Of a stretch of 64,000 nucleotides of DNA, positions 1 through 64,000 are shown one piece after another. Under the pieces are notes generated by a model. The model ran no database searches. It worked only from the letters and a program-made list of their open reading frames with translations, and was not told where the DNA came from. Numbering within the stretch: position 1 is the first letter of the stretch; each line of letters begins with the position of its first letter. Made by a program: the position numbers and the translations under genes. Origin of the DNA: Oceanospirillaceae bacterium (GTDB lineage: Bacteria > Pseudomonadota > Gammaproteobacteria > Pseudomonadales > Balneatricaceae); contig JABGSN010000030.1 in assembly GCA_018647765.1 (NCBI GenBank), forward strand, positions 549 to 64,548, in the 5' to 3' direction.

Positions 1-857
1 GACCGCTGGTCTGAGGGTTCCATTAATATGTAATAACCCCAAGGTTTAGGGATGCGTAACCGTTCATTAAACGGCGCTACCAAACGCTTGGTGCTAATTA
101 AGTCTTCTACAAACTCGCTCCAGCCCAAAGCCATACCTTGGCCCGCTTCGGCGGCACTGTATAACATGGGGATATTGTTAAACTCGATACTGGTGCGAAG
201 GCCCTTTAGCGGGCTATGTTGATCAATGAGCCAGTCTTGCCACTTAACCCAGCGCCATTGATTATCATCTAGATCGATGAGGGGTACTTGAGTTAATTGA
301 GACAAGTGGGAGAGCTGATGTTGCTCGGCCATGGCGGGGCTACATACGGGATAAATATCGCCAGACAACAAATACGTCGACTCGGTTTTAGACCATGTGT
401 TGTCGCCGTACTTAATAGCAATGTCGGCATCTTCGTCTACGCCGCCTAAGTGGTTCTCTGAGGTGAGTATTCTTAGGTCGATGTTGGGGTGTTGTTGGAT
501 AAAGCGCCCTAATTTGGGCAATAACCACATTTGTGCAAACGCGGTGGTGGCCGCCACGGTAACGGTTTTTATGGCAGACGGGGAGTTCAGTTGCTCCACG
601 GCATCGGCAATTTGGCCCAGCCCAGAGGCAACCGCTTGGTAGAGTAATTTGCCTTCTGAGCTCAAGCGCAAGGAACGGTGTTGACGCACAAACAACAAGT
701 GGCCTAAACGTTGTTCTAGGTTGGCGATTTGTTTGCTAATTGCCGCTTGGCTCAAATTGAGTTCGACCGCCGCGCGGGTAAAACTCAGGTGACGAGCGCT
801 GGCCTCAAACATAATTAAGCTGTTGGGTGACGGAATTTGTTTGAGTCTTGATATCAT
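1..857 (-). CDS. LysR-family (GcvA-like) transcriptional regulator, 3' end runs off the window
   Basis: Not in the ORF track. Hand translation from ATG at 857 gives MISRLKQIPSPNSLIMFEASARHLSFTRAAVELNLSQAAISKQIANLEQRLG (LysR HTH); the same frame reads ...KPWGYYILMEPSDQRS at the window edge. Divergent from mttB. Confidence 0.9.
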   Translation of the reverse strand, partial: MISRLKQIPSPNSLIMFEASARHLSFTRAAVELNLSQAAISKQIANLEQRLGHLLFVRQHRSLRLSSEGKLLYQAVASGLGQIADAVEQLNSPSAIKTVTVAATTAFAQMWLLPKLGRFIQQHPNIDLRILTSENHLGGVDEDADIAIKYGDNTWSKTESTYLLSGDIYPVCSPAMAEQHQLSHLSQLTQVPLIDLDDNQWRWVKWQDWLIDQHSPLKGLRTSIEFNNIPMLYSAAEAGQGMALGWSEFVEDLISTKRLVAPFNERLRIPKPWGYYILMEPSDQR

Positions 858-929
858 AACTTTTTGTTATTCAACGCTGTGTTATTAAAAGATTGTTATG
901 GCGCTAAAGAGAGCAAGTTAACATAACAA
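856..929. promoter_or_regulatory. Candidate LysR binding sites in the divergent promoter
   Basis: ATAAC-N5-GTTAT dyad at 856-870 (fits T-N11-A, overlaps the LysR start codon) and TTGTTATG-N21-CATAACAA inverted repeat at 893-929. Confidence 0.4.
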
Positions 930-1159
930 AAGAGTGAAGATCAATGCCTGTATAAGCACTGTATAAAGATAATTTTACCAGTCGAGATGGCGCGAATTTT
1001 TGGCACAAGAGCTAGGTGTGTAAGGGTCTAGTTAAATAACCACAGGTTATCCAGCGCATACCTTTTTGTCGTTTGACAGGCCGCCGTAGTGCCCCTAGCA
1101 TCAAACACATTGTGGCTGCTAATACAGCCCTTTGTTGACTAAAATAGGGGCGTTAAAGC

Positions 1160-2704
1160 ATGGCACCAAAAATAGGCAGTACTCATCGGCGTAGGGCCGG
1201 TGGCCGCACGGGTAAACAAAAAAACATTGAGCCGCTGCAAGGCCCTGCTTATTTAAAACGGGAAATCCCTATCTATGAAATGCTTAATGAAGAAGCATTA
1301 AAAAAGATAGAAGACAATGCCGATGCCATTTTGGAAGAAGTGGGTATTGAGTTTAAAGAAGACGAAGAAGTACTGGAAATCTGGCGTCAGGCAGGCTGTG
1401 ACGTGCAGGGTGATCGCGTACGCTTTAAAAAAGGCATGTTACGCTCCATCATCAACGCAACTTCGCCCAAACAATTTACTCAACATGCCCGTAACCCCGC
1501 CCACTCTATAGAGATTGGCGGCGATAATATGTGTTTTTTCCCCTGTTATGGTTCGCCGTTTGTACACGACCTTGATCAAGGCCGTCGCTACTCCAAAAAT
1601 GAAGACTTTAAAAACTTTATTAAGTTAGCCCACATGTCGCCCTGGTTACACCATTCTGGTGGCACTATTGTTGAGCCTATGGACTTGCCGGTAAACAAGC
1701 GCCACTTTGATATGGTGTATAACCACATTAAGTACAGCGACAAGTGCTTTATGGGGTCGGTAACGGCACCAGAACGGGCGCAAGACTCCATTGATATGGC
1801 GCGCATTTTGTTTGGAGAAGAGTTTTTGGAAAACAATTGCGGCATTATTAGCGTTATTAACGTTAACTCCCCGTTGACCTACGATGGCACCATGCTAGGT
1901 GCATTAAAAACCTATGCCAAGGCTAATCAAGCGGTTATCGTGACGCCCTTTATTCTTATGGGGGCCATGGGGCCTGTGACCTTAGCGGGAGCTTTGTCTC
2001 AGGTATTGGCCGAAGCGATGGCAGGCCTAGCCCTCATTCAACTCATTCGCCCGGGGGCGCCTGGGGTGTTTGGCACCTTTACCAGTTCTATGTCTTTAAG
2101 GTCTGGTGCGCCTACCTTTGGTATGCCTGAACCTGCTCTTGGTTATATTGCCTTTGGCCAATTAGCTAAACGCTTAGGTGTACCCTTACGTGGTGGCGGC
2201 TCCTTAACCGCCTCTAAAATCCCCGATGCCCAAGCTGCACAAGAAAGTGCCGATACACTGTTTCCTACTATGTTGGCAGGTATTAACGTGGTGTTTCAAG
2301 CGGCCGGTTGGTTAGAGGGCGGCCTCACCATGGGTTACGAAAAGTTTATTTTGGATACCGATCACTTGGGCATGATGCACACCATTGCCAAGGGCATAGA
2401 CGTGAGCGACAACGGCCTAGCTTTGAGTGCTTATCACGAAGTGCCACCGGGGCAGCATCATTTGGGCACCGCCCACACCATGGCTAATTATAAAACCGCG
2501 TTTTATGACTCCAGCACCGCCAACCACGAATCCTTTGAACAATGGCAAGAGGAAGGCAGCTTAACGGCAGCGCAACGGGCTAACCGCATCTATAAACAAA
2601 TGCTCAATGATTATGAGCTACCGCCCCTAGATGCCGATATAGACGCCCGTTTACAAGACTATATGCAACAACGAAAAGACTCATTCCCAGACTCTAACGT
2701 CTAA
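1160..2704 (+). CDS. Trimethylamine methyltransferase (MttB) superfamily protein, non-pyrrolysine, MtgB/glycine-betaine methyltransferase-like
   Basis: 514 aa; motifs NVNSPL, GAMGPVT, SKIPDAQAAQES, AAGWLEGGL. Leu occupies the apparent Pyl position (GGSLTASK); no in-frame TAG. Confidence 0.85.
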   Translation: MAPKIGSTHRRRAGGRTGKQKNIEPLQGPAYLKREIPIYEMLNEEALKKIEDNADAILEEVGIEFKEDEEVLEIWRQAGCDVQGDRVRFKKGMLRSIINATSPKQFTQHARNPAHSIEIGGDNMCFFPCYGSPFVHDLDQGRRYSKNEDFKNFIKLAHMSPWLHHSGGTIVEPMDLPVNKRHFDMVYNHIKYSDKCFMGSVTAPERAQDSIDMARILFGEEFLENNCGIISVINVNSPLTYDGTMLGALKTYAKANQAVIVTPFILMGAMGPVTLAGALSQVLAEAMAGLALIQLIRPGAPGVFGTFTSSMSLRSGAPTFGMPEPALGYIAFGQLAKRLGVPLRGGGSLTASKIPDAQAAQESADTLFPTMLAGINVVFQAAGWLEGGLTMGYEKFILDTDHLGMMHTIAKGIDVSDNGLALSAYHEVPPGQHHLGTAHTMANYKTAFYDSSTANHESFEQWQEEGSLTAAQRANRIYKQMLNDYELPPLDADIDARLQDYMQQRKDSFPDSNV

Positions 2705-2726
2705 CCTAATATTTGGAGCAGTATCC

Positions 2727-5147
2727 ATGGAAACCCAAGCAAGAGTAGTGATTATTGGTGGCGGCGTAGTTGGCTGCTCCATATTGTTTCATTTAGCCAA
2801 ATTTGGCTGGAGCGATGTGGTGTTGTTGGAGCGTTCGGAGCTGACTTCTGGCTCGTCCTGGCACGCTGCTGGGCAAACTCATACCATCAGTTCGGACCCA
2901 AATATTTCACGCTTGCAAAGCTACACCCTAAAACTCTATGAAGAGTTAGAGGTTTTATCGGGCCAATCCTGTGGCTTACATACCACCGGTGGTATTTATT
3001 TAGCCGCCACGCCAGAGCGCCTAGACTTTTTAAAACAAGAGCGCTCTAAAGCTCGTTATATGGGCCTAGACCAAGAGTTTATCTCCTTGGAAGAGGCCGC
3101 CAAAATGCACCCGTTGATCGATCCATCCAAATACCTTGGTGCGCTGTATGATCCTATTGATGGGCATGTGGACCCTTCGGGGGTAACTTATGCCTATGCT
3201 AAGGCCGCCCGTCATTATGGCGCCTCTTATCATCGCAACTGCCCCGTGTTAGAAACCAACCCCCGCGCCGATGGCACTTGGGATGTGGTGACCGCCCAAG
3301 GCACTATCCATGCCGAACATGTGGTTAACGCCGCCGGCCTTTGGGCCAGAGAAGTGGGCCATTTAGCAGGCATCGATTTGCCTGTGCAGCCTATGGAGCA
3401 TCATTACCTAATTACCGATACCATCGCCGAAATTGCTTCTCATCCGCATGAATTGCCGGGCGCCATCGATTACGAAGGCAACCTCTACTGCCGTCAAGAA
3501 GGCCAAGGTTTATTGTTGGGCACTTACGAAGCCATAAGCACACCGTGGATGGTAAAAGGTACCCCCAAGGACTTTGGCCATGAACTGCTTAACGAAAACC
3601 TAGATGCCATTGCCGAACGTCTAGAAGTGGCCTTTGACCGTATGCCCGCCTTAGGACGTGCAGGCATTAAGAAGGTGGTTAACGGGCCTTTCACCTTTGG
3701 CCCCGATGGCAACCCCATGATTGGCCCTGTACCTGGCTTACGCAATTACTGGAGCGCCGTTGGCGTTATGGCTGGTTTCTGCCAAGCCGGTGGTGTGGGT
3801 AAGAGCTTGGCTGAGTGGATGATAGAAGGGGAACCAGAAATCGACCCTTGGGCCATGGATATTGCCCGTTTTGGCGAGTTTGCCACGCGTGAATATGGCA
3901 CAAGTAAAGCCTCAGAAAACTATAGCCGCAGGTTTATTCTAACCTACCCTAACGAAGAACTACCGGTGATGCGCAAGCAAAAAACCACGGCGCTGTATGA
4001 TCGTTTGGTAGCCAAGGGCGCGGTAATGGGGGCAAGTTTTGGTTTAGAAAATGCACTTTGGTTTGCCGATGGCCCAGAAAACGCCATAGAAACACCTACC
4101 TTGCGGCGCTCTAATGCCTTTCCTTATGTGGCTGAAGAAGTAAAAGCCGTGCGCGAGCGCGTAGGAGCCATAGAAATTGCCAACTTTGCCAAACACGAAA
4201 TCAAAGGCCCGGGTGCAGAGCAGTTCTTAGACCGTATCTTGGCCTGTAAGCTGCCAAAAGTAGGCCGCTTAACGCTAACACCTATGCTTACACCAAGTGG
4301 CAAACTATACGGCGATCTTACGGTAGCGCGTATGGATGCAGAGACCTTTTACCTGTTTGGCTCGGGCACTGCCCAAGAGATGCACCGGCGTTGGTTTGAA
4401 CAGCATATGCCAGCTACAGGGGTGAGCTACCGCAACCGCTCCGATGAATTGCATGGCATTTCTATCTCTGGGCCACAGTCCCGCGAGTTGTTGTCGCGCA
4501 TTTGCCGCGATGACGTAAGTAATGAAGGCTTAAAGTTCCGTGATCTACGCCGCACCTCCGTAGCAGGAGTGCCGGTTATATTGGCACGGGTTTCGTTTTC
4601 CGGTGAGTTAGGTTACGAAATTTACTGTGCACCACAATACCAGTTGAAGCTTTATGAAAGCTTGTCTGAAGCGGGCGAGGACTTAGGCCTAAGGTTTTAC
4701 GGTAACCGTGCCCTTATGTCCATGCGTTTGGAGAAAAGCTGGGGTGTTTGGACGTTAGAATTTAGGCCAGACTTTACTCCCGCCCAATCGGGCATGGATG
4801 CATTTATCGCCTTCGATAAAGAGGCCGACTTTATTGGTAAACAAGCCGCAATGCTAGAACGCGAGCAAGGCCCAGATAAAAAGTTAGTGACCTTAGTGGT
4901 GGCGACAGAAGGTTTGGATTGTATTCACGATGAAGCCATCTTCCACAATGGCACCTGTGTAGGCTATGTAACATCGGGAGGCTATGCCCACCATGTACAG
5001 CAAAGCGTGGCCATGGGTTATGTGCCAGCAGAATTAGCCCAAGATGGTGCTGTGTTCGAAATCGAAATGCTAGGCGAAATGCACCAAGCCACATATACTG
5101 CCACGCCTTTGTATGACCCTGCTGGTAACAAGATCAGAGGCGCTTAA
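2727..5147 (+). CDS. Dimethylglycine dehydrogenase-like FAD-dependent oxidoreductase (DAO + GcvT folate-binding domains)
   Basis: 806 aa; GGGVVG FAD motif, ELTSGSSWHAAG (flavinylation His region), NGPFTFGPDG, GcvT C-terminus (SFSGELGYEI, RLEKS, VTSGGY). Confidence 0.85.
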   Translation: METQARVVIIGGGVVGCSILFHLAKFGWSDVVLLERSELTSGSSWHAAGQTHTISSDPNISRLQSYTLKLYEELEVLSGQSCGLHTTGGIYLAATPERLDFLKQERSKARYMGLDQEFISLEEAAKMHPLIDPSKYLGALYDPIDGHVDPSGVTYAYAKAARHYGASYHRNCPVLETNPRADGTWDVVTAQGTIHAEHVVNAAGLWAREVGHLAGIDLPVQPMEHHYLITDTIAEIASHPHELPGAIDYEGNLYCRQEGQGLLLGTYEAISTPWMVKGTPKDFGHELLNENLDAIAERLEVAFDRMPALGRAGIKKVVNGPFTFGPDGNPMIGPVPGLRNYWSAVGVMAGFCQAGGVGKSLAEWMIEGEPEIDPWAMDIARFGEFATREYGTSKASENYSRRFILTYPNEELPVMRKQKTTALYDRLVAKGAVMGASFGLENALWFADGPENAIETPTLRRSNAFPYVAEEVKAVRERVGAIEIANFAKHEIKGPGAEQFLDRILACKLPKVGRLTLTPMLTPSGKLYGDLTVARMDAETFYLFGSGTAQEMHRRWFEQHMPATGVSYRNRSDELHGISISGPQSRELLSRICRDDVSNEGLKFRDLRRTSVAGVPVILARVSFSGELGYEIYCAPQYQLKLYESLSEAGEDLGLRFYGNRALMSMRLEKSWGVWTLEFRPDFTPAQSGMDAFIAFDKEADFIGKQAAMLEREQGPDKKLVTLVVATEGLDCIHDEAIFHNGTCVGYVTSGGYAHHVQQSVAMGYVPAELAQDGAVFEIEMLGEMHQATYTATPLYDPAGNKIRGA

Positions 5148-5155
5148 TTTACGGG

Positions 5156-5231
5156 TGTTTTTACGAGCAAAGCGAAGCAATCCAATGCCGCGGTCTGTGG
5201 ATTGCCACGTCGCTGCGCTTCTCGCAATGAC
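5156..5231. repeat. REP-like palindromic element, copy A
   Basis: GCGAAGCAATCCA-spacer-TGGATTGCCACGTCGCTGCGCTTCTCGCAATGAC; same arms as copies B, D, F and I. Confidence 0.85.
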
Positions 5232-5333
5232 AGGGGGTGGAACAGTATCTTACTCCCAATGTCGTAGTTTCATATTGGCTTGTGTCGGTTAGTATGAGGT
5301 ACTAACTATTTTGTACAGATCTAGGATGAGTTA

Positions 5334-7223
5334 ATGAGCTACGCGGCATCGTATCAGCAGGCCCTCACACAACCCAATTTATTTTGGCAACAACAAGCCA
5401 ACCGCTTACCGTGGTTTAAGGCCCCCACGAAGATGGTGGATACCAGTCAAACAGCCACAGGGCGCTGGTTTACAGACGGCGTAATGAATACCTGTTACAT
5501 GGCCCTAGACCATCACGTGGCCAATGGCCGTGGTGATCAAGTGGCTATATATTACGACTCACCCGTAACCAACACCCAATCTAGCCTCACCTATAGTCAG
5601 TTGTTGCGTCAGGTGTGCCTGTTTGCTAGCGCTTTGCGTGATCAAGGCGTGAAAAAAGGCGACCGGGTGGTGATTTATATGCCCATGGTAATGGAAGCCT
5701 CGATTGCTATGTTGGCTTGCGCGCGTTTAGGCGCAGTGCATTCAGTAGTGTTTGGCGGTTTTGCTGCGGCCGAGTTAGCCGTACGTATTGACGACGCTCA
5801 ACCGACGGCAATTATTAGCGCCTCTTGCGGTATTGAAGTGGCCAAAGTGATTGCTTATAAACCTTTGTTGGATGAAGCCTTAGACCTGGCTCAACATAAA
5901 GTGAAAAGCGTAGTGGTATTGCAACGGCCACAGTTAGAGGCCGATTTACAAGCAGGACGAGACCACGATTGGCTCAGTCTTATGGCCCAAGCACAAATTA
6001 GAAATGATGTGGTCGAGGCCGTGTCGGTACTCGCCACAGACCCGCTGTATATTCTCTATACGTCGGGCACTACCGGCAAGCCTAAAGGCATCGTACGCGA
6101 CAATGGTGGCCATGCGGTGGTCCTCAACTACACCATGAAAGCCATCTACAACATGGATGCCGGCGACGTATTTTGGGCCGCCTCTGACGTGGGTTGGGTG
6201 GTAGGCCATGCCTACATTGTTTATGGTCCCTTGATTGCCGGTTGTACGAGTATTTTGTACGAAGGCAAGCCGGTAATGACGCCTGATGCAGGTGCCTTTT
6301 GGCGCGTCATCGAAGAGTATAAGGTTAAAGCTATTTTCTCTGCGCCAACGGCATTCCGTGCTATTAAAAAAGAAGACCCACAAGGCGAGTTACTCAAAAA
6401 ATATGACTTAAGCAGTTTAGAAACCGTCTTTATGGCGGGTGAACGATTAGACCCCCCAACCTACGATTGGGCTGTAGAAACCATTGGTCGTCCGGTAGTG
6501 GATCACTGGTGGCAAACAGAAACTGGTTGGTCCATCTGTGCTAACCCTGTGGGTCTGGATGATTTACCTGCCAAGCCAGGTTCGTCTACGGTGCCTATCG
6601 CCGGGTACGATTTACATGTGTTGTCTGATGCAGGGGAGCCTGTAGAGGCTAATGTAAAAGGCAACATTGCCTTAAAACTACCATTGCCTCCAGGCTGTTT
6701 GGTGGGTATTTGGGGCGACGAAGGCCGTTTGCACGACTCTTACCTTAAAGAGTTCCCGGGTTACTACACCTCCGGCGATGGCGGATACCTAGATGACGAT
6801 GGTTATGTGTTTATTATGGGTCGCACCGACGATGTTATTAATATTGCTGGCCACCGTTTGTCTACCGGCGAAATGGAAGAAGTTGTGGGTGCCCATGAGT
6901 TGGTGGCGGAGTGCGCTGTGGTGGGTGTTCAAGACCCATTAAAAGGCCAGTTGCCTATGGCATTGGTATTGCTCAAGGCGGGTGTACAAATAGACGACCC
7001 GCAACTCGGCAAAGAGCTGGCAGCGATGTTGCGTAAAACCATTGGCCCTATTGCGGTACTTAAAAGCGCTCACATCGTGCCGCGCTTACCAAAAACCAGA
7101 TCGGGTAAGATACTTCGCAAAATTATTCGCAATATTGCTAATGGCGAAGACTATGTGGTGCCTTCCACGATAGACGATCCTGCCAGCTTAGATGAAATTA
7201 AAGTGTTGGTGAGTAGTCAATAA
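5334..7223 (+). CDS. prpE: Propionyl-CoA synthetase / short-chain acyl-CoA ligase
   Basis: 629 aa; YTSGTTGKPKG AMP-binding motif, YDSPVT, DHWWQTETGW, LPKTRSGKILR. Confidence 0.8.
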   Translation: MSYAASYQQALTQPNLFWQQQANRLPWFKAPTKMVDTSQTATGRWFTDGVMNTCYMALDHHVANGRGDQVAIYYDSPVTNTQSSLTYSQLLRQVCLFASALRDQGVKKGDRVVIYMPMVMEASIAMLACARLGAVHSVVFGGFAAAELAVRIDDAQPTAIISASCGIEVAKVIAYKPLLDEALDLAQHKVKSVVVLQRPQLEADLQAGRDHDWLSLMAQAQIRNDVVEAVSVLATDPLYILYTSGTTGKPKGIVRDNGGHAVVLNYTMKAIYNMDAGDVFWAASDVGWVVGHAYIVYGPLIAGCTSILYEGKPVMTPDAGAFWRVIEEYKVKAIFSAPTAFRAIKKEDPQGELLKKYDLSSLETVFMAGERLDPPTYDWAVETIGRPVVDHWWQTETGWSICANPVGLDDLPAKPGSSTVPIAGYDLHVLSDAGEPVEANVKGNIALKLPLPPGCLVGIWGDEGRLHDSYLKEFPGYYTSGDGGYLDDDGYVFIMGRTDDVINIAGHRLSTGEMEEVVGAHELVAECAVVGVQDPLKGQLPMALVLLKAGVQIDDPQLGKELAAMLRKTIGPIAVLKSAHIVPRLPKTRSGKILRKIIRNIANGEDYVVPSTIDDPASLDEIKVLVSSQ

Positions 7224-7243
7224 CGACCCTAGTAGCTGCTATT

Positions 7244-7831
7244 TTAGTGGCAATGCTGATCTACCAGCGCTTGTAATAGGTCTACGAAGTAGGCGAAGTC
7301 ATAGGTTTGTAGGTCGGCTACTTTGCCGGCGTCGTCCAGTAAGCGCACTTGGATAATGTCTTGCAAGTGCGGATTAGCTTCAAACTCAGCCACTTCGGTG
7401 GCCGACATAGGGCCGCCTTGTAAGTGTAATGAGTGTACCGAGGCAACGCTGAGTTGTGAGAAGTACTCGCTACGGGTGGCGCAAAGGTATCGTTTGGCTG
7501 CCACATGATGGCGTACGCACTGAGTCACCTTTTCTGGAAAAAATGGCGCTAGCACCTTGGCACCAAACACTTCGTGTTGCCGGTCATGGGTGTCGGTCAT
7601 GGCAAAGGTGCCAAATTCACTGGTGAAATGGCCAATGTCATGTAATAAGGCCGCTGCAATAACGGTATTAGACAGGCCTTGATGTACTGCAAGGGAGGCA
7701 CCTTGTAACATATGTTGAGCCATTGTTACCGGTTCACCTAAATATTCTTCTTCCCCACAAAACTCAAAAACATCACCCAAATGGGCCACAATATTGCTGG
7801 TCGTAAGTTGCTTAAAGCGGCTTTTCATCAA
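7244..7831 (-). CDS. tmpB: HD-domain diiron oxygenase (PhnZ/TmpB family), likely hydroxy-trimethylaminoethylphosphonate oxygenase
   Basis: 195 aa; HMLQ...ALLHDIGHF, HE, RHHV, DDAGK ligand pattern; ATGA overlap with the TmpA-like gene. Confidence 0.75.
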   Translation of the reverse strand: MMKSRFKQLTTSNIVAHLGDVFEFCGEEEYLGEPVTMAQHMLQGASLAVHQGLSNTVIAAALLHDIGHFTSEFGTFAMTDTHDRQHEVFGAKVLAPFFPEKVTQCVRHHVAAKRYLCATRSEYFSQLSVASVHSLHLQGGPMSATEVAEFEANPHLQDIIQVRLLDDAGKVADLQTYDFAYFVDLLQALVDQHCH

Positions 7832-8964
7832 CCTTCTCCTAGCACATTGTTGAGCACGGCTAAACGCGAGCGTAAGCCATCCATGTCGGTATAACAGCCT
7901 TGTAGCCAGCGTGTACCTGCCCCAGAAAATGCCTTGCGAGCATGTAGCACACGGGTATTGTCGATCACAAAACAGTCGCCTGGATTAAGCCTAAAACCCA
8001 CTTCCGAGTTCGGGTGATCTATAATTTCGCCCAGTCGCCGATAGGCGGCATAGTAGTCTGCCATATGTTCAAAAGGAATGTCGGTAAAGGGGGCGGCCGA
8101 GCGGTTGTTAAAGCGTATGCCTTGTAATTGGCCGTCGGGTGCCAGCTCAATCATGGGCCGCTTAGACTGCAAACACGCATCGGCTTCGCCAGCATACTCA
8201 AAGCGCGCACAATAACGGCTTAATAAATCAAAACCGTGGGGGTTTTCTTGTTGTAGTTGCCTGGCTGCGTTAAAACCATCCACCAACACATTGTCACCAC
8301 CGGGTGCTGAGCTTTCAAGGCAATAGAGCACCTGCATGGTGGGCACAGGATCGCGGTAGGGGTTGTCTGTGTGGGCCTGCAAGGCTAAGCCGGTAAACGC
8401 CAAATTGGTGGGTTTTTCTTCAACTCGCACTTCAAAAATACGGCCGTAGTTGGTGTCCCTCACATGGCCAAATAAATCCACCACTTGAGTTAACGCACCT
8501 GCCTTTATTGGGCCTCCATTGAGCTTGGCAAAACCAAAGCGAGCAATGCCCGCAAGCCATGCTTGTAAGGCTTGAGGCGAACTTGAAACGGCATCAAAGT
8601 CGGCGACCGGTAGGTGGCCCATGAGGTTGTTATCCCACAGGCTTTGGTTAGCGGGATGCCAACCTTTGGTGCTCGCTTGTGGTGTGTCGTAAGCGTGGGC
8701 CGCCAGCCAAGCTAATGGAAAGGCGACTGTTTTTTGCTCTGGCATAAAAGTAACGTGCAATGCCTCTGCCAGCACTTGGGCATGGCTCATGTAGGTGCTC
8801 ACGTCGATGTCGCGTAAGGCGATTAAACGTTGGCCGTTGGTGCTGCTTTTGGTAGCGTCATCTAAGGCGTTGTCGCGCAGCCAAATGGCATGAAAACGTG
8901 TGGTGTTGTTGGCGATTGTGAGGCTTACAACGAGCCCGTCTGAGCTCAAAGAGGCGCAAGACAT
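7828..8964 (-). CDS. tmpA: Fe(II)/2-oxoglutarate dioxygenase, gamma-butyrobetaine-hydroxylase-like (TmpA family)
   Basis: 378 aa; N-terminal FHAIWLRDN...NGQRL, HTD motif (QAHTDNPYRDP), DNTRVLHAR, RWLQGCY; paired with an HD oxygenase as in tmpAB. Confidence 0.75.
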   Translation of the reverse strand: MSCASLSSDGLVVSLTIANNTTRFHAIWLRDNALDDATKSSTNGQRLIALRDIDVSTYMSHAQVLAEALHVTFMPEQKTVAFPLAWLAAHAYDTPQASTKGWHPANQSLWDNNLMGHLPVADFDAVSSSPQALQAWLAGIARFGFAKLNGGPIKAGALTQVVDLFGHVRDTNYGRIFEVRVEEKPTNLAFTGLALQAHTDNPYRDPVPTMQVLYCLESSAPGGDNVLVDGFNAARQLQQENPHGFDLLSRYCARFEYAGEADACLQSKRPMIELAPDGQLQGIRFNNRSAAPFTDIPFEHMADYYAAYRRLGEIIDHPNSEVGFRLNPGDCFVIDNTRVLHARKAFSGAGTRWLQGCYTDMDGLRSRLAVLNNVLGEG

Positions 8965-9058
8965 ACAAATTCCCTAGTTGATGTTGATCATGGCAGTTTA
9001 AGTGAGATGTAACATAAGTTATATTTACTTAAATTAATACTAAGATGTTGTTTTGGTT

Positions 9059-9910
9059 ATGGCAGATGACAAATTTAACGACTTGCCTCTGGAATGGGTA
9101 CGAGCGTTTGAGGCCGCTGGGCGCTTAGGTAGTTTTACCGCAGCAGCGAAGGAAACGGGCTTAACTCAGGCCGCCATAAGTCAGCGTATCGGTTATTTAG
9201 AGCGCCGTTTGGCGTATAAGTTATTTGTACGAAAACCCAGAGGCGTGGCCTTAACTGTACATGGCGAAGCTTGGTTGCCCTATGTTTCCAGTGGCCTTAA
9301 TAGTATTGGTCAAAGCTCGGCACAACTGTTTGGTTTACGGCGCACGCAACTGACCATTGCCGCCAGTGCTTCGGTGATTCAACATTGGTTAATGCCGCGT
9401 TTAGCGAGTACCAGCAAACCCTTGCATTTAACCTTTAGCACTATGGTGGTGGAGGCCGACTTTAAGCAGCAAACTGCAGACGTGGAAGTGAGGTATGGCA
9501 CTGGTCAGTGGCCCAACCGTACCTGCACGCCGTTATTTACCGAGCAGCTCACGCCCTTGGCGAGTCCAGCGTTGTTGGCCAGCGTGCAACATTGGCAACA
9601 ATTACCCAAAATAGCCGTGTCTGGGCCGCGCCTGGGTTGGCACGATTGGGCGCAATGGTCTGGTGATGTAGCAAGCCCCATGGCGCACTATCGATTCGAC
9701 TCACAAACCTGTGCCTTGGCGGCAGCGCAACAAGGCTTGGGTGTGGTGTTGGCGTCCTTGCCCTTGGCGCAACAGTCACTTAAGTTTGGTGCGCTGGTGG
9801 AGTTATCGCCGCAACGTCTCGCTAGTACTGCGGGGCCTTGGTTAACAGCGCCCAAAGACCAACTTTCTCAACTGGACTGGCAGCAGTTAAACGACTTATT
9901 TTGTAGCTAG
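9059..9910 (+). CDS. LysR-family regulator divergent from tmpAB
   Basis: LPLEWVRAFEAAGRLGSFTAAAKETGLTQAAISQRI HTH; ATG at 9059 preferred over TTG at 9053. Confidence 0.9.
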   Translation: MADDKFNDLPLEWVRAFEAAGRLGSFTAAAKETGLTQAAISQRIGYLERRLAYKLFVRKPRGVALTVHGEAWLPYVSSGLNSIGQSSAQLFGLRRTQLTIAASASVIQHWLMPRLASTSKPLHLTFSTMVVEADFKQQTADVEVRYGTGQWPNRTCTPLFTEQLTPLASPALLASVQHWQQLPKIAVSGPRLGWHDWAQWSGDVASPMAHYRFDSQTCALAAAQQGLGVVLASLPLAQQSLKFGALVELSPQRLASTAGPWLTAPKDQLSQLDWQQLNDLFCS

Positions 9911-9922
9911 TGTTCGATCTGC

Positions 9923-11215
9923 CTACCGACCTAGGCGCCTGCCAAACCAATGGGCTACACGCGCACCGGTATTGTAGTAGTGCGCTTTAATAGGCGCAAA
10001 ATGATCAGCTTTAGGTAAGGTGATAGCCACCGGTAAGCTAGCCGGGTCTGCACCCATGGCCCATTGGGCTGCGGCTTTACCCAGCACCGTGGCAGGGCCA
10101 ATGCCACGGCCGCTATAACCGTAAAGGCTGATCGCTTGGGGGCCGATGTGGGCTATTTTTGGCAGGTGATCTGGGGTCATGGCAATGCAGCCACTCCAGG
10201 CATACTGGAATTGATAATCGGTGACTTGCGGGAATAAGGCCCTGAGTTGCCGGTGGGCCCAATTGACGTGGGTTTGTTTGCCCGCGTCTTCAACACAACC
10301 TACACCACCAATAATAAGCCGTCCCGCATTATCCAGCCTAAACGACGACATCACCTGCGCCGTGTCCCAACAGCCTTCGCCTTGGGGCAAGATATGAGCG
10401 CGTTGCTGCGTGCTTAACGGCTGGGTGGCAAACTGGCAAAAGTGCACCGGCGTATGGTGAGGTGTAGCGGTTAAGTTTAGGTCATAGGCATTGGTGGCCA
10501 GTATGAGCTGGTTAGCGTTAATGCTGCCCGTGGCTGTGGTTACGCGCCATTGGTTATCGTCATGGTGGTAACTCAATGCTGGGGATTGTGGGTAAATATG
10601 TGCTCCAGCCGCAACCGCCGCGTGGGCTAAGCCAAAAGCATAGTTTAACGGTTGTATGGTGCCTGCACGCGGGTCAAACAAAGCGCCGATAAATTGGCCC
10701 GACCCTGTGCGAGTTTCAGTGGTGTTAGCGTCTAGCAGTTGTACTGGCGCATGGCGTTTTTGTTGTTGGGCTAAGCGGCGCTTTAGATCTGCCAAACCGA
10801 CACTGTTGTTAGCGCAATGAAGGGTACCATTACGCACCGGTTGGCAATCAATCTGGTGTTGTTCGATTAGCTGAAATACAAGATCGGGTGCCGCGGCGAG
10901 CGCTTGGTTGAGGGTGTGCCCTGCATGGTGGCCCAGTTGAGCTTCCACTTGGTCTGGCGGTACCCATAACCCGGCATTGACTAAGCCGACGTTGCGGCCA
11001 GACCCGCCAAATCCAATAGAATGGGCCTCTACAACCTGAACATCAACACCTTGTTGTGCCAAATGTAGGGCTGCAGACAAGCCGCTGTAGCCGCCACCAA
11101 TAATCACCACGTCAGTGGTCACGTGCGCCTCTAACGGAGGGCTAGCAAAGGTATTGCTAGTGCTGGCACGCCAGAGGCTATGGGCAGGGGTTGAATGGGC
11201 AAGAGTGGGGTTCAA
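9923..11215 (-). CDS. FAD-dependent amine oxidoreductase, L-pipecolate-oxidase-like (DadA/OrdL family)
   Basis: 430 aa; GGGYSGLSAA, GFGGSGRNVGLVNAGLW, LFDPRAGTIQP, WDT..VMSSFRLD, GYSGRG resemble Pseudomonas pipecolate oxidase as recalled; substrate not provable. Confidence 0.65.
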   Translation of the reverse strand: MNPTLAHSTPAHSLWRASTSNTFASPPLEAHVTTDVVIIGGGYSGLSAALHLAQQGVDVQVVEAHSIGFGGSGRNVGLVNAGLWVPPDQVEAQLGHHAGHTLNQALAAAPDLVFQLIEQHQIDCQPVRNGTLHCANNSVGLADLKRRLAQQQKRHAPVQLLDANTTETRTGSGQFIGALFDPRAGTIQPLNYAFGLAHAAVAAGAHIYPQSPALSYHHDDNQWRVTTATGSINANQLILATNAYDLNLTATPHHTPVHFCQFATQPLSTQQRAHILPQGEGCWDTAQVMSSFRLDNAGRLIIGGVGCVEDAGKQTHVNWAHRQLRALFPQVTDYQFQYAWSGCIAMTPDHLPKIAHIGPQAISLYGYSGRGIGPATVLGKAAAQWAMGADPASLPVAITLPKADHFAPIKAHYYNTGARVAHWFGRRLGR

Positions 11216-11221
11216 CGGCGA

Positions 11222-12643
11222 TTACCTGACGAAAACTTTCAAAAATGCATTAACCCGAGCACCATAGGGGGGATACAAGTTGGATAAGGTAGATTTGCGG
11301 GCCTGCTTAAAAATTGGGCGTAACTTACTCATGGTCATAAACCCTTCCATACCATGGTAGTGCCCCATGCCACTTTCGCCCACACCGCCAAACGGTAGGT
11401 CGTGTTGGCTAACCTGCAAGGTGGTGTCGTTGATACACACGCCTCCGGAGCGGGTTTTGTTAATCACGTCTGTTTGTAGCTGTTTATCATGGCTGAATAA
11501 ATACAAGCCTAAAGGGCGAGCGTGGCGATTAACATAGTCCAGTACATCGTTCATGTGAGTGTAAGTCATGATGGGTAATAGGGGGCCAAAAACCTCTTCC
11601 TGCATGACTCTCATATTATCGTTTACGTCGGTTAATAAGGTCGGTGCAAGCTTACGCATCGTGTCGTCGTGGGTGTCACCCATAACCATGGGAATGGCTT
11701 GGGCACCCAGCGCAGAGGCATCGGCTAGGGTACTGTTAAGACGTTGATAAGCTGCTTCATCAATAACCGAGGTGTAGTCGGGGCTACTGATGTTGGGGTA
11801 GCGAGTATTCACAATGCGTTTAGCGGCTGCTACAAATTCGTTTACCTTGCCCTCGGGCACAAACAGGTAATCAGGCGCTACGCAGGTTTGGCCAGCGTTG
11901 AGGCACTTAAAAAACAACAAACGTTCAGCCGCTTTGGTAATAGGGTAGTCGGGGGCAATAATAGCCGGTGATTTACCACCCAATTCCAAAGTTACCGGGG
12001 TGAGGTTGTTGGCCGCCGCACGCATTACTTGGCGGCCGGTACTCCCGGAACCGGTAAACACTAAATGATCAAACGGTAGGGCGGAAAAATCGGAGCCTTT
12101 GGCGCCGGGTATAATGGTAATCATGTCCTCAGCAAAGGTTTCTGCAAACAAAGCCTGTAACAAATGGCATAAATTCGACGAGTTGGCCGCCATTTTTATC
12201 ATGCAGCGGTTACCCGCAGCAATGGCGCATACCAATGGGCTAATACATAGAAATAAAGGGTAGTTCCACGGTACCACAATACCCACTACGCCTAGCGGCT
12301 GCGGAATTACAGTGTTACGGGCACCTAAGGCCCAAATGCCGACGGATCGTTTTTGGGTTTTCATCCACTTGGATAGCTTTTTTCGCGCATGGTTAATGCC
12401 ATCGATGGATGGAAAAATTTCGGCTAAACGGGTTTCTTGGTGCGCCCGATGGCCGTAGTCCTTACAGATGGCGTCTACTATGGCCTGTTGGTTGGCCATA
12501 ATCAGCGATTTAAGCGTGTCTAAGGTGTGCTGGCGCTGTGCTAGGGTTGGGATGCCCTGGGATAAATAGGCCGATTGTTGCTTGGCAAGCGTAGCTCTGA
12601 GCTGGTCCGCGTTGACCTGAGGCGGGTTTAAGGGTGTTGACAT
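11222..12643 (-). CDS. Coniferyl-aldehyde-dehydrogenase-like (CalB/ALDH3) aldehyde dehydrogenase
   Basis: 473 aa; PQPLGVVGIVVPWNYP, FTGSG, LELGGKSP, NAGQTCVAPDY, EEVFGP, PFGGVGESGMG. Confidence 0.8.
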   Translation of the reverse strand: MSTPLNPPQVNADQLRATLAKQQSAYLSQGIPTLAQRQHTLDTLKSLIMANQQAIVDAICKDYGHRAHQETRLAEIFPSIDGINHARKKLSKWMKTQKRSVGIWALGARNTVIPQPLGVVGIVVPWNYPLFLCISPLVCAIAAGNRCMIKMAANSSNLCHLLQALFAETFAEDMITIIPGAKGSDFSALPFDHLVFTGSGSTGRQVMRAAANNLTPVTLELGGKSPAIIAPDYPITKAAERLLFFKCLNAGQTCVAPDYLFVPEGKVNEFVAAAKRIVNTRYPNISSPDYTSVIDEAAYQRLNSTLADASALGAQAIPMVMGDTHDDTMRKLAPTLLTDVNDNMRVMQEEVFGPLLPIMTYTHMNDVLDYVNRHARPLGLYLFSHDKQLQTDVINKTRSGGVCINDTTLQVSQHDLPFGGVGESGMGHYHGMEGFMTMSKLRPIFKQARKSTLSNLYPPYGARVNAFLKVFVR

Positions 12644-12673
12644 GCGGTGAGTTCCTGTTGCTGATAGAGCTAG

Positions 12674-12690
12674 TATGATTCGGAATCATA
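12674..12690. promoter_or_regulatory. Palindromic operator candidate upstream of the CalB-like gene
   Basis: TATGATTC-G-GAATCATA, about 30 bp upstream of the start codon. Confidence 0.5.
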
Positions 12691-12742
12691 ACCAAACCAA
12701 CAACAGAATACTGCAGGTGACCGTAAAACCACAATACTGTTT

Positions 12743-12903
12743 GTCTTTGCGAGCGTAGCGAAGCAATCCAAACCCGCAGGTTATGGGCTGCCACGTGGGC
12801 CTGCCCCATGAGCGCAGCGAGTGCTTTGGGTACACTTCGTTCCTCGGCAATTGCTCCTGCATTGCCCTACTAAGCTACATCCATGTACCGATCGCAGAGA
12901 CGG
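12743..12903. repeat. REP-like element, long form, copy B
   Basis: GTCTTTGCGAGCGTAGCGAAGCAATCC...GGCAATTGCTCCTGCATTGCCCTACTAAGCTACATCCATGTACCGATCGCAGAGACG; long insert shared with copies D and H. Confidence 0.85.
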
Positions 12904-12933
12904 GTCTTGAATTGTGTCATCGACCAACTCAAA

Positions 12934-12993
12934 TCAACGCTTTAGGTCGCGATAAATATTTTCATAACGCCACTCGCTATAAGGTGGGCCTAG
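12934..12993 (-). pseudogene. Relic C-terminus of a RelE/ParE-type toxin
   Basis: Minus-strand frame reads LGPPYSEWRYENIYRDLKR*, resembling the ...LG.HENFYRDLKR* end of toxins paired with ParD-like antitoxins; no start codon or N-terminal part remains. Confidence 0.55.
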
Positions 12994-13202
12994 TTAATGA
13001 CGAATTCAAAAGCCGAGTTTTCTTCATCTAACGCAACTAAGGTATCGCGTATAAATTCAATGGGTAAGTCGGGATTGTCTAAGGCAGCGCGGCCGACCCG
13101 AGCCCAAAATTCAATCTGGCTAGGAATGGTACGAAGCTCTGCTTTAGATTGAACTTTGGCTTGTTGGTACAGGTCGTCTGTAATATGGATTGAAATACTC
13201 AT
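12990..13202 (-). CDS. ParD-like antitoxin (type II TA, RHH-like)
   Basis: 70 aa MSISIHITDDLYQQAKVQSKAELRTIPSQIEFWARVGRAALDNPDLPIEFIRDTL; the RT.PxQIEFWAxxGRxxxDNPDLP signature. Start refined to ATG 13202. Confidence 0.85.
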   Translation of the reverse strand: MSISIHITDDLYQQAKVQSKAELRTIPSQIEFWARVGRAALDNPDLPIEFIRDTLVALDEENSAFEFVIN

Positions 13203-13219
13203 GTTAGTCACCTTCATTG

Positions 13220-13241
13220 CTTTACTACAATTGTAGTAAAG
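13220..13241. promoter_or_regulatory. Perfect 22-bp palindrome, probable TA autoregulatory operator
   Basis: CTTTACTACAATTGTAGTAAAG is its own reverse complement and lies 18-39 bp upstream of the antitoxin ATG. Confidence 0.7.
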
Positions 13242-13300
13242 TCGCATGAGAACACACAGCAAATGGGAATTATATGCAGGGTATGGCTTTTAGTATTGCG

Positions 13301-13366
13301 GCCTTGGGCTGTCGCAGGCCTGCGGCCCTCGATTTTCTCATGGGGCAGGCTCAGCGCAGTGCAGCG
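13301..13366. repeat. Degenerate REP-related element, copy C
   Basis: CTCATGGGGCAGGC (13337-13350) is the exact reverse complement of GCCTGCCCCATGAG (12799-12812) in copy B; also contains GCAGGCCTGC and CAGCGCAGTGCAGCG. Confidence 0.55.
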
Positions 13367-13369
13367 GTG

Positions 13370-15415
13370 TTAGGGCAATCGGCGTTCTACTAAGGTGAGG
13401 ATGCTGTAGAGCGCTACCGGCGTGTCGTGCTGGTTGCGGACTTCTACATCCCATTCCACTACACCTGTGGGCTTTTTATCATCAGGACGTTGGTCTTTAT
13501 AGGTTTTTTGTTTGCAGCTTAGACGCACTTGGATGGTATCACCAATGCATACGGGTTCCACAAAACGTAAGTTTTCTAAGCCATAGTTAGCTAAAACTGG
13601 GCCCGGTGAAGGTTCTACAAACATACCCGCGGCGGCCGAAATGACAAAATAACCATGGGCTACACGTTCTCCAAACAAGGAGTCCTTGGCGGCAATTTCG
13701 TCGAAGTGAGCGTAAAAGTGGTCGCCAGACAGGCAACCAAAATTAACGATGTCGGCTTCGGTTACCGTGCGTCGGTGCGTGATTAAGGTTTCGCCAATTT
13801 GCAGGTCTTCAAAGTGCTTCTTAAACGGGTGCACTTGGGTGGTGATCTGTTCTGAACCGGGGTGGAATTCTTTGGTCACCGCCGTAAGCATGGTAGGGCT
13901 ACCTTGCAGTGCCGTACGTTGCATATAATGCTTTACGGCACGGATGCCACCGAGTTCTTCGCCGCCACCAGCACGGCCTGGGCCACCATGGACCAACATA
14001 GGCAAAGGTGAGCCGTGACCAGTGGATTCTTTTGCACAGGCTTGGTTGAGCACTAACAAACGGCCATGGTAGGCAGCGGTGCCAAGCACAATTTGTTGGG
14101 CTTCTATGGGGTCGTCACTGACTAACGAACCCACTAAGCTGCCACGGCCTAATTTGGTGATGGCAATGGCTTCGTCGATGTTATTGTAAGGCATTAATAC
14201 TGACACGGGGCCAAAGGCTTCTACTTCGTGGGGTAGGGTGGCCGTAAGCGGGTTATCGCAAACCAACAAGGTGGCGGGGAAAAAGGCGCCGCCTTCTCGG
14301 TTGCCACTATGCAGGGCAAAGTCTTGGCTGCCACCGTATATCACTTGGGTATGTTGCTTTAACCGGTTTAGCTGATCCCACGTGTCGGCCACTTGGTCGC
14401 GGCCAACGAGTGGCCCCATACGCACGCCTTCTTGTGCTGGGTCGCCCATGGTCATTTTTTGCAAACGACCAATCACTGCGGTGGATACGGCGTCCATCAA
14501 GTTTGCAGGCACAATGGCACGGCGAATAGCGGTACACTTTTGGCCGGCTTTGACGGTCATTTCGGTGACTAAAGACTTCACGAAGAGGTCAAATTCTGGA
14601 GTGTCTGGCGTGGCTTGCTGGCCCAGAATACTGTAGTTAAGCGAATCGGCTTCCATGGTGAAGGGAATGCTGTTGGCCATGATGTTGGCATGGCTTTTTA
14701 GCTTTTGGCCGGTGACAGCGGAGCCGGTAAAGGTGACGACGTCTTGTTCGTTAAGTTGATCTAAAAGATCGCCTACACCACCACAAATGAGCTGGATGGC
14801 ACCTTCGGGTAACAAACCAGACTCTACAATGGCTTTGACCATAAGCTGGGTAAGGTAACAGGACACGCTAGCAGGTTTAACGATGACGGGGACACCAGCA
14901 GCTAAGCTGGGCGCGATTTTTTCTAACATGCCCCAGCAGGGGAAGTTAAAGGCGTTAATGTGTACCGCCACACCCTCTTTAGGCACCAAAATATGGCGGC
15001 CTACAAATGAGCCGCCAGCAGACAAAGCTTCGGATGGGCCTTCTATGGCATAGGTTTCGTTAGAAAACTCACGACGCACCATGCCCGAATAACTAAATAG
15101 GGTTTGAATGCCGCCTTCAATGTCTACCCAGCTGTCCAATTGTGTGGCGCCGGTGCAGGCAGATAAGGTGTAAAATTCTTGTTTACGCTCCAGTAGGTAT
15201 TTGCCTAGGTGCTTCAGCATATTGGCGCGTTCGTGCAGAGTCATCTGCCTTAGGGCGGTGCCGCCGACGTTACGACCATAGGTTGCCACTGCTGCAAAGT
15301 CGATACCTTGGCTGCTGATTTGAGCCACTGGGTCACCGCTAACTGCGTGGTAAATTTCTACCCCAGCATCGTTGCTGATATGCCACTGGCCATTAACGTA
15401 ACTTGATACTTTCAT
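13370..15415 (-). CDS. paaZ: Oxepin-CoA hydrolase / 3-oxo-5,6-dehydrosuberyl-CoA semialdehyde dehydrogenase
   Basis: ALDH domain (HINAFNFPCW, KAGQKCTAIRR, EAFGPV) plus MaoC domain (GDHFYAHFD, VAHGYF); start refined to MKVSSYV at 15415. Confidence 0.95.
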   Translation of the reverse strand: MKVSSYVNGQWHISNDAGVEIYHAVSGDPVAQISSQGIDFAAVATYGRNVGGTALRQMTLHERANMLKHLGKYLLERKQEFYTLSACTGATQLDSWVDIEGGIQTLFSYSGMVRREFSNETYAIEGPSEALSAGGSFVGRHILVPKEGVAVHINAFNFPCWGMLEKIAPSLAAGVPVIVKPASVSCYLTQLMVKAIVESGLLPEGAIQLICGGVGDLLDQLNEQDVVTFTGSAVTGQKLKSHANIMANSIPFTMEADSLNYSILGQQATPDTPEFDLFVKSLVTEMTVKAGQKCTAIRRAIVPANLMDAVSTAVIGRLQKMTMGDPAQEGVRMGPLVGRDQVADTWDQLNRLKQHTQVIYGGSQDFALHSGNREGGAFFPATLLVCDNPLTATLPHEVEAFGPVSVLMPYNNIDEAIAITKLGRGSLVGSLVSDDPIEAQQIVLGTAAYHGRLLVLNQACAKESTGHGSPLPMLVHGGPGRAGGGEELGGIRAVKHYMQRTALQGSPTMLTAVTKEFHPGSEQITTQVHPFKKHFEDLQIGETLITHRRTVTEADIVNFGCLSGDHFYAHFDEIAAKDSLFGERVAHGYFVISAAAGMFVEPSPGPVLANYGLENLRFVEPVCIGDTIQVRLSCKQKTYKDQRPDDKKPTGVVEWDVEVRNQHDTPVALYSILTLVERRLP

Positions 15416-15426
15416 GTGCTGGTCCT

Positions 15427-16503
15427 TTAAATGTCGTAGTCTAAGACGATATTGGCGCTGATGGGGTAACTTTGGCAACTCAGTACGTAGCCGTCTTTGA
15501 TCTCGTAGTCTTCTAAGGCGTGGTTAGTGTCCATTTCTACTTCGCCTTCGAGTATCTTGCATTTGCAGGTGGAGCAGACGCCGGCTTTACAGGCCCATGG
15601 TAGGTCTGCGCCTTCGGCAAGGCCTGCTTCAAGAATGTTTAAACTGTTGTGAGCTAACTCAAAGCTGCGGGTGTGGCCGTCGGCGCGGATACTGACCTGG
15701 CTGGTATTGGCATTGCTTTGTGTCGGTTTGCGCTTGCGTGCGGCGCTGCCCGCTGTTTGTGTGCCAAACAGTTCTAAGTGAACCTTGGCGGCCGGAATGC
15801 CGGCCTTAATTAAGGCCTGTTGGCAGTCTTTACTCATGTCTTCTGGACCACAAATAAAACATTCACTGATACGGTCTGGGTGTACCCATTGACTCAATAG
15901 GTGGTCGATCTTGTCACCATTGATGCGACCATTAAACAGGTCGATGTCTTGCTGCTCGCGGCTCATCACATAGATGACGTTGAGGCGTTGCATGTAGATG
16001 TTTTTAAGGTCTTCTAACTGTTCCCTAAAAATAACGCTGCTGGTAGCACGGTTGCCGTACACCAAGGTGACCTTGGAGGCTGCTTCGGTTTCTAACATGC
16101 TGGCGGCAATAGATAGAATAGGGGTAATGCCAGAACCTGCGGCAATGAGTAAGTACTCGCCGGCATGATGGGCATCTAAGGTGCTAGTGAAGCTGCCTTG
16201 AGGTGGCATTACATCAATTTGTTGGCCAACTTTAAGCTGCTGGTTGGCCCACGTAGAAAACTGGCCATCGGCCACTTGCTTAACGGCAACACGTAATTTT
16301 TGTTGGCCTACGCTTTCGCAAATGGAGTAGGCACGACGTACTTCCTGGCCTTCTATTTGAGTACGAAGGGTGAGGTATTGGCCTTGTTGGTAGTGGAACT
16401 TGTCGGCTAAATCGGCCGGTAAATCAAAGGCGATGGAGACGGTTTCGCGGGTCTCGTTGGTGAGTTGATTTACAGTGAGTGGGTAAAAATTCTTCATAGT
16501 CAA
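15427..16503 (-). CDS. paaE: Phenylacetyl-CoA epoxidase reductase subunit (FAD/NAD + 2Fe-2S)
   Basis: RRAYSIC, AAGSGITP, CGP, C-terminal ferredoxin ACKAGVCSTC...C. Confidence 0.95.
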   Translation of the reverse strand: MTMKNFYPLTVNQLTNETRETVSIAFDLPADLADKFHYQQGQYLTLRTQIEGQEVRRAYSICESVGQQKLRVAVKQVADGQFSTWANQQLKVGQQIDVMPPQGSFTSTLDAHHAGEYLLIAAGSGITPILSIAASMLETEAASKVTLVYGNRATSSVIFREQLEDLKNIYMQRLNVIYVMSREQQDIDLFNGRINGDKIDHLLSQWVHPDRISECFICGPEDMSKDCQQALIKAGIPAAKVHLELFGTQTAGSAARKRKPTQSNANTSQVSIRADGHTRSFELAHNSLNILEAGLAEGADLPWACKAGVCSTCKCKILEGEVEMDTNHALEDYEIKDGYVLSCQSYPISANIVLDYDI

Positions 16504-16515
16504 AGGCTCATCAAG

Positions 16516-17049
16516 TTAAATCGTTTTGAAGTAATCAAACGGTTCTAAGCAGTTATTGCAGCGGTACAGGGCTTTGCAAGCGGTTGAGCTAAACTGGTTG
16601 AGTAAGGCTACATTGCGGCTGTCGCACTGGGGGCAGGCTAAGGTGGTAATGTTGTCGAGGGGCGGTGCAATGCCTGCCTCTTTTAGTGCTGCGCGGCCTT
16701 TGGGCGTCATCCAAGAGCTGCACCAAGCCGGTGCTAACACGGTTTCAACGCGGTTCGGCACGCCGGCACGCTTAAGTGTGTGGTGTACTTCGCTGGCAAT
16801 AAAGTCGGTAGCGGGGCAGCCGGAGTAGGTGGGGGTCACTTGCACTAGCCATTGTGGCTCTTGTGCAATGTTGGCTGGCTGTAGCTCGGCGCTACGCACA
16901 ATGCCTAAGTCCACCACACTCACCATTGGTAGTTCTGGGTCTGGCACCAGTTCTAACAATTGCCACACCTGGCTTGCTGTCGGTGTGGCGTGATGAAAGT
17001 CGAGCTGACGGCCACGATCCGTGGAAATCAGCGTTTGCACTTCTACCAT
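16516..17049 (-). CDS. paaD: Phenylacetyl-CoA epoxidase subunit PaaD
   Basis: VPDPELP..SVVDLGIVR, TPTYSGCPA, CPQCDS, STACKALYRC..CLEPFDYFK. Confidence 0.95.
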   Translation of the reverse strand: MVEVQTLISTDRGRQLDFHHATPTASQVWQLLELVPDPELPMVSVVDLGIVRSAELQPANIAQEPQWLVQVTPTYSGCPATDFIASEVHHTLKRAGVPNRVETVLAPAWCSSWMTPKGRAALKEAGIAPPLDNITTLACPQCDSRNVALLNQFSSTACKALYRCNNCLEPFDYFKTI

Positions 17050-17819
17050 ACGGCACCAGGGTGGGCGCGATACAGACTTTGCATTTCGGCTAACATTAAA
17101 CCAAATGGTTCGCTGTGCTCACCTTGCTTACCACCAAATTTTTGGAAGCAATCGGTGGGCTGCGTTAGCGTGGCTTCAGTTAGGGTTTGGCCTACCGTGG
17201 CACGCCATTGGTCTTCAATGTTGGCTTGATTAGCGGCAATGCCTTGGGCGACGAGTTGTAGTTCGTCGTCGCCTTGTACAAATAACTCGTCGGTATAGGA
17301 CCACAAGTCATTGATGGCCGACTGCATGTATTCGTGGCTCTGCTGGGTACCATCACCTAAGCGAATCACCCAGTTACGCGAACGTTGTTCGTGGTAATCC
17401 ACCTCTTTGATGGACTTAGCCGCAATGGCAGCAATTTGGCTGTCTTGGCTTTGGCATAGGGCCTTTAGCGTGAGGCGATGCCACACATCAAACAAGTATT
17501 GGCGGGCCATGGAGTCGGCAAAGTTACCGTTACCTTGTTCGCACAATAGTAGGTTTAAAAAATGGCGTTCGTCGCGGCCCATGGCTAGGGCATCGCAATC
17601 ACCCAGCTCTGGGTTGTTGGCGACGGCATAGTCGAGCCAATTTCGCGCTTGACCAAAGAGGTCGAGGCTGGTGTTCATGAGCGCCGTTTCTTCTTCTAAG
17701 ATCGGTGCGTGGGTACACAATTCACACAAGCGTTGGCCCAGTACTAATGAGTTGTCGGCCATGTGCAGGATGTACTGGTTGAGTGAGTCGTGGCCTTGAG
17801 TGGCGTAACAGTCGCTCAT
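17043..17819 (-). CDS. paaC: Phenylacetyl-CoA epoxidase structural subunit
   Basis: ADNSLVLGQRL, APILEEE.AL.N..LD, KSIKEVDYH. Confidence 0.95.
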   Translation of the reverse strand: MSDCYATQGHDSLNQYILHMADNSLVLGQRLCELCTHAPILEEETALMNTSLDLFGQARNWLDYAVANNPELGDCDALAMGRDERHFLNLLLCEQGNGNFADSMARQYLFDVWHRLTLKALCQSQDSQIAAIAAKSIKEVDYHEQRSRNWVIRLGDGTQQSHEYMQSAINDLWSYTDELFVQGDDELQLVAQGIAANQANIEDQWRATVGQTLTEATLTQPTDCFQKFGGKQGEHSEPFGLMLAEMQSLYRAHPGAVW

Positions 17820-18106
17820 TACATTTTATCCACGCTGGCAGGCAGCTGGTAAAATGATGGGTGGCGATAAATCTTTTCTATCGGCGAAGTAAACATGGCG
17901 TCTTTTTGCTCTGGCGCACTGGCGCAAATGGCGTTGGAATTAACCACCCAAATGCTGGTACCTTCGTTACGGCGAGTGTATAACTCCCGGGCATTTTCCA
18001 TGGCCATGGTTTCGTCTGCGGCGTGTACGCTACCGACATGTTTGTGGCTTAAGCCATGACGGCTGCGGATAAACACTTCGTATAAAGGCCAGTCTGTTTT
18101 GTTCAT
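17819..18106 (-). CDS. paaB: Phenylacetyl-CoA epoxidase subunit PaaB
   Basis: WPLYEVFIR..HGLSHKHVGS.HAAD, ARELYTRRNEGTSIWVV; start refined to 18106. Confidence 0.95.
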   Translation of the reverse strand: MNKTDWPLYEVFIRSRHGLSHKHVGSVHAADETMAMENARELYTRRNEGTSIWVVNSNAICASAPEQKDAMFTSPIEKIYRHPSFYQLPASVDKM

Positions 18107-18108
18107 GT

Positions 18109-19122
18109 TTATGCCACCTTGTTGGTATTGGATTGTTGGGACTTGATGTTGGCTTGTTTGTCTGCATAGGCGATCGCGGCTTCTCTCACCCAAGCGCCAT
18201 TTTCGTGGGCTTGGACTTTGCGCGCTAAGCGTTGTTTGTTGCAGGGGCCATTGCCTTTAATAACGGCAAAAAACTCGGTCCAGTCAATGGTGCCGTAATC
18301 GTAATGGCCAGTTGCTTCATTCCACTTAAGATCTGGGTCTGGCACGGTGCAGCCAAGGACTTCGAGCTGGGGTATGGTTTGGTCGATAAATTGCTGGCGA
18401 ATTTCGTCGTTGCCTTTACGTTTAATCTTCCACGCCATGGATTGCGCCGAGTTAGGCGATTCGTCATCCGTAGGGCCAAACATCATTAACGATGGCCACC
18501 ACAGGCGATTAATGGAGTCTTGCACCATGTCTTTTTGTGCCTGAGTGCCTTGTTTCATCATGGTAAGAAGCAGCTCATAACCTTGGCGTTGGTGAAAGCT
18601 TTCCTCTTTACAGATACGCACCATGGCCCGTGCATAAGGGCCGTATGAAGTACGCTGTAGCATCACCTGGTTAACAATGGCCGCACCATCCACTAACCAA
18701 CCCACGGCGCCAATGTCGGCCCAGCTTAGGGTAGGGTAGTTAAAAATACTGGAGTATTTGGCTTTGCCAGTGTGTAAGTCGTCTAGCATTTGCGAACGGC
18801 TGGTACCTAAGGTCTCGGCGGCACTGTAAAGGTACAAGCCATGGCCACATTCGTCTTGAATTTTGGCCGCCAGCTGTAGCTTGCGCTTTAGGGTTGGCGC
18901 ACGGGTGAGCCAGTTGCCTTCGGGTTGCATACCAATGATTTCTGAATGGGCATGCTGAGAAATCTGCCGTACTAAGGTTTTGCGGTAGGCGTCGGGCATC
19001 CAACTTTGCGGTTCGATTTTGTTTTCAATATCAATTTGCTGCATAAACGCCGCTTCTTGGGCGTCCATGTCGGCACGGTCTTTGATTTGCTTAACATCGG
19101 TTTCAACCATTTGTGCATACAT
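18109..19122 (-). CDS. paaA: Phenylacetyl-CoA epoxidase catalytic subunit
   Basis: [49 protein letters not shown]. Confidence 0.97.
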
Positions 19123-19150
19123 AGGGGGGCTTCCTCGTAAATTCTTGGTA

Positions 19151-19194
19151 AATGATACAATAAATTTAATTTATGTCAATATTTTTGTATCATT
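19151..19194. promoter_or_regulatory. PaaX-type operator upstream of paaA
   Basis: AATGATACAA...TTGTATCATT, 10-bp perfect arms, core GATACA-N26-TGTATC; matches the Pseudomonas sp. Y2 PaaX site as recalled. Confidence 0.75.
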
Positions 19195-19198
19195 TAAT

Positions 19199-19379
19199 GG
19201 GTTGCCAAGTTGCTGCGCGCCTCGCAATGACGAAACGGTGTCTTTGCGAGCGCAGCGAAGCAATCCAAGTCCGCGGTATATGGATTGCCGCAAGCCTTAG
19301 GCCTTCGGCAATTGCTCATGCATTGCTCTACTAAGCTACATCCCTGTAGCGATCGCAAAGACGGGAAATCGCAGAGACG
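19199..19379. repeat. REP-like composite element, copy D
   Basis: Right arm CGCGCCTCGCAATGACG followed by GTCTTTGCGAGCGCAGCGAAGCAATCC-aagtccgcggtata-TGGATTGCC...CTACTAAGCTACATCCCTGTAGCGATCGCAAAGACG. Confidence 0.85.
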
Positions 19380-19384
19380 TTGTG

Positions 19385-20671
19385 TTAGCGTAAATCCTTA
19401 ACGCGTACGGCTTTGCCTTCTGAACGCGGTAAACTACCCGGTGCGCTAATGTTGATACGGCAACTGATACCGATAAAGGTTTTAATTTTGTTAACTAACT
19501 GCTTGACTACCTGACCTTGTTGCTTGGCATCAATGTGGCTATAGTCAGGATTCAGTTCAATGTTAACGGCAATGGCGTCCATGTTGCCGGCTCGAGTTAA
19601 ATCGATTTGATAATGCGGCGACAGCTCGGGCAGGGTGAGTGCTAACTCTTCAATTTGAGAGGGGAAGACGTTAACACCGCGAATAATCATCATGTCGTCA
19701 CTACGGCCGGTGATCTTGTCCATACGGCGCATTGGCCGTGCGGTGCCGGGTAACAGACGAGTTAAGTCGCGGGTGCGGTAACGAATCACCGGCATGGCCT
19801 GTTTGGTGAGGGTAGTGAATACCAGTTCGCCATATTCGCCGTCTGGTAATACTTCGCCAGTGGTTGGGTTGATGATCTCTGGGTAAAAGTGATCTTCCCA
19901 CAAGGTAGGGCCATCTTTAGTAGATAAACATTCCATGCCTACACCAGGCCCCATGACTTCTGACAAACCATAAATGTCGAGGGCATCAATCCCCATACGT
20001 TGCTCAATGGCGGTGCGCATGGTGTTGGTCCAAGGCTCGGCACCAAAGATGCCAAGGCGCAAGTTTAAACTGTGGGGATCAATACCCTGTTTTTCCATCT
20101 CGTCGGCTAGGTTAAGCATGTAAGACGGGGTGACCATGATAATGTTGGGGTTGAAATCTTTGATTAATTGCACTTGTTTTGCGGTTTGACCACCGGACAT
20201 AGGAATAACCGTACAACCTAGTTTTTCGGCACCATAATGTGCGCCTAGGCCACCGGTAAACAGGCCATAACCATAAGATACATGCACCATATCCTCGGCG
20301 GTACCGCCTGCTGCACGAATCGAACGGGCCATTACCGTGGCCCAAGTGTCAATGTCGTCTGCGGTATAACCTACTACCGTAGGTTTGCCGGTGGTGCCAC
20401 TGGATGCGTGCACGCGCACCACGTCTTTTTGTGGCACAGCGAACATATTGAATGGGTAGTTGTCCCGTAAGTCACTCTTAGTAGTGAACGGGAATTGGCT
20501 TAAGTCAGATAAATTGGTTAAGTCGCCCGGCGCAATGCCGGCGGCATCAAAGCTGTTTTTGTAATGCGGCACGTTGTCGTAGGCGTGTTGTAGGCTCCAG
20601 CGCATACGCTCAAGCTGTAACGCACGAAGTTCGTCAATGCTGGCTGATTCGATGGCTTCTAATTGACTCAT
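19385..20671 (-). CDS. paaK: Phenylacetate-CoA ligase
   Basis: HASSGTTGKPTVVGYT, GYGLFTGGLGAHYGAE, YGLSEVMGPG, IRGVNVFPSQIE. Confidence 0.97.
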   Translation of the reverse strand: MSQLEAIESASIDELRALQLERMRWSLQHAYDNVPHYKNSFDAAGIAPGDLTNLSDLSQFPFTTKSDLRDNYPFNMFAVPQKDVVRVHASSGTTGKPTVVGYTADDIDTWATVMARSIRAAGGTAEDMVHVSYGYGLFTGGLGAHYGAEKLGCTVIPMSGGQTAKQVQLIKDFNPNIIMVTPSYMLNLADEMEKQGIDPHSLNLRLGIFGAEPWTNTMRTAIEQRMGIDALDIYGLSEVMGPGVGMECLSTKDGPTLWEDHFYPEIINPTTGEVLPDGEYGELVFTTLTKQAMPVIRYRTRDLTRLLPGTARPMRRMDKITGRSDDMMIIRGVNVFPSQIEELALTLPELSPHYQIDLTRAGNMDAIAVNIELNPDYSHIDAKQQGQVVKQLVNKIKTFIGISCRINISAPGSLPRSEGKAVRVKDLR

Positions 20672-20672
20672 T

Positions 20673-21122
20673 CTATGCTCCTGAGGCTAGGGTGGTGGGG
20701 TCGATAATATGGCTGCCTACTTGGTGGGCGCGGCCACGAAATTGGGCAATGGTTTGGCGATCTGAGTTAGTGATTTCTACGTCGTAGAGACCAGTTCGTC
20801 TGCCACGCGACAAACGTTTTGCAGTGGCCGTGAGTAAGTCGTCGGCCTTGGCCGGACGTATAAAGTCGATGCTGCAGCCCGAGGCTACCGTGGGGCGATT
20901 GTCGCTATTACAAGCAAACGCAAAGGCAGAATCGGCCATGGCAAACAAAAAGCCACCGTGGCACGTGCCGTGGCCGTTGAGCATAAACTGTTTAACGCTC
21001 ATGGTAATGCAGGCGTGGCCTTCATCGACCTGTTGCATTTCTATGCCTAGGTGTTGGCTGGCATGGTCGTTTTGCCATAGCTGTTGATAACAGGCTTGGG
21101 CTAGCGCTTTAGACTCACTCAT
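20673..21122 (-). CDS. paaI: Hydroxyphenylacetyl-CoA thioesterase
   Basis: MLNGHGTCHGG..FAMADSAFAFACNS hotdog fold. Confidence 0.95.
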   Translation of the reverse strand: MSESKALAQACYQQLWQNDHASQHLGIEMQQVDEGHACITMSVKQFMLNGHGTCHGGFLFAMADSAFAFACNSDNRPTVASGCSIDFIRPAKADDLLTATAKRLSRGRRTGLYDVEITNSDRQTIAQFRGRAHQVGSHIIDPTTLASGA

Positions 21123-21130
21123 GGTTGCTC

Positions 21131-21919
21131 CTATCGGCCTGTGTAGGCAGGCGTTTGTTTGTTCATAAACGCCTGTACACCTATTTGGTAGTCTTCGCTT
21201 TGGCCGGCTTTACGCTGTAATTGGCTTTCTAGGTCTAACTGGGTATCAAGGTCGTTGCTGAAGCTGGCATTGAGGCTTTGTTTGATCAAACCCAAACCGT
21301 GAGTGGGTTGGGTGGCCAAGTGTTGGGCCAGTTTCAGGCAATGAGGCATGAGCTCATCGTCGGCTTTTACGTCCCAGATAAGACCCATTTTTTCGGCTTG
21401 TGTCGCACTGAGCTTGTCGCCCAATAGAGCTAGCCCTTTGGCTTTGGCTAAACCCACTAAACGCGGTAGCACCCAGGTGCCTCCGGCATCGGGGATTAAA
21501 CCTAAACGGCAAAAGGCCTGAATGAAGCTGGCACTATGAGCAGCAATGACGATGTCGCAGGCCAAGGCGATGTTAGCGCCAGCCCCCGCGGCTACACCGT
21601 TAACGGCGCAGATGATCGGCATCGGAAGGTCGCGCAGGCTTTTAATAAGCGGGTTATAGTAGGTGTTAAGAGTAACGCCCAAGTCGGGGGCTTGTTGGCC
21701 ATCGTCGAAATTACGGTCGCCTAGGTCTTGGCCAGCACAAAAACCGCGGCCAGAACCTGTGATCAATACACAACGCACACTCGGGTCGGCTTTGACGCTC
21801 GCCATGGCTTGTTGGAGTTGCTGGTGCATGTCCACATTAAAGCTGTTGAGGCTTTTAGGACGATTAAGGGTAATGGTGGCGACGCCTTCATTGATGCTTA
21901 ATAAAATTGAATCTGACAT
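21131..21919 (-). CDS. paaG: Ring 1,2-epoxyphenylacetyl-CoA isomerase
   Basis: GRGFCAGQDL, NGVAAGAGANIALACD, GLIPDAGGTW.LPRLVG; start refined to 21919. Confidence 0.92.
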   Translation of the reverse strand: MSDSILLSINEGVATITLNRPKSLNSFNVDMHQQLQQAMASVKADPSVRCVLITGSGRGFCAGQDLGDRNFDDGQQAPDLGVTLNTYYNPLIKSLRDLPMPIICAVNGVAAGAGANIALACDIVIAAHSASFIQAFCRLGLIPDAGGTWVLPRLVGLAKAKGLALLGDKLSATQAEKMGLIWDVKADDELMPHCLKLAQHLATQPTHGLGLIKQSLNASFSNDLDTQLDLESQLQRKAGQSEDYQIGVQAFMNKQTPAYTGR

Positions 21920-21974
21920 TTTTAGGTCTCTTTTAAATGACATGGATCAATGATAATCTAGCCACACAACAAAA

Positions 21975-22013
21975 AGATACAAAAAAAAGAAAATTAATTG
22001 ATTTTTTGTATCT
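21975..22013. promoter_or_regulatory. PaaX-type operator in the divergent paaG/paaY promoter
   Basis: AGATACAAAAAA...TTTTTTGTATCT; core GATACA-N25-TGTATC with an A-run in the spacer. Confidence 0.7.
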
Positions 22014-22065
22014 CTTTATGGTTATGCGCTACAAAACACCTACAATTAACTAAGGAAATTGACTC

Positions 22066-22665
22066 ATGCCCTGTTATCAAATGGACGGTATCACCCCCGT
22101 AGTAGATCCCACAAGTTATGTGCACCCCACTGCCGTAATTATTGGCGACGTAATTATTGGCGCCAATTGCTACATTGGCCCCGCAGCTTGTTTGCGTGGT
22201 GATTTTGGCAGGCTGGTGCTAGAACAAGGGGTTAACGTGCAAGATACCTGTGTGATGCATGGTTTTCCGGGTTCTGACACGGTTATCGAAGTAGACGGCC
22301 ACATTGGCCACGGTGCGGTAGTGCATGGCGCCCACATTGGTCGTAACGCCTTAGTAGGTATGAACGCCGTGGTGATGGACGGTGCTCAAATAGGCGCCGA
22401 ATCCATTGTCGCGGCCTGCGCTTTTGTCAAAGCCGGTTTTGAGTGTGGCGAACGCAGTATGGTGGTGGGAATGCCTGCGAAGGTATTGCGGCAGGTGACC
22501 GATACCGAACTGGAGTGGAAACATAAGGGCACGCTAGATTATCAAGACCTAGCCGTACGCTGCCAGCAGACGCTGCGTGAATGTGAACCCTTAGCGCAAG
22601 TAGAAGACAACCGCCAACGTATGCAACCGGCACGCTCAACACCCTTGTTTCAAAGCAAAGGTTAG
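22066..22665 (+). CDS. paaY: Phenylacetate degradation protein PaaY (gamma-carbonic-anhydrase-like hexapeptide repeat)
   Basis: [43 protein letters not shown]. Confidence 0.95.
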
Positions 22666-22672
22666 TGGGGTG

Positions 22673-23587
22673 TTAGGCTAAACCACCAAAACGTTGGTAG
22701 AAATGATCACTAGCCTTTGGTATCTCGCCGGCGGCAGTTTCAAAGGCACTGGAAATATAGATTTCGGCTGCGGCCCATAGTTGCTGGTATAGATCTTGGG
22801 CCAACTGCCTTGCATCGTGGCCGGGCCAGTTTGGGCTGACCAGCTCGTCCGGCAACAGTGGGTCACGCAGGAGAATACGACGGTAATCGTGAATCAACAA
22901 AGTGCGGGCCATAAAGGCCTCTTCTGGGCTTAAAGCCTGTTGTTTGGTGGCCGCCAATAATGGCGTAAATAGGCTTAAAAACTCTTGATAGCTGTGGCTT
23001 AAGGCTGAAAAATCCCAATAACTACGCACCTGCTCGGTGGTAGAAACACTCAGCGGGTTGGCAGGTACTGCTTGGTCCAATACCAATACTTTACCGGTTA
23101 ATTTTAGCTCTTCTAACAAGGCGTCTAAATCGTCGTGCTCTGCCGTAGGGTGGAGCATGGTTTGTGGGCATGCTTGGCCATAACCTAACCACTGCAGGCC
23201 TTGTTTGAGCTGTTTGCGTTCGTCGTTTTCTAGTTGCCCCAGCAGTACCAAGGTCCAAGTGCCATCCCAAGGTGGGCTTTGATGGGCATAAATAACCTTA
23301 AACGCCTGCTTAAAGTGGCGTTGGCCAAAATCGGTTACCTCGTAATAGCTGCGTCGACCAACAGGGTTGGCAGTAAGCCAGTGGTCTTGCGTAAGGCGAA
23401 AGACCGCCGTACGGGTTAACCGCGGGTTTAATCCAAACGGCTCCAGCGCTTTAATTAGACTACCTAACCACACTTCACCGCCATGGGGCACTATGGCGTC
23501 ACCCAGCACAGTGGTAATGAGCGAACCTGCCCGAATGGGCCGACGGTTTTGGAAGTGTTGCAGAATGTGTGCGAGAGAGGGGAGCAT
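22673..23587 (-). CDS. paaX: Phenylacetate catabolism repressor
   Basis: RAGSLITTVLGDAIVPHGGEVWLGSLI, RTAVFRL, LIHDYRRILLRDPLLPDEL...WPG. Confidence 0.95.
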   Translation of the reverse strand: MLPSLAHILQHFQNRRPIRAGSLITTVLGDAIVPHGGEVWLGSLIKALEPFGLNPRLTRTAVFRLTQDHWLTANPVGRRSYYEVTDFGQRHFKQAFKVIYAHQSPPWDGTWTLVLLGQLENDERKQLKQGLQWLGYGQACPQTMLHPTAEHDDLDALLEELKLTGKVLVLDQAVPANPLSVSTTEQVRSYWDFSALSHSYQEFLSLFTPLLAATKQQALSPEEAFMARTLLIHDYRRILLRDPLLPDELVSPNWPGHDARQLAQDLYQQLWAAAEIYISSAFETAAGEIPKASDHFYQRFGGLA

Positions 23588-23669
23588 AAGTTGGGGTTGT
23601 TGTAAGGGTTTGTAGGTCGTATGGATTCATTATCCATGAGCTACGCAGAAATGTCGATCCACGACTTTT

Positions 23670-23718
23670 GTCTTTGTGAGCGCCCTTTCTCGTCTTTGCG
23701 AGTGCAGCGAAGCAATAC
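23670..23718. repeat. REP-like element, truncated left arms, copy E
   Basis: GTCTTTGTGAGCG followed by CGTCTTTGCGAGTGCAGCGAAGCAATAC. Confidence 0.75.
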
Positions 23719-24121
23719 ACCCCTAATGCCATCCACCCACCCATATTCGAAAACTGTATAACCCATAATAATTCATAATATACATTTAATAGCATTTTTA
23801 TCAATAACGTGTATTATAATAACCACCAACCCACCGCCATGAGTTGGTAACTAACAAAACACTGCAAAACGGAATTGCAATTATGAGACACGAAGGATCA
23901 ACCAAATGCGCTTAGCTTTGGGTCTACCGACTTCTCCACGCCTCCCATGACCTTTTCCAACATTGTGTTTACCCACAAGGATGCGGGTATGAAGTGCGGG
24001 TTAACGACAACTCGCCACTAAGGCAGTGTTTTGCCAGCACGGATGCTGGTGTAAAAGTGCGGGGCAGGATGCCCCGCCATCTTTCCTTTTGTTCTTCGCC
24101 ATTACGTAGAGGCTGCTATCA

Positions 24122-24379
24122 ATGGAAAGTCACGACCAAAAGCACTACCCACACGAGGTCCAGAAAATGGAAACGTTCACTCAACGCAATCAAAACATTA
24201 GACTTAAGCACGGAATGCAGCAAGGAGAGGCTGCCATATTAACTCGGCTAATGAAATCAACTTTTGGTGGGATTTCCGAATTCATGGAAGCCAAAATCGA
24301 TAAGGCAGACTGCGATACGCTACTTTTGTGGAGTGACCGCATATTGACCGCCAACTCCCCCAAAGAGGTGTGCCACTAA
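24122..24379 (+). CDS. DUF4351-like C-terminal module of an Rpn/YhgA-like protein, standalone or relic
   Basis: YPHEVQKMETFTQR...GMQQGEAAILTRLMKSTFG...DCDTLLLWSDRILTANSPKEV; no PD-(D/E)XK N-terminal domain recognised upstream. Confidence 0.65.
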   Translation: MESHDQKHYPHEVQKMETFTQRNQNIRLKHGMQQGEAAILTRLMKSTFGGISEFMEAKIDKADCDTLLLWSDRILTANSPKEVCH

Positions 24380-24394
24380 CCGAGCGCTCTTTTC

Positions 24395-24471
24395 CGTCTT
24401 TGCGAACGAAGTGAAGTAATCCAAGCCCGCGGTTTGTGGATTACCGCGTCGCTGTGCTCCTCGCAAAGACG
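24395..24471. repeat. REP-like element, complete hairpin form, copy F
   Basis: CGTCTTTGCGAACGAAGTGAAGTAATCCA-agcccgcggtttg-TGGATTACCGCGTCGCTGTGCTCCTCGCAAAGACG with a compensatory TAATCC/GGATTA change. Confidence 0.88.
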
Positions 24472-24485
24472 AGGGTTTTGTGGAA

Positions 24486-24502
24486 TTGGCACAGTGATTG
24501 CA
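24486..24502 (+). promoter_or_regulatory. Sigma-54 (-24/-12) promoter of flgI
   Basis: TTGGCACAGTGATTGCA = TGGCAC-N5-TTGC, GG-N10-GC, about 27 bp upstream of the flgI ATG. Confidence 0.8.
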
Positions 24503-24528
24503 TTACCTACGGCAAGAGGGAGATATTC

Positions 24529-25665
24529 ATGAGATTTTGCCGTATTTTTGCCGTTTTAGCTGCTGTTTTGGCTGCTAATGTGGCCATTTTTGCCCACGCT
24601 GATCGTGTTAAGGATCTGGCGGAAGTGGCCGGTGTGCGTGACAATCAGCTGATTGGCTATGGTTTGGTGGTGGGCCTTAATGGTACCGGTGACGGCAAAA
24701 TGTCATTTACCAGCCAAAGTATGACGTCGATGTTGGCGCGCTTTGGGGTCAACCTGAGCGACACCCTGTCTAACTATGATGGTACCACTACCCGTAACGC
24801 ATTAGAGCTTAAAAATGTGGCTGCGGTCATGATTACCGCCAATTTACCCGCCTTTACTAAGCCTGGGCAACGTATTGATGTGACCGTATCCACCATTGGT
24901 GCTGCTACCAGCTTGCGCGGCGGCAGTTTGATTATGTCTCGGCTTTTGGGCGTAGATGGTGAAGTGTATGCCTTGGCTCAAGGGGCTTTGGCAGTGAGCG
25001 GTGCTTCGGCCGGCGGCGCGGGTACAACGGCCACTGTCAATGTTCCGACAGTGGGGCGCGTGCCGTCGGGTGCAACGGTAGAAAAAATGGTGCAAACGCC
25101 ATTTTCTACCAGTGAATACTTGGTGCTAAACCTTAAAAACTCGGATTTCACCACCAACCGTCGTTTGGCCAACGCCATTAACGACACCTTTGGTTTAGGT
25201 ACAGCGGAAGCCTTGGATGCCGTATCGACCCGTATTTTAGCCCCCGCAGACACTACCCAGCGGGTGGCCTTTGTATCCATGATAGAAAACCTAGAAGTAG
25301 AGCCCGCCGCGCCGCCAGCCCGTGTGGTGGTTAACTCTCGCACCGGTACTGTGGTGATTAGCCGCAACGTTAAAGTGGATGCCGCAGCCGTAACCCACGG
25401 TGGCATTACCGTCACGGTAAAAACCAATAACGAAGTGAGTCAGGCTAATGCCTTGGCACAAAACGGTGAAACTCTGCCGGTAGCCAATGCAGATGTTGCC
25501 ATTGATGAAGCCACCAATAATATGTTTTTGTTTACTCCAGGTATAGAGCTACAAGACATCGTGGATGCCGTTAACGCCGTGGGCGCTACGCCCAGTGCAT
25601 TGGTGTCTATATTACAAGCATTAAAACAAAGCGGCAGTTTACGTGCCGATTTAATTGTTATTTAA
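24529..25665 (+). CDS. flgI: Flagellar P-ring protein
   Basis: GVRDNQLIGYGLVVGLNGTGD, NVAAVMITANLP, SLRGGSL, ALKQSGSLRADLIVI; signal peptide; start refined to 24529. Confidence 0.97.
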   Translation: MRFCRIFAVLAAVLAANVAIFAHADRVKDLAEVAGVRDNQLIGYGLVVGLNGTGDGKMSFTSQSMTSMLARFGVNLSDTLSNYDGTTTRNALELKNVAAVMITANLPAFTKPGQRIDVTVSTIGAATSLRGGSLIMSRLLGVDGEVYALAQGALAVSGASAGGAGTTATVNVPTVGRVPSGATVEKMVQTPFSTSEYLVLNLKNSDFTTNRRLANAINDTFGLGTAEALDAVSTRILAPADTTQRVAFVSMIENLEVEPAAPPARVVVNSRTGTVVISRNVKVDAAAVTHGGITVTVKTNNEVSQANALAQNGETLPVANADVAIDEATNNMFLFTPGIELQDIVDAVNAVGATPSALVSILQALKQSGSLRADLIVI

Positions 25666-25689
25666 GTCCACCGTAAACCAAGGAATACC

Positions 25690-26202
25690 ATGAGCGTAAA
25701 TACCACACAGCACGCCAGCAACTACAACGACTTTAGCGGTTTGGCAAAATTGCGTAGCCAAGCGCAACACGACCAACAAGCGGCTATAGAAGAAACAGCA
25801 CAGCAGTTTGAAGCGCTGTTTATTCAGATGATGTTGGCAGAAATGCGTAAGTCTATTCCTAAAGAAGGCATGTTTGACTCGCAAGCGGTGCAAACCTACC
25901 AAGATATGGCCGACAAACAAGTGGCGCTGGATATGGCCAAGCGTGGTGATTTTGGTATTGCTAACGTGATTAAAGAACAGTTTGCCAGGCATGGCATGGC
26001 GATGCCTGCAGCGGATTTACTGAAGTTGCGAGAAGAAGGTAAAGCCTTTGACATTCAGGCTATGTTTTCTGGCATGTCTATTGCAAGTGATAAAGATAAT
26101 GCTAATAACGGGATGCAATTGCTGGATTTCCGCCACTCATCCTACGACATAGAGCGGCAAGATCCTGCCGCCCTGATGTTTAACTTAAATAAATACAAGT
26201 AG
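25690..26202 (+). CDS. flgJ: Flagellar rod-assembly protein FlgJ, rod-binding domain only (no muramidase)
   Basis: AQQFEALFIQMMLAEMRKS, YQDMADKQVA; 170 aa with no glucosaminidase motifs. Confidence 0.85.
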   Translation: MSVNTTQHASNYNDFSGLAKLRSQAQHDQQAAIEETAQQFEALFIQMMLAEMRKSIPKEGMFDSQAVQTYQDMADKQVALDMAKRGDFGIANVIKEQFARHGMAMPAADLLKLREEGKAFDIQAMFSGMSIASDKDNANNGMQLLDFRHSSYDIERQDPAALMFNLNKYK

Positions 26203-26237
26203 TTGTAAATAACACAAATAGTATAGGACGTTAAAAC

Positions 26238-28607
26238 ATGGCCGACTTATTATCAACAGGTATCTCTGGAGTGCGCACTTATCAGCGTGCTTTAGCGACT
26301 GTGGGTAATAACATTGCCAACGTGGATACCGAAGGCTACAACCGCCAGCGCTTAGAAGTGGTAGAGAATTCCTCTTCTGGCGGTGGTTCCCTACATATTG
26401 GCAATGGCGCGCGTGCCATACGTGTGCAGCGTACTTACGATAATTTTGTAGTGGAAAGTTTAAGAACCAGCCAATCGCAATTGTCTAAACATGAAGCCAC
26501 CTTGGGATACGTGACGCAGTTAGAAAATATTTTGGCCGACAAACGGCTGAGCTTGTCTACGTCTATGGATGGTTTTTTTGCGGCTGTGCAGGAAGTGAGT
26601 ATTTCGCCTTCATCTGTGGCCGCTCGTCAAAATTTACTTAATGTAGCCGAGGCCACTGTGGCCCAGTTTGCTTCTATTGGTGGACAGCTCAAACGTGTGG
26701 AACAAGATTCTTACGTGGACATGAAGTCTCAAGTCGAGCAAATGACGCAATATGCTCAGCAATTATCCAGCATCAACGCCTCCTTAGGCCGCACCAATAG
26801 TTTGGATAAACAGCCCAACGAATTATTGGACCGCAGAGATTCACTTATTCAAGACATGTCTAAGGTGCTACGCATTAAAACCGTAGAAAAGCCCAACGGT
26901 GTAGTTGATATCCACATAGGCGATGTGGCGTCGGGGCAGTATTTGGTGCGTGGTAATGAAGCCAGTACATTGGGAGTGCAGCGCAGTACCAGTAACCCAG
27001 AACAATCCATGCTAGTGCTAGACCCCCATATGAGCCCGCAAACGGTTACCCAGCTTGTGGGAGGCAGTGTGGCCGGTATTAGTGATTTCAGGGATCACTC
27101 GTTAACCACGTTGCGCAATGAATTAGACACCTTAACTCAGGTGTTTGTGGGTGAAGTAAACGCTGTACATGCCTTGGGTATTAATGCACATGGCAACTTT
27201 GGTGGAGAACTGTTTTCTTTAGGTAATATCTATTCGGTGACGCCGGGCCTAAACCAAGGCACTGGTTTTGTTACGGTGAGTGCTGTACCAGATGCTAGTG
27301 TAGAGCGGCTTACTATGGAGCTCACGTATTCGGGTTCGACCAAGTTGTGGACCTTAACCGACACCAATGGTACCGCTAGTGTCGCTGGAACTACCGAGCT
27401 CTCTTTGGGTGGCATTAACGTTACTTTGGCGGGAGCGCCGAAAGACGGAGACACCTTTAGTTTAAAATCTAATAAGCGCCCAATTGATGCGTTAGAACTT
27501 GCGATTAAAGACCATTCTAACATTGCTGCTGGTGGTGCAGTATCTGTGGCTCGGGCTAGCTCTAATTCCAGCGCTACCAAGATAGTGCTCAATAGTTATG
27601 GCAAAACTACGCCAGCTTCGAGCGATACGAGTATGGATAGCTTGCTTAGAAATAATATTTCTGAAGTGGCCGCATCCACGGTGATCGCTAGTAATAACCA
27701 AGCCTTTGTGATCCCTGCTCACACCCAAAACGCACAATTTTATAGCGCCGCAGACAGTGGCTCCTCTAGTATTCAAATGCAGGTGTTTACCCGAGAAGGG
27801 AAACAAATTTTTGGCAGTGCGTTAAGCAGCACCGAACAAAATGAACTGTTCACTCTTGCCAATGGCTTTGCCAGCACGGTCGCCTACGACGTCACCTACA
27901 ACAACCAGACAGGTAGTAGTGCCTATATGGATGCGGACCTTACTTTAACCAGCCCAACAGCGGGTGACACTAGAGATTATTTTGCTATTAATGGCAGCAT
28001 GAATGAAGACTTGTTGGTGTTTGTTACGGGCACGGGTAGCGCAGAAGTTAGTGGTCAATGGGGTGGCGTGGCCACCGTAGACAGCCGTGATCAATTACGC
28101 CAAAACTTAGATATTGTTTTTGCAGTAGACGCAACCAGCTACACCTTAGTCGACACAAGCACGCAAACTAATATAGCCAATGGCACTTACGTTGCAGGTG
28201 GTACCATTGAACACAACGGCTGGAATGTTTCTTTTAGTGGCGTGGTTCAGGCTAACGATCAATACGCCGTACGAGGTAATCGTTATTTAGCGGGAGACAA
28301 CCGAAATTTGCTCAATATGATTGGGCTACAGAGCAATAAAGATATTTTTAGTGGCCGTGGCGACTTTACAGAAGTGTACACTGACGTGATTGGCAATTTG
28401 GGCAATACCGTTGTGCAGGCCGCGGTGAGCCGAGATGCCCAACAAATTATTGTAGATCAGGCGCAACAAAAACGTGACGAAACGTCGGCTGTAAGCCTGG
28501 ACGAAGAAGCTGCCAATTTACTGAGATTTCAGCAGGCCTACCAAGCCTCTGCACAAGTGATAAGTACCGCTAATAAACTCTTCGACACCATTTTAGGGAT
28601 ACGTTAG
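26238..28607 (+). CDS. flgK: Flagellar hook-associated protein 1 (long form)
   Basis: ALATVGNNIANVDTEGYNRQ, PNELLDRRD, AVSLDEEAANLLRFQQAYQASAQVI. Confidence 0.95.
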   Translation: MADLLSTGISGVRTYQRALATVGNNIANVDTEGYNRQRLEVVENSSSGGGSLHIGNGARAIRVQRTYDNFVVESLRTSQSQLSKHEATLGYVTQLENILADKRLSLSTSMDGFFAAVQEVSISPSSVAARQNLLNVAEATVAQFASIGGQLKRVEQDSYVDMKSQVEQMTQYAQQLSSINASLGRTNSLDKQPNELLDRRDSLIQDMSKVLRIKTVEKPNGVVDIHIGDVASGQYLVRGNEASTLGVQRSTSNPEQSMLVLDPHMSPQTVTQLVGGSVAGISDFRDHSLTTLRNELDTLTQVFVGEVNAVHALGINAHGNFGGELFSLGNIYSVTPGLNQGTGFVTVSAVPDASVERLTMELTYSGSTKLWTLTDTNGTASVAGTTELSLGGINVTLAGAPKDGDTFSLKSNKRPIDALELAIKDHSNIAAGGAVSVARASSNSSATKIVLNSYGKTTPASSDTSMDSLLRNNISEVAASTVIASNNQAFVIPAHTQNAQFYSAADSGSSSIQMQVFTREGKQIFGSALSSTEQNELFTLANGFASTVAYDVTYNNQTGSSAYMDADLTLTSPTAGDTRDYFAINGSMNEDLLVFVTGTGSAEVSGQWGGVATVDSRDQLRQNLDIVFAVDATSYTLVDTSTQTNIANGTYVAGGTIEHNGWNVSFSGVVQANDQYAVRGNRYLAGDNRNLLNMIGLQSNKDIFSGRGDFTEVYTDVIGNLGNTVVQAAVSRDAQQIIVDQAQQKRDETSAVSLDEEAANLLRFQQAYQASAQVISTANKLFDTILGIR

Positions 28608-28629
28608 CCATGCTACATGAGGAATACAC

Positions 28630-29556
28630 ATGCGTGTAACACAAGCCGGTTTTTATAACCAAGCCACCCAGCAAATGGGTAAGCAGCAAGCCAAGGTGTT
28701 TGAGACACAAGCGCAGCTGTCGTCTGGAAAAAAGATTTTACGGCCTTCCGATGATCCGGCATTAGCCTCGGCCATCAACAACCTAAAGTCTCAAATGGAC
28801 ATTAACCAGCGCTACCTGACTAACCTAGAACGCATGGATGACACCTTAAAAATGCAAGAAGCGTCGGTGAGTAGTTCCATAGACGTAGTAGCTCGTATTA
28901 AAGAATTAAGTGTACAAGCAGCCAACGATACGTACAGCGCGTCGGACCGTAAAATTTTGGCAATAGAAGTGAAAGAACTCATTAGTTCATTAGCCGATTT
29001 AGGCAACATGCGTGGTACAGATGGCGCGTATTTATTTTCTGGTTTTACCCAAGATCAAGCACCATTTTTGGAGTCTTCGTTGGGGGTGGTAACTTACACG
29101 GGTACCGCCGATTACCAACACGTAATGGTGGATGAAGGCCGTAGCATGCAATTAGGAATACCAGGTTCTGATGTGTATGGCAGTGTGCAACATAAAGATG
29201 CCACTACCGGTGAAGTTAGCAGCATCGACTTTTTTTCTACTTTGGGGAATATGTACCAGGCGTTAATAAACAATGACAAAACCGCCATTAGAGACAATTT
29301 GGACAAGGTGGGTAGCGTACACGAACACATTGTAGTGCAGCAGGCCAATATAGGTTCGCGCATGAAACGGGTAGAAACCTTAACCAATGCTATTGAAGAC
29401 CGAGATTACACATACAAGACCCTGCAATCGAGCATGGAAGATTTGGACTACGTAGAGGCCGCATCACGGCTTAAGAATCAATCCCTTGCCTTACAAGCAG
29501 GACAACAAACATTTGCTCAATTGAGCGGATTAAGCTTATTTAAATATATCCGTTAA
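28630..29556 (+). CDS. flgL: Flagellar hook-associated protein 3
   Basis: MRVTQ, QLSSGKKILRPSDDP, YLFSGF, EDLDYVEA, LSLFKYI. Confidence 0.95.
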   Translation: MRVTQAGFYNQATQQMGKQQAKVFETQAQLSSGKKILRPSDDPALASAINNLKSQMDINQRYLTNLERMDDTLKMQEASVSSSIDVVARIKELSVQAANDTYSASDRKILAIEVKELISSLADLGNMRGTDGAYLFSGFTQDQAPFLESSLGVVTYTGTADYQHVMVDEGRSMQLGIPGSDVYGSVQHKDATTGEVSSIDFFSTLGNMYQALINNDKTAIRDNLDKVGSVHEHIVVQQANIGSRMKRVETLTNAIEDRDYTYKTLQSSMEDLDYVEAASRLKNQSLALQAGQQTFAQLSGLSLFKYIR

Positions 29557-29621
29557 GCCTTACTAAAAGCTAAAACGGAAAACCGCCTCCATAACGAGAG
29601 GCAAAGAAAGGAGTAGTTATT

Positions 29622-31124
29622 ATGGCTATGGTTATTAATTCAAATATCGCGTCATTGACGTCGCAGCGACACTTGTCGCAATCGCGCAATGACATGGAAG
29701 TGGCGATGGAGCGTATGTCCTCCGGCAGTCGCATTAACTCGTCTATGGATGATGCCGCAGGCCTTGCCATCGGTAATCGCATGACGTCGCAGATCGAGGG
29801 CTTAAACCAAGCCATTCGTAATGCCAACGACGGCATATCCTTAGCGCAAACTGCGGAAAGTGCCCTTGATGGGCACTCTGAAATTTTGCAGCGTATGCGT
29901 GTGTTAGCGGTGCAGGCGGCCAACGATACCTACTCTACATTGGACAGAAAAACCCTCAATAACGAGATTGTTCAGCTTAAAGAAGAGCTTAACCGCAGTG
30001 TGGCTCAAGCCACCTTTAATGGTCAAAAAATTCTCGATGGGTCAAATACTAGTTTTACCTTTCAGGTAGGCCACACAGCAAGCGACACGGTGACCATTAC
30101 CTTAAGTAACATGGCTGGTAGTAAAATTGGCACTCAAACATGGGATGATAAAGCTTCTGTTACCGCGCCAACGACTGCAAATGAGGTTGCTGGTGTTACT
30201 GCTACGGGTACTATAGCTGGTGCTACAACAACTTCTTCAACAACTACCGGCGTGGTAGACGGCGCTAAAGCTGTAAAGACCCTTGCCTTTAGTGCTGGAG
30301 CAGCCATTGGCGATAAGGTTTCCATAACCGTAGGTAGTACAACATTTAGCCATACGTTTACAGCCACCGCGGCCGATGCAACAGCCGCTGCGGCTGCTTT
30401 TGATACTGCATGGAGCAATGACGCCACCGCTAATGGAGCTTATACCCTAACAAATTCAAGTGGCACTTTGACCTTTACCCAAGTGGGTAACTTGGGTGAT
30501 GTAGCGGGTACCGCAACCTATACTAAGGCCACTATTACAGCAGAGCAAGAAAGCTACGATTTTAGTGGCATTACCCTCGCTGTAGGCGACCGGGTGAGCA
30601 TAACGGTAAATGGTACTCCTTACACGCAAGAATTTGCTACCGATCAGGCCACTACCCTCAATGCGCTAGGTGCCTTAGTGGTTAACGGTGAAACAGGGTA
30701 CGCGAGTAAAGCCATAAGTAGTGGCAAACTCGTGTTTACTGGTGTAGCGGCAGGTACGGCCATGGCATCTGCAACAATAGCAGTAGAGACTGGAACTGTG
30801 TCTGCCGCCAATAGTGTTGATGATGTACTGGTAACCGACAGTACTAGTGCAAAACATGCCTTAACGGTGGTGGATAACGCCCTAGAAATGATGGCCGACT
30901 TCCGCTCGCGTATGGGCGCCATGTCTAACCGTATGTTCCATACTGTAGATAACCTGATGAACGTGTCAGAAAATACTTCTGCCGCCCGCTCACGCATTGT
31001 TGACGCCGATTTTGCTTTGGAATCGGCCAATTTAGCCAAGAGTCAAGTGCTACAAAAAGCTGGCACCGCCATGCTGTCACAAGCCAACGCTTCAACCCAA
31101 GACATCTTGAGCCTGCTTAAGTAG
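29622..31124 (+). CDS. fliC: Flagellin
   Basis: MAMVINSNIASL, ERMSSGSRINSSMDDAAGLAI, SAARSRIVDADFALESANLAKSQVLQKAG. Confidence 0.97.
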   Translation: MAMVINSNIASLTSQRHLSQSRNDMEVAMERMSSGSRINSSMDDAAGLAIGNRMTSQIEGLNQAIRNANDGISLAQTAESALDGHSEILQRMRVLAVQAANDTYSTLDRKTLNNEIVQLKEELNRSVAQATFNGQKILDGSNTSFTFQVGHTASDTVTITLSNMAGSKIGTQTWDDKASVTAPTTANEVAGVTATGTIAGATTTSSTTTGVVDGAKAVKTLAFSAGAAIGDKVSITVGSTTFSHTFTATAADATAAAAAFDTAWSNDATANGAYTLTNSSGTLTFTQVGNLGDVAGTATYTKATITAEQESYDFSGITLAVGDRVSITVNGTPYTQEFATDQATTLNALGALVVNGETGYASKAISSGKLVFTGVAAGTAMASATIAVETGTVSAANSVDDVLVTDSTSAKHALTVVDNALEMMADFRSRMGAMSNRMFHTVDNLMNVSENTSAARSRIVDADFALESANLAKSQVLQKAGTAMLSQANASTQDILSLLK

Positions 31125-31131
31125 GCTTGAT

Positions 31132-31297
31132 GTCATTGCGGCGCACTAGATTCGCGTCCGGCGAAGGCCGGAATCTTAAGGCCCTGACCTTCGTCAGGGC
31201 GACACAGTACCCCTTTCTTTGAAGTACCCCATTACCCCTAGCTAACCACTAGGGGGGTTTTTCCCCGCCTGTCATTGGGAGCGCAGCGCGGCAATCC
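31132..31297. repeat. Composite REP-like element, copy G
   Basis: Second family TCCGGCGAAGGCCGGAATC and CCCTGACCTTCGTCAGGG, then a main-family left arm GTCATTGGGAGCGCAGCGCGGCAATCC at 31271-31297. Confidence 0.75.
31235..31262 (+). terminator. Probable intrinsic terminator after fliC
   Basis: CCCCTAG-N7-CTAGGGG stem followed by GGTTTTT. Confidence 0.55.
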
Positions 31298-31371
31298 AAG
31301 CCTAGCAAGTGATACTCAAGCCGCAGTTTACCCCGTATAATCAACTCAGCCCAACAAAGAGCAGAGTGCCC

Positions 31372-31992
31372 ATGAGCCAATTCTTTCAGATACACCCAGA
31401 ATCCCCCCAGCCACGCTTGATCAAACAAGCCGCAGAAATCATCCAAAAAGGCGGTGTGGTGGTGTACCCCACAGACTGCGCCTACGCTATAGCGTGCCAC
31501 TTAGGCGATAAAAAAGCCGTAGATCGAATTAAGCAAATACGTCAACTCGATGACAAACATCACCTGACGCTGGTGTGCGAAGACCTAAGCCAAATCGCCA
31601 CCTATGCCAAAGTCGATAACGAAGCCTACCGCATCCTCAAGTCCCACACCCCTGGCGCCTACACCTTTATCCTAAAAGCCAGTAAAGAAGTACCCAAAAA
31701 ATTATTGCACCCAAAAAAGAAGACCATCGGCCTACGGGTACCCGACAACGCAATCGCGTTAGCGCTGCTAAAAGAGCTAGGCGAACCGATGCTCAGCAGC
31801 TCTTTAATTTTGCCTAATGACGAATTTCCTTTAACTGATCCTTACGATATACGGCAAACTCTAGAACACAGTCTAGACTTAATCGTAGACGGCGGCTATT
31901 GCGGTATGGAAGTCACGTCGTTAGTGAGCTTGGTAGACGGTGAAATAGAAGTATTAAGGCAGGGTATGGGTGACACCAGCGACTTCATCTAA
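31372..31992 (+). CDS. yciO: YciO/Sua5/TsaC-family threonylcarbamoyl-AMP synthase-like protein
   Basis: MSQFFQIHPESPQPRLI, YPTDCAYA, TPGAYTFIL, KKKTIGLRVP; start refined to 31372. Confidence 0.92.
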   Translation: MSQFFQIHPESPQPRLIKQAAEIIQKGGVVVYPTDCAYAIACHLGDKKAVDRIKQIRQLDDKHHLTLVCEDLSQIATYAKVDNEAYRILKSHTPGAYTFILKASKEVPKKLLHPKKKTIGLRVPDNAIALALLKELGEPMLSSSLILPNDEFPLTDPYDIRQTLEHSLDLIVDGGYCGMEVTSLVSLVDGEIEVLRQGMGDTSDFI

Positions 31993-32142
31993 ATATTTTA
32001 TGCTAACCAAATCACTGTAAGTCGTTGTTTTAGAAATAATTCCTAAGAATGATGATCTATACTAAAGTCATATATTCAGGATTCTACCTATGGTGATTAC
32101 AGCAGAATTTTGGCAGTTATTACGCTACACAGGAGGTGCTTT

Positions 32143-32660
32143 ATGAGCACACCTAATTGGTTGCTATTGCAGGTTAAGCCAAGGCAGGAACTGCGCGCCC
32201 TAGAAAATCTAGAACGCCAAAACGGCGAATGCTATTGTCCACAAATTCGGCTAGAAAAGCTGAGTCGTGGCAAGCGCGGTCAAGCAGAAGAGGCATTGTT
32301 CCCCGGTTATTTATCAATGCTCAGCCAGAAGAGAACGGTTTAAGCTATACGAGCATTCGGTCTAGCCGAGGCGTTAGCAAAATAGTGGGATTTGGTATGG
32401 AACCGTTAAGGGTGCCAGAAGACCTTATAGCACTTATTAAGTTACGCGAACACACGGGTTTGGCGGACGAAGCCGCCGCCAGCGCACCGGATGTGCCGCA
32501 ACCGGGCGACAAGCTCAATATTTTAGAAGGGCCGTTTAAAGGGCTCAAAGCTGTGTTTAGCCACACCGATGGCCAACAACGATCAATCGTGTTGATTAAT
32601 TTGTTAAACCAGCAAACTCCTACATCGTTGGCCAATACCCAAATTAAAAAATTTGCATAA
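32143..32660 (+). pseudogene. rfaH: Frameshifted RfaH/NusG-specialised antiterminator
   Basis: The NGN part (WLLLQVKPRQELRALENLERQ...LFPGYL) and the remainder (INAQPE...IRSSRGVSKIVGFG...PGDKLNILEGPFKGLKAVF KOW) lie in different frames; break at GG-TTAT-TTAT-C (32307-32314); AGGAGG RBS upstream. Confidence 0.88.
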
Positions 32661-32739
32661 TAATCCTTGGTGATTCAAACCTATATTTGTTGCTCACCAC
32701 GAACCGGTTATTGATACCACTGACTCGTGCCATGAACTG

Positions 32740-32841
32740 GGATTGCTTCGCTGTGCTCGCAAACATGGAAAAAGGGGGTGCTCGTAAAGACGGGGTTGAG
32801 GTTGTCTCTGCGATCGCTTCATGGATGTAGCTTAGTAGAGC
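32740..32841. repeat. REP-like element in reverse orientation, copy H
   Basis: GGATTGCTTCGCTGTGCTCGCAAAC, GCTCGTAAAGACG and GTCTCTGCGATCGCTTCATGGATGTAGCTTAGTAGAGC (reverse complement of the B/D long insert). Confidence 0.8.
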
Positions 32842-33992
32842 TCTTGTTGCACCAGGGTGACCCAGTAGGCGGTACCGGTTTCGGCGATGTCGTCGTTGAA
32901 ATCGTAGTGGGGGTTGTGGAGCATGCAGCCACCGGCGCTATCGATACCATTGCCTAAGAAGACATAACAGCCGGCTTTGACTCTGAGCATACTGGCAAAA
33001 TCTTCTGAGATGGTTTTTGGGCGGCAGGCTAAATCTACTTTTGATGCATCCAATAAGGCTAAGGCGGCTTTACCAGCGGCTTCGGTTTCTGTTGCGGTGT
33101 TGATGGTGGCCCAAAATACGCGGTCGTAGGTGAAGTCATGGTCTGCGCCGTGGGCCTCGCAGATACCGCGCACCAGTTGGCCCATGCGTGCTTCAATGAG
33201 GTCTTGCACATCTTCGGAGAAACTTCGACAGTCACCGGTAATGGTGACGGTGCTGGGAATCACGTTCACCGCCCCGTCGGTGACAAATTCAGTGGCAGAA
33301 ACCACGGCCTGAAGCTCGGGGTCGATGCTACGGGAGACGATGGTCTGTAAGGCCAATAAAATTTCGGCACCAATCACCAAGGGGTCAATATGATGGTGAG
33401 GTTGTGACGCGTGACCACCACGGCCTTTGATCACAATGTTAAAGTTGTCTTCACTGGCCATTACACCGCCTGAATTCATGGCCATTGTGCCTGCTGTCAT
33501 ACCTGGCATATTGTGCAGGCCATAGATGGCTTGCATAGGAAAACGTTCAAACAAGCCATCATCGATCATGGATTGCGCGCCAGCGCCGTGCTCTTCGTCG
33601 GGTTGGAAAACAAAATACACGGTGCCATCAAAATTGCCCGTGGCGGCGAGTTCTTGGGCCGCGCCTAACAACATGGCGGTATGGCCATCGTGGCCACAGG
33701 CATGCATACGGCCCTCATTTTGTGACTTGTATGTAAAGTCATTAAGCTCTTGAATGGCGAGGGCATCCATGTCAGCACGTAAGCCAATGGCTTTATCAGA
33801 GGTGCCGCGTTTAAGCACGCCCACCACGCCTATTTCACCAATCTGGGTGTGCACCTGTAAGCCAAACTCGGTGAGTTTTTGGGCTACAAAGGCAGCTGTG
33901 TCGTGTACTTCAAAACCGGTTTCTGGGTGCTGATGCAGGTGTTGACGCCAGTGCGACATCTGCTGTTTGGAAGCGTATTTTAGAGTGGACAT
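32832..33992 (-). CDS. M20 family amidohydrolase (Acy1/hippurate-hydrolase-like)
   Basis: HQHPETGFE, LRADMDAL, MHACGHDGHT, FQPDEE, GLHNMPG, SEDF, HNPHYDFND; start refined to 33992. Confidence 0.9.
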   Translation of the reverse strand: MSTLKYASKQQMSHWRQHLHQHPETGFEVHDTAAFVAQKLTEFGLQVHTQIGEIGVVGVLKRGTSDKAIGLRADMDALAIQELNDFTYKSQNEGRMHACGHDGHTAMLLGAAQELAATGNFDGTVYFVFQPDEEHGAGAQSMIDDGLFERFPMQAIYGLHNMPGMTAGTMAMNSGGVMASEDNFNIVIKGRGGHASQPHHHIDPLVIGAEILLALQTIVSRSIDPELQAVVSATEFVTDGAVNVIPSTVTITGDCRSFSEDVQDLIEARMGQLVRGICEAHGADHDFTYDRVFWATINTATETEAAGKAALALLDASKVDLACRPKTISEDFASMLRVKAGCYVFLGNGIDSAGGCMLHNPHYDFNDDIAETGTAYWVTLVQQELY

Positions 33993-34092
33993 GCTGGCGC
34001 CTTGAGGAATTTTGAAGACGCCAATCATGTCACATTTTTCTGTGGTTAGTCACTAACATGTTGCTGATAAGTGCCATTTAAAGGCTTAAAAC

Positions 34093-34521
34093 TTAGCCTT
34101 TGGGAATTAGCCCCACTGCTTCTATGCCGGCTACAGCAGCTAACAAATCATTGTCAGACGTGTCGCCAGTAACACCTAGCGCGCCTAACGTATGGCCACG
34201 TTCATTTTGAATCAATACACCACCGGGGACCGGTATCATTTTGCCGTCTAGGGCCGCGTTTGCAGTGACGATAAAATAGGGCTGAGCTTCAGCTCTGACC
34301 ATTTGTGCACTGCCGGGCATGCCTAACATCACCACGCCATAAGCTTTGGCTTGGGCGATCGCAAAACGGCCAGGCGAGGCGCCGTCTTGACGCTCAAAGG
34401 CTTTAACGTTGCCGCCAGTGTCTAGTACGACGACTGATAATGGATTGAGTCCAAGTGCCTTGCCTTTGGTAAGGGTGGCATTAATGATGCGCTTGGAGCG
34501 GCTTAAGGATAGTTCGGCCAT
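34093..34521 (-). CDS. GlcG/HbpS family heme-binding protein
   Basis: VVVLDTGG...FERQDGA, IAQAKAYG, PVPGGVLI, GALGVTGDTSDND; start refined to 34521. Confidence 0.85.
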   Translation of the reverse strand: MAELSLSRSKRIINATLTKGKALGLNPLSVVVLDTGGNVKAFERQDGASPGRFAIAQAKAYGVVMLGMPGSAQMVRAEAQPYFIVTANAALDGKMIPVPGGVLIQNERGHTLGALGVTGDTSDNDLLAAVAGIEAVGLIPKG

Positions 34522-34657
34522 GAGAGGCTCCCAATAGTGTGATGTATTAGACACAAGAATTTTGTATGGGCAACATCATAGCCGAGTTAGGCATGTAAAA
34601 TTAGCCTGTATTCGACTTTAGTAGGGCCTAAACGGCCATATTCGTAATCAACATGGC

Positions 34658-36328
34658 TTATGCTCCGTCACGGATTTGGTTTAACGTTAGGTTGGGCGTT
34701 AACGCTTGGGGGTCTAGCTTAATGTGAATTAACGCGGGGGTTCCAGCCGCCATGGCAGCCTCTAAGGCTTGAGGAAACTGGTCTGTGTGGGTCACTTGTG
34801 TGGCAAACGTACCATAGGCTTTGGCCAGCGCACAAAAGTCTGGGTTAACCAAATCTGTAGCACTAACGCGGCTGGGGAAATGGCGCTCTTGATGCATGCG
34901 GATGGTGCCATACATGCCATTATCAATCACCAATACAATAATGTTGGCTTGTTGTTGCACTGCGGTGCCAAATTCCTGCATGGTCATTTGAAAACAGCCA
35001 TCACCCGCAAAACAAACTACGGTTTTATGAGGCTCGGCGATTTTGGCCGCAACGGCCGCTGGTAAACCATAGCCCATAGAGCCGCTAGTGGGCGCTAACT
35101 GCGTGCCATACTGGCTGAATTTCCAAAAACGATGAATCCACGTGGCATAGTTGCCGGCACCGTTGGTCATAATGGTATTGGAGGGCAGGCTGTTGCTTAA
35201 GTGGGCCATAACGGCGGGCATTTGCACTGCACCTGGGTGTGTCTGAGTAGGCAAAGTGGACCACTGTTGATAATTGTTATGGCAGTTGGCCACATGGTCT
35301 ACACGTGCTGGTGACGGTTTAATAGTGGACGACAGCTGAGAAAGCCCAGCGGCCAGTGCTTTAGGGCTGGCGTGGATGGCTAAATCGGCACGGTATACAC
35401 GTCCTAGCTCTTCTGCACAGGCATGGATATGAATCAGTTGTTGGCGAGCGCTTTGCACCCCTAACAGTTCATAGTTTTGCGATGGCACCTCTGAAAAACG
35501 CCCGCCCATGAGGATGACTAAATCGGCGTCGGCAATGGTGGTTGAAAGTTTAGGGTTAATACCTAAGCCCACGTCACCGGCGTAGTGGGGGTGATGATGG
35601 TTAAACAACATTTGGCGACGAAATGAGCAGGCCACTGGCAGGAAAAATGCCTCGGCAAAGGCCTCAACCTGTGCCACAGAGTCGGCACACCAGCGGCTAC
35701 CACCTAATACTATAATAGGTGCATTAGCTTGTTCCACCATGTGCGCCATTTGCTGCAAGTGTTCCGGGCTTGAGTGGGTTTCTAAGGTGGTAAAGGGTTT
35801 GATTTTGGTGCTGGCGGCCTGCCCCGATAAGGTGTCTTCTGGCAATACTAATACCACCGGCCCTGGGCGGCCGCTGGTGGCCACAGACCATGCACGGCTC
35901 ACCATTTCGGTAATGCGCTCGGTGGAATCTATTTCTGCCACCCACTTGGCCATGGAGCCGAGGTATTGACCATAATCCACTTCTTGAAAGGCTTCGCGGT
36001 GGCGCAATTGACTATTGATTTGGCCAATAAATAAAATCATGGGTGTAGAGTCTTGCTGGGCCACATGAATACCGGCACTGGCGTTGGTGGCGCCGGGGCC
36101 GCGGGTCACAAAACAAATACCGGGCGTGCCGTGGAGCTTGCCCCAGGCTTCGGCCATCATGGCTGCGCCGCCTTCTTGGCGGGCGCTGGTGGCGGTAATG
36201 GTGCTGTCGTGCAACGCATCTAATACTTCTAAATAGCTTTCGCCGGGCACGCAAAATAATTGTTTAACGCCATGGGCTTCTAAGGCGTCAACAACCAGTT
36301 GGCCGCCTGATTTGGTCTGTGTGGTCAT
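34658..36328 (-). CDS. Thiamine-diphosphate-dependent enzyme (acetolactate-synthase-like, substrate unknown)
   Basis: FCVPGESYL, ARQEGGAAMMAEA, TRGPGATNA, ThDP motif GDGCFQM...DNGMYGTIR. Confidence 0.9.
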   Translation of the reverse strand: MTTQTKSGGQLVVDALEAHGVKQLFCVPGESYLEVLDALHDSTITATSARQEGGAAMMAEAWGKLHGTPGICFVTRGPGATNASAGIHVAQQDSTPMILFIGQINSQLRHREAFQEVDYGQYLGSMAKWVAEIDSTERITEMVSRAWSVATSGRPGPVVLVLPEDTLSGQAASTKIKPFTTLETHSSPEHLQQMAHMVEQANAPIIVLGGSRWCADSVAQVEAFAEAFFLPVACSFRRQMLFNHHHPHYAGDVGLGINPKLSTTIADADLVILMGGRFSEVPSQNYELLGVQSARQQLIHIHACAEELGRVYRADLAIHASPKALAAGLSQLSSTIKPSPARVDHVANCHNNYQQWSTLPTQTHPGAVQMPAVMAHLSNSLPSNTIMTNGAGNYATWIHRFWKFSQYGTQLAPTSGSMGYGLPAAVAAKIAEPHKTVVCFAGDGCFQMTMQEFGTAVQQQANIIVLVIDNGMYGTIRMHQERHFPSRVSATDLVNPDFCALAKAYGTFATQVTHTDQFPQALEAAMAAGTPALIHIKLDPQALTPNLTLNQIRDGA

Positions 36329-36347
36329 GGGTAATTCCGTTTGTAAG

Positions 36348-37394
36348 TTACAGGCGTTGAAGTGTTTTGTAGTAGGCTTCTACAGCGACTAGGCGGCATA
36401 GGCTTTGTTCTGTGAGGTGCAGGCCTGTGGCGGTGTCTGCACTAATAATAGCGCTGCCTTGATCATCAAATGACACCGGCACAATGCTGCTGCGAAATTT
36501 TTGTAGCTGCGTATTGCTAATCAAAAATAGTTCGGCATCGGCTTTAGGTGCGGCTATTTTTACCTTGAATAGGGCGCTGTTTTTTACCGAACTCACATCC
36601 TTGAGCTGCGACTCTACGGTGGGGCCGGCATCAAAAATATCCACATAACCGATGTGCTGAAAGCCTTCTTTTTCTAACAGGCGTAATGCCGGTTTGGTTT
36701 TTTCATGCACATGGCTGATGACCGCTTGGGCTTCTGGGCTGAGCAAATTTACATACAGCGGATACTTGGGCATTAGTTCTGCGATAAACACTTTGTTGCC
36801 CAAACCCACAAGGTAGTCGGCTTGCTTAAACTCCATGGAGAAAAAATGCGTGCCTAGCCAATGCCAAAAAGGTGAATTACCCGAGGCATCATTAACGCCG
36901 CGCATTTCAGCAATCACTTTGCTGCCAAAACGCTCGGCAAATTGGGCCATAAACAAGAAGCGGCTTTTAGACAACAAACGCCCATTGGTCCCATTGCGGT
37001 GGGCCTCTTGCAGAAACAAGGTGCACACTTCGGCGCAACCCGTGTAATGATTACACAAGGTGAGCACTTCCATTTTGTTATGCACTTCTAGGGTGGGCGA
37101 TGCGTGTACTACGGTTTGGCGGTGATAATGGTAAAACGGCGCGCGAGTGCCAACACTGGCTTCTATGGCCGTGGTGCCTATCACTTTGCCGGTTTCTGTG
37201 TCTTCGAGTACAAACAGATAACCTTCGTCGTCGGGTGTGTCTAAGGGTTTAGAAAAAGACGCAACGGAGCGTGCAATTTTTTCGTTAAGAACGTCGTGGT
37301 TAATGGGGAGGGAGGTAAAACCTACACCAGAATCTACGGCAATTTGATACAAAGCGTCTTGGTCTTGTGGACCGATAGGACGGATAACTAACAT
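36348..37394 (-). CDS. astA: Arginine N-succinyltransferase
   Basis: SGVGFTSLP, YLFVLED, CTLFL, LLSKSRFLF, VIAEMRGV, GYVDIFDAGP; start refined to 37394. Confidence 0.9.
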   Translation of the reverse strand: MLVIRPIGPQDQDALYQIAVDSGVGFTSLPINHDVLNEKIARSVASFSKPLDTPDDEGYLFVLEDTETGKVIGTTAIEASVGTRAPFYHYHRQTVVHASPTLEVHNKMEVLTLCNHYTGCAEVCTLFLQEAHRNGTNGRLLSKSRFLFMAQFAERFGSKVIAEMRGVNDASGNSPFWHWLGTHFFSMEFKQADYLVGLGNKVFIAELMPKYPLYVNLLSPEAQAVISHVHEKTKPALRLLEKEGFQHIGYVDIFDAGPTVESQLKDVSSVKNSALFKVKIAAPKADAELFLISNTQLQKFRSSIVPVSFDDQGSAIISADTATGLHLTEQSLCRLVAVEAYYKTLQRL

Positions 37395-37461
37395 TGTGAG
37401 CCAGCCATAAGTAACCAATAAAGGCTTATTATACGGGCAGTTGCCTATTTAAGGGCAAGGC

Positions 37462-38412
37462 TCAAGTTGCGCAAATGCGTCGTAAATCTTCGCAAACCTG
37501 TTTGTGGCCTGCGCAGGGTAGGCGATACAGGGCGCCTTGTTGAATAATATAGCCGTTAATCGCGTCGATTTCTGTAGCACGACCGGCGAGGCAGTCTTGC
37601 AACATCGACGATTTGTTGTTGGCGGTTTGTTGTAATATCCGCCTGCTGGTGTTGAGCAAACCTTGGCCCATCGGCACCACCCCCTCTTTGGCCATCACGT
37701 CTTGAGTTTCTGCACACAATTGTTGCAACCGTGGCCATGCGCTCGGGTGATCAATTAAAGCGCCGTTAGCGCACTGGTAGATGGCCGTTAGTGCATTAAT
37801 TACACTGTTGATAGCCAGCTTGTGCCACAGTGGCACGCGGATGTCGGTGTGCCATGCCAACTTAAGGGTGGGCGGCTGTTCTAGATGATCTAATAAGTCA
37901 TGTATGGCGGGAGGGATTACGGTGTTGTTCAAATGGTCACTAAAGCTGCCAATTAAGGTTTGGCCTACACCCGCACGTATCACATTAAAAGGGCCTTTGC
38001 GCCATGCGCCATCGGTGCTGGTGGCACAATAAATGTTAGCCTTAGGTAATGCCATTTGTAACGCTTGAGCGCTGCCCATACCATTTTGCAGCAATACAAT
38101 GATGGCGTTGTCGGCTAACTGATTGCGCCATGGCAGCACGGCGTCAAGGGTGGCATAAGCCTTACAACAAATAAGCAGGTGGTGGATGACCTTGGGTGGT
38201 TTGGCGGGGGTAAACGCCTGAGGCGTGGCCACCCATGTTTGCTCATAATCCAATAAATGGATACCAGCTGCCGTGTGATATTGATCTAGTTGCTGCTCAT
38301 CCCTGAGTAATAGGCTCACGGGCACACCGTGGTGCGTTAAACTGCTGGCCCAGAGGCTGCCAATAGCGCCAACACCGGATATGTGCCAAGGGTAGGATGA
38401 AAGACGAGTCAT
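37462..38412 (-). CDS. panE: 2-dehydropantoate 2-reductase
   Basis: GVGAIGSL, CCKAY, LLQNGMG, KLAINSVINALTA, SSMLQD...TEIDAING; divergent from yajQ. Confidence 0.9.
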   Translation of the reverse strand: MTRLSSYPWHISGVGAIGSLWASSLTHHGVPVSLLLRDEQQLDQYHTAAGIHLLDYEQTWVATPQAFTPAKPPKVIHHLLICCKAYATLDAVLPWRNQLADNAIIVLLQNGMGSAQALQMALPKANIYCATSTDGAWRKGPFNVIRAGVGQTLIGSFSDHLNNTVIPPAIHDLLDHLEQPPTLKLAWHTDIRVPLWHKLAINSVINALTAIYQCANGALIDHPSAWPRLQQLCAETQDVMAKEGVVPMGQGLLNTSRRILQQTANNKSSMLQDCLAGRATEIDAINGYIIQQGALYRLPCAGHKQVCEDLRRICAT

Positions 38413-38478
38413 GGGTTACAATATTACCATTAAATTTTGTCCCGTATTTTAACCTATTTTTAATTAAGGAATTTACTA

Positions 38479-38961
38479 ATGCCATCATTTGACGTGGTTT
38501 CCGAACTTGACGCCCATGAAGTGTCCAACGCCCTCGACCAAGCTAACCGCGAAGTAACCACCCGTTATGACTTTAAAGGGGTTAATGCGAGCTTTGATCA
38601 AGGTGAAGACATGGTCACCATGCGCGCCGACGTCGAGTTCCAATTGCAGCAAATGTTGCCTATTTTGCACGAAAAGCTGATCAAACGCGGAATTGATATC
38701 CGCTGTTTAGAAGTGAAAGACCCAGAAACCACCAATATGAAGAGTAGCCAAGTGGTCTTGATGAAGTCGGGCTTGGAAAAAGAGTTGGCTAAAAAAGTGG
38801 TTAAGTTTCTAAAAGAGAAGAAACTTAAAGTGCAAAGCCAAGTGCAGGGCGATCAAGTGCGTGTTACCGGCAAAAAACGCGATGATCTACAACAAGCCAT
38901 TGCCGGTTTGCGCGAAGGCGAATTCGACATGCCGCTACAGTTTACTAACTTTAGAGATTAA
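38479..38961 (+). CDS. yajQ: YajQ family cyclic-di-GMP/nucleotide-binding protein
   Basis: MPSFDVVSE, RYDFKG, QGDQVRVTGKKRDDLQ, PLQFTNFRD. Confidence 0.97.
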   Translation: MPSFDVVSELDAHEVSNALDQANREVTTRYDFKGVNASFDQGEDMVTMRADVEFQLQQMLPILHEKLIKRGIDIRCLEVKDPETTNMKSSQVVLMKSGLEKELAKKVVKFLKEKKLKVQSQVQGDQVRVTGKKRDDLQQAIAGLREGEFDMPLQFTNFRD

Positions 38962-39011
38962 CCCTCTCAATTGCTCACTCTTTGTGTACTATAAAAGGAC
39001 TTAAATAGCGT

Positions 39012-40226
39012 ATGACCACTCCAGTAAAACTCGTCAGCTTTGTGGTTTTTTGTGCCTGTTTGTTGCTTGCCGTTAACTTTGGCATGCGTGCGTCGTTTGG
39101 CTTTTTTATGGCACCTATTTCTAACGAATTTGGCTATGGCCGCGAAGTGTTTGCCTTCTCTTTGGCGTTGCAAAACTTATGTTGGGGCTTGTTTCAGCCG
39201 ATTGCCGGTGCCATTGCCGATCGTTTTGGTACGGTAAAATCCATTGTTATCGGCTCGGTCGCCTATGCCTTGGGTTTATACATCACCGCTACCGCCGGTG
39301 ACCATTGGGACTTACATATAGGTGCGGGCATCCTTGTGGGTATGGGCATTTCTGGCACCGGTTTTGGTGTGGTGTTGCCGGCTTTGGCCAGGATGGTGGC
39401 CGAAGAAAAACGTGGTTTTGCCCTCGGTTTAGGCACGGCCGCAGGCTCGTTTGGTCAGTTGCTGGTCATACCCGTGGCTCAAGAATTCATCACCACTTAC
39501 GGTTGGCAAATTGCACTACTTATATTGGCATCAGGCTCTTTGTGTATGTTGCTATTGTCGGTGCCATTTCGCGGTGATGCGCAGCAGCGAAATGCAACCG
39601 GAGCAGATGACCAGCAAACCTTAAACCAAGCGTTAAAAGAAGCCAGTGGTCATGTGCATTACTGGTTGTTGATTGCAGGTTTTTTTGTCTGTGGCTTTCA
39701 GCTGGCCTTTATCACCGTACACATGCCAGCCTACTTGTCGGACAATGGTTTTGGCGCTCATGTCGCCGTCATCAGCTTGTCGCTCATTGGTTTGTTTAAT
39801 ATATTTGGTTGTTTATTGTTCGGTGCTTGGTCTAGCAAACATTCTAAAAAGAACTTGCTGGGTATAATTTATTTTTGCCGAGCCGCCGCTATTGCCGCCT
39901 TTATGTTAGCGCCTATTAGCACCACCAGCGTGTATTTATTCTCCATTGTTACCGGCTTTTTGTGGCTTGCCACAGTACCCCCTACATCCGGTTTAGTGGC
40001 TCAAATGTTTGGTCTTAAACACATGGGCAGCTTGTATGGCATTGTATTTCTTAACCATCAGTTAGGTTCTTTTTTGGGGGTTTGGATTGGCGGTTATTTA
40101 TACGACACCACGGGCAACTACGACAAAGTCTGGTGGGCAGCTGCAATCATTGCGCTGATTACAGCTGCCATTCATGTTGTCATTGATGAGCGGCCAGTCG
40201 CTCGTTTGAGGCTAAGTGTTAGTTAA
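39012..40226 (+). CDS. MFS transporter
   Basis: 404 aa hydrophobic protein; GAIADRFG motif A, GFFVCGFQLAF, GFLWLATVPPT. Confidence 0.9.
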   Translation: MTTPVKLVSFVVFCACLLLAVNFGMRASFGFFMAPISNEFGYGREVFAFSLALQNLCWGLFQPIAGAIADRFGTVKSIVIGSVAYALGLYITATAGDHWDLHIGAGILVGMGISGTGFGVVLPALARMVAEEKRGFALGLGTAAGSFGQLLVIPVAQEFITTYGWQIALLILASGSLCMLLLSVPFRGDAQQRNATGADDQQTLNQALKEASGHVHYWLLIAGFFVCGFQLAFITVHMPAYLSDNGFGAHVAVISLSLIGLFNIFGCLLFGAWSSKHSKKNLLGIIYFCRAAAIAAFMLAPISTTSVYLFSIVTGFLWLATVPPTSGLVAQMFGLKHMGSLYGIVFLNHQLGSFLGVWIGGYLYDTTGNYDKVWWAAAIIALITAAIHVVIDERPVARLRLSVS

Positions 40227-40292
40227 AGCTCTAGCTTGCTACAGGGCACGGTTGAGCAGGGCAGCAGCGTTACACAGGTCGTCCAGATTTAT

Positions 40293-41288
40293 TTAGAGTT
40301 CTTGATCCCGCTGAGCCTGCTTTTTATCCGCTTTAGCCTGGCGTCGCTGGGCAATGGTTTCAATGGCATCAGCGCCAAGGTGACCTTCGCCGCGTTGTTG
40401 GGATAACTCCATTTGACGCTGACGCTCTTCAAAACGCTGGCGTTGGCCCCATGAGTGTTTGTCAAAACAGTGGGGGCAGCTAATGCCTTCTAAGTACTTA
40501 TCGCTGGTTTGTTCTTCTTTTGTAATCGGTAAGCGGCAGGCGTGGCACTGGTCGTACTGACCTTTTTCCAGCTGGTGATTTACTGTAACGCGGTTGTCGA
40601 ATACAAAACATTCGCCTTGCCACATGGTGTCCTCTTCGGGCACTTCTTCAAGGTACTTAAGAATGCCACCTTCGAGGTGATACACCTCTTCAAAGCCTTG
40701 TTCTTTAAGGTAAGCGGTAGACTTTTCACAACGAATGCCTCCAGTGCAAAACATGGCTACTTTTTTGTTTTTCTCTGGGTCTAAATTGTCACTAACGTAC
40801 TGAGGGAATTCCCGAAAGGTGGTGGTGTCTGGGTTGAGTGCGCCTTCAAAGGTGCCTACTTTCACTTCGTAATTGTTTCGTGTGTCTACCAATACCACGT
40901 CTGGGTCAGAAATAAGGGCGTTCCAGTCTTGTGGCTTAACGTAGGTGCCAACCACTTGTTTTGGGTCTATGCCTTCTACACCCATGGTCACAATTTCTTT
41001 TTTGAGCTTCACTTTGGTGCGGTAAAACGGATTTTCGGTTTCAAAAGACTCTTTGGTCACGATGTCTTGCAAACGGTCGTCTTTTTCAAACCAAGTAATC
41101 AATGCGTCAATACCTTTGCGGCTGCTGGCGACTGTGCCGTTGATACCTTCTGATGCGAGTAGTAAGGTGCCACGAATGTTGTTGTATTCCATCACCTTGA
41201 GTAACGGCTGGCGTAGGTCTTGAAATTTTTCTAGGGTGACAAATTTGTATAGCGCACAGACAACAATCTGCGATTGATCTTGAGACAT
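40293..41288 (-). CDS. trhO: tRNA U34 hydroxylase TrhO/YceA (rhodanese-domain, UPF0176)
   Basis: [51 protein letters not shown]. Confidence 0.93.
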
Positions 41289-41383
41289 GAGGAGTTCCTT
41301 AGCGAGCCGAAACGTAAATCCGGAGCGGGGGTTTAATGTGAGGCGCTATTCTACGGTATACGCGGCAATAAATCCAAATAACC

Positions 41384-42274
41384 TTAGCTGGGGCTGCGTG
41401 GCTGAACTAAAACAAGGCCTGCTATCATAAAGCCTAAAGCTAGCCACACTAAAGCAGAATGACTTTCGCCTAATATCAACATGCCAAACAATACGCCTGA
41501 CAAAGTGACCACATAAGCCACTTGGCTGGCAAATACAGCTCCGGTTCGACCCACTAGCCAGATGTAACCGGTGTAAGTGACGATGTGTAATGAAGCGTTG
41601 GCCAACATAGCCCATTCCACGGACGTCCACGAGTGGTTAAGGTCTACCCATGAATTTGTCATGAGTGTGATGGGTGTACAAATGCAAAGACCCACTATGG
41701 ACGCACCTCGTAAGCTAGTAAATGGGTCCATGTTGGGTGGTGTTTTAAGCGAAAGATAATTGCCTTCTATACCGTAAAACAACGGTGCCACCAAAGCCAA
41801 TAACATAAACAAACCAAGGCCTCGGCTACTAACATCGGCTTCTGGGCCTAAAATCAATGCAATGGCCACGCCACCTAGGCCAATGCCCAACATACGACGC
41901 CATACAAACTTTTCATTACCAATGGCCAGTGCGATTAACAGGGAAAACATGGGCACCGTGGCTAAACCAATGGCCAGTAGGCCTGCGGGAAGGTGGGACG
42001 CAACGGTGTAAGAAAAAGTATTAGGCAATATAGTACCCACTAAGGCCACTATGGCGTAATAACGGACGTTGACCCACCCCAAAGGTAAGGGTTTATTTTT
42101 CGCTTTGCCTAAAGCGGTAAGCACCACCGCGCCCAAAGCCAATTGCCAAAATATAAGTCCTAGAGGTTGGTAACCCGTAGACACGGCATGCTTCATCATG
42201 ACAATGGTACTGCCCCATACGCTGCCCAGTAATAACAAAAAAGACAGTGCGTAAAAGGAAGGGAGCTTGTGCAT
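41384..42274 (-). CDS. DMT/EamA family transporter
   Basis: 296 aa, about 10 hydrophobic segments, GAVFASQVAY. Confidence 0.85.
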   Translation of the reverse strand: MHKLPSFYALSFLLLLGSVWGSTIVMMKHAVSTGYQPLGLIFWQLALGAVVLTALGKAKNKPLPLGWVNVRYYAIVALVGTILPNTFSYTVASHLPAGLLAIGLATVPMFSLLIALAIGNEKFVWRRMLGIGLGGVAIALILGPEADVSSRGLGLFMLLALVAPLFYGIEGNYLSLKTPPNMDPFTSLRGASIVGLCICTPITLMTNSWVDLNHSWTSVEWAMLANASLHIVTYTGYIWLVGRTGAVFASQVAYVVTLSGVLFGMLILGESHSALVWLALGFMIAGLVLVQPRSPS

Positions 42275-42353
42275 GGGAGTGGTTTATCTATTCGGGCGAC
42301 TAATGTGGGACCACTGTGCATCTATAGCACAATAAAAACAAGGCAAAGATGAA

Positions 42354-42704
42354 TTAGGGTCGCCACTGATACTGTTGCATGTCTACCTTGTGGTTGTGCA
42401 ACCGCACACCTTCTTGTTCAAGCTTTTGCCTTTGGCGCACATAGCCTGCTGTCGCCGGTGGGAAAGCCAGCTTGCCGCTTGCCGTAATGACCCTATGCCA
42501 AGGTAATGACGAATCTTTAGGTAAGTGACGCAAACACCAACCTACCCAGCGCGCAGCGCCTACTTGCCCGGCTAAAGCGGCGAGTTGGCCATAGCTGGCA
42601 ACCTTGCCCATGGGTATGGCGGCAATGGTTTGGTACAACTGTTGGCGCAGCAGCAGTTGTTGGTCTTGTGGCTGTTTCTGCTTTTGTTGCTGGGGGTCTT
42701 TCAT
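42354..42704 (-). CDS. Alkyltransferase-like (MGMT family, Atl/YbaZ) protein
   Basis: IPMGKVASYGQLA, ARWVG, LPWHRV (Trp in place of the catalytic Cys), QKLEQEGV. Confidence 0.9.
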   Translation of the reverse strand: MKDPQQQKQKQPQDQQLLLRQQLYQTIAAIPMGKVASYGQLAALAGQVGAARWVGWCLRHLPKDSSLPWHRVITASGKLAFPPATAGYVRQRQKLEQEGVRLHNHKVDMQQYQWRP

Positions 42705-42761
42705 TTTTCTTGTATGGCCGCATAAAGGAAATACAGTTAACTTAACTAAGACTACATTATT

Positions 42762-43250
42762 ATGCGTTTTCTTTTTGCCTTATTTATTGCCGTGCCCATT
42801 GTGGAGATGGTCGTACTTATTGAAGTAGGCCAACAAATTGGTGCACTATGGACCATTGCCTTGGTATTGCTTACTGCTTTTATTGGCATTAATTTGCTAC
42901 GGTATCAAGGGCTAGCCACCTTAAGCCGAGCTACCTGGCGTATGCAGTCGGGTCAAATTCCAGCCCAAGAGATGTTAGAAGGCATTTTATTGGCTGTAGG
43001 CGGTGCGTTGTTACTAACTCCGGGTTTTGTGACCGACAGCATTGGCTTTTTGTTGCTGCTGCCGTTTACGCGTCAGTTTTTTGCGACGCGCTTGATGGGC
43101 CGCTTTAAAATGTTCTCCAAAGCGAATGCCGGTGCTACCGGTGGTTTTGCTCAAGGCGGCTTTGGTGCTGGCTTTAATGAAGACGAAAGTATAATAGAAG
43201 GGGAGTTTGATGCCCCGCAGAATAGCCACAAGAGCAATAAGATTGAATAA
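42762..43250 (+). CDS. fxsA: FxsA family membrane protein
   Basis: PIVEMVVLIEVG, GGALLLTPGFVTD, IIEGEF; upstream of groES. Confidence 0.93.
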   Translation: MRFLFALFIAVPIVEMVVLIEVGQQIGALWTIALVLLTAFIGINLLRYQGLATLSRATWRMQSGQIPAQEMLEGILLAVGGALLLTPGFVTDSIGFLLLLPFTRQFFATRLMGRFKMFSKANAGATGGFAQGGFGAGFNEDESIIEGEFDAPQNSHKSNKIE

Positions 43251-43284
43251 AGTTTAGTTTTCTAAACATTTTTTGAGGTTTGCT

Positions 43285-43310
43285 ATTGAAAACCTCACTT
43301 CACCCCATAT
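43285..43310 (+). promoter_or_regulatory. Sigma-32 heat-shock promoter of groESL
   Basis: ATTGAAA-N11-CCCCATAT. Confidence 0.7.
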
Positions 43311-43379
43311 CTAAGAACTCGATATTAAAAACAATTCCGGCTTAGCCGGAGATACGTACATTTTAGGAGTACAAACGTA

Positions 43380-43673
43380 ATGAGCATCCGTCCTTTACAA
43401 GATCGTGTTGTTATTCGTCGTCAAGAGGAAGAAGCAACTAGTGCAGGTGGTATCGTGCTACCTGGTAGCGCTGCAGAAAAGCCTAACCAAGGCGAAGTAT
43501 TGGCAGTAGGCCCTGGCCGTATTACTACCAACGGCGAACAGCAGGCTATGAGCGTTAAGGTTGGCGACACAGTATTGTTTGGCCCTTACGCTGGTAACAG
43601 CACAGCTAAGATCAATGGCGAAGAAGTGCTTATCGTTAGCGAAAGCGAAATTTACGGCATCCTTGAAGCCTAA
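43380..43673 (+). CDS. groES: Co-chaperonin GroES
   Basis: [34 protein letters not shown]. Confidence 0.98.
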
Positions 43674-45362
<1,689 letters not shown>

Positions 45363-45391
45363 TTCATCTCCCAAGCTAACCATTAGCTTCT

Positions 45392-45422
45392 AAAAAAACC
45401 GGCCCCAGTGGTCGGTTTTTTT
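45392..45422 (+). terminator. Intrinsic (possibly bidirectional) terminator after groEL
   Basis: AAAAAAACCGGCC-loop-GGTCGGTTTTTTT. Confidence 0.85.
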
Positions 45423-45482
45423 ATGGCTAAAATTAGCAAGTGTGGTTATATTGATGGTCTAGATTCGGGACATAAAAAGGAC

Positions 45483-46406
45483 ATGGTAATGATCGAAATC
45501 AGCAACTTGGGGAAGCAATATGCCAGTGGTTTTGTGGCGCTAGATAACATTAGCCTGAGCGTTAAAAAAGGCGAAATATTGGCTTTGCTAGGCCCCAACG
45601 GCGCCGGTAAAACCACCCTAATTTCTTCGGTGTGTGGCATTGTAAATCCCACCTCTGGCTCTGTGACTGTGGGTGGTTTTGATATTATTAAAGACTATCG
45701 AAAAACCCGTAGTTTAATTGGCTTAGTGCCGCAAGAACTGACCACCGATGCGTTTGAAACCCCTTGGGATAACTTGACCTTTAGCCGTGGCTTATTTGGT
45801 TTACCTAAAAATCCGCAAGTGGTGGAAAAAGTATTAAAAGATCTGTCCTTATGGGACAAAAAAGACGACCGTATTATGACCCTGTCTGGCGGTATGAAAC
45901 GCCGCTTGCTCATTGCCAAGGCCTTGGTGCACGAACCGCAAGTGCTGTTCTTAGATGAGCCCACAGCCGGTGTAGACGTGGCCTTGCGGCAAGACATGTG
46001 GCGCATGGTGGATGAACTTCGTCATCAGGGTGTCACTATTGTACTCACCACCCATTATATTGAAGAAGCCGAAGCCATTGCCGATCGTATCGGTGTCATC
46101 AGTGGTGGTAAGTTGGTGCTAGTGGAAGACAAGAGCACGCTTATGGCACGTATGGGCCAAAAGCAACTTAAAGTAGAGTTGATGGACACGCTAGAGGTTT
46201 TACCCAAGGTACTAGAAGAGCAAGGGTTCTGTTTGGCCGACGATGGTCTCAGTATTGTGTATCACTACGACAAAGATGCCGAAGAAATAGACATTGGTGG
46301 GTTACTACAAACCGTAACCAATGCTGGGCTGGGTGTGAAAGACATCCACACACAACAAAGTAGCCTAGAAGAAATCTTTGTAGATCTCGTGGAGGACGCA
46401 GCATGA
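45483..46406 (+). CDS. ABC-2 transporter ATP-binding protein (YadG-like)
   Basis: [28 protein letters not shown]; start refined to 45483 (AAAGGA RBS). Confidence 0.92.
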
Positions 46407-47164
46407 ATGTAAGAGCCATATGGGCCATTTACTCATTTGAGATGTCGCGTACTAAACGCACGGTGACTCAGAGCATCGTGTCTCCAGTACTGTCTACCGT
46501 GCTTTATTTTGTGGTGTTTGGTGGCGCCATAGGTTCACGTATCGAATCCGTAGACGGCATCAGTTACGGCGCCTTCATCGTGCCCGGTTTAATCATGTTA
46601 TCTATTATGACGCAAAGCCTGTCTAACGCGTCGTTTGGTATTTATTTTCCGCGTTTTTCGGGCACCATTTATGAGGTGCTGTCGGCGCCTGTATCGTTTT
46701 GGGAAGCAACAGTAGGTTATGTGGGTGCGGCTGCGACAAAATCGCTGATTATTGGTTTGATTATCCTTGCCACGGCAGGCTTTTTTGTACCGATTCAGAT
46801 TGCCCATCCGTTTTGGATGTTGGCATTTTTGATATTAACCACCATTACCTTTAGTCTGTTTGGTTTTCTAATTGGTATCTGGGCCGATGGGTTTGAAAAG
46901 CTGCAATTGATTCCGTTGCTTGTGGTCACGCCGATGGTGTTTTTAGGTGGTGCTTTTTACTCTATCGACATGCTGCCTAGTGCTTGGCAAACGGTGACGA
47001 TGTTTAACCCTGTGGTGTATCTGATCAGTGGCTTTCGTTGGAGTTTTTACGAAATATCCGATGTTAGTGTGGGGGTTAGTTTAGGCATGGTGATGTTGTT
47101 TATGGGTATTTGTTTAGCCCTTATCGGCTGGATCTTTAAAACCGGCTACCGACTCAAGCAGTAG
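46403..47164 (+). CDS. ABC-2 transporter permease (YadH-like)
   Basis: [30 protein letters not shown]; ATGA overlap with the ATPase gene. Confidence 0.92.
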
Positions 47165-47186
47165 CACCTGCTAGGGGTTAGTTGAA

Positions 47187-48089
47187 TTGAATAACAGTAT
47201 TGATAACCGAAAAGGCATCTTTTTAATGCTTGCTGCGATGGCGGGCTTCACCCTAGAAGACTCCTTTATTAAGCAGCTTTCTAGCACCATCTCCATTGGT
47301 CAGATTTTGATGGTTGTTGGCTTTTTTGGCACTGTATTTTTTGCTCTTTTGGCCCTCACCCGAGGACGTAAAATAGCTGTGCCTAGCGTTTGGACACGGG
47401 CAACTATTGCTCGGATGGTTGCAGAAACTATTGCCGCTGTGGCGTTTGTTACGTCATTGTCCCTTGTGCCTCTATCAACGGTGGCGGCGGTGTTTCAAGT
47501 TACTCCGTTAACCATCACTATGGGCGCTGCACTATTTTTAGGTGAGCGAGTGGGGTGGCGTCGGTGGACTGCCGTTGGTGTGGGTTTTAGTGGTGTGTTA
47601 CTTATTATAAGGCCTGGATTTACAGGTTTTGATCCATCGGTTTTGTGGGTGCTGGTGGCGGTTTTAGGGGTGGCTATTAGGGACTTAGTGACTCGCGCTA
47701 TTGCTAAGACTGTGGAATCATCTATCATTTCTTTTCAAGCGTTTGCGTCTCTGTCAGTTACGGGTGCATTGATGCTCTTGGTTAGCCCCCAGGGTATTGC
47801 TCCGATGGCGAACAACGAATTAGTTTATTTTGGCTGTGCTATCGTTTTTAGTGTGGCGGGTTATTACGCCATTGTGGCGGCAATGCGGGTGGGGGATGCC
47901 TCTGTGGTCTCGTCTTTTAGGTATACAAGGCTGCTGTTCTCGCTATTAGTGGGGGTATTTGTTTTCAACGAAAGCGTGGATGTGCCCACGCTCATTGGGT
48001 CTGCAATTATTATAGCCACAGGGCTGTACACATTTGTAAGAGAGCATCGCGTAGTGATGGATAGGCGAGAATACGGTTCGCCGCTATAG
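47187..48089 (+). CDS. DMT/EamA family transporter
   Basis: LFLGERVGWRRW, LLIIRPG, VVSSFRYTRL. Confidence 0.88.
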   Translation: MNNSIDNRKGIFLMLAAMAGFTLEDSFIKQLSSTISIGQILMVVGFFGTVFFALLALTRGRKIAVPSVWTRATIARMVAETIAAVAFVTSLSLVPLSTVAAVFQVTPLTITMGAALFLGERVGWRRWTAVGVGFSGVLLIIRPGFTGFDPSVLWVLVAVLGVAIRDLVTRAIAKTVESSIISFQAFASLSVTGALMLLVSPQGIAPMANNELVYFGCAIVFSVAGYYAIVAAMRVGDASVVSSFRYTRLLFSLLVGVFVFNESVDVPTLIGSAIIIATGLYTFVREHRVVMDRREYGSPL

Positions 48090-48148
48090 GCCTTTTGGAC
48101 AGGCAAGGACCGGCTTTCAATGCTAGTTACCACGAAACGGCGAGCGCT

Positions 48149-48349
48149 TTACTCCGGCATCAGTAGCTCGTGACCTACTACTTCGTCCATGAGGCCATAG
48201 GACACCCTATAGGTTTTACCCTCTAACTTAATTAAAGCATAATTTTTGCACATTTTTACTACGGTGCAGTTAATAATATTGCCTTTGTCGTTAACCCGTA
48301 CAATATTGTAGTTGTGTAACGACAGGCTGGCGGTGGAGGAATGGGTCAT
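48149..48349 (-). CDS. Small hypothetical protein, possibly SH3/KOW-like beta barrel
   Basis: 66 aa; ATGA overlap with the thioesterase stop; alternating hydrophobic beta pattern ending YRVSYGLM. Confidence 0.45.
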   Translation of the reverse strand: MTHSSTASLSLHNYNIVRVNDKGNIINCTVVKMCKNYALIKLEGKTYRVSYGLMDEVVGHELLMPE

Positions 48350-48783
48350 TTACTCTCGCTCAAGGCTGCAAATTTAGCCACAATAGAATCGGGTATAACG
48401 CAGCTCTTAAGAGCCTTGTAGTCATAATATACATTTAAACCTTTACCCTGCGCTACTAAGCGATTTTGCCTCGTGCTCCATATCTTGTGGTCTAACTCGA
48501 CTTTTTTGGCACCGGTTTGGGTGGCAGTGCTGAACACTAACAAAGTGTCTGGGTAGGTCACCGGTGCCAGATAATCACACTGAATAGAGGCGAGTATAGG
48601 CCCGATATGGAGCTCGCTCATGTCGCTGGTCATACCAAGTTTTTCAAACAAGTCGATACGACCGTCCTCTATATAACGGATGTAAACGGTGTTATTAACA
48701 TGCTGAAAGGCATCCATTTCGCCCCACTTTACTTTAATCTCGGTGGCTACGGTGTATTGCTGTTCGAGTGTGTGTAAATCCAT
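48346..48783 (-). CDS. Acyl-CoA thioesterase (4HBT/YbgC hotdog family)
   Basis: WGEMDAFQHVNNTVYIRYIEDGR, CDYLAPVTYPD. Confidence 0.9.
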   Translation of the reverse strand: MDLHTLEQQYTVATEIKVKWGEMDAFQHVNNTVYIRYIEDGRIDLFEKLGMTSDMSELHIGPILASIQCDYLAPVTYPDTLLVFSTATQTGAKKVELDHKIWSTRQNRLVAQGKGLNVYYDYKALKSCVIPDSIVAKFAALSESK

Positions 48784-48795
48784 GTTGTTGTTTTC

Positions 48796-49800
48796 CTATT
48801 TAACTTCAAAACCGTGGGCGTAGGGGTCGCTTGGGTCGACAATAATGCGGTTATAACCGGTGACTTTAGCCCAGCCCTGCACGCTGGGCATGATGGCGGG
48901 GTATGGGCCCACTTGAGTGGTGGATTCTACGCGCCCAATAAATTGACTGCCGATAATGCTTTCGTGGACAAACTGTTGGTCTGTTGTTAGCCGGCCTTGG
49001 GCGTGTAATTGCGCCATGCGAGCACTAGTGCCGGTGCCACAAGGGGACCGGTCGATAGCACCACTGCCATAAAATACCGCGTTAGACGCGTTAGAGCCCT
49101 CCCTTTGTGGCTCACCCGTCCACATTACATGGCTTATGCCATTAACGCTGGTATCCTCGGGGTGTATACACGTGGCCACTTTATTAACGGCTTCGCGTAT
49201 CAATGGGCTGTAACGCAATACTTGGGCGGCACTAAACTGGTGCAGGCCAGCAAAGTTGGCTTGTGGTTCAATAATGGCGTAATAATTACCACCATAGGCA
49301 ACGTCGATCTTTAGCTCGCCTAATCCTGGGCAGTGGATGACTACAGCCTGGTGTGCGAGGTAGCTTGCCACGTTAAAAATGCGCACAAATTCAACCTGAC
49401 CGTCATCGTCCTGTTGGTATTCTATACGAATAACACCAGCTGGCACCTCTAAGGTGAGTTGGCCTGCGACCTTGGGGGTCCATAAACCTTCTTGCAATGC
49501 GGTGGTGACGGTGCCGATAGTGCCATGACCACACATGGGTAAGCAGCCACTGGTTTCAATAAACAAAATGGCGCCGTCATGGGCGGGGTCACTGGGCGGG
49601 TAAAGAATGGAGCCCGACATCATGGCATGGCCCCGGGGTTCAAACATCAGTGCAGTGCGAACCCAGTCGTGATGGGTTAAAAAATCCTGCCGTTTGGCGC
49701 TCATGTTATCGCCCACCAGCTCGGGCCCACCTTGGGCCACTAAGCGCACGGGGTTGCCACAGGTATGGGCGTCTATACATTCAAAAATATGCGGTTGCAT
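48796..49800 (-). CDS. 4-hydroxyproline 2-epimerase (proline racemase family)
   Basis: IDAHTCGNPVR, LMFEPRGH..MSG, SGCLPMCGHGT and DRSPCGTGTSA (Cys/Cys catalytic pair); start refined to 49800. Confidence 0.85.
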   Translation of the reverse strand: MQPHIFECIDAHTCGNPVRLVAQGGPELVGDNMSAKRQDFLTHHDWVRTALMFEPRGHAMMSGSILYPPSDPAHDGAILFIETSGCLPMCGHGTIGTVTTALQEGLWTPKVAGQLTLEVPAGVIRIEYQQDDDGQVEFVRIFNVASYLAHQAVVIHCPGLGELKIDVAYGGNYYAIIEPQANFAGLHQFSAAQVLRYSPLIREAVNKVATCIHPEDTSVNGISHVMWTGEPQREGSNASNAVFYGSGAIDRSPCGTGTSARMAQLHAQGRLTTDQQFVHESIIGSQFIGRVESTTQVGPYPAIMPSVQGWAKVTGYNRIIVDPSDPYAHGFEVK

Positions 49801-49927
49801 GGTCTTCAATTCTGCCTTTGTTTTTTGCGCATCATGCTTTTCTTGCATGGTACAATGGAACTACAATTTTCACCTAACCTTGTAAGTGGGCTGGCTTATC
49901 AGTCACCACCTCAGAGACTCGTAACAC

Positions 49928-50479
49928 ATGAAGCTACTTATCGACTTTTTACCCATTGTCATCTTTTTTATTGTTTATAAAATGACCGGTGATCTCATAC
50001 TCGCGACCGCCGTGCTTATTCCTGCCACTATGTTGCAGATGGCTTATACCTGGGTTACCACTAAGAAAATTGAAAAAATGCAGCTTATCACCTTGGTGTT
50101 AGTGGTGGTTTTAGGTGGCCTTACGGTGGCCTTGCAAGATGGTCAATTCATAAAGTGGAAACCTACTATCGTTAACTGGTTGTTTGGCTTGGGTTTTTTG
50201 GGTAGTCAGTTTATTGGTAAAAAAACCGTGGTGCAACGGCTAATGGAGAAAGGCGTGCAGTTGCCTCACCGTATTTGGCGTCAGCTCAACTTAGCATGGG
50301 TGGCATTTTTTGCGGCCATGGGCACTATAAATTTGTATGTGGCGTTTAATTTTGATGAAGCCACCTGGGTCGATTTCAAGTTGTTTGGCATGTTGGGTTT
50401 GACCTTTGTATTTATCATAGCTCAAGGTTTATACATGTCGCGCTACATGCCTAAAGATTCTGAAACCGAGGACAAATAA
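49928..50479 (+). CDS. yciB: Intracellular septation protein A
   Basis: MKLLIDFLPIVIFF, FIKWKPTIVNW, WVDFKLFG. Confidence 0.95.
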   Translation: MKLLIDFLPIVIFFIVYKMTGDLILATAVLIPATMLQMAYTWVTTKKIEKMQLITLVLVVVLGGLTVALQDGQFIKWKPTIVNWLFGLGFLGSQFIGKKTVVQRLMEKGVQLPHRIWRQLNLAWVAFFAAMGTINLYVAFNFDEATWVDFKLFGMLGLTFVFIIAQGLYMSRYMPKDSETEDK

Positions 50480-50766
50480 TGTTATTTGCTATTATTGCAG
50501 AAGATGTACAAGACAGTTTGGCTGCACGGTTGCAAGCCCGGCCTGCACACGTTGATCGCTTAAAAGCCTTAGACGCCGAGTCGCGTTTGGTACTTGCTGG
50601 CCCGCACCCACATATTAACGGTGAAGGTTTTAGCGGCAGTTTAATTGTGGCCGAGTTTGCCGACTTGGCCACAGCCCAAGCGTGGGCCGATATTGACCCC
50701 TACATCACCGCGGGCGTGTACCATAAAGTCACCGTTAAACCGTTTAACAAAGTTTTGCCAGCATAG
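50479..50766 (+). CDS. yciI: YciI family protein
   Basis: RLQARPAHVDRL, LAGPHP, GSLIVAEF, DPYITAGVY. Confidence 0.93.
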   Translation: MLFAIIAEDVQDSLAARLQARPAHVDRLKALDAESRLVLAGPHPHINGEGFSGSLIVAEFADLATAQAWADIDPYITAGVYHKVTVKPFNKVLPA

Positions 50767-50776
50767 GACTTATAGC

Positions 50777-51343
50777 ATGAAAATGATTAAGCCATTACTA
50801 GTAGCGCTGTTGGCGATGGGCCTGAGCCTAAACCTTTGGGCCCAAAACCCGCAGGTGGAATTAGAAACGGTACATGGCAGCATTGTGGTTGAGTTAAACC
50901 CAGAGGCTGCGCCGGTCACCGTTGAAAACTTTTTGCATTATGTGAATTCGGGTTATTACCAGTCCACCATTTTTCATCGGGTGATTGCTGGGTTTATGGT
51001 CCAAGGCGGCGGCTTTGGCACCAATGAAAAACCCAAGAAAAGTAGCCAGCCTTCGATTGTAAATGAAGCCAAAAATGGCTTGTCTAACTTGCGCGGTACT
51101 ATTGCGATGGCCAGAACCAGCGCCCCAGACAGTGCCCAAGCGCAGTTTTTCATCAACCACCAAGACAACCCGTTTCTCGATAAGAGTGCCAGTAGTGCCG
51201 GTTATGCCGTTTTTGGTAAGGTGATTAAGGGCATGGACATTGTTGACCGAATCACTCAGGTGCCTACCAAAAATCATGGCATGTATCAGGATTGGCCAGC
51301 CGACCCCGTGTACTTGTACAACGTCTACCTGCTGAATAAATAA
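50777..51343 (+). CDS. ppiA: Periplasmic cyclophilin-type peptidyl-prolyl isomerase
   Basis: Signal peptide; APVTVENFL.Y, FHRVIAGFMVQGGG, GTIAMART, QFFIN, GYAVFGKV; start refined to 50777. Confidence 0.9.
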   Translation: MKMIKPLLVALLAMGLSLNLWAQNPQVELETVHGSIVVELNPEAAPVTVENFLHYVNSGYYQSTIFHRVIAGFMVQGGGFGTNEKPKKSSQPSIVNEAKNGLSNLRGTIAMARTSAPDSAQAQFFINHQDNPFLDKSASSAGYAVFGKVIKGMDIVDRITQVPTKNHGMYQDWPADPVYLYNVYLLNK

Positions 51344-51353
51344 CCCCTAAACT

Positions 51354-53105
51354 ATGAAGCCAAACACTAATAAACGGGCCTTCGCCGACCCTCAGTGTTT
51401 GGTTGCGAGCCATGATTGGCGTCTCACTAAAACCTGTGCCAAACAACGTTTAGCCGAACTCAAGGCCCAGCATGCTGTCAGCGGCTTTTTCGACGCCTTA
51501 AGTAGGCCGCAAGCGGCGCTGCAAGTGTTTGGGGGCGAGTTTGGCAGTGGTTTGGACTTTTTGCTCACCTGGCAATGGTGGAACACTGCCAACAGCGGTG
51601 GGTCGTTAACCTATCTAGCCATCTGTGAGCAACCGCTAACGCTGGATCAGTTACGCCAAACCCAACAGCAATGGCCACAACTCCAGCGCCAATCACAGGC
51701 CCTGCAAGAGCAATATCCGGGCCCCATCAAAGGCTTTCACCAGCTTGATTTTGGCGTGGTCAAACTGATCTTAGTGCAAGCGCCTAAAGCTGAAGCCATG
51801 GCGCAAATTAGGCCAGAGTTTGATGTAAGCCTTTACCCTTGTGTGCCTGAGTCACCAACCCATCAGCTCCATACGTCATATCAGCATCCATGGCAGCGGC
51901 CTCATAACGCCATGGCTCAGGGCAGCCGCGTGGCGGTTATCGGTGGGGGTATCAGTGGTACAGCCACGGCCTATAGTTTGAGCCAGCGGGGTTTTCATGT
52001 CACCCTCATCGAGCAAGGTCAGAACCTTGCTAGCGGCGCCTCTGGCAACCGGCAAGGCATGCTTTATGCCAAGCTGCCAGACAACGCCACGGTGGCAGGG
52101 CAGTTCCATCAGCAAGGCCTGCAACATAGTATGGCCTTGATCAAACGCAGCTTAAGTAGCGAACATTGGCGCGCGTGTGGACTATTGCAGTTGGCTAAGT
52201 CCTCCCGTGAAGATCAACAAATGCAAGCTGTGATGGCCCGTGGTTATCCCTCTTCTTGGTTACAACACCTTAGTTTGGCCGATGCTCAGGCCATGGCTAA
52301 ACAACCCCTCGCTGCTGGCGGGTTGTTTTTTCCTGCAAGTGGTTGGGTGTCACCTGCTCACTGGTGTCAGGCCCTGTTTGAACTCAGTGGTGCCAGCTTG
52401 TGGCGTGCTAGCCAAGTGCAGGACTTAACCCAGGACGAGGGTTGGCAAGTTCAAGTGACGGGTGATCATCAAGGACTACATCATTTTGATGCCGTGGTGT
52501 TAGCTAATGCTAATGACGCAAAAATCTTAGTGCCGCAGCAAGCGTTGGCGCTCAAATCCATTCGTGGTCAAGTGAGTTATGTGCAATCACAGCAAGGACC
52601 GGATGTGGTGGTGTGTGGCGAAGGTTACGTGACCCCCGCCCAGTCAGGATTGTTAGCGGCAGGTGCCAGCTACAACCTGCATATGGACGATGACGGCTTG
52701 TCAGAGCAAGATCATAGGGACAACTTGCAACGTATGGCCGATGTGCTGCCTAAAACTGCTAATACAGCCTTAGGCGACGTACAGGGCGGGCGGGTAGGCT
52801 TTAGGTCGGTCACGCCAGACTATTTACCCATGGTGGGTCAGATCGCCGATGAAAACAGCGTGATTGAGCGCTTTGGCAAGCTCAGAAAAGACGCTAACTA
52901 TAAGTTCCAACAGGCTATGCCATACTTACAGGGCCTGTATATTAATGCTGGGCACGGCTCTAAAGGCTTGATTAGCGCCCCCTTAAGCGCCGAAATATTA
53001 GCCAGCCAAATGGCAAACCAGGCCTTGCCTGTGGCACAATGCGTGGCACGGGGTTTGGACCCTAATCGATTCCTGATCCGTGATTTAATTCGCCGTAAAC
53101 GTTAA
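51354..53105 (+). CDS. mnmC: MnmC-like tRNA mnm5s2U biosynthesis protein; FAD oxidase domain intact, methyltransferase domain degenerate
   Basis: IGGGISG, ASGASGNRQG.LY, IRGQVS, GRVGFRSVTPDYLP.VG, GHGSKGL; N-terminus keeps only FGSGLDFL and GFH traces and lacks DAWFLDGF. Confidence 0.85.
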   Translation: MKPNTNKRAFADPQCLVASHDWRLTKTCAKQRLAELKAQHAVSGFFDALSRPQAALQVFGGEFGSGLDFLLTWQWWNTANSGGSLTYLAICEQPLTLDQLRQTQQQWPQLQRQSQALQEQYPGPIKGFHQLDFGVVKLILVQAPKAEAMAQIRPEFDVSLYPCVPESPTHQLHTSYQHPWQRPHNAMAQGSRVAVIGGGISGTATAYSLSQRGFHVTLIEQGQNLASGASGNRQGMLYAKLPDNATVAGQFHQQGLQHSMALIKRSLSSEHWRACGLLQLAKSSREDQQMQAVMARGYPSSWLQHLSLADAQAMAKQPLAAGGLFFPASGWVSPAHWCQALFELSGASLWRASQVQDLTQDEGWQVQVTGDHQGLHHFDAVVLANANDAKILVPQQALALKSIRGQVSYVQSQQGPDVVVCGEGYVTPAQSGLLAAGASYNLHMDDDGLSEQDHRDNLQRMADVLPKTANTALGDVQGGRVGFRSVTPDYLPMVGQIADENSVIERFGKLRKDANYKFQQAMPYLQGLYINAGHGSKGLISAPLSAEILASQMANQALPVAQCVARGLDPNRFLIRDLIRRKR

Positions 53106-53119
53106 CTGAGACTCTCACC

Positions 53120-53503
53120 GTGAACCCAACCAAAATTAAACTACACAAAAGTAGCAATACCTTAGAACTGAGTTATGCGGAAGCCGAAGGTGAAGTCAGT
53201 TACACGCTGAACGCAGAATACTTACGTGTTTCATCTCCCAGTGCCGAAGTTCGTGGCCACAGCCCAGACCAAGCCGTTTTGCAGGTGGGTAAAAGTAAGG
53301 TCAAGCTGGTGGGTATTGAGGCCGTGGGCCATTATGCCGTGAAGCTTGATTATGACGACGGCCATGATTCGGGGCTCTACACATGGGACTATTTGCGTGA
53401 CCTGAGTGTTAACCAAGCTCAGCACTGGGCTGACTACTTAGACGCGTTAAACCAAGCCAAGCAAAGCCGAGACCCACACACTAGCGTGGTGCAGTTTGTT
53501 TAG
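53120..53503 (+). CDS. DUF971 / gamma-butyrobetaine-hydroxylase-like N-terminal domain protein
   Basis: AEYLRVSSPSAEVRGH, VGHYAVKLDYDDGHDSGLYTWDYL. Confidence 0.88.
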   Translation: MNPTKIKLHKSSNTLELSYAEAEGEVSYTLNAEYLRVSSPSAEVRGHSPDQAVLQVGKSKVKLVGIEAVGHYAVKLDYDDGHDSGLYTWDYLRDLSVNQAQHWADYLDALNQAKQSRDPHTSVVQFV

Positions 53504-53520
53504 CTAACGGTACCTCAGCA

Positions 53521-53646
53521 CGTCTCGTTATCTCAGATTCTGACCTACGTCAGAATGACGCAAATACACGTCTTTGCGAACGCAGTGAAGCAATCCAAGT
53601 CCGCGGTAGTGGATTGCCGCGGTACTTCGCGCCTCGCAAAGACGGG
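53521..53646. repeat. Composite REP-like element, copy I
   Basis: AGATTCTGACCTACGTCAGAATGACG followed by CGTCTTTGCGAACGCAGTGAAGCAATCC-aagtccgcggtag-TGGATTGCCGCGG...CCTCGCAAAGACG; lies between convergent genes. Confidence 0.88.
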
Positions 53647-53654
53647 GTAGTCAG

Positions 53655-54269
53655 CTAAATGATCACCAAGTGATTGGGTAATTCGTCCTTATTGTGGGTC
53701 GCAGGCACTTTGTCGGCTAATAATTCACCGCAAGCATTGATGGCGCCCGTGAGTCCAGCTTCGGTGTTGCCGGCTTTTATTTGACCTAGTAGGTGATTGA
53801 CGATGTTACTCCATGCGTCATCGGCTACCAGCTTGTTGATGCCTCGGTCGGCTAAGATTTCCACATAGTGTTCGGCTTCTGAGACAAAAATCAGCATCCC
53901 AGTTTCTGCTTGGGTGTGGTGCAAACCTTGGGCCAAAAACTGCTGTTTAGCCACCAATGAGGCACGGGCGAATTTAACTTGTTTAGGCACTAAGGCAAGC
54001 TTTAATGGCTGCCAACGAAATACCACAGTTAACACCACGAACTCGATCAATTGAATCCATAAGAGGTCGGTTTGGCTTAGCCATAAGTTGGTTTGCAACA
54101 GTAACGCCGGAGTGACTAAGGCAATCAACGCGGCCCACATAGTCGGAATAAAGTAATAGTCGTCACTTTGCCCAGCCAACACCGTCACCAATTCGGCGTC
54201 GGTATTGCTTTCGGCCTGCTCAATGGCTTTTTGTACTTTGATTTGTTGTTGTTCGTTTATTAATGTCAT
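53655..54269 (-). CDS. TPM-domain membrane protein (DUF477-like)
   Basis: AESNTDAELV, GMLIFVSEAEHYVEILADRGI, DELPNHL; start refined to 54269. Confidence 0.88.
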   Translation of the reverse strand: MTLINEQQQIKVQKAIEQAESNTDAELVTVLAGQSDDYYFIPTMWAALIALVTPALLLQTNLWLSQTDLLWIQLIEFVVLTVVFRWQPLKLALVPKQVKFARASLVAKQQFLAQGLHHTQAETGMLIFVSEAEHYVEILADRGINKLVADDAWSNIVNHLLGQIKAGNTEAGLTGAINACGELLADKVPATHNKDELPNHLVII

Positions 54270-54270
54270 G

Positions 54271-55014
54271 TTACCAACCTCCCGACGCACCGCCGCCTCC
54301 GAATCCGCCGCCACCGCCGGAAAATCCACCAAAACTGCCACCTGAACCACTGCTTCCACCTCTTCCGCCGCCCGCAAGCAACAGCAACATCAATGGCGAG
54401 ATTCCCGCACCTGGGCGACCACGGCGATTTAAGGCAATGCCCAGTAATATGAATAGAAAAATAAGGCCGGGTAAAGCCCGTGTAGACTCAGAGTTATTGG
54501 CACCGCTAGGTGCTACATACTGCCCCCCTAAAGCCACCACAATGGCTTCTGTACCGGCTAATAAGCCACCGCTAAAGTCGCCTTTTTTGAACATAGGCAA
54601 CATGATTTGCTGCACAATGCTGGCACTTACGGCGTCGGTCATTATGCCTTCTAAACCGTAGCCCACTTCAATACGCACCTTACGTTCTTTTTTGGCAAGA
54701 ATAAGAACGATGCCGTTGTCGGCCTCTTTTTGGCCCACACCCCAAGCACGGCCCATGTCTACACCGGCCTGTTCGATACTGTAGCCCTGCAGATCTTTAA
54801 AGGTGGCAACCACAATTTGGTTGCTGGAGGCTTGTTCGTGGCCTGCCAATAACTTATTGATGCGTTGCTGGGTAGCACCATCAATCAATTGGGCTTGATC
54901 GAGTATACGGCCCGTGAGTTTAGGCACTTGGAACTCGGCCCAACTGGGTAAAGACACCAATGTGAGGCTCATAATGGCGCTTATAAATACGCCTTTTAAC
55001 CAAGAAGGGGCCAT
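54271..55014 (-). CDS. TPM-domain protein (YgcG-like)
   Basis: WGVGQKEADNGIVL, RIEVGYGLEG..TD, Gly-rich tail GGGGGFGGGGASGGW. Confidence 0.92.
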   Translation of the reverse strand: MAPSWLKGVFISAIMSLTLVSLPSWAEFQVPKLTGRILDQAQLIDGATQQRINKLLAGHEQASSNQIVVATFKDLQGYSIEQAGVDMGRAWGVGQKEADNGIVLILAKKERKVRIEVGYGLEGIMTDAVSASIVQQIMLPMFKKGDFSGGLLAGTEAIVVALGGQYVAPSGANNSESTRALPGLIFLFILLGIALNRRGRPGAGISPLMLLLLAGGGRGGSSGSGGSFGGFSGGGGGFGGGGASGGW

Positions 55015-55622
55015 TAGAAGCTTACCTTAGGCGCGGTTTCTGCGTCTTGGGTGGTGGCGATGTAAGCGTCGCGCAGTTTTAAATCGCTGTACAAAAAGCT
55101 GTGCCAAAGCTTGCCCGGGAAGGTGCGAATCTCGGTGTTAAAGCGTTCGGTGGCGGTAATATAGTCTCTGCGGGCGACGCTAATGCGGTTTTCTGTGCCT
55201 TCAAGTTGCGATTGTAGCGCCAAAAAGTTTTGGTTGGCCTTGAGGTCTGGGTAGCGCTCGCTCACCACCAGTAAGCGCTTTAAAGCACTGCCGAGCTGGC
55301 CTTGAGCTTCTTGAAATTGCTGCATGGCCTGAGGGTTCTCAAGCAGGTTTTTATTCACTTGAATAGAACCCACCTTAGCTCTCGCGTTAGTAACTGCAGT
55401 GAGAGTGTCTTTTTCGTGGGCGGCATAGCCTTTAACGGTGCTCACCAAGTTAGGGATAAGGTCGGCGCGGCGTTGGTATTGGTTTTCTACCTGTGACCAA
55501 GCCGACTTGACCTGTTCGTCGTAGGTAGGAATGTTGTTTACGCCGCAGGCGGAGAGGGCGAGTGTAGAAATAACTAAAGTGAGTACCAGGCTCAAGCGTT
55601 TTAATGACGACATAAACAACAT
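55014..55622 (-). CDS. lemA: LemA family lipoprotein
   Basis: LSACG lipobox, VENQYQRRADLIPNLV, YPDLKANQNF..LQ..LEGTENRI. Confidence 0.95.
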   Translation of the reverse strand: MLFMSSLKRLSLVLTLVISTLALSACGVNNIPTYDEQVKSAWSQVENQYQRRADLIPNLVSTVKGYAAHEKDTLTAVTNARAKVGSIQVNKNLLENPQAMQQFQEAQGQLGSALKRLLVVSERYPDLKANQNFLALQSQLEGTENRISVARRDYITATERFNTEIRTFPGKLWHSFLYSDLKLRDAYIATTQDAETAPKVSF

Positions 55623-55720
55623 CCAAAGGTTCTTTGATTAAGCATTAATAATGCGGCAAATTATCAGTTTTGCAAGCGCTGTGGATAAATTTAACGCTGA
55701 TGTGGGTTTTTGGTTGGGGT

Positions 55721-56275
55721 TTAACCAATGGGTGTGGTGCGCCCAGAGTCGGCGTCGCCTAAGTATAAGTTAAAGCGCCCACTTTGACGTTCACTTGCGT
55801 GACGTTTGAGCATGGTTTTTATGGCGGGGTAGGCCAGCAGGTGCCAGGGCACTTGGTCTGCTTTAAACCACTGAACCGCGCTTGATTCTAGCCCCATGGG
55901 CTGGGTTTGGGCGACAAATTGGGCGCGGTAAATAACATATACTTGGTGCATATGGATAACATTGAATACCGAATACAAATCCAAAATTCCGACCTGCATA
56001 CCGGTTTCTTCTAGGGTTTCACGCTGCGCAGCGGCTTCTGTGCTTTCGCCATTTTCCATAAATCCAGCGGCCACAGTCCAGGTGTTTTTTTGTGGTTCGA
56101 TGGCCCTAAGGCACAAGGCAATCTCGTCATCGCGTTCAATAATACAGCCACAAATGATACTGGGGTTATGGTAATGGACTTGCTGGCAGGATGTGCATGT
56201 GAGCCGTGGGTGGGTATCTCCATGGGGCACTTGTAGCTGCAGTTGGTCAGAACCACAATGGCTGCAAAAATTCAT
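55721..56275 (-). CDS. Nudix hydrolase with N-terminal zinc ribbon (NUDX23-like)
   Basis: FCSHCG...CTSC..VHYHNP; intact Nudix box GFMENGESTEAAAQRETLEETG. Confidence 0.9.
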   Translation of the reverse strand: MNFCSHCGSDQLQLQVPHGDTHPRLTCTSCQQVHYHNPSIICGCIIERDDEIALCLRAIEPQKNTWTVAAGFMENGESTEAAAQRETLEETGMQVGILDLYSVFNVIHMHQVYVIYRAQFVAQTQPMGLESSAVQWFKADQVPWHLLAYPAIKTMLKRHASERQSGRFNLYLGDADSGRTTPIG

Positions 56276-56277
56276 GC

Positions 56278-56955
56278 TTAAGCGTTATTGATTTGCTTTA
56301 GAGCAATGGCGCCGGCGGCTTGAACATGGCCTACGCAGGCTTGGCGAGCCGCTTCTGGGTCGCGCTTAGCAATGGCTTGCATAATATTCTGCATTTCAGT
56401 GAGGCTGTCTTCCCATCGTCCCGTTTTGGAGATGGTGCCTGCGCGCAGTACCATGATACGTGCCAGTAGACGATTGAGGCTACTGCCCAGCTCTAAATTG
56501 CCACTGCCTTCGAGTAATTGGTCGTAAAAGTCTTTGGTGCAAGCCAAAATCTCACTCACTTCAGAGCGATCAAATGACTCTTTTAAAGCATTGGTGGTGG
56601 CTTGTAACTGCTGCACTTGTTGGTCCGATGCACGGCTACAAAACAGTTCGCCTGCAAGGCCTTCAAGGGCTGCCCTTAGTTCATAAATGTTCTTCACATC
56701 TACGGCGTCGAGCACAGTAACGCTGGGGCCACGTTGGCCTGCGTATTGCACTAAACCTTCGGATTCTAAATGACGTAAGGCTTCGCGTACGGAGGTACGG
56801 CTCACGTCCAGCACTTTGCATAACTCGCGTTCGACCAGTCGTTGGCCGGGTTTAAGTTGGGTGCTGATTATCGCATCACGTAACTTATCCAATACAATTT
56901 GACGTAGAGTAATGGTGTTACGGGTGACTTTTAGGTTGGTGAGATTGGCGACCAC
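56278..56955 (-). CDS. GntR/FCD family transcriptional regulator
   Basis: LKPGQRLVERELC..LDVSRTSVREALRHLESEGLV; YELRAALEG FCD domain. Confidence 0.92.
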   Translation of the reverse strand: MVANLTNLKVTRNTITLRQIVLDKLRDAIISTQLKPGQRLVERELCKVLDVSRTSVREALRHLESEGLVQYAGQRGPSVTVLDAVDVKNIYELRAALEGLAGELFCSRASDQQVQQLQATTNALKESFDRSEVSEILACTKDFYDQLLEGSGNLELGSSLNRLLARIMVLRAGTISKTGRWEDSLTEMQNIMQAIAKRDPEAARQACVGHVQAAGAIALKQINNA

Positions 56956-56958
56956 GAG

Positions 56959-57369
56959 TTAACACTCAGCCTGTTTTTCAGCGGCCATTTCACTGATGAC
57001 TTCTCGCGCGGTGCGAAACGCATCAATGGAGGCTGGTACACCGCAATAAATAGCCGACTGTAATAACACTTCACGAATCTCATCTTGGCTACAACCATTG
57101 TTAAAGGCACCACGGATGTGTAGCTTTAGTTCATGGGGGCGATTTAACGCTGTAATCATGGCGAGGTTAATGAGGCTTCGGGTTTGCTTAGGCAAACCCT
57201 CTCGGTTCCAGATACTGTCCCAGCAATATTCGGTCACTAGCTCTTGCAAGGGCCAAGTAAAGTCATCGGCAGCAGCAATGGATGCGTCAACGTAGGCGTC
57301 ACCTAACACTGCTTTACGGGTTTTTAGTCCGGCTTCAAACTTGTCTGAACGGGCTTGCTGGTCTGTCAT
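56959..57369 (-). CDS. Carboxymuconolactone decarboxylase (PcaC/CMD) family protein
   Basis: GLKTRKAVLG..YVD, WDSIWNREGL, ELKLHIRGA..NG, IYCGVPA. Confidence 0.88.
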   Translation of the reverse strand: MTDQQARSDKFEAGLKTRKAVLGDAYVDASIAAADDFTWPLQELVTEYCWDSIWNREGLPKQTRSLINLAMITALNRPHELKLHIRGAFNNGCSQDEIREVLLQSAIYCGVPASIDAFRTAREVISEMAAEKQAEC

Positions 57370-57401
57370 CTGGATCTCTCATTGCGATGGTGTCTGGTGG
57401 T

Positions 57402-58853
57402 TTATAAACCACCCATTAACATGTATTTAATTTCTAAGAAGTCTTCAATGCCGTAATGGGATCCTTCGCGGCCCATACCTGATTCTTTGACGCCACCAAA
57501 CGGTGCCACTTCGGTAGAGATTATGCCTTCGTTGATGCCTACAATACCATATTCTAAGCCTTCACCGACACGCCATACGCGGCCAATGTCGCGAGTATAG
57601 AAATAGGCGGCTAAACCAAACTCGGTGTCGTTGGCCATAGCGATGGCTTGCGCTTCGTCTTTAAACTTAAAGATGGGGGCTAGGGGGCCAAATGTTTCTT
57701 CGGTGGCCACTTTCATGTCGGTGGTGACGTTACTAATGATGGTTGGCGTAAAGAAACTGCCGCCTAAGGCGTGGCTGTCACCACCACACACCAAACTGCC
57801 GCCCTTGCTGAGGGCGTCTTCAATGTGCTCTTTGACTTTATCTATGGCACCTTGGTTGATCATAGGACCTTGGGTTACGCCCTCATCCATACCGTTGCCA
57901 ACTTGTAACTCGGCCACTTTGGCGGCAAATTTCTCGACAAAGGCGTCATGCACACCTTCTTGTACGATAAAGCGGTTAACACAAACACAGGTTTGGCCAG
58001 CGTTGCGGTATTTGCCGGCAATAGCACCGGCCACTGCAGCATCTAAATCGGCGTCATCAAACACGATAAACGGCGCATTGCCGCCTAGTTCTAACGACAC
58101 TTTCTTTAAGGTTGGCGCACATTGCTGCATCAACAATTTGCCCACGGGCGTCGAACCAGTAAAGGTGAGCTTACGCACTGTAGGGTTGCTGGTGAGCTCG
58201 GCACCAATGGGTCTAGACTTGCCCGTAATCACGTTAAATACGCCAGCAGGAATGCCCGCTTCTTCTGCTAATACGGCCAAGGCTAAGGCAGAGAAAGGCG
58301 TCTCTGCCGCAGGGCGTACAACAAAGCCACAGCCCGCTGCTAATGCAGGGCCACATTTGCGGGTGATCATGGCAGCAGGAAAGTTCCAAGGCGTAATGGC
58401 AGCAACGACACCAATCGGTTCTTTGGTGACAACAATACGAGCATCGGCTTTATGGGTGGGGATAATATCGCCGTAGGTGCGTTTGCCTTCTTCGGCAAAC
58501 CATTCGATAAAGCTAGCGGCATAGGCGATTTCGCCTTTGGCTTCGTTAAGGGGTTTGCCTTGCTCTAAGGTCATGATTTTACCAAGGTCATCTTGGTTGG
58601 CCATAATTAAGTCAAACCAGTGACGCAAGGTAACCGCACGTTGTTTGGCCGTGAGTTTGCGCCAGCTAATCATAGCCACGCGTGCTGCTTCTATGGCGCG
58701 CGCGGTTTCTACCCCAGTCATATCCGGAATGCTACCTAGCACTTCACCGTTTGCGGGGTTGGTTACTTCGATGGTGGCGTTCGAATCAGCGTCTAGCCAA
58801 GTACCGTTGATGTAGGCTTGTTGGCGAAATAAGGCGGGGTTGGCTAGTTGCAT
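57402..58853 (-). CDS. gabD: NAD(P)-dependent succinate-semialdehyde dehydrogenase
   Basis: WFAEEGKRTYGDIIP, ITPWNFPAAMITRK, LELGGNAP, RNAGQTCVC, GREGS.YGIE. Confidence 0.92.
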   Translation of the reverse strand: MQLANPALFRQQAYINGTWLDADSNATIEVTNPANGEVLGSIPDMTGVETARAIEAARVAMISWRKLTAKQRAVTLRHWFDLIMANQDDLGKIMTLEQGKPLNEAKGEIAYAASFIEWFAEEGKRTYGDIIPTHKADARIVVTKEPIGVVAAITPWNFPAAMITRKCGPALAAGCGFVVRPAAETPFSALALAVLAEEAGIPAGVFNVITGKSRPIGAELTSNPTVRKLTFTGSTPVGKLLMQQCAPTLKKVSLELGGNAPFIVFDDADLDAAVAGAIAGKYRNAGQTCVCVNRFIVQEGVHDAFVEKFAAKVAELQVGNGMDEGVTQGPMINQGAIDKVKEHIEDALSKGGSLVCGGDSHALGGSFFTPTIISNVTTDMKVATEETFGPLAPIFKFKDEAQAIAMANDTEFGLAAYFYTRDIGRVWRVGEGLEYGIVGINEGIISTEVAPFGGVKESGMGREGSHYGIEDFLEIKYMLMGGL

Positions 58854-58983
58854 GGGGTCAATCCTGTAGTTAAAAATAGCAAGTTGCTAGGTGTGCTTTA
58901 TATTACATTAAATTGTTCAATATATTAAACGCTTCAGGGCGACATTTATATTAAAATGTTAACTAAAGTGATGTCGCCTGTCA

Positions 58984-60477
58984 TCACCGCATTATAAATG
59001 GATCCGCCATCGGTTCGCTAGACGTATTGATCCAGACGGTTTTGAGCTGCGTGTAATCTTTTACACCATCTATACCGCTCTCTCGGCCATAACCACTGGC
59101 CTTAAAACCACCGATGGCGCCCATGGGCGATACGGCACGATATGTGTTGACCCAAATGATACCGGCTTGTACGGCTTTGCTCATGCGGTGCACACGGGCG
59201 TTGTCGCGGGTCCAAATGCCTGCAGCCAAACCAAACGCACTGTCGTTGGCAAGCGCAAGGGCATGGGCTTCGTCGCTAAAGCGCATGATGCTGGCAACCG
59301 GGCCAAAGACTTCCTCTTGCATAATACTGCACTGGTTAGACTCAACGGCAAGGATGGTCGGTTGATAATACCAGCCATCTCCAGCCACTGACGCACGTTG
59401 ACCGCCGTGTATTAATTGCGCACCTTGGGCTAATGCAGACGCTACCATTCGCTCTACTAAGGCGAGTTGGGGCTGGGTTGCCATGGGGCCCATTTCTGAA
59501 CTCGGGTCCATGGGGTCGCCAATGACGATGTTGGCCACCCGTGTTTTTAGTGCGTTCAGGAACTCATCGTACACGGCGTCTTGCACGAGCAAGCGGCTAC
59601 CTGCCACACAGCTTTGGCCCGAGGCTGCAAAAATGCCCGCGATCACGCCGTTCACGGCGCTGCCTATGTCGGCATCATCAAAGATGATGTTGGGGGATTT
59701 TCCACCTAACTCTAAGCTCAACTGAGCTAAGTTTTCTGCACTATTTTTAACTACGGCTTTGGCGCCTTGGCCACCGCCGGTAAAGGCAATACGACGTACT
59801 AAGGGATGTTTGGTTAGGGCCGAACCCGTGTCGGCACCAAAACCGGTCACTACGTTCACCACACCGTCCGGGAAGCCGGCTTGTTTGACTAAATGCATCA
59901 GCTCAACAATAGTCGCAGAGGCATGCTCGGAAGGTTTGAGTACCACTGTGTTGCCAGCTGCTAAGGCGGGGGCTAGTTTAACCGCCGTTAGGTACATGGG
60001 TGAATTCCACGGAATAATGGCCGCTACCACGCCCAATGGCTCATGGCTGGTGTAGGCGAACATGTCGCTTTTGTCTAACGGTAGTGTTTGGCCTTCTAGT
60101 TTATCGGCCTGGCCCGCGTAGTAATAGAAGAACTCGGGCATGTAGCCTATTTGGCCTAGTGTTTCGCGTATCAGTTTGCCATTGTCGTTGCTTTCTAATT
60201 GTGCCAAACGTTGTTTGCTGGCGGCGATCAAATCCCCCAGTTTACGTAATAATTTGCCCCGTGCCGTGGCGTGTAGGCTGCGCCACGTTGGGTTTTCAAA
60301 GGCATTTTGTGCCGCTTGCACGGCGGCATCGACATCGGCTTCCTGCGCGTGTGGAAAACTCGCCCATGGTTGCGCGTTAGCCGGGTTTAAACTATCAAAG
60401 CGGCTGCCATCTTGTGCATCTAGCCATTGGCCATTGATGAACATTTGATATTGTTTAAGGGACTGAGTTGTGGCCAT
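58984..60477 (-). CDS. Aldehyde dehydrogenase (TgnC-like)
   Basis: NDNGKLIRET, IIPWNSP, LELGGKSP, ASGQSCVAGSR, WVNTYRAVSP. Confidence 0.85.
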   Translation of the reverse strand: MATTQSLKQYQMFINGQWLDAQDGSRFDSLNPANAQPWASFPHAQEADVDAAVQAAQNAFENPTWRSLHATARGKLLRKLGDLIAASKQRLAQLESNDNGKLIRETLGQIGYMPEFFYYYAGQADKLEGQTLPLDKSDMFAYTSHEPLGVVAAIIPWNSPMYLTAVKLAPALAAGNTVVLKPSEHASATIVELMHLVKQAGFPDGVVNVVTGFGADTGSALTKHPLVRRIAFTGGGQGAKAVVKNSAENLAQLSLELGGKSPNIIFDDADIGSAVNGVIAGIFAASGQSCVAGSRLLVQDAVYDEFLNALKTRVANIVIGDPMDPSSEMGPMATQPQLALVERMVASALAQGAQLIHGGQRASVAGDGWYYQPTILAVESNQCSIMQEEVFGPVASIMRFSDEAHALALANDSAFGLAAGIWTRDNARVHRMSKAVQAGIIWVNTYRAVSPMGAIGGFKASGYGRESGIDGVKDYTQLKTVWINTSSEPMADPFIMR

Positions 60478-60507
60478 TATGCCGCTCCTACACTGGGTAT
60501 TAAATAA

Positions 60508-61329
60508 TTACAGGTTATGCCGTGCCAAAAAATCGGCTAAGCATTGATTGACTTGGTTTGCATTTTCTACGGGCATCATGTGCCGAGCCGCGGTGATAAT
60601 ATGGGTGCTAGCCCCTTCAATTTTGTCTGCCAATGCATGACTCATGGTGGGCGTTGAACCTGGATCTAAGGCCCCTGTCATCACTAACGTTGGACAGCTG
60701 ATTTGGTCTAGCTGCGCTGCAGCAGCGTTATCGCCTTCGCCAAATAATCGGTAACAGCGGCTGTAGCTGGGCCGGTGGTTGTTTAACACCTTGTTACGCA
60801 GCTGCACCATATACGCTGGGTTAGCTCTAGCATACGCTGGGCTAAACCAACGTTCTAGTGCCTGATCAATATTGGCGCTGGGGCCATGTTGGTCCACCTG
60901 TGCGATGCGATAGAGAATGGCAGACCTTAATTGGGCGCTGCGGTTGAACACCGAGTTCATAATGACTAGGCTGTTGAGCCGCTCATTGTGAGCAGTGGCA
61001 AATACGCGGGCCACCAAACCACCCAAAGAAAACCCCACTAAGTTCACCTTGGGTAACTGCAAATGATCCATCAGCTGCAGTAACTGTTGGGCAAGGGTGG
61101 CTAAATCGGTTGCTGGCGTTGCATGCTGACTTAAGCCATGGCCGGTGAGGTCGTAGGTGAGCACTTGGTAATTTGAGGTAAGGGAACGCACTTGGCTTTG
61201 CCACATGGTGTGGTCTAAACCCACGCCATGGACCAGCACTATAGTGGGTTTGGTTGTGTCTCCAAACACCTGGTAATGGGTCCCTTGGTGCATTTTGAGT
61301 GGCAAACTTACACGGCCTTCTGCAGACAT
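60508..61329 (-). CDS. Alpha/beta hydrolase (TgnD-like)
   Basis: LVHGVGLD, VGFSLGG nucleophile elbow, TGALDPGSTP, RHMMPVE. Confidence 0.85.
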   Translation of the reverse strand: MSAEGRVSLPLKMHQGTHYQVFGDTTKPTIVLVHGVGLDHTMWQSQVRSLTSNYQVLTYDLTGHGLSQHATPATDLATLAQQLLQLMDHLQLPKVNLVGFSLGGLVARVFATAHNERLNSLVIMNSVFNRSAQLRSAILYRIAQVDQHGPSANIDQALERWFSPAYARANPAYMVQLRNKVLNNHRPSYSRCYRLFGEGDNAAAAQLDQISCPTLVMTGALDPGSTPTMSHALADKIEGASTHIITAARHMMPVENANQVNQCLADFLARHNL

Positions 61330-61928
61330 TAGGCTTCTGCTGTGGCTTTTTCTGCGGCGATTTCTTCCAAGTCCATATAGCGGTTACCAATGCGTGGGTG
61401 TGCACGGCCGCCATCGGAGCCGCCTAATACAACGATGATTTCATCGGCTGCGGGGGCGTCTTCAATATGCATTTCTAAGGTAATGTAGTGAGAGCGGAAT
61501 CCCGCATCATCTTTGTGCATCATTGGGATTTGAATGGAGGTGCCGGCAGGGCCACGCTTGTTGGTGAAGCTTAAGTAACTTTGGGCATTCACTGCGTCAC
61601 GGAAGTGGTTACCAAAACGTAGAGTGTGAATGATGCCGGAGGCATGCTCAATTTCGCCATTTAAACCAATTACAGCGGCTTTGCCGTAGGCTTCGATCGC
61701 GTCGCCACTGGGGAAGTGAGACAAAATAGCTGCCACCATTTCTGCGCCCAATTGGGAGCAACCAGCGGTGATTTCTGGGCGTAGGTTTTCAACAAACCCT
61801 TGGCCTGCCCATGGGTTCTTAATCACATAAGCCACGCCCACCATTTTAATCGGGGTGGCTGCTGCTTTGCCGCCTTCAATGCGGGTTTCTTCGATGTGGG
61901 TAACGACTTTTCTGACTTCAAAATACAT
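61329..61928 (-). CDS. Amino-acid-synthesis family (DUF1185/AA_synth) protein (TgnF-like)
   Basis: VIKNPWAG.GFVENL, EAYGKAAVIGLNGEIEHAS, FGNHFR, DAPAADEI, GRAHPRIG. Confidence 0.85.
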   Translation of the reverse strand: MYFEVRKVVTHIEETRIEGGKAAATPIKMVGVAYVIKNPWAGQGFVENLRPEITAGCSQLGAEMVAAILSHFPSGDAIEAYGKAAVIGLNGEIEHASGIIHTLRFGNHFRDAVNAQSYLSFTNKRGPAGTSIQIPMMHKDDAGFRSHYITLEMHIEDAPAADEIIVVLGGSDGGRAHPRIGNRYMDLEEIAAEKATAEA

Positions 61929-61932
61929 GGTC

Positions 61933-62976
61933 TTATTCCTGATTAAAATTGGGCATCACTTTGTCTATAAATAACTGTAACGACTTTTTCTTTTCGGCAT
62001 GGGGTAGGCCGTTGTCACTCCAGAAGCTAAATTGGGTAATGCCAAGGTTTTCATAATGTTTGATACGCTGGGTCACTTCTGTGGGCGTGCCAATGAGTAA
62101 ATTTTGGTGGAGTTCGTCCAGATCAAAACCCGGCATCTCGCTCATTTGGGTATCGGTAAGGGGTTTCACAAAACCATCTACAGGCTCTTGGTCATTTTTG
62201 AACCACGCGTAAAAATAGCCGTACCAATCGCGTAGGGCCTGGGCACCTTTGCGCCAATCTTCGCCTTCTTCGTGGACCCATGTATGGCGTAGGGCGAGTA
62301 ATTGTGGCGTGGGTTTTTCTGGGTTGTTAATACACGCCTGTTTAAAACGTTGACTAGCCATTTCTATCACCGCGTCACCGGCAATCAGTGGCGTCACCAT
62401 TACGTTACAGTCACTGCTCACTGCATAGTCGTGGGATTCTTGTTCACGGGCCGCCACCCACATGGGGGGGAAGGGTTTTTGCGTGACACGAGGAATGGCC
62501 GTAGAGGTTGGAAATGAGTAATGCTCACCTTCGTGGGCGTAGTCTCCGGTCCACAATTTCTGTAGGGCAGGGATCATTTCTCGTAACGGGCCGCCGCCTT
62601 CTTTAGCGGGCATCTTGTCGGTCATGCGGTCAAATTCAGACTGATAGGCACCACGAGCAATGCCAAAATCCAAGCGGCCGTTGCTCATCATGTCGACCAA
62701 TGAGGCTTCACTGGCCAACCGTACTGGATTCCAAAAGGGCGCAACAATGGTGCCTAAACCTAAGCGAATGGTTTTAGTAATAGGTGCTAGGTAAGCCATA
62801 AAGTTAAGTGGGTTGGGGGATATGGTAAATTCCATCATGTGATGCTCACCGATCCAAACCGTTTCAAAACCTGCTTCTTCCGCCATTAATGTGAGTTCTA
62901 CCAACTCATCGAAGAGCTCCTTATGGGGCTTGGCTGGATCCGATCGTTCCATGTGCAGGAATAGAGAAAATTTCAT
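61933..62976 (-). CDS. LLM-class (luciferase-like) flavin-dependent monooxygenase (TgnB-like)
   Basis: MKFSLFLHMER, VWIGEHH.MEFTISP, ARGAYQSEFDRM, FPTSTAIPR, FSFWSDNGLPHAEKKKSL. Confidence 0.85.
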   Translation of the reverse strand: MKFSLFLHMERSDPAKPHKELFDELVELTLMAEEAGFETVWIGEHHMMEFTISPNPLNFMAYLAPITKTIRLGLGTIVAPFWNPVRLASEASLVDMMSNGRLDFGIARGAYQSEFDRMTDKMPAKEGGGPLREMIPALQKLWTGDYAHEGEHYSFPTSTAIPRVTQKPFPPMWVAAREQESHDYAVSSDCNVMVTPLIAGDAVIEMASQRFKQACINNPEKPTPQLLALRHTWVHEEGEDWRKGAQALRDWYGYFYAWFKNDQEPVDGFVKPLTDTQMSEMPGFDLDELHQNLLIGTPTEVTQRIKHYENLGITQFSFWSDNGLPHAEKKKSLQLFIDKVMPNFNQE

Positions 62977-63016
62977 GTTGCAGTCCCCCGAGAGGCAGAT
63001 TCGTTAATTTGTATTA

Positions 63017-63026
63017 TGGTATACCA
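63017..63026. promoter_or_regulatory. Candidate GntR/FadR-type operator upstream of the LLM operon
   Basis: TGGTATACCA palindrome about 40 bp upstream of the ATG, fits the T.GT...AC.A consensus. Confidence 0.55.
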
Positions 63027-63188
63027 AAAAACTTAGGCGGTGAATTTCAACATTGCTGGCTTATGAAGTCAAGAGTCCAGTTGCGCAGGGTTGGGTGGAG
63101 TGGGTGAAAATTAGCAAGTGGTGATTTAGTTTTACTTAGCGGCGATGGAGCTCAAGGTGGGTTGCTCCATCGTCACTTGAGCTAGGCC

Positions 63189-64000
63189 TTATGTAATCGC
63201 TTTGCAGGCACGGCTAAGCCCAATCCAAAGGCTGACGCACATCAGCAGCAAGACAATGGTGAACGGCAAACCGGTGGACACGGCCATGGCTTGCAGGGCA
63301 CCTAAGGCTTCTGAGCCACCCACTAATAATAATACAGCGGCCACCAAACCTTCAAACGAACACCAAAACACCCTTTGCGAAACCGGTGCGTCGGTTTTTC
63401 CGCCGGCGGTGATGGTATCGATCACCAAAGAACCTGAGTCTGAGGAAGTCACAAAGAATACCAGCACCAAGACGATGCCGATGAGTGACAAGAGTCCAGA
63501 TAAGGGGAATGGTTCGAGCATATGGAACAACTTAATTTCTTGCGCTACCGCGGCTACTGGGGCGCTAGTATCTGCAATCACTTGAGAGAGGGCAGTACCG
63601 CCAAACGTGGCCATCCACACAATACACAAAATGGTAGGTACCAAAATGACACAAATTAAGAATTCACGCACGGTACGACCCCAAGAAACACGGGCGATAA
63701 ACATGCCTACAAAGGGAGACCATGAGATCCACCAGGCCCAATAAAACGAAGTCCAGCCTTGTGAAAAGTTGGTATCTTCACGACCAAAGGGCATAGATAG
63801 AGGTATGAACTCGGTGATGTAAGCGGTAGCGCTAGAGAAGAGGGTGGTGATTATGTCTTTGGTGGGCCCAACTAAAAAAATAAAGGCCAGTAATATCAGT
63901 GCTAGAGCCATATTTAATTCGGACAATAATTTCACACCACCATCTAATCCACGAATGACCGAGGCGATGGCAATGGCAGAAATAAAGGTGATCAACACTA
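63189..64000 (-). CDS. BCCT family (betaine/carnitine/choline) transporter, 5' end outside the window
   Basis: WTSFYWAWWISWSPFVGMFIARVS.GRTVREF, FFVTSSDSGSLV, GLPF. Confidence 0.93.
   Translation of the reverse strand, partial: VLITFISAIAIASVIRGLDGGVKLLSELNMALALILLAFIFLVGPTKDIITTLFSSATAYITEFIPLSMPFGREDTNFSQGWTSFYWAWWISWSPFVGMFIARVSWGRTVREFLICVILVPTILCIVWMATFGGTALSQVIADTSAPVAAVAQEIKLFHMLEPFPLSGLLSLIGIVLVLVFFVTSSDSGSLVIDTITAGGKTDAPVSQRVFWCSFEGLVAAVLLLVGGSEALGALQAMAVSTGLPFTIVLLLMCVSLWIGLSRACKAIT

Follow-up and report, generated by a model that had tools for sequence, protein, structure and literature searches.

Whether genes that release phosphate from a choline-like phosphonate and genes that demethylate betaine can act as one catabolic route is the question raised by this locus, in which a tmpA-tmpB pair lies close to an mttB-dmgdh pair. 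To our knowledge, TmpAB has been known only as a route to phosphate from 2-(trimethylammonio)ethylphosphonate (TMAEP), and the fate of its betaine has not been followed. A literature search, to which subscription journals were mostly closed, found no link of TMAEP breakdown to MtgB or dimethylglycine dehydrogenase (DMGDH). For aerobic marine bacteria, corrinoid-dependent demethylation of betaine was first described in 2025, as far as the accessible part of that report indicates (PMC12478193). A joined cluster would connect phosphonate cycling in the sea with the cycles of methyl groups, cobalamin, and nitrogen, and the assembly of catabolic clusters could be studied on it as a natural example. 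The pairing of the two known pathways in this lineage is a sensible, recent, and lineage-specific one.

The window, i.e., the whole stretch of DNA analyzed, has a length of 64,000 nucleotides, and the features of interest lie near its start as follows.

3 to 857, minus strand: LysR1, a LysR-family regulator divergent from mttB, with its 3' end beyond the window start (Pfam HTH_1 and LysR_substrate)
1073 to 1101, plus strand: sigma-70-like promoter match TTGACA-17-TAGCAT 5' of mttB, a consensus match only
1160 to 2704, plus strand: mttB-like gene (product, MttB_C16), a predicted non-pyrrolysine MttB-superfamily methyltransferase (PF06253, 740.6 bits)
2708 to 5333, plus strand: 2.6-kb segment (dmgdh plus a 186-base spacer) absent in the three closest relatives (blastn)
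2727 to 5147, plus strand: dmgdh-like gene (Pfam DAO, FAO_M, GCV_T, and GCV_T_C)
5334 to 7223, plus strand: acs, AMP-forming acetyl/propionyl-CoA synthetase family, 629 amino acids (Pfam ACAS_N, AMP-binding, and AMP-binding_C)
7244 to 7831, minus strand: tmpB, HD-domain diiron oxygenase (NF049941; PDB 6npa match)
7828 to 8964, minus strand: tmpA, Fe(II)/2-oxoglutarate hydroxylase (NF049936; PDB 6npb match)
8965 to 9052, no strand: divergent control region of 88 bases between tmpA and LysR2, with CTTA-N9-TAAG as a putative LysR box, read by eye
9053 to 9910, plus strand: LysR2, a LysR-family regulator divergent from tmpAB (Pfam and NCBIfam)
9923 to 11215, minus strand: FAD (DAO-family) oxidoreductase, AmaA-like (426.3 bits; cut-off, 600)
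11222 to 12643, minus strand: aldehyde dehydrogenase, MdlD-like (309.8 bits; cut-off, 550)

The ORFs, Pfam, and NCBIfam agree on a tmpA/tmpB-like pair with a divergent LysR gene exactly where an earlier sequence-only reading had placed it, and by their ORF coordinates tmpA and tmpB overlap by 4 bases. The same reading had proposed an mttB-dmgdh operon with its own LysR gene, and we confirmed these genes at the positions given: the intergenic gap is 22 bases, a GGAG precedes the dmgdh ATG, and LysR1 is divergent. The gap and the GGAG thus make mttB-dmgdh an operon-like unit. The gap of 2 kb between the two gene pairs is not empty and holds the overlooked acs gene (5334 to 7223). This gene converges on tmpB at a distance of 20 bases, and its product scored 676.7 bits with the NCBIfam acetate--CoA ligase subfamily model (cut-off, 657) and 752.1 bits with PrpE (cut-off, 955). 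An acs orthologue adjoins tmpB in 8 of the 87 tmpA loci, all of them Oceanospirillaceae-type records, whether mttB is present or absent; acs is a resident neighbor of tmpB, and no part for it in the funnel is evident. The dmgdh-acs spacer was also folded in search of a hairpin, but its fold was no better than those of shuffled sequences (z = 0.31). On an independent metagenome contig from run X3, which is possibly the source of this DNA, positions 1 to 10000 of the window occur in one piece with 4 letters differing, and because this contig spans the region intact, the gene arrangement is not an assembly artefact.

The FAD oxidoreductase and aldehyde dehydrogenase genes are found 5' of tmpA in 6 of the 87 loci, and in Njordibacter records they are co-directional with tmpA with no LysR2 in between. 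Their membership in the system is uncertain. The gene pair at 9923 to 12643 also abuts a paa cluster. A role of this pair in a route from N-methyl-AEP by way of phosphonoacetaldehyde was considered but not supported, given 118.7 bits with the aminophosphonate oxidoreductase model (cut-off, 632.8), 115.6 bits with the phosphonoacetaldehyde dehydrogenase model (cut-off, 635.65), and a genome without PhnA or PhnX over cut-off. The Pfam scan of 60 ORFs of the window (11 plus 49) upheld the earlier statement that neither a phosphonate transporter nor a sarcosine oxidase is encoded there, and it gave no candidate TMAEP transporter in the window. At the window edge (63189 to 63998) lies a truncated BCCT transporter gene.

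Both tmp genes belong to families homologous to those of other enzymes, and "tmpA" could be read as a gamma-butyrobetaine hydroxylase (BBOX) and "tmpB" as a PhnZ for hydroxy-AEP: TmpA scored 392.2 bits with the BBOX model TIGR02409, and TmpB scored 193.1 bits with the Phn-HD model. However, both scores fall below the cut-offs (414.75 for TIGR02409), whereas TmpA passed NF049936 at 561.4 bits (equivalog cut-off, 400) and TmpB passed NF049941 marginally, at 300.7 bits against an equivalog cut-off of 300. Among solved structures, TmpA matched 6npb TmpA with 468.2 bits and human BBOX with 170.7 bits, and TmpB matched 6npa TmpB with 256.5 bits and PhnZ with 98 bits. The comparison with the Leisingera caerulea enzymes, which the sequence-only reading had suggested, therefore favored these far over BBOX and PhnZ, and TmpA did not turn out to be a true BBOX. 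Six residues of TmpA (N187, N287, R288, H198, D200, and H341) were invariant in all nine sequences of alignment A1, and we take the last three to be the HxD...H iron triad of the TauD family. According to the accessible part of a structural account (PMC9296572), N187, N287, and R288 are phosphonate contacts of TmpA, and the Arg288 found here is its extra phosphonate contact, which also argues against BBOX. TmpB keeps the YxxE loop (Y30-L-G-E33), whose role as a substrate loop has been described (PMC8177086), and its metal-ligand positions H, HD, H, H, and D align with 6npa. Besides, tmpB adjoins tmpA in 85 of the 87 tmpA loci among the matches listed. By all these comparisons, the genes are of the true TmpA/TmpB type, neither BBOX nor PhnZ, and the opposite assignment is extremely improbable.

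Model searches of the genome gave no PhnA, PhnX, or PhnJ over cut-off, and no second PhnZ-type gene was found in it; tmpAB is the only C-P-cleaving system among those searched for. Over the genus, tmpA exceeded the cut-off in 9 of 11 sampled genomes, this one included. Since tmpAB is the sole C-P system found and tmpA is so frequent, TMAEP may matter more to the genus than its obscurity suggests.

The mttB gene had been assigned an MtgB-like role in the demethylation of glycine betaine, and this claim stood in part. MttB_C16 has an open frame of 514 amino acids with no internal stop or in-frame pyrrolysine codon, covers positions 2 to 500 of the PF06253 profile, and matched 4yyc with 640 bits and D. 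hafniense MtgB (2qne) with 414.5 bits over nearly the full length. Two betaine contacts of MtgB, Tyr97 and Arg312, are kept as Y130 and R344, but His348 and Phe356 are not, being replaced by Q380 and G388. The Gly is common to 113 of 120 aligned sequences. At the His348 position, 45 of the 47 MttBs adjoining dmgdh have His and 2 have Gln, and the D. hafniense variants H348N and H348A had Km values raised 20- to 40-fold (PMC13080624).

Gln for the carboxylate-binding His, which the window MttB shares with its orthologues L011, L013, L105, and L107, raises the alternative that this paralogue acts on another quaternary amine and the adjacent flavoenzyme on the corresponding tertiary amine; at its boldest, this reading would make TMAEP itself or a partly methylated aminophosphonate the substrate. 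MttB-family paralogues elsewhere take different quaternary amines (PMC13080624 and, in its accessible part, PMC12478193), and in the three nearest relatives mttB is retained but this dmgdh is lacking. However, two Ruegeria MttBs encoded directly upstream of dmgdh (L198 and L199) also have this Gln, Tyr130 and Arg344 are kept, and in the tree MttB_C16 belongs to the clade that pairs with the DMGDH type (n = 61, support 0.967). Moreover, of the genome's paralogues the neighboring flavoenzyme most resembles true DMGDH, and PhnA, PhnX, and PhnJ, any of which might complete a phosphonate route, are not over cut-off in this genome. We consider this alternative quite unlikely.

The genome of 2.49 Mb carries 7 MttB paralogues and four LysR-MttB-flavoenzyme cassettes, and with four of them, not all can serve betaine. 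The paralogue on C54 keeps the His, has a BHMT/MtgE-like gene and a GbdR-like regulator as neighbors, and outscored the window MttB with both 4yyc (775 versus 640 bits) and MtgB 2qne (432 versus 414.5 bits); among the loci found with the window MttB as a query, 72 of 80 were nearer to it. Being closer to the solved MtgB and to the mainstream clade, the C54 protein looks more canonical. The betaine assignment of MttB_C16 is favored by PF06253, Y130/R344, the DMGDH-linked clade, and the corrinoid genes of this genome, and weakened by Q380/G388, the 7 paralogues, and C54. MttB_C16 is probably a quaternary-amine:corrinoid methyltransferase, with glycine betaine as its most likely substrate, and "MtgB" is only one reading of this one of 7 paralogues.

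A single B12-binding protein is encoded in the genome, on contig C38, in a cluster with DUF1638, a pterin-binding methyltransferase, and a RACo/RamA-type protein, and with FolD and SHMT nearby. The best NCBIfam match of the corrinoid protein was MtgC_2 (213 bits, below the cut-off of 370), and the MtgD-like pterin-binding protein scored 361.5 bits (cut-off, 259). Judging from these predicted functions, the MtgC/MtgD/RamA-type cluster can serve the window MttB, and the products of two soxB genes over cut-off elsewhere in the genome can presumably carry sarcosine onward. Aerobic demethylation of glycine betaine by MtgBCD was reported for Ruegeria pomeroyi by Mausz et al. in 2025 (PMC12478193, accessible part), and the C38 genes agree with that scheme. 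A guaA neighbor, sought in order to find R. pomeroyi MtgB1, was present at none of the 7 loci examined in a Ruegeria genome.

The dmgdh product scored 671.6 bits with rat DMGDH (4pab), against 625.5, 577.3, 493.2, and 460 bits for the other four paralogues, and it is by this score the genome's closest paralogue to the solved mammalian DMGDH. Its orthologues, with 62 to 85% identity, were found in 80 loci. An MttB gene lies directly upstream on the same strand in 46 of the 71 dmgdh-type loci with enough upstream flank, and a LysR1-like gene is divergently upstream of 26 of these 46 pairs. This type of MttB-DMGDH pair with a divergent LysR gene is widely conserved. The pairing of the mttB and dmgdh clades supports a putative path from glycine betaine through dimethylglycine to sarcosine.

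In this lineage, dmgdh is a 2.6-kb gain in this population. By blastn, window positions 1 to 2707 and 5334 onward align to L105 (98% over mttB), L106, and L107, which have 407, 87, and 88 bases, respectively, in place of the dmgdh segment. The gene is 53% identical to the genome's own C56 paralogue, and its best matches in the relatives G001 to G004 are only 51 to 54% identical, about the level of that paralogue. The stretch from 2300 to 5800 was present at a word share of at least 0.96 in 14 DNA runs from 12 studies, and two of the runs may be where this DNA came from. In three RNA libraries, contigs reach into each of the five genes, which indicates presence only; such contigs carry no strand, level, or co-transcription, and gaps in their cover are meaningless.

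The two regulators are only 30% identical. The best NCBIfam matches of LysR1 were GcvA (236.9 bits) and a choline-sulfate regulator (232.3 bits), both below cut-off, and of the 80 tmpA loci having at least 1 kb of upstream sequence, 50 carry a LysR2-like gene there in divergent orientation. Because the modules are convergent and have separate regulators, they are not co-transcribed. A sigma-70-like promoter scan gave 9 sites, fewer than the shuffle mean of 14.6, and a terminator scan gave no excess of sites over shuffles. No Pho box was found within 3 mismatches in positions 1 to 13000, with an E. coli-type consensus that may not fit this organism.

From these observations, we infer two separately regulated catabolic modules, tail to tail and acting in series, one of LysR2 and tmpA-tmpB and the other of LysR1 and mttB-dmgdh, then acs; we regard the chance that this is correct as evenly balanced. 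TmpA would hydroxylate C1 of TMAEP, and TmpB would oxidatively cleave the C-P bond of hydroxy-TMAEP to give phosphate and glycine betaine. The MttB-family protein would pass one methyl group of glycine betaine to a corrinoid protein, for which C38 would supply the MtgC-like corrinoid protein, the MtgD-like methyl-corrinoid:tetrahydrofolate methyltransferase, and the RamA-like reactivase. The DMGDH-type flavoenzyme would then convert dimethylglycine into sarcosine and pass a C1 unit to tetrahydrofolate, and the sarcosine oxidase genes elsewhere would complete the path to glycine. Such a serial funnel is plausible, as it is built from known parts, with a presumed coupling between them: the substrates of MttB_C16 and of the flavoenzyme are putative ones, and so is the feeding of TmpB-made betaine into the mttB-dmgdh module.

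It may also be that the two modules are functionally independent neighbors, with tmpAB taking phosphorus from TMAEP, mttB-dmgdh using seawater- or choline-derived betaine, and the adjacency being accidental. The small genome is packed with such cassettes, and 7 MttB paralogues in 2.49 Mb imply a chance of about 6% of finding one within 10 kb of an arbitrary locus. In addition, the modules are convergent, LysR1 and LysR2 are separate and divergent in sequence, and the more canonical MtgB candidate is located elsewhere (C54). The neighborhood survey that had been suggested as a check also went against a common unit. The survey took in the 80 top-ranked out of more than 589 relatives. True tmpA was within 10 kb in 0 of 80 dmgdh-type loci, and of the 52 tmpA loci with full flanks among the matches listed, only 4 had an MttB of the window clade (L011, L013, L050, and L057) and only 3 had this dmgdh type. 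Co-location of tmpAB with mttB-dmgdh is rare, and among the tmpA-centered loci listed, dmgdh accompanies tmpAB only in this lineage and in Roseovarius.

In Roseovarius (L050, L057, and L034), however, an MttB of the same clade and a dmgdh at 64 to 67% identity recur immediately 5' of tmpA-tmpB in the same orientation, a GbdR-like regulator separating them from it; this is an independent second case, tighter than that of the window. The Roseovarius genes between mttB and dmgdh were considered as PalA/PalB and rejected, the aminotransferase-fold gene being a glycine C-acetyltransferase (651 bits; cut-off, 460) and the PEP-mutase-family gene reaching no phosphonate model above cut-off. In the lineage of the window, tmpAB is nearly universal in the genus and mttB lies beside it only in a sub-lineage; the juxtaposition is young, with mttB arriving first and dmgdh second. 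This stepwise joining also speaks against accident, and betaine released in the cytoplasm would be a substrate anyway, whatever the reason for the adjacency. Independence of the modules is thus somewhat doubtful. The claim of one neighborhood mining both phosphorus and C1 units holds for the adjacency, which is real, but not for a conserved unit, in view of the dmgdh indel, the 0 of 80 dmgdh loci, and the separate convergent modules.

Returning to modules acting in series, a wider version can be offered tentatively, as possible rather than expected. TMAEP would be a complete nutrient in an abundant small-genome marine genus: a substrate-sensing LysR protein would activate tmpAB regardless of phosphate, the betaine would induce the neighboring corrinoid-dependent cassette, and the cluster would have been caught in mid-assembly, with Roseovarius as a convergent case. 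If this is true, one TMAEP would yield phosphate, three tetrahydrofolate-bound C1 units, and glycine.

The system can be compared with several known ones. LysR-controlled, phosphate-insensitive 2-AEP catabolism (Murphy et al. 2021, PMC8316502) likewise has an aminophosphonate pathway beside a LysR-type regulator, although its enzymes and substrate differ and the regulation here is a presumed one; by this analogy, a LysR gene in such a position suggests induction by the substrate rather than by phosphate starvation. The mammalian DMGDH (PDB 4pab and 5l46) has the same four-domain architecture and matched with 667 to 672 bits over the full length, whereas the bacterial protein is one of five paralogues with a putative dimethylglycine activity. 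MttB_C16 belongs to the same fold family as D. hafniense MtgB (PDB 2qne and 9yce; Picking et al. 2026, PMC13080624) and keeps the equivalents of Tyr97 and Arg312, but His348 is replaced by Gln and Phe356 by Gly; this Gly, together with a Trp four positions earlier, characterizes the whole proteobacterial clade, unlike Phe356 of D. hafniense. The host here is also an aerobe, and the gene for the corrinoid partner is located at a distance. The R. pomeroyi MtgBCD system, in the accessible part of its account (PMC12478193), shares with this genome the non-pyrrolysine PF06253 methyltransferase, a single MtgC-like corrinoid protein, an MtgD-like pterin-binding methyltransferase, DUF1638, and RamA, as well as several MttB paralogues, the lack of a classical MetH, and downstream demethylation genes nearby; that part mentions no tmpAB neighbor, and the window copy differs in having Gln at the His348 position.

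The closest comparison is with TmpA and TmpB of Leisingera caerulea (PDB 6npb and 6npa), which were reportedly described by Rajakovich et al. in 2019. Both pairs form the same two-gene unit and pass the same family models, and the window pair keeps the phosphonate contacts and the YxxE loop; a divergent LysR gene is common among tmpA loci. Leisingera is a roseobacter, whereas the host here is a small-genome gammaproteobacterium of the Oceanospirillaceae/Njordibacter type, in which tmpA and tmpB adjoin betaine-type demethylation genes.

An ORF listing combined with family scans agreed with the gene coordinates of the sequence-only reading, and the genes concerned are as follows.

3-857, minus strand: LysR1, the regulator beside mttB, cut by the window start
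1160-2704, plus strand: mttB, encoding the MttB-superfamily protein MttB_C16
2727-5147, plus strand: dmgdh, a DMGDH-type gene
5334-7223, plus strand: acs, acetyl/propionyl-CoA-synthetase family
7244-7831, minus strand: tmpB
7828-8964, minus strand: tmpA
9053-9910, plus strand: LysR2, the regulator beside tmpA
9923-11215, minus strand: DAO-family FAD oxidoreductase
11222-12643, minus strand: aldehyde dehydrogenase
from 13370 onward: phenylacetate (paa) cluster

The 2-kb spacing described between the two operons was right, but the gap is not empty, being filled by acs. mttB and dmgdh are separated by 22 bases, with GGAG preceding the dmgdh ATG; tmpA and tmpB share a 4-base overlap, and the stop codons of acs and tmpB face one another across 20 bases. 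As had been stated, no phosphonate transporter or sarcosine oxidase was found in the window, either near these genes or in its remaining part, among the 60 ORFs scanned with Pfam; a cut BCCT gene lies at the far end. The genome carrying the window (2.49 Mb, 68 contigs) is rated 100% complete, and the records nearest to the window come from Oceanospirillaceae MAGs and from genomes of Candidatus Njordibacter. Besides, positions 51354-53503 encode a 583-aa DAO-family oxidoreductase followed by a 127-aa protein consisting of a GBBH-like N-terminal domain (PF06155) alone, the domain type at the N terminus of BBOX-type enzymes. An element of about 30 to 53 bases occurs at 5154-5206 (dmgdh-acs spacer), at 19237-19289 (between paa genes), and on contigs C55, C56, C7, and C40 (85 to 96% identity); the element contains an 8-base inverted repeat but folds no better than shuffled sequence.

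The identity of the tmpA/tmpB-like pair was borne out by model scores. Window TmpA cleared the NCBI equivalog model for TmpA (561.4 bits against a cut-off of 400) but not the model for BBOX (392.2 bits against 414.75); among solved structures, its match to Leisingera TmpA reached 468.2 bits, compared with 170.7 bits for human BBOX. N187, N287, and R288, given as phosphonate contacts of TmpA in PMC9296572, were invariant together with an HxD...H set in an alignment of nine TmpA sequences. The refuting condition set by the sequence-only reading, a grouping of TmpA with true BBOX, is therefore not borne out. Window TmpB narrowly passed its model (300.7 bits; cut-off, 300), matched Leisingera TmpB at 256.5 bits versus 98 bits for PhnZ, and keeps the YxxE loop. 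We regard the tmpAB reading as very probably correct. PhnA, PhnX, and PhnJ were not found above cut-off in the genome, nor was a second PhnZ-type gene. Among 121 sampled genomes of the family, tmpA exceeded the cut-off in 13, nine of which are among the 11 of the window's genus (this genome included). In a related genus, one tmpA match above cut-off (421 bits; G030:C18:71423-72490) carries one in-frame TAG and could be a disrupted gene or reflect an error in sequencing.

We examined 87 tmpA loci (11 from one search and, from another, the top 80 out of over 589, with four in common). tmpB adjoined tmpA in 85, and the other two ended at or soon after tmpA; a LysR2-like gene was divergent from tmpA in 50 of the 80 loci having at least 1 kb upstream, and acs adjoined tmpB in eight Oceanospirillaceae-type loci. 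In Njordibacter-type genomes (L013, L014, L015, L029, and L030), tmpA is directly preceded on its own strand by genes for an aldehyde dehydrogenase and a DAO-family FAD oxidoreductase, without an intervening LysR gene, an order resembling one operon with tmpAB; the window pair at 9923-12643 also abuts paaZ. Among those top 80 loci, neighbors that recur near tmpAB in other bacteria were ATPases of Opp/Dpp-type ABC transporters (23 loci), an EamA transporter immediately 3' of tmpB (8 loci), and, also 3' of tmpB, a protein of the phosphodiesterase/metalloenzyme family (7 loci), all candidates for uptake or accessory functions; none of the three adjoins tmpAB in the window.

Window DMGDH gave the best match to rat DMGDH (671.6 bits) of the genome's five paralogues, the remainder scoring 625.5, 577.3, 493.2, and 460 bits, and its orthologues (62 to 85% identity) are widespread in Alpha- and Gammaproteobacteria. 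Of 71 dmgdh-type loci whose upstream flank is 1.7 kb or longer, 46 had a same-strand MttB gene as the immediate upstream neighbor (26 of these pairs with a divergent LysR1-like gene), 10 had one elsewhere in the flank, and 15 had none. We rooted a FastTree phylogeny of 120 MttB sequences on the genome's two most divergent paralogues; in this tree, MttB_C16 was placed in a 61-member clade (support, 0.967) containing all 47 dmgdh-adjacent MttBs, and the paralogue on contig C54 in its sister clade of 47 (support, 0.924). Therefore, LysR-mttB-dmgdh is an old conserved cassette, with the window copy as a member. This pairing is the best evidence, from context rather than from chemistry, that MttB_C16 produces dimethylglycine, which is probably the substrate of the window flavoenzyme. 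A third arrangement within the family is seen in another Oceanospirillaceae MAG (L193:4452-7859), where the closest dmgdh orthologue (85%) immediately adjoins a LysR1-like regulator gene (59%) and no mttB intervenes.

The betaine contacts of Desulfitobacterium hafniense MtgB are Y97, R312, H348, and F356 (Picking et al., PMC13080624). Alignment to its structure 2qne, in which an index offset of 16 brings all four letters into register, placed Y130, R344, Q380, and G388 of MttB_C16 at these sites. Gly at the F356 site, with Trp four residues earlier, is the usual state in this proteobacterial group. The same does not hold for Gln at the His348 site, which MttB_C16 shares with its orthologues L011, L013, L105, and L107 and also with two Ruegeria MttBs encoded directly upstream of dmgdh. 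The C54 paralogue keeps His there and scored above MttB_C16 against both 4yyc (775.3 versus 640.2 bits) and MtgB (432.1 versus 414.5 bits); of the loci pulled with MttB_C16 as query, 72 of 80 were closer to C54. That MttB_C16, as a Gln380 paralogue, takes another quaternary amine seems rather improbable, and we lean toward glycine betaine as its substrate.

The genome has seven PF06253 genes, MttB_C16 among them; the others (L022 to L027) are as follows.

C54:28919-30412, adjoining a BHMT/MtgE-like gene and a GbdR-like regulator
C49:45905-47401, grouped with a PhyH dioxygenase and an Oxidored_FMN/Pyr_redox enzyme
C68:30531-32003
C56:3108-4610
C28:61796-63292, with two DMGDH-like genes in tandem in its cassette
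C7:9057-10526

LysR-MttB-flavoenzyme cassettes number four, on C16 (the window), C56, C28, and C7; the flavoenzymes of the three outside the window are of the DAO/GcvT type. The only B12-binding protein of the genome is encoded on contig C38, next to DUF1638, pterin-binding methyltransferase, and activase genes.

C38:45600-51500 (L028:5631-11412): core corrinoid cluster with MtgC-like protein, DUF1638, 328-aa protein (L028:8738-9724, without Pfam or NCBIfam match), MtgD-like pterin-binding methyltransferase, and RACo/RamA-type activase

FolD and SHMT genes are close to this cluster, as is a GbdR-like regulator, and the genome has no classical MetH.

In the neighborhood survey, not one of 80 dmgdh-centered loci contained a genuine tmpA less than 10 kb away, the lone TauD-family match being 29% identical. 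An MttB gene of any type was present in six of the 52 tmpA loci whose flanks reach 9 kb or more in each direction, namely, L011 and L013 (window lineage), L050 and L057 (Roseovarius; same clade as MttB_C16), and L079 and L102 (C49 type), and window-type dmgdh was present in three (L034, L050, and L057, all Roseovarius). MttB of the window type is near tmpA in L011 and L013 and also in the closest relatives, L105 to L107 (L106 and L011 are the same record). By our own arithmetic, the chance expectation is about 6% for one of seven paralogues in 2.49 Mb to fall within 10 kb of a given site. The Roseovarius betaine/glycine-type clusters with tmpAB are as follows.

L050:1763-12744
L057:378-12723
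L034:3634-14251

L050 reads LysR | mttB, glycine C-acetyltransferase, PEP-mutase-family gene, dmgdh (67% identical to the window's), GbdR-like regulator, tmpA, tmpB, and EamA transporter, all on one strand. Further along, these clusters hold another DAO-family gene and a PotF-like ABC transporter. It is therefore Roseovarius that lends weight to the funnel from 2-(trimethylammonio)ethylphosphonate (TMAEP) through betaine to sarcosine. tmpAB beside betaine genes in two independent lineages is suggestive, not a statistical demonstration, and that the two modules are merely neighbors is the main alternative, which we consider possible but unlikely.

Window positions 1-2707 and 5334 onward align by DNA to L105 (98% over mttB), L106, and L107, in which the 2,626 bases of dmgdh and spacer are replaced by 407, 87, and 88 bases, respectively. 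Four related genomes contain no orthologue of window dmgdh, their best matches being 51 to 54% identical, about equal to its identity with the own C56 paralogue (53%); the nearest dmgdh (85%) is that of the other Oceanospirillaceae MAG, at a different locus without mttB. We infer that tmpAB-acs was resident and that LysR1-mttB joined, followed later by dmgdh; one gain is more parsimonious than three losses, which does not prove the direction. The full gene arrangement exists in nature: one metagenome contig, possibly from the source sample, covers positions 1-10000 with four differences, and 14 DNA runs from 12 studies, two of which may be the source, hold at least 0.96 of the sampled words of 2300-5800. 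Contigs of three RNA libraries touch all genes, which is compatible with expression without showing strand or level.

In the proposed pathway, TMAEP would enter the cell by a transporter and, by analogy with LysR-controlled 2-AEP pathways (PMC8316502), LysR2 may sense it or its hydroxylated form; a Pho-box-like site was not found. TmpA would hydroxylate C1, and TmpB would release betaine and phosphate by cleaving the C-P bond, reactions established for the Leisingera enzymes and summarized in PMC10574752 and PMC8177086. Betaine would then be demethylated by MttB_C16, the C54 paralogue, or both via the C38 corrinoid system, dimethylglycine would be oxidized by the window flavoenzyme, and sarcosine would be oxidized by one of two Sox systems, both of which lie outside the window. 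The whole chain, from TMAEP to sarcosine oxidation, we judge evenly balanced between right and wrong. We found no paper tying TMAEP breakdown to MtgB or DMGDH in literature that largely excludes subscription journals. Together, tmpAB and the betaine genes would make a sensible meeting point of two pathways, one that is seen in two lineages and probably came together recently in the window's. All enzyme types in the neighborhood are already known. According to PMC12478193, genomes carry up to seven MttB paralogues, suggested to take different methylated compounds, and the C38 layout matches the aerobic MtgBCD layout described there for Ruegeria pomeroyi.

What the first reader, a model, noticed from the sequence alone, without database searches (positions are those of the whole stretch)
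12743..13366. Orphan ParD-like antitoxin cassette: toxin deleted to a ~19-codon relic, operator intact, bracketed by inverted repeats
Seen: an intact 70-aa antitoxin; a perfect 22-bp palindrome in its promoter; directly downstream only LGPPYSEWRYENIYRDLKR* of the expected RelE/ParE toxin; and a 14-bp perfect inverted repeat (12799-12812 / 13337-13350) within REP-like copies B and C enclosing about 520 bp. Inference: a TA cassette inserted at a REP site, then lost its toxin. The antitoxin may persist as an anti-addiction factor or regulator.
Basis: partly seen in the sequence, partly recalled or inferred. Interest (0 to 1): 0.65.

Follow-up and report, generated by a model that had tools for sequence, protein, structure and literature searches.

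The report
Orphan antitoxin left by toxin deletion
This marine bacterium keeps the antidote gene of a two-gene toxin-antitoxin pair, but a 235-base deletion removed the toxin gene that close relatives still carry at the same spot; this is an ordinary, well-documented stage of toxin-antitoxin decay.

Summary
An intact 70-aa PF11903 ParD-like antitoxin lies at 12990-13202 (-). A perfect 22-bp palindrome lies upstream (13220-13241), a toxin stub downstream, and a perfect 14-bp inverted repeat at the stated coordinates.

Relatives settle what it is. Two related lineages (MAG UBA8682 / L008, and JGI contig L005) carry paaZ, ParD-like, an 88-aa PF15781 ParE-like toxin, then calB in the same interval. 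In the window a 235-bp deletion between two GAAAAT direct repeats joins the toxin's first 8 nt to its last 24 nt. The rest is the spacer and start codon read out of frame.

The deletion is identical in 11 independently assembled metagenome contigs. The complete genome holds no other PF15781 toxin. Two sister species (G128, G134) lack the whole module, leaving a 135-bp interval with a hairpin.

A REP/MITE-like family (about 31 copies) surrounds the cassette. The conserved bracket is a direct repeat of the element's 3' half, not the 14-bp inverted repeat. The phylogeny favours ancestral residence with later loss.

The orphan carries R6H at an otherwise invariant arginine. The operator occurs nowhere else in the genome. 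Verdict: a clean example of toxin-antitoxin decay, of low novelty.

The parts
12990..13202 (-). Intact 70-aa ParD-like (PF11903) antitoxin gene, with ATG at 13200-13202 and TAG stop at 12990-12992. It carries the lineage-specific substitutions R6H, V51I and S62N, and probably A68V and T69I.
   Evidence: Pfam hit at E 4e-19. It is the only PF11903 hit in the genome. It is 91% identical to the antitoxins of full pairs in relatives. The AF2 model (pLDDT 87) shows an N-terminal strand plus helices 9-22, 26-42 and 48-59.
13209..13214 (-). Shine-Dalgarno AAGGTG, 6 nt upstream of the ATG. Relatives have TAGGCG here; the window form is derived.
   Evidence: Direct reading.
13220..13241 (.). Perfect 22-bp palindrome CTTTACTACAATTGTAGTAAAG. 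It is the putative antitoxin operator, and its centre holds a -10-like TACAAT.
   Evidence: I7. 2 of 2000 shuffles reach this length. The core TACTACAATTGTAGTA is identical in L008 and L005. ACAATTGT-centred palindromes recur upstream of PF11903 genes at 35-66% protein identity. The sequence is unique in the genome at up to 2 mismatches.
12934..12965 (-). 32-nt remnant of the ParE-like (PF15781) toxin gene: its first 8 nt (ATGAAAAT) fused to its last 24 nt (ATTTATCGCGACCTAAAGCGTTGA). From the toxin ATG it reads MKIFIAT*.
   Evidence: Alignment to the 267-nt toxin genes of L008 and L005.
12958..12963 (-). Deletion junction. This is the single surviving copy of the 6-bp direct repeat GAAAAT, which occurs 235 bp apart in the intact gene.
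   Evidence: by comparison with L008 4239-4244 and 4474-4479.
12966..12989 (-). parD-parE intergenic spacer, conserved with relatives.
12743..12904 (.). Complete MITE/REP-like element between the toxin remnant and calB, with terminal inverted repeats GTCTTTGCGAGCG... / ...TCGCAGAGAC. It contains the left arm of the 14-bp inverted repeat (12799-12812).
   Evidence: The 27-mer end occurs about 31 times in the genome. Related copies lie at window 19239-19365 and about 32740-32838.
13262..13369 (.). REP-derived fragment between the paaZ stop and the parD upstream region. It contains the right arm of the 14-bp inverted repeat (13337-13350) and a truncated direct copy of the element's 3' half.
13370..15415 (-). 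paaZ (aldehyde dehydrogenase + MaoC dehydratase), the upstream neighbour on the same strand.
   Evidence: It is 681 aa in relatives.
11222..12643 (-). calB-like aldehyde dehydrogenase, the downstream neighbour on the same strand.
   Evidence: Synteny with relatives is shown.

Best explanation
This is a decaying chromosomal type II toxin-antitoxin locus, caught at the antitoxin-only stage.

The ancestor of this species group carried a two-gene operon between paaZ and calB. It encoded a ParD-like antitoxin (PF11903, ribbon-helix-helix type) and a ParE-like toxin (PF15781, RelE/ParE superfamily). The operon was driven from a region whose ACAATTGT-centred palindrome serves as the antitoxin's operator.

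In the window's lineage, slippage or illegitimate recombination between two GAAAAT direct repeats deleted 235 bp. One repeat overlaps the toxin start codon and the other lies 24 nt before its stop. The deletion removed 78 of the toxin's 88 codons and shifted the frame (shown). No other copy of the toxin exists in the genome (shown).

Losing the toxin first is the only non-lethal route of decay, so the antitoxin survives as an orphan. It most likely still binds its own operator and represses itself, with nothing to neutralise (inferred). I judge it more likely than not (about 0.55) to be a neutral remnant on its way out rather than a selected gene. It carries R6H at an arginine that is otherwise invariant and probably contacts DNA, and two sister species have already lost the whole module.

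The surrounding REP/MITE-like repeats are a mobile, rearranging background. They are not the termini of the cassette.
For: **Full pair in relatives.** Relatives at 91% antitoxin identity have paaZ, ParD_like, ParE-like_toxin (88 aa), Aldedh, DAO, LysR in the same order. G118 scores E 2.1e-31 against PF15781.

**The deletion.** Alignment shows the window keeps ATGAAAAT and then resumes 24 nt before the toxin stop, between GAAAAT repeats 235 bp apart.

**Fixed in the population.** The deleted state is identical, with 0-2 SNPs over 773 bp, in 11 contigs from separate ENA, JGI, Logan and NCBI assemblies.

**No other toxin.** The genome is 100% complete yet has no PF15781 hit, no tblastn hit below E 0.3 and a single PF11903 gene.

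**Ancestral residence.** In the calB tree rooted on G001, L005 and L008 branch as successive outgroups to G000, G128 and G134. parD nucleotide identities (91.5, 82 and 84%) track those of paaZ (90.6, 80.8 and 81%). G128 and G134 lack both genes anywhere in their genomes and have a 135-bp paaZ-calB interval.

**Operator.** The core is identical in three lineages, and ACAATTGT-type palindromes lie upstream of homologues down to 35% identity.

**Antitoxin fold.** The AF2 model shows strand-helix-helix plus a C-terminal helix. The top Foldseek hits are Arc, CopG, Rv0298 antitoxin and AtaR.

**Drift in the orphan.** R6 is Arg in every other top homologue examined. His occurs only in the five entries of the window's population, P0001-P0005.
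Against:
- No sigma-70 consensus promoter was found. Only a -10-like TACAAT is visible, and the -35 region is poor.
- parD is still intact. Pairwise dN/dS against L008 is 0.155, so some continuing constraint cannot be excluded. Lineage-specific counts (about 5 non-synonymous to 4 synonymous, against 1 to 4 in L008) are too small to be significant.
- The derived changes make the palindrome more perfect and the Shine-Dalgarno stronger. Simple decay would not predict that.
- The Foldseek E-values are all at least 1, so the ribbon-helix-helix assignment rests on topology and the Pfam family.
- The toxicity of the relatives' PF15781 protein has never been tested.
Confidence: 0.85

Rival explanations
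1. The orphan antitoxin is retained by selection as an anti-addiction or immunity factor. It would neutralise ParE-like toxins arriving on plasmids or other mobile elements, letting the cell lose such elements without post-segregational killing.
For: The gene, its ribosome-binding site and its operator are all intact, and the deleted state is fixed in a widespread population. The family does occur on plasmid-like DNA: L013 has Rep3/KfrA neighbours and a 66% identical antitoxin, and 33 PLSDB plasmids carry homologues. The window's Shine-Dalgarno is stronger than in relatives. The literature proposes this role for orphan antitoxins (PMC7192599).
Against: Nearly all plasmid homologues are below 60% identical and no phage homologue exists, whereas antitoxin-toxin recognition is usually narrow. 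S62N, A68V and T69I fall in the presumed toxin-binding tail. The population is nearly clonal, so fixation says nothing about selection. Two sister species dispensed with the module entirely.
Confidence: 0.2
2. The antitoxin has been domesticated as a stand-alone transcription factor that regulates host genes, for example calB or the paa cluster. The R6H change and the perfected palindrome would reflect retuned DNA binding.
For: It has a ribbon-helix-helix-type N-terminus. It lies on the same strand between paaZ and calB. The regulatory region shows four window-specific changes in about 40 nt, including the palindrome made perfect, together with R6H in the putative DNA-reading strand.
Against: The operator is unique in the genome at up to 2 mismatches, and at 3 mismatches there are 7 sites against 9.4 expected by chance. 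The only site lies in front of its own gene. Relatives run paaZ and calB without the protein.
Confidence: 0.07
3. The origin proposed by the first reader: the cassette inserted recently at a REP site, with the 14-bp inverted repeat marking its ends, and the empty sites in G128 and G134 are the ancestral state.
For: REP/MITE-like sequences flank the cassette in every carrier. The empty sites show a clean hairpin, CCCGTCTTTAC-TCTG-GTAAAGGCGGGG, that resembles the tips of the element's terminal repeats. The 14-bp inverted repeat exceeds chance.
Against: The 14-bp inverted repeat is absent from L008 and L005. Carriers L005 and L008 branch outside the group that holds the empty sites, so this view requires three gains at the same site, or transfer by recombination. 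parD divergence tracks that of the flanking genes. Node support within the group is modest (50-88%).
Confidence: 0.2
4. The missing toxin is an assembly or binning artefact.
For: The genome is a 68-contig draft.
Against: The identical junction appears in 11 contigs from different samples, assemblers and archives.
Confidence: 0.01

Closest known systems
Decay of chromosomal type II TA systems into orphan antitoxins (for example ccdO157 decay in E. coli, from my own knowledge; orphan antitoxins in Klebsiella pneumoniae, PMC7192599)
   Same: The toxin is inactivated first and the antitoxin stays in the original genetic context. Full, antitoxin-only and empty states coexist among close relatives.
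   Different: The family is different (PF11903/PF15781). The host is an uncultured marine Oceanospirillaceae-type bacterium. The lesion is a single microhomology deletion that can be reconstructed to the base.
ParD-like / ParE-like modules (Pfam PF11903 + PF15781), RelE/ParE superfamily
   Same: The antitoxin scores well above the Pfam cut-off. The gene order is antitoxin then toxin. Relatives' toxins are 88-90 aa PF15781 proteins.
   Different: The window has no functional toxin. PF15781 itself has no tested activity; PMC11980606 lists its target as unknown and suggests it may be an mRNase. No solved structure was found by sequence search.
Ribbon-helix-helix autorepressors (Arc, CopG, RHH antitoxins such as AtaR and FitA)
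   Same: The predicted strand-helix-helix topology and a palindromic site in front of its own gene.
   Different: The Foldseek matches are statistically weak (E of 1 or more). DNA binding is untested. The conserved strand arginine is replaced by histidine here.
REP/BIME and MITE-type intergenic repeats
   Same: Short elements of 75-160 bp with terminal inverted repeats, about 31 copies of the end sequence, confined to intergenic regions, and differing in arrangement between close relatives.
   Different: No cognate transposase (RAYT or other) was sought. The family's sequence matches nothing I can name.

Membership tests
PF11903 ParD_like antitoxin | Profile HMM score above the Pfam gathering threshold | tested here: met
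   68.8 bits against a cut-off of 23, E 4e-19, covering residues 4-64. 67.6 bits in the whole-genome scan.
PF11903 ParD_like antitoxin | Ribbon-helix-helix-type N-terminal DNA-binding fold | tested here: inconclusive
   The AF2 model (pLDDT 87) shows an extended stretch at 1-8, H9-22 and H26-42. The top Foldseek hits are RHH proteins (Arc, CdbA, Rv0298, CopG), but all have E of 1 or more.
PF11903 ParD_like antitoxin | Cognate toxin gene immediately downstream | tested here: not met
   Only a 32-nt remnant remains. Relatives L005, L008-L012 and L013-L016 do have the toxin gene.
Functional type II toxin-antitoxin module | Intact toxin ORF paired with an intact antitoxin ORF | tested here: not met
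   The toxin is reduced to MKIFIAT* by a 235-bp frame-shifting deletion. No PF15781 hit or tblastn hit exists elsewhere in the genome.
Functional type II toxin-antitoxin module | Palindromic operator in front of the operon | tested here: met
   A perfect 22-bp palindrome, conserved across the family. Binding itself cannot be tested here.
PF15781 ParE-like toxin (remnant) | Sequence homology of the relic to the toxin | tested here: met
   The 24-nt 3' end is 20/24 identical to L008. ENIYRDLKR* compares with ENFYRDLKR*. The upstream spacer and start codon, and the downstream TTTGAG, are also conserved.
Orphan antitoxin acting as anti-addiction module | Neutralises a homologous toxin carried by a mobile element | not testable with these tools
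   Only circumstantial evidence exists. Plasmid homologues are mostly below 60% identical and there are none in phages.
REP/MITE-type repeat | Multi-copy intergenic element with terminal inverted repeats | tested here: met
   31 copies of the 27-mer at up to 5 mismatches, and 10 inverted pairs spanning 70-159 bp. Copies are aligned.
REP/MITE-type repeat | Cognate transposase (for example RAYT) in the genome | not tested
   Not searched for.

The most novel reading that the evidence does not exclude
After losing its toxin, and with it the co-repressor, the orphan antitoxin and its control region are being adaptively retuned rather than decaying. The supporting signs are the unique R6H change in the DNA-reading strand, the operator half-site change that makes the palindrome perfect, and the stronger Shine-Dalgarno. 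Together they would be a compensated shift from toxin-dependent to stand-alone autoregulation. That would be a first step towards domesticating an antitoxin as an independent repressor or immunity factor.
Probability: 0.1. Interest if true: 0.5.

Novelty: new member of a known kind. Interest (0 to 1): 0.25.

Why it matters
It gives a base-resolved natural series at one chromosomal site among close marine relatives: a full pair, an antitoxin only, and an empty site. This illustrates how chromosomal toxin-antitoxin modules die, with the toxin lost first through a microhomology deletion. It also offers a matched set of natural variants (R6 against H6 antitoxin, imperfect against perfect operator) for testing how antitoxin autoregulation changes once the toxin is gone. 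The PF11903/PF15781 family has no experimental characterisation, so the relatives' intact pair is a reasonable entry point. None of this overturns current understanding.

Tried and rejected
- **Expression data.** Independent assemblies were used instead.
- **Solved structures.** A sequence search gave nothing usable for either the antitoxin or the toxin.
- **Promoter.** The sigma-70 consensus scan found none in 12600-13420. By eye, only the -10-like TACAAT is visible. Two more distant homologues (L013, L032) have good -35 boxes 17-18 nt upstream of the same TACAAT (my reading).
- **Second toxin copy.** The Pfam HMM and a permissive tblastn found none.
- **Regulon.** Operator-like sites elsewhere in the genome are no more frequent than chance. 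Two 3-mismatch sites on C44 lie in or next to an amidase gene and were dismissed.
- **Phage homologues.** None found.
- **The 14-bp inverted repeat as cassette terminus.** Rejected, because it is absent in L008 and L005.
- **'LGPP' in the relic as the toxin's 'LGPH' motif**, as tblastn aligned it. Rejected, because those codons are the parD stop and spacer, which are conserved as non-coding DNA in relatives.
- **Shuffle test.** My first version mixed self-palindromes with spaced repeats. It was redone.

Full report
**What is in the sequence**

The interval between paaZ (13370-15415, minus strand) and a calB-like aldehyde dehydrogenase (11222-12643, minus strand) is 726 bp. It contains one real gene, on the same strand as its neighbours. 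This is a 70-codon ORF at 12990-13202 that matches Pfam PF11903 (ParD_like antitoxin) at E 4e-19, 68.8 bits against a cut-off of 23.

Six nucleotides upstream of its ATG lies AAGGTG. Seventeen nucleotides upstream lies a perfect 22-bp palindrome, CTTTACTACAATTGTAGTAAAG, at 13220-13241. The 14-bp perfect inverted repeat at 12799-12812 / 13337-13350 is also there and extends to 29 nt at 79%. In 2000 shuffles of the 851-bp region, a palindrome of 22 bp or more arose twice and a spaced perfect inverted repeat of 14 bp or more arose once. Both features therefore exceed chance.

**What the relic is**

The antitoxin's closest relatives outside its own population are 91% identical. They lie in metagenome contigs with the same gene order: PaaD, ferredoxin reductase, PaaZ, ParD_like, ParE-like_toxin (PF15781, 88 aa), Aldedh, DAO and a divergent LysR. 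One of these lineages is the MAG 'Oceanospirillaceae bacterium UBA8682' (G118).

The toxin there reads MKIEQKNTFKRAYKKLHPKQRHIVNDAIQTIISNPLAGDSKKGDLADLRVYKFDCLQQQYLLAYQTADQWRLLVNLGPHENFYRDLKR.

Nucleotide alignment shows that the window keeps the parD stop, the 21-nt spacer and the toxin's ATGAAAAT. It then continues directly with ATTTATCGCGACCTAAAGCGTTGA, the last 24 nt of the toxin gene, which is 20/24 identical to L008.

In the intact gene, GAAAAT occurs at the start codon (ATGAAAAT) and again 235 bp later (CACGAAAAT). The window has one copy. This is the signature of a 235-bp deletion between 6-bp direct repeats. The remnant spans 32 nt (12934-12965). From the toxin ATG it reads MKIFIAT*, so no functional toxin can be made.

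LGPPYSEWRY is the stop codon, spacer and start codon read in another frame. Its resemblance to the toxin's LGPH is a coincidence.

**The lesion is real and the antitoxin is a true orphan**

The same parD-relic-calB arrangement occurs in 11 contigs fetched from separate ENA, JGI, Logan and NCBI assemblies, with 0-2 differences over 773 bp. It is therefore fixed in a widespread but nearly clonal marine population.

The window's genome is 2.49 Mb and 100% complete. It has no PF15781 match even at E of 1 or less. A permissive tblastn with the relatives' toxin found nothing better than E 0.3. There is only this one PF11903 gene.

**History of the locus**

Within the genus, G128 and G134 have paaZ directly followed by calB. 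They share 97.4% and 96.5% PaaZ protein identity with the window. Their interval is about 135 bp and contains the hairpin CCCGTCTTTAC-TCTG-GTAAAGGCGGGG. Neither genome has either gene anywhere.

A calB tree rooted on G001 gives ((G000,(G128,G134)),L008),L005. paaZ nucleotide identities are 88-92% within the first four and about 81% to L005. L005 and L008 both carry the full pair in this interval. The simplest history is therefore that the pair was already here in the common ancestor, was lost whole in G128/G134, and lost only its toxin in G000.

parD nucleotide identities (91.5% to L008, 82% to L005) track those of paaZ (90.6% and 80.8%), as vertical descent predicts. Internal node support is modest (50-88%). 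I put ancestral residence at about 0.7 against insertion or spread by recombination.

**The repeats**

The 27-mer GTCTTTGCGAGCGYAGCGAAGCAATCC occurs about 31 times in the genome at up to 5 mismatches. It forms inverted pairs spanning 70-159 bp, so it is a REP/MITE-like family.

A complete 159-bp copy lies between the toxin remnant and calB (12743-12901). Related copies lie at window 19239-19365 and about 32740-32838. In L008, a near-identical 150-bp copy sits on the other side of the pair, between paaZ and parD. L005 has yet another arrangement, with a tandem array of a 23-bp unit. The elements have therefore moved or rearranged independently in each lineage.

All three carriers share one feature: a direct repeat of the element's 3' half (GCGGCAGNCCATAGNCCGCGGNATTGGA...) on both sides of the pair. 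The upstream copy is truncated and the downstream copy is complete.

The 14-bp inverted repeat arises because the window's upstream fragment holds a short, oppositely oriented piece of the element. L008 and L005 lack it. It is real, but it is not a cassette terminus.

The hairpin in the empty sites resembles the outermost bases of the element's terminal repeats. I could not decide whether it is a deletion footprint or an older REP-like terminator.

**How it most likely works now**

The AF2 model (pLDDT 87) has an extended N-terminus (residues 1-8), helices at 9-22 and 26-42, then a third helix at 48-59 and a less confident tail. This is a ribbon-helix-helix DNA-binding half followed by what would be the toxin-binding half. 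Foldseek's top hits are Arc, CdbA, the Rv0298 antitoxin, CopG, FitA and AtaR, but all have E of 1 or more. The fold assignment is therefore consistent with the data, not proven.

The palindrome core TACTACAATTGTAGTA is identical in the three lineages, although the sequence just upstream of it is unrelated between them. ACAATTGT- or ACAAATTGT-centred palindromes lie in front of PF11903 genes that share only 35-66% identity. That is good comparative evidence for an operator.

Its centre is also a -10-like TACAAT. Two distant homologues have credible -35 boxes 17-18 nt upstream (my reading). The window has none, and the consensus scan found no promoter.

I infer that the orphan still binds this site and represses its own transcription, with no toxin left to neutralise or to act as co-repressor.

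**Signs of drift or retuning**

Polarising with L008 and L005, the window lineage has R6H, V51I and S62N, probably also A68V and T69I, against about four synonymous changes. The L008 lineage has one non-synonymous change (F50Y) and four synonymous. The counts are too small to be significant.

Arg6 lies in the SISIRI strand, where alternate residues should face the DNA (inference from RHH proteins in general). It is Arg in every other top homologue examined. His occurs only in the five entries of the window's own population. Ser62 is also nearly invariant.

In the 40 nt between the palindrome and the ATG, the window has four private changes in a stretch where L008 and L005 are otherwise nearly identical. 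One change makes the palindrome perfect. The other three turn TAGGCG into AAGGTG and create an in-frame upstream ATG.

The operator sequence is unique in the genome at up to 2 mismatches. At 3 mismatches there are 7 sites against 9.4 expected, so there is no sign of a regulon.

Homologues occur on 33 plasmids, nearly all below 60% identical, and on no phage. One plasmid-like contig (L013, with Rep3/KfrA neighbours) has a 66% identical antitoxin with its toxin.

**Comparison with what is known**

Orphan antitoxins left by toxin-first decay are well documented. The Klebsiella population study counted 2253 orphan antitoxins, many in the original context, and discusses anti-addiction and new-function hypotheses (PMC7192599). 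The E. coli ccdO157 decay series is the classical case (my own knowledge).

PF15781 is listed in a recent survey of RelE/ParE toxins as functionally untested, possibly an mRNase (PMC11980606).

The present case is a clean new example in an uncharacterised family and an uncultured marine host. It is not a new kind of thing.

**Verdict**

Interest is low (0.25), and the finding is a new member of a known kind.

Noticed in passing
window 12743-12901, 19239-19365, ~32740-32838, 23692, 24396-24470, 53570-53643, 5157: A REP/MITE-like family with end sequence GTCTTTGCGAGCGYAGCGAAGCAATCC has about 31 copies in the 2.49-Mb genome. Eight of them lie on this one contig, and units range from about 75 to 159 bp. 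No transposase was sought.
   Followed up: partly
window 13203-13219: The parD leader differs from both relatives at three positions in a stretch that is otherwise conserved between them. TAGGCG becomes AAGGTG (a stronger Shine-Dalgarno), and an in-frame ATG appears 15 nt upstream (13215-13217) where relatives have a TAG stop. Some gene callers therefore predict 75-aa or 85-aa products (P0002, P0004, P0005).
   Followed up: partly
L069 (G128) 2905-3041; L070 (G134) 2876-3012: The empty paaZ-calB site in two sister species has the hairpin CCCGTCTTTAC-TCTG-GTAAAGGCGGGG. Its stem resembles the outer bases of the repeat family's terminal inverted repeats. It may be a deletion footprint or an older REP-like terminator.
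   Followed up: partly
L005 ~3830-4000: Between the toxin gene and calB, this relative has a tandem array of four to five copies of a 23-bp unit (GCGGCTCGCAAAGACGAAAATGT) built from the repeat's end sequence.
   Followed up: no
L013-L016 (Allochromatium-type plasmid-like contigs): A ParD-like / ParE-like pair 66% identical to the window antitoxin sits beside KfrA, a phage-type integrase and Rep3. It is followed by a HigB-like/HTH pair and a Fic protein, forming a cluster of addiction-type modules.
   Followed up: no
window 15416-15478: The mechanical ORF for paaZ starts at a TTG 21 codons upstream of the MKVSSY start that relatives use (681 aa). The shorter form is probably the real one.
   Followed up: no
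G058:C149:239-711: Another species of the genus has a divergent ParD-like / ParE-like pair (40% antitoxin identity) on a very short contig, not in the paaZ-calB interval. In that species calB is not next to paaZ.
   Followed up: no
window paaZ vs calB: calB diverges much faster than the adjacent paaZ between the same genomes (83.5% against 90.6% nucleotide identity for G000-L008). The calB and concatenated trees also differ slightly, which hints at recombination around this interval.
   Followed up: no

What the first reader, a model, noticed from the sequence alone, without database searches (positions are those of the whole stretch)
55721..64000. Trigonelline/homarine-type N-methylpyridinium catabolic operon in an expanded form
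Seen on one strand: BCCT, LLM monooxygenase, AA_synth protein, alpha/beta hydrolase, ALDH, gabD, CMD, GntR, Nudix, mostly with gaps of 4 bp or less apart from the ALDH-gabD gap (130 bp) and two of about 30 bp. Established: the Acinetobacter baylyi tgn pathway uses a two-component flavin oxygenase, an ALDH, a hydrolase, an SSA dehydrogenase and an accessory hypothetical protein to turn trigonelline into succinate and methylamine; a related hom operon for homarine has been reported in marine bacteria (recalled, not verified). Inference: this locus degrades an algal N-methylpyridinium betaine. gabD points to an SSA-yielding route, but the CMD and Nudix additions suggest an uncharacterised variant or substrate. 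This is the best candidate for new biochemistry in the window.
Basis: partly seen in the sequence, partly recalled or inferred. Interest (0 to 1): 0.75.

Follow-up and report, generated by a model that had tools for sequence, protein, structure and literature searches.

The report
Trigonelline-type breakdown operon, marine version
This is a marine bacterium's copy of the known gene set that opens the ring of the algal and plant compound trigonelline and feeds it into central metabolism as succinate; its "extra" genes are standard in related bacteria, so it is a fairly ordinary member of a known pathway family.

Summary
The nine genes are there, in the stated order, on the minus strand. That gap holds a hairpin, a promoter and a GntR-type operator.

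The eight genes from LLM to Nudix are a tgn-type (trigonelline) catabolic cluster. They comprise TgnB-, TgnF-, TgnD-, TgnC- and TgnE-like enzymes, a PcaC-like CMD protein, a TgnR-like GntR regulator and a Nudix hydrolase.

CMD-GntR-Nudix is not an expansion:
- CMD and GntR occur in 35 of 35 gammaproteobacterial loci that hold the four core genes; Nudix occurs in 31 of 35.
- The canonical-type Acinetobacter baumannii tgn locus also carries CMD, overlapping tgnE.
- The operator TGGTATACCA recurs upstream of cluster genes from Pseudomonas to Sinorhizobium.

The real lineage-specific traits are loss of the TgnA flavin reductase, absence of the TgnP permease, a long-branch LLM (46% identical to the Acinetobacter protein) and a fast-evolving hydrolase.

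The BCCT gene is a separately transcribed neighbour of glycine-betaine type and is absent from close relatives. The homarine (hom) operon uses unrelated enzymes. Marine metatranscriptomes show the operon is expressed.

Verdict: a new member of a known kind. The CMD and Nudix roles remain unassigned.

The parts
61933..62976 (-). LLM (luciferase-like) flavin-dependent monooxygenase; TgnB-like ring-opening oxygenase
   Evidence: PF00296, E 9e-50. Identity: 46% to the A. baumannii tgn-locus LLM, 45% to S. meliloti pSymA, 56-61% to the Pseudomonas and Oceanobacter cluster LLMs. JGI names homologues of this clade 'trigonelline monooxygenase, oxygenase component'. Tree and AU test.
61329..61928 (-). 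AA_synth / DUF1185 protein; TgnF-like helper of the SSA dehydrogenase
   Evidence: PF06684, E 3e-66. 60% identical to the A. baumannii tgn-locus protein. TgnF is reported to stimulate TgnE-dependent SSA oxidation (PMC7913881).
60508..61329 (-). alpha/beta hydrolase; TgnD-like
   Evidence: PF00561. PcaD-like at 180 bits, below the cut-off of 256. GFSLG nucleophile motif intact. Identity: 26-28% to Acinetobacter/Sinorhizobium TgnD-position proteins, 42-48% to Pseudomonas, Oceanobacter and Photobacterium proteins.
58984..60477 (-). aldehyde dehydrogenase; TgnC-like
   Evidence: PF00171, E 4e-168; below every NCBIfam equivalog cut-off. 53-54% identical to the Acinetobacter/Sinorhizobium tgn-locus ALDH and 66-70% to Pseudomonas-type proteins.
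58854..58983 (-). 130-bp AT-rich spacer; candidate internal promoter. Relatives carry the flavin reductase gene at this position
   Evidence: Conserved motifs among Njordibacter-group loci and no remnant ORF. A metatranscriptome contig spans 55951-58973. Oceanobacter, XeTr1, Photobacterium and Pseudomonas have PF01613 here.
57402..58853 (-). NADP-type succinate-semialdehyde dehydrogenase; TgnE-like
   Evidence: TIGR01780 730 bits against a cut-off of 646; NF008415 825 against 828. 64% identical to the A. baumannii tgn-locus SSADH.
56959..57369 (-). CMD-family protein, PcaC-like; conserved accessory of tgn-type clusters; role unassigned
   Evidence: PF02627; TIGR02425 155.5 bits against a cut-off of 155.7. 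64% identical to the CMD gene that overlaps tgnE in A. baumannii, and present in 35 of 35 loci. The genome has no pcaGH or pcaB.
56278..56955 (-). GntR/FCD (FadR-subfamily) regulator; TgnR-like
   Evidence: PF00392 + PF07729. 42% identical to the S. meliloti and 36% to the A. baumannii tgn-locus regulators. The matching palindromic operator is conserved.
55721..56275 (-). Nudix hydrolase with N-terminal zinc ribbon; substrate unknown
   Evidence: PF14803 + PF00293. Nearest solved structure is 3CNG, of unknown function. 42-50% identical to the Nudix that ends the XeTr1, Photobacterium and Pseudomonas clusters. Covered by the same metatranscriptome contig as GntR.
63017..63026 (.). Perfect palindrome TGGTATACCA; predicted GntR (TgnR-like) operator
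   Evidence: One exact copy in the window and two in the genome, the other inside a gene. Conserved upstream of the first cluster genes in Njordibacter-group, XeTr1, Oceanobacter, Photobacterium, Pseudomonas and Competibacteraceae loci. One mismatch in S. meliloti (before tgnF) and A. baumannii (before tgnE).
63044..63072 (-). Predicted sigma-70 promoter: TTGACT, 17-nt spacer, TGAAAT
   Evidence: Read from the sequence. The same -35, spacing and -10 are conserved in L010-L014. Transcript contigs of three metatranscriptomes end at 63005-63026, just downstream.
63134..63182 (-). Stable RNA hairpin directly after the BCCT stop codon (no U-tract)
   Evidence: -20.9 kcal/mol, z -3.7, 0 of 200 shuffles fold as well.
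63189..64000 (-). BCCT transporter (533 aa; continues to about 64790 beyond the window). Neighbour, probably a separate transcription unit and a general betaine carrier
   Evidence: PF02028; full length from the contig. Absent from the loci of the closest relatives. 86%-identical homologues lie beside soxBDAG, ETF and DMGDH. Low metatranscriptome depth.

Best explanation
The eight genes from LLM to Nudix (55721-62976, minus strand) form a tgn-type catabolic cluster. It most likely lets this Njordibacter-like marine gammaproteobacterium use trigonelline (N-methylnicotinate).

Inferred mechanism, by analogy with the Acinetobacter baylyi pathway:
1. The LLM uses reduced FMN and O2 to open the pyridinium ring.
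2. The ALDH oxidises the unstable lactol/aldehyde product to a substituted succinate.
3. The alpha/beta hydrolase splits that into methylamine, formate, CO2 and succinate semialdehyde.
4. The SSA dehydrogenase, helped by the PF06684 protein, makes succinate.

Reduced flavin has to come from a reductase encoded elsewhere, because the cluster has lost its TgnA gene. Two PF01613 genes lie on contig C49.

The GntR/FCD regulator is predicted to repress a promoter in the 212-bp gap by binding the palindrome TGGTATACCA just downstream of the predicted start site. SSADH-CMD-GntR-Nudix appear also to be transcribed from the 130-bp spacer.

Shown here: gene content, homology, conserved synteny, the conserved operator and expression in the sea. 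Inferred: the substrate, each reaction, repression by GntR, and the roles of CMD and Nudix.
For: Families and order.

Identity to the A. baumannii tgn-type locus (tgnR<, F, D, A, B, C, P..., E, CMD): LLM 46%, AA_synth 60%, ALDH 53%, SSADH 64%, CMD 64%, GntR 36%. The S. meliloti pSymA locus gives similar values.

The same architecture (LLM, AA_synth, ABH, ALDH, [reductase], [SSADH], CMD, GntR, Nudix) occurs in Oceanobacter, Oceanospirillales XeTr1, Photobacterium and many Pseudomonas. Pseudomonas clusters carry a permease 56-58% identical to the Acinetobacter tgn-locus NCS1 transporter.

There is one LLM copy per genome in the 7 genomes or records tested. The AU test does not reject a single clade of all tgn-type LLMs that excludes the Aminobacter and Agrobacterium paralogues (p 0.55).

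The operator TGGTATACCA is conserved across proteobacterial tgn-type loci. JGI labels clade members as trigonelline monooxygenase.

Transcript contigs in 3 independent metatranscriptomes begin at 63005-63026.

Pathway facts: TgnA/TgnB open the ring (PMC8269262); TgnF is a PF06684 protein that aids TgnE (PMC7913881). The other steps come from my memory of Perchat et al. 2018, which could not be opened.
Against: - The LLM is only 45-46% identical to the Acinetobacter/Sinorhizobium proteins, which are 72% identical to each other. It sits on a long stem, and the tree backbone is unresolved.
- The hydrolase is only 26-28% identical to the TgnD-position proteins.
- There is no flavin reductase in the cluster and no TgnP-like NCS1 permease anywhere in the genome.
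- Paralogous clusters of the same enzyme families with unknown substrates exist in Aminobacter pSR3 and Agrobacterium pAt, so family membership alone does not fix the substrate.
- I used A. baumannii as a stand-in for A. baylyi ADP1; the ADP1 sequences themselves were not available.
- No experiment links this clade to trigonelline.
Confidence: 0.7

Rival explanations
1. The chemistry is the same, but the substrate is a different N-alkylated pyridinium or related betaine, for example N-methylnicotinamide, a carboxylated N-methylpyridinium or a nicotinate riboside-type compound. The PcaC-like CMD would then remove an extra carboxyl group and the Nudix would process a nucleotide-linked form.
For: - LLM divergence and long stem.
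- Hydrolase only 26-28% identical to canonical TgnD-position proteins, and evolving much faster than its neighbours even within the genus (59% against about 90%).
- No TgnP.
- Paralogous clusters with other partners show that the family has diversified (earlier notes).
- The Arthrobacter version carries Nudix together with riboflavin kinase and an NCS1 permease.
Against: - CMD is also present, 64-76% identical, in the canonical-type Acinetobacter locus, so it does not mark a different substrate.
- The operator is shared with the S. meliloti and Acinetobacter loci.
- Pseudomonas-type clusters use a permease 56-58% identical to the Acinetobacter tgn-locus permease.
- No genome tested holds both a canonical and a Pseudomonas-type LLM.
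Confidence: 0.2
2. A homarine (N-methylpicolinate) catabolic operon of the hom type.
For: Both compounds are algal N-methylpyridinium carboxylates. The paper itself draws an analogy between HomA/HomB and TgnA/TgnB.
Against: The hom operon has a different enzyme set and yields N-methylglutamate and glutamate. It has no LLM, no PF06684 protein and no SSA dehydrogenase.
Confidence: 0.03
3. A fragment of the beta-ketoadipate pathway (PcaD-like hydrolase plus PcaC-like decarboxylase), or a generic GABA/SSA module placed next to unrelated genes.
For: The hydrolase and CMD give their best NCBIfam matches to PcaD and PcaC. CMD scores 155.5 against a cut-off of 155.7.
Against: - The genome has no intradiol dioxygenase (PF00775) and no PcaB above cut-off.
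- The hydrolase is well below the PcaD cut-off (180 against 256).
- Both genes keep conserved positions in tgn-type clusters across many genera.
Confidence: 0.03

Closest known systems
tgn trigonelline cluster of Acinetobacter baylyi ADP1 (Perchat et al. 2018, PNAS 115:E4358), compared here through the syntenic A. baumannii locus L007
   Same: LLM oxygenase, PF06684 protein, alpha/beta hydrolase, ALDH, SSA dehydrogenase, GntR/FCD regulator and a CMD gene next to the SSADH. There is also a near-identical operator word.
   Different: This locus has no TgnA reductase, no TgnP NCS1 permease and no 389-aa unknown protein. Gene order is B-F-D-C-E here rather than F-D-A-B-C-P-E. A Nudix gene is added. 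LLM identity is 46% and hydrolase identity 26%.
Sinorhizobium meliloti pSymA tgn-type locus next to the nod genes (L008)
   Same: The same five enzymes plus a GntR regulator. The operator TGGCATACCA lies before the first gene.
   Different: pSymA has a long-form reductase, a NIPSNAP protein instead of CMD, and an ABC transporter. It has no Nudix.
Annotated-only clusters of Pseudomonas (putida/fluorescens groups), Photobacterium, Oceanobacter mangrovi and Oceanospirillales XeTr1
   Same: Nearest architecture: LLM, AA_synth, ABH, ALDH, (SSADH), CMD, GntR, Nudix, with the exact TGGTATACCA operator. Identities to this locus are 42-74%.
   Different: These clusters keep one or two flavin reductase genes and a dedicated transporter (NCS1 in Pseudomonas, BCCT in Photobacterium). 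Many Pseudomonas lack the SSADH.
Paralogous LLM/AA_synth/ABH/ALDH clusters of Aminobacter pSR3 and Agrobacterium fabrum pAt
   Same: The same enzyme families. The pAt cluster also has CMD and NIPSNAP.
   Different: LLM identity is 40-42%. These clusters are linked to carnitine-like CoA enzymes or to ProU-type betaine transporters. The operator is absent. Their substrates are unknown.
homABCDER homarine operon (Ferrer-Gonzalez et al. 2026, PMC13236597)
   Same: It degrades an isomeric algal N-methylpyridinium carboxylate and is found in marine bacteria.
   Different: Its enzymes are described differently (short FAD-binding HomA, HomB, peptidase-like HomC, ALDH-like HomD) and its products are different. 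No hom sequence was compared here.

Membership tests
tgn (trigonelline) catabolic cluster | LLM-family oxygenase homologous to TgnB | tested here: met
   PF00296. 46% identical over the full length to the A. baumannii tgn-locus LLM; one copy per genome.
tgn (trigonelline) catabolic cluster | The LLM falls inside the TgnB clade rather than a paralogous clade | tested here: inconclusive
   The backbone of the tree is unresolved and the stem is long. The AU test does not reject one tgn-type clade that excludes the Aminobacter/Agrobacterium paralogues (p 0.55).
tgn (trigonelline) catabolic cluster | Partner flavin reductase (TgnA) encoded in the cluster | tested here: not met
   There is no PF01613 gene between 55.7 kb and the xdh genes beyond the BCCT gene. 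The only two copies are on contig C49; one of them is 46% identical to the TgnA reductase domain.
tgn (trigonelline) catabolic cluster | ALDH (TgnC), alpha/beta hydrolase (TgnD) and SSA dehydrogenase (TgnE) | tested here: met
   Identity to the A. baumannii locus proteins is 53%, 26% and 64%. The hydrolase is linked to TgnD through intermediates such as the Competibacteraceae protein (34-48%).
tgn (trigonelline) catabolic cluster | PF06684 accessory protein (TgnF) | tested here: met
   PF06684, E 3e-66; 60% identical to the A. baumannii protein.
tgn (trigonelline) catabolic cluster | GntR-type regulator with its operator | tested here: met
   GntR + FCD domains. TGGTATACCA is conserved across tgn-type loci. 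Binding itself was not tested.
tgn (trigonelline) catabolic cluster | TgnP NCS1 permease | tested here: not met
   tblastn with the Acinetobacter and Arthrobacter permeases finds nothing in the genome at E 1e-5.
tgn (trigonelline) catabolic cluster | Trigonelline is the substrate | not testable with these tools
   This needs growth or enzyme assays.
hom (homarine) operon | HomA/HomB pair, peptidase-like HomC and ALDH-like HomD | tested here: not met
   Only an ALDH is shared. No gene here matches the published descriptions of HomA, HomB or HomC. No sequence comparison was possible.
beta-ketoadipate pathway, protocatechuate branch | pcaGH dioxygenase and pcaB cycloisomerase in the genome; PcaC and PcaD above model cut-offs | tested here: not met
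   No PF00775 hit, and no TIGR02426 hit above cut-off. PcaD model 180 bits against 256; PcaC model 155.5 against 155.7.

The most novel reading that the evidence does not exclude
The conserved small accessory genes are working parts of the trigonelline pathway that the published scheme leaves out.

- The PcaC-like CMD would catalyse the CO2-releasing decarboxylation or tautomerisation of the 2-formylsuccinate-type intermediate that is now credited to the hydrolase.
- A 4-OT tautomerase in Actinobacteria and NIPSNAP in Sinorhizobium and Competibacteraceae would be non-homologous substitutes for CMD.
- The zinc-ribbon Nudix would raise free FMN (for example FAD to FMN + AMP) for the two-component oxygenase, as the riboflavin kinase next to the Nudix in Arthrobacter pDCT5 suggests.
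Probability: 0.2. Interest if true: 0.5.

Novelty: new member of a known kind. Interest (0 to 1): 0.3.

Why it matters
Trigonelline is a common phytoplankton and plant metabolite. Its bacterial sink in the sea is known from gene clusters rather than from marine experiments. This locus shows the pathway in an abundant, small-genome, bloom-associated lineage (Njordibacter-like) and shows that it is transcribed in many marine metatranscriptomes. That makes it a usable marker for trigonelline turnover.

The comparison also gives two practical leads that are not specific to this genome:
- A conserved operator, TGGTATACCA, that defines the regulon across Proteobacteria.
- Two conserved accessory genes, CMD and Nudix, whose roles in the pathway are still unassigned.

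None of this overturns current understanding.

Tried and rejected
- The primary paper (PMC5948990) could not be opened. Searches for ACIAD locus tags and for trigonelline in Pseudomonas found nothing useful. I therefore used the syntenic A. baumannii locus as a stand-in for ADP1.
- Riboswitch-like leader, as earlier notes report for SAR11 variants: Rfam found nothing relevant in 55-64 kb. The gap is explained by a promoter and a protein operator.
- Remnant of the flavin reductase in the 130-bp spacer: no ORF remnant in any frame.
- BCCT as a dedicated trigonelline importer: rejected as shown. Its close homologues lie in glycine-betaine catabolic contexts and it is absent from relatives' loci.
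- The upstream TetR as a cluster regulator: rejected. It has a RutR/YcdC-type C-terminal domain and sits divergent to the xanthine dehydrogenase and guanine deaminase genes.
- Second operator copy in the genome (C12:24977): it lies inside a coding region, and two copies is the chance expectation.
- Beta-ketoadipate reading of the CMD and hydrolase: rejected, because pcaGH and pcaB are absent.
- Lookup of earlier findings by sequence found nothing.

Full report
**1. What is there**

ORF listing and Pfam/NCBIfam scans confirm nine minus-strand genes:

| Gene | Coordinates | Family evidence |
|---|---|---|
| Nudix with zinc ribbon | 55721-56275 | PF14803 + PF00293 |
| GntR/FCD | 56278-56955 | PF00392 + PF07729 |
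| CMD | 56959-57369 | TIGR02425 (PcaC) 155.5 bits against a cut-off of 155.7 |
| SSA dehydrogenase | 57402-58853 | above the TIGR01780 cut-off |
| Second ALDH | 58984-60477 | below every equivalog cut-off |
| alpha/beta hydrolase | 60508-61329 | best match PcaD, below cut-off |
| AA_synth | 61329-61928 | PF06684 |
| LLM monooxygenase | 61933-62976 | PF00296 |
| BCCT transporter | from 63189 | PF02028; leaves the window |

The window is C16:549-64548 of a 2.49-Mb genome. Reading on in the contig gives:
- The BCCT protein is 533 aa.
- A TetR regulator with a RutR/YcdC-type C-terminal domain follows it.
- That TetR gene is divergent to xanthine dehydrogenase and guanine deaminase genes.

No flavin reductase lies anywhere near the cluster. 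The closest named relatives are Candidatus Njordibacter and Oceanospirillaceae MAGs, with the LLM 89-97% identical.

**2. Comparison with known pathways**

The homarine paper (PMC13236597) describes:
- HomA: about 700 nt, FAD-binding.
- HomB: about 1,700 nt.
- HomC: peptidase-like.
- HomD: ALDH-like.
- End products: N-methylglutamate and glutamate.

That is a different enzyme set, so the 'homarine-type' label does not apply.

For trigonelline, held papers confirm two points. TgnA/TgnB open the ring (PMC8269262). TgnF is a PF06684 protein that stimulates the SSA dehydrogenase TgnE (PMC7913881). The primary paper could not be opened, so the remaining steps rest on my memory of it.

A tblastn search of plasmid records returned two reference loci:
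- An A. baumannii chromosome filed as a plasmid. Its locus reads tgnR<, AA_synth, hydrolase, 310-aa flavin reductase, LLM, ALDH, NCS1 permease, a 389-aa unknown, an IS transposase, SSADH, CMD.
- The S. meliloti pSymA locus. It reads GntR, AA_synth, hydrolase, reductase, LLM, ALDH, NIPSNAP, ABC transporter, SSADH.

**3. Is the 'expanded form' special?**

No. A scan of one genome per species returned 80 loci. Their neighbourhoods were classified by BLAST against the window's proteins. Among the 35 loci that hold LLM, AA_synth, hydrolase and ALDH:

| Gene | Loci with it |
|---|---|
| CMD | 35 of 35 |
| GntR | 35 of 35 |
| Nudix | 31 of 35 |
| Flavin reductase | 31 of 35 |

The four loci that lack both Nudix and the reductase are this genome's own close relatives (L010-L014).

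Oceanobacter, Oceanospirillales XeTr1, Photobacterium and many Pseudomonas share the order LLM, AA_synth, hydrolase, ALDH, reductase, (SSADH), CMD, GntR, Nudix.

The CMD gene in the Acinetobacter locus overlaps the end of the SSADH gene. It is 64% identical to ours and 76% identical to that of P. entomophila. CMD and GntR are therefore components of canonical-type clusters too. Nudix is standard in the gammaproteobacterial version and also occurs in Arthrobacter pDCT5, where it sits next to a riboflavin kinase.

**4. Orthology of the oxygenase**

LLM identities:

| Pair | Identity |
|---|---|
| This LLM vs Oceanobacter | 61% |
| vs Pseudomonas | 56% |
| vs Arthrobacter | 54% |
| vs A. baumannii | 46% |
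| vs S. meliloti | 45% |
| A. baumannii vs S. meliloti | 72% |

In a maximum-likelihood tree the Njordibacter group sits on a long stem (0.66) and the backbone is unresolved. Forcing all tgn-type LLMs into one clade, with the Aminobacter pSR3 and Agrobacterium pAt paralogues outside, is not rejected and is marginally better (AU p 0.55).

Each of the seven genomes or records tested has a single copy. JGI already names members of the Pseudomonas/actinobacterial clade 'trigonelline monooxygenase, oxygenase component'.

Identities of the other proteins to the Acinetobacter locus are AA_synth 60%, ALDH 53%, SSADH 64% and hydrolase 26%. The hydrolase is a fast-evolving member throughout: Acinetobacter against Sinorhizobium is 52%, and the Competibacteraceae protein bridges the two groups at 34-48%.

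**5. Regulation and transcription**

The 212-bp gap contains, in order after the BCCT stop codon:
- A hairpin of -20.9 kcal/mol (z -3.7).
- A promoter, TTGACT-17 nt-TGAAAT, at 63072-63044.
- The perfect palindrome TGGTATACCA at 63026-63017, which fits the FadR-subfamily GntR operator type.

The promoter and palindrome are conserved in L010-L014. The exact palindrome recurs upstream of cluster genes in Oceanobacter, XeTr1, Photobacterium, almost all Pseudomonas loci and Competibacteraceae. It recurs with one mismatch before tgnF of S. meliloti and before tgnE of A. baumannii. It is absent from the paralogous and actinobacterial loci. An exact copy is expected about 0.02 times per 21-kb locus. 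In this genome the only other copy lies inside a gene.

Contigs from three independent marine metatranscriptomes end at 63005, 63017 and 63026, just downstream of the predicted start site. They cover the LLM at depth 12-20, while the BCCT gene is at 0-4. A separate 3-kb contig runs from the 130-bp spacer (58973) through SSADH, CMD and GntR into Nudix. Contig depth is only a rough guide, but the picture is of two transcription units plus an independent BCCT gene.

**6. The transporter**

- In L010 nothing lies between the TetR gene and the LLM.
- In L011-L014 an SbmA/BacA-type gene lies there on the other strand.
- Homologues of the BCCT at 86% identity sit beside soxBDAG, ETF and dimethylglycine dehydrogenase genes. 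An 80% homologue in Aliamphritea lies in an unrelated setting.

It is best read as a general glycine-betaine-type carrier that may or may not also admit trigonelline. No TgnP-like permease exists in the genome.

**7. The reductase**

The genome has two PF01613 genes, both on contig C49:
- One is paired with an HpaB-like oxygenase.
- The other is a 310-aa protein. Its reductase domain is 46% identical to that of the Acinetobacter TgnA-position protein, but its C-terminal half is unrelated.

The 130-bp ALDH-SSADH spacer sits exactly where relatives carry the reductase gene. It holds no remnant of that gene.

**8. CMD and Nudix**

The genome lacks pcaGH-type dioxygenases and pcaB, so the PcaC-like CMD does not serve the beta-ketoadipate pathway.

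From memory, the published hydrolase step releases CO2 along with formate, methylamine and SSA. A dedicated decarboxylase or tautomerase for the 2-formylsuccinate-type intermediate is therefore a reasonable but untested role for CMD. Actinobacterial clusters carry a 4-OT tautomerase and Sinorhizobium/Competibacteraceae clusters carry NIPSNAP in comparable positions.

The Nudix has an intact Nudix box. Reading its sequence, I did not find the downstream motif that I recall as typical of NudC-type NADH pyrophosphatases. Its nearest solved structure is 3CNG, an uncharacterised structural-genomics protein. Its link with the reductase (31 of 31 loci against 0 of 4, but a single loss event) and with riboflavin kinase in Arthrobacter hints at FMN supply. 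This is inference only.

**9. Verdict**

This is a tgn-type, most probably trigonelline-degrading, operon of the common gammaproteobacterial architecture. In this lineage it has lost its reductase and dedicated permease, and it is expressed in the sea. It is a new member of a known kind.

The open points are the exact substrate (about 0.2 for something other than trigonelline) and the roles of CMD and Nudix. Both are general to the family rather than particular to this window.

Noticed in passing
window 60508-61329, compared with L010-L014: The alpha/beta hydrolase is only 53-59% identical to that of the Njordibacter relatives, and 86% to the closest MAG. The genes on either side are 88-98% identical. 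The divergence is spread evenly along the gene and the GFSLG motif is intact. This suggests allelic replacement or strongly relaxed or diversifying selection on this one gene.
   Followed up: partly
slot between the TetR gene and the LLM promoter (window 62977 to about 64842; L010-L014): The slot is variable. It holds the BCCT gene here, an SbmA/BacA-family transporter on the opposite strand in four relatives, and nothing in the closest MAG.
   Followed up: partly
G000:C49:52128-58371 (outside the window): A LysR regulator is divergent to an HpaB-like two-component oxygenase. It is followed by a 167-aa flavin reductase, then ORFs that look, by eye only, like a RidA-family protein, a phytanoyl-CoA-dioxygenase-like protein, a DUF1028-like protein and an M20/ArgE-like peptidase. 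This may be another N-compound catabolic cluster. Apart from the reductase, no family scan was run here.
   Followed up: no
G000:C49:29358-33559 (outside the window): A three-gene set that looks like a TctCBA-type tripartite tricarboxylate transporter (not scanned) is followed by a 310-aa protein. That protein has an N-terminal flavin reductase domain 46% identical to the Acinetobacter TgnA domain, joined to an unrelated C-terminal half that looks HTH-like.
   Followed up: partly
L002 1480-8139 (contig just beyond the window end): A RutR/YcdC-type TetR regulator (Pfam scan) is divergent to genes that look like xdhA, xdhB, xdhC and guanine deaminase, that is, a purine catabolic block next to the tgn-type operon. 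The xdh and deaminase labels are by eye only.
   Followed up: no
L006, L032, L045, L053 and many other Pseudomonas loci: Many Pseudomonas species keep only the permease, reductase and LLM, with operator-like sites, at this position. The other cluster genes are several kb away or not within 21 kb, so the cluster is often split or partial.
   Followed up: no
L009 (Arthrobacter dokdonellae plasmid pDCT5): The actinobacterial version carries two AA_synth genes, a 4-OT tautomerase, a riboflavin kinase next to a Nudix gene, and an NCS1 permease, all on a mobilisable plasmid.
   Followed up: no
window 55721-64000: This exact 8.3-kb genotype is present at 96-99% of sampled words in 20 listed marine metagenome runs, and the LLM region in many metatranscriptomes. 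The strain is widespread and the operon is active in situ.
   Followed up: partly
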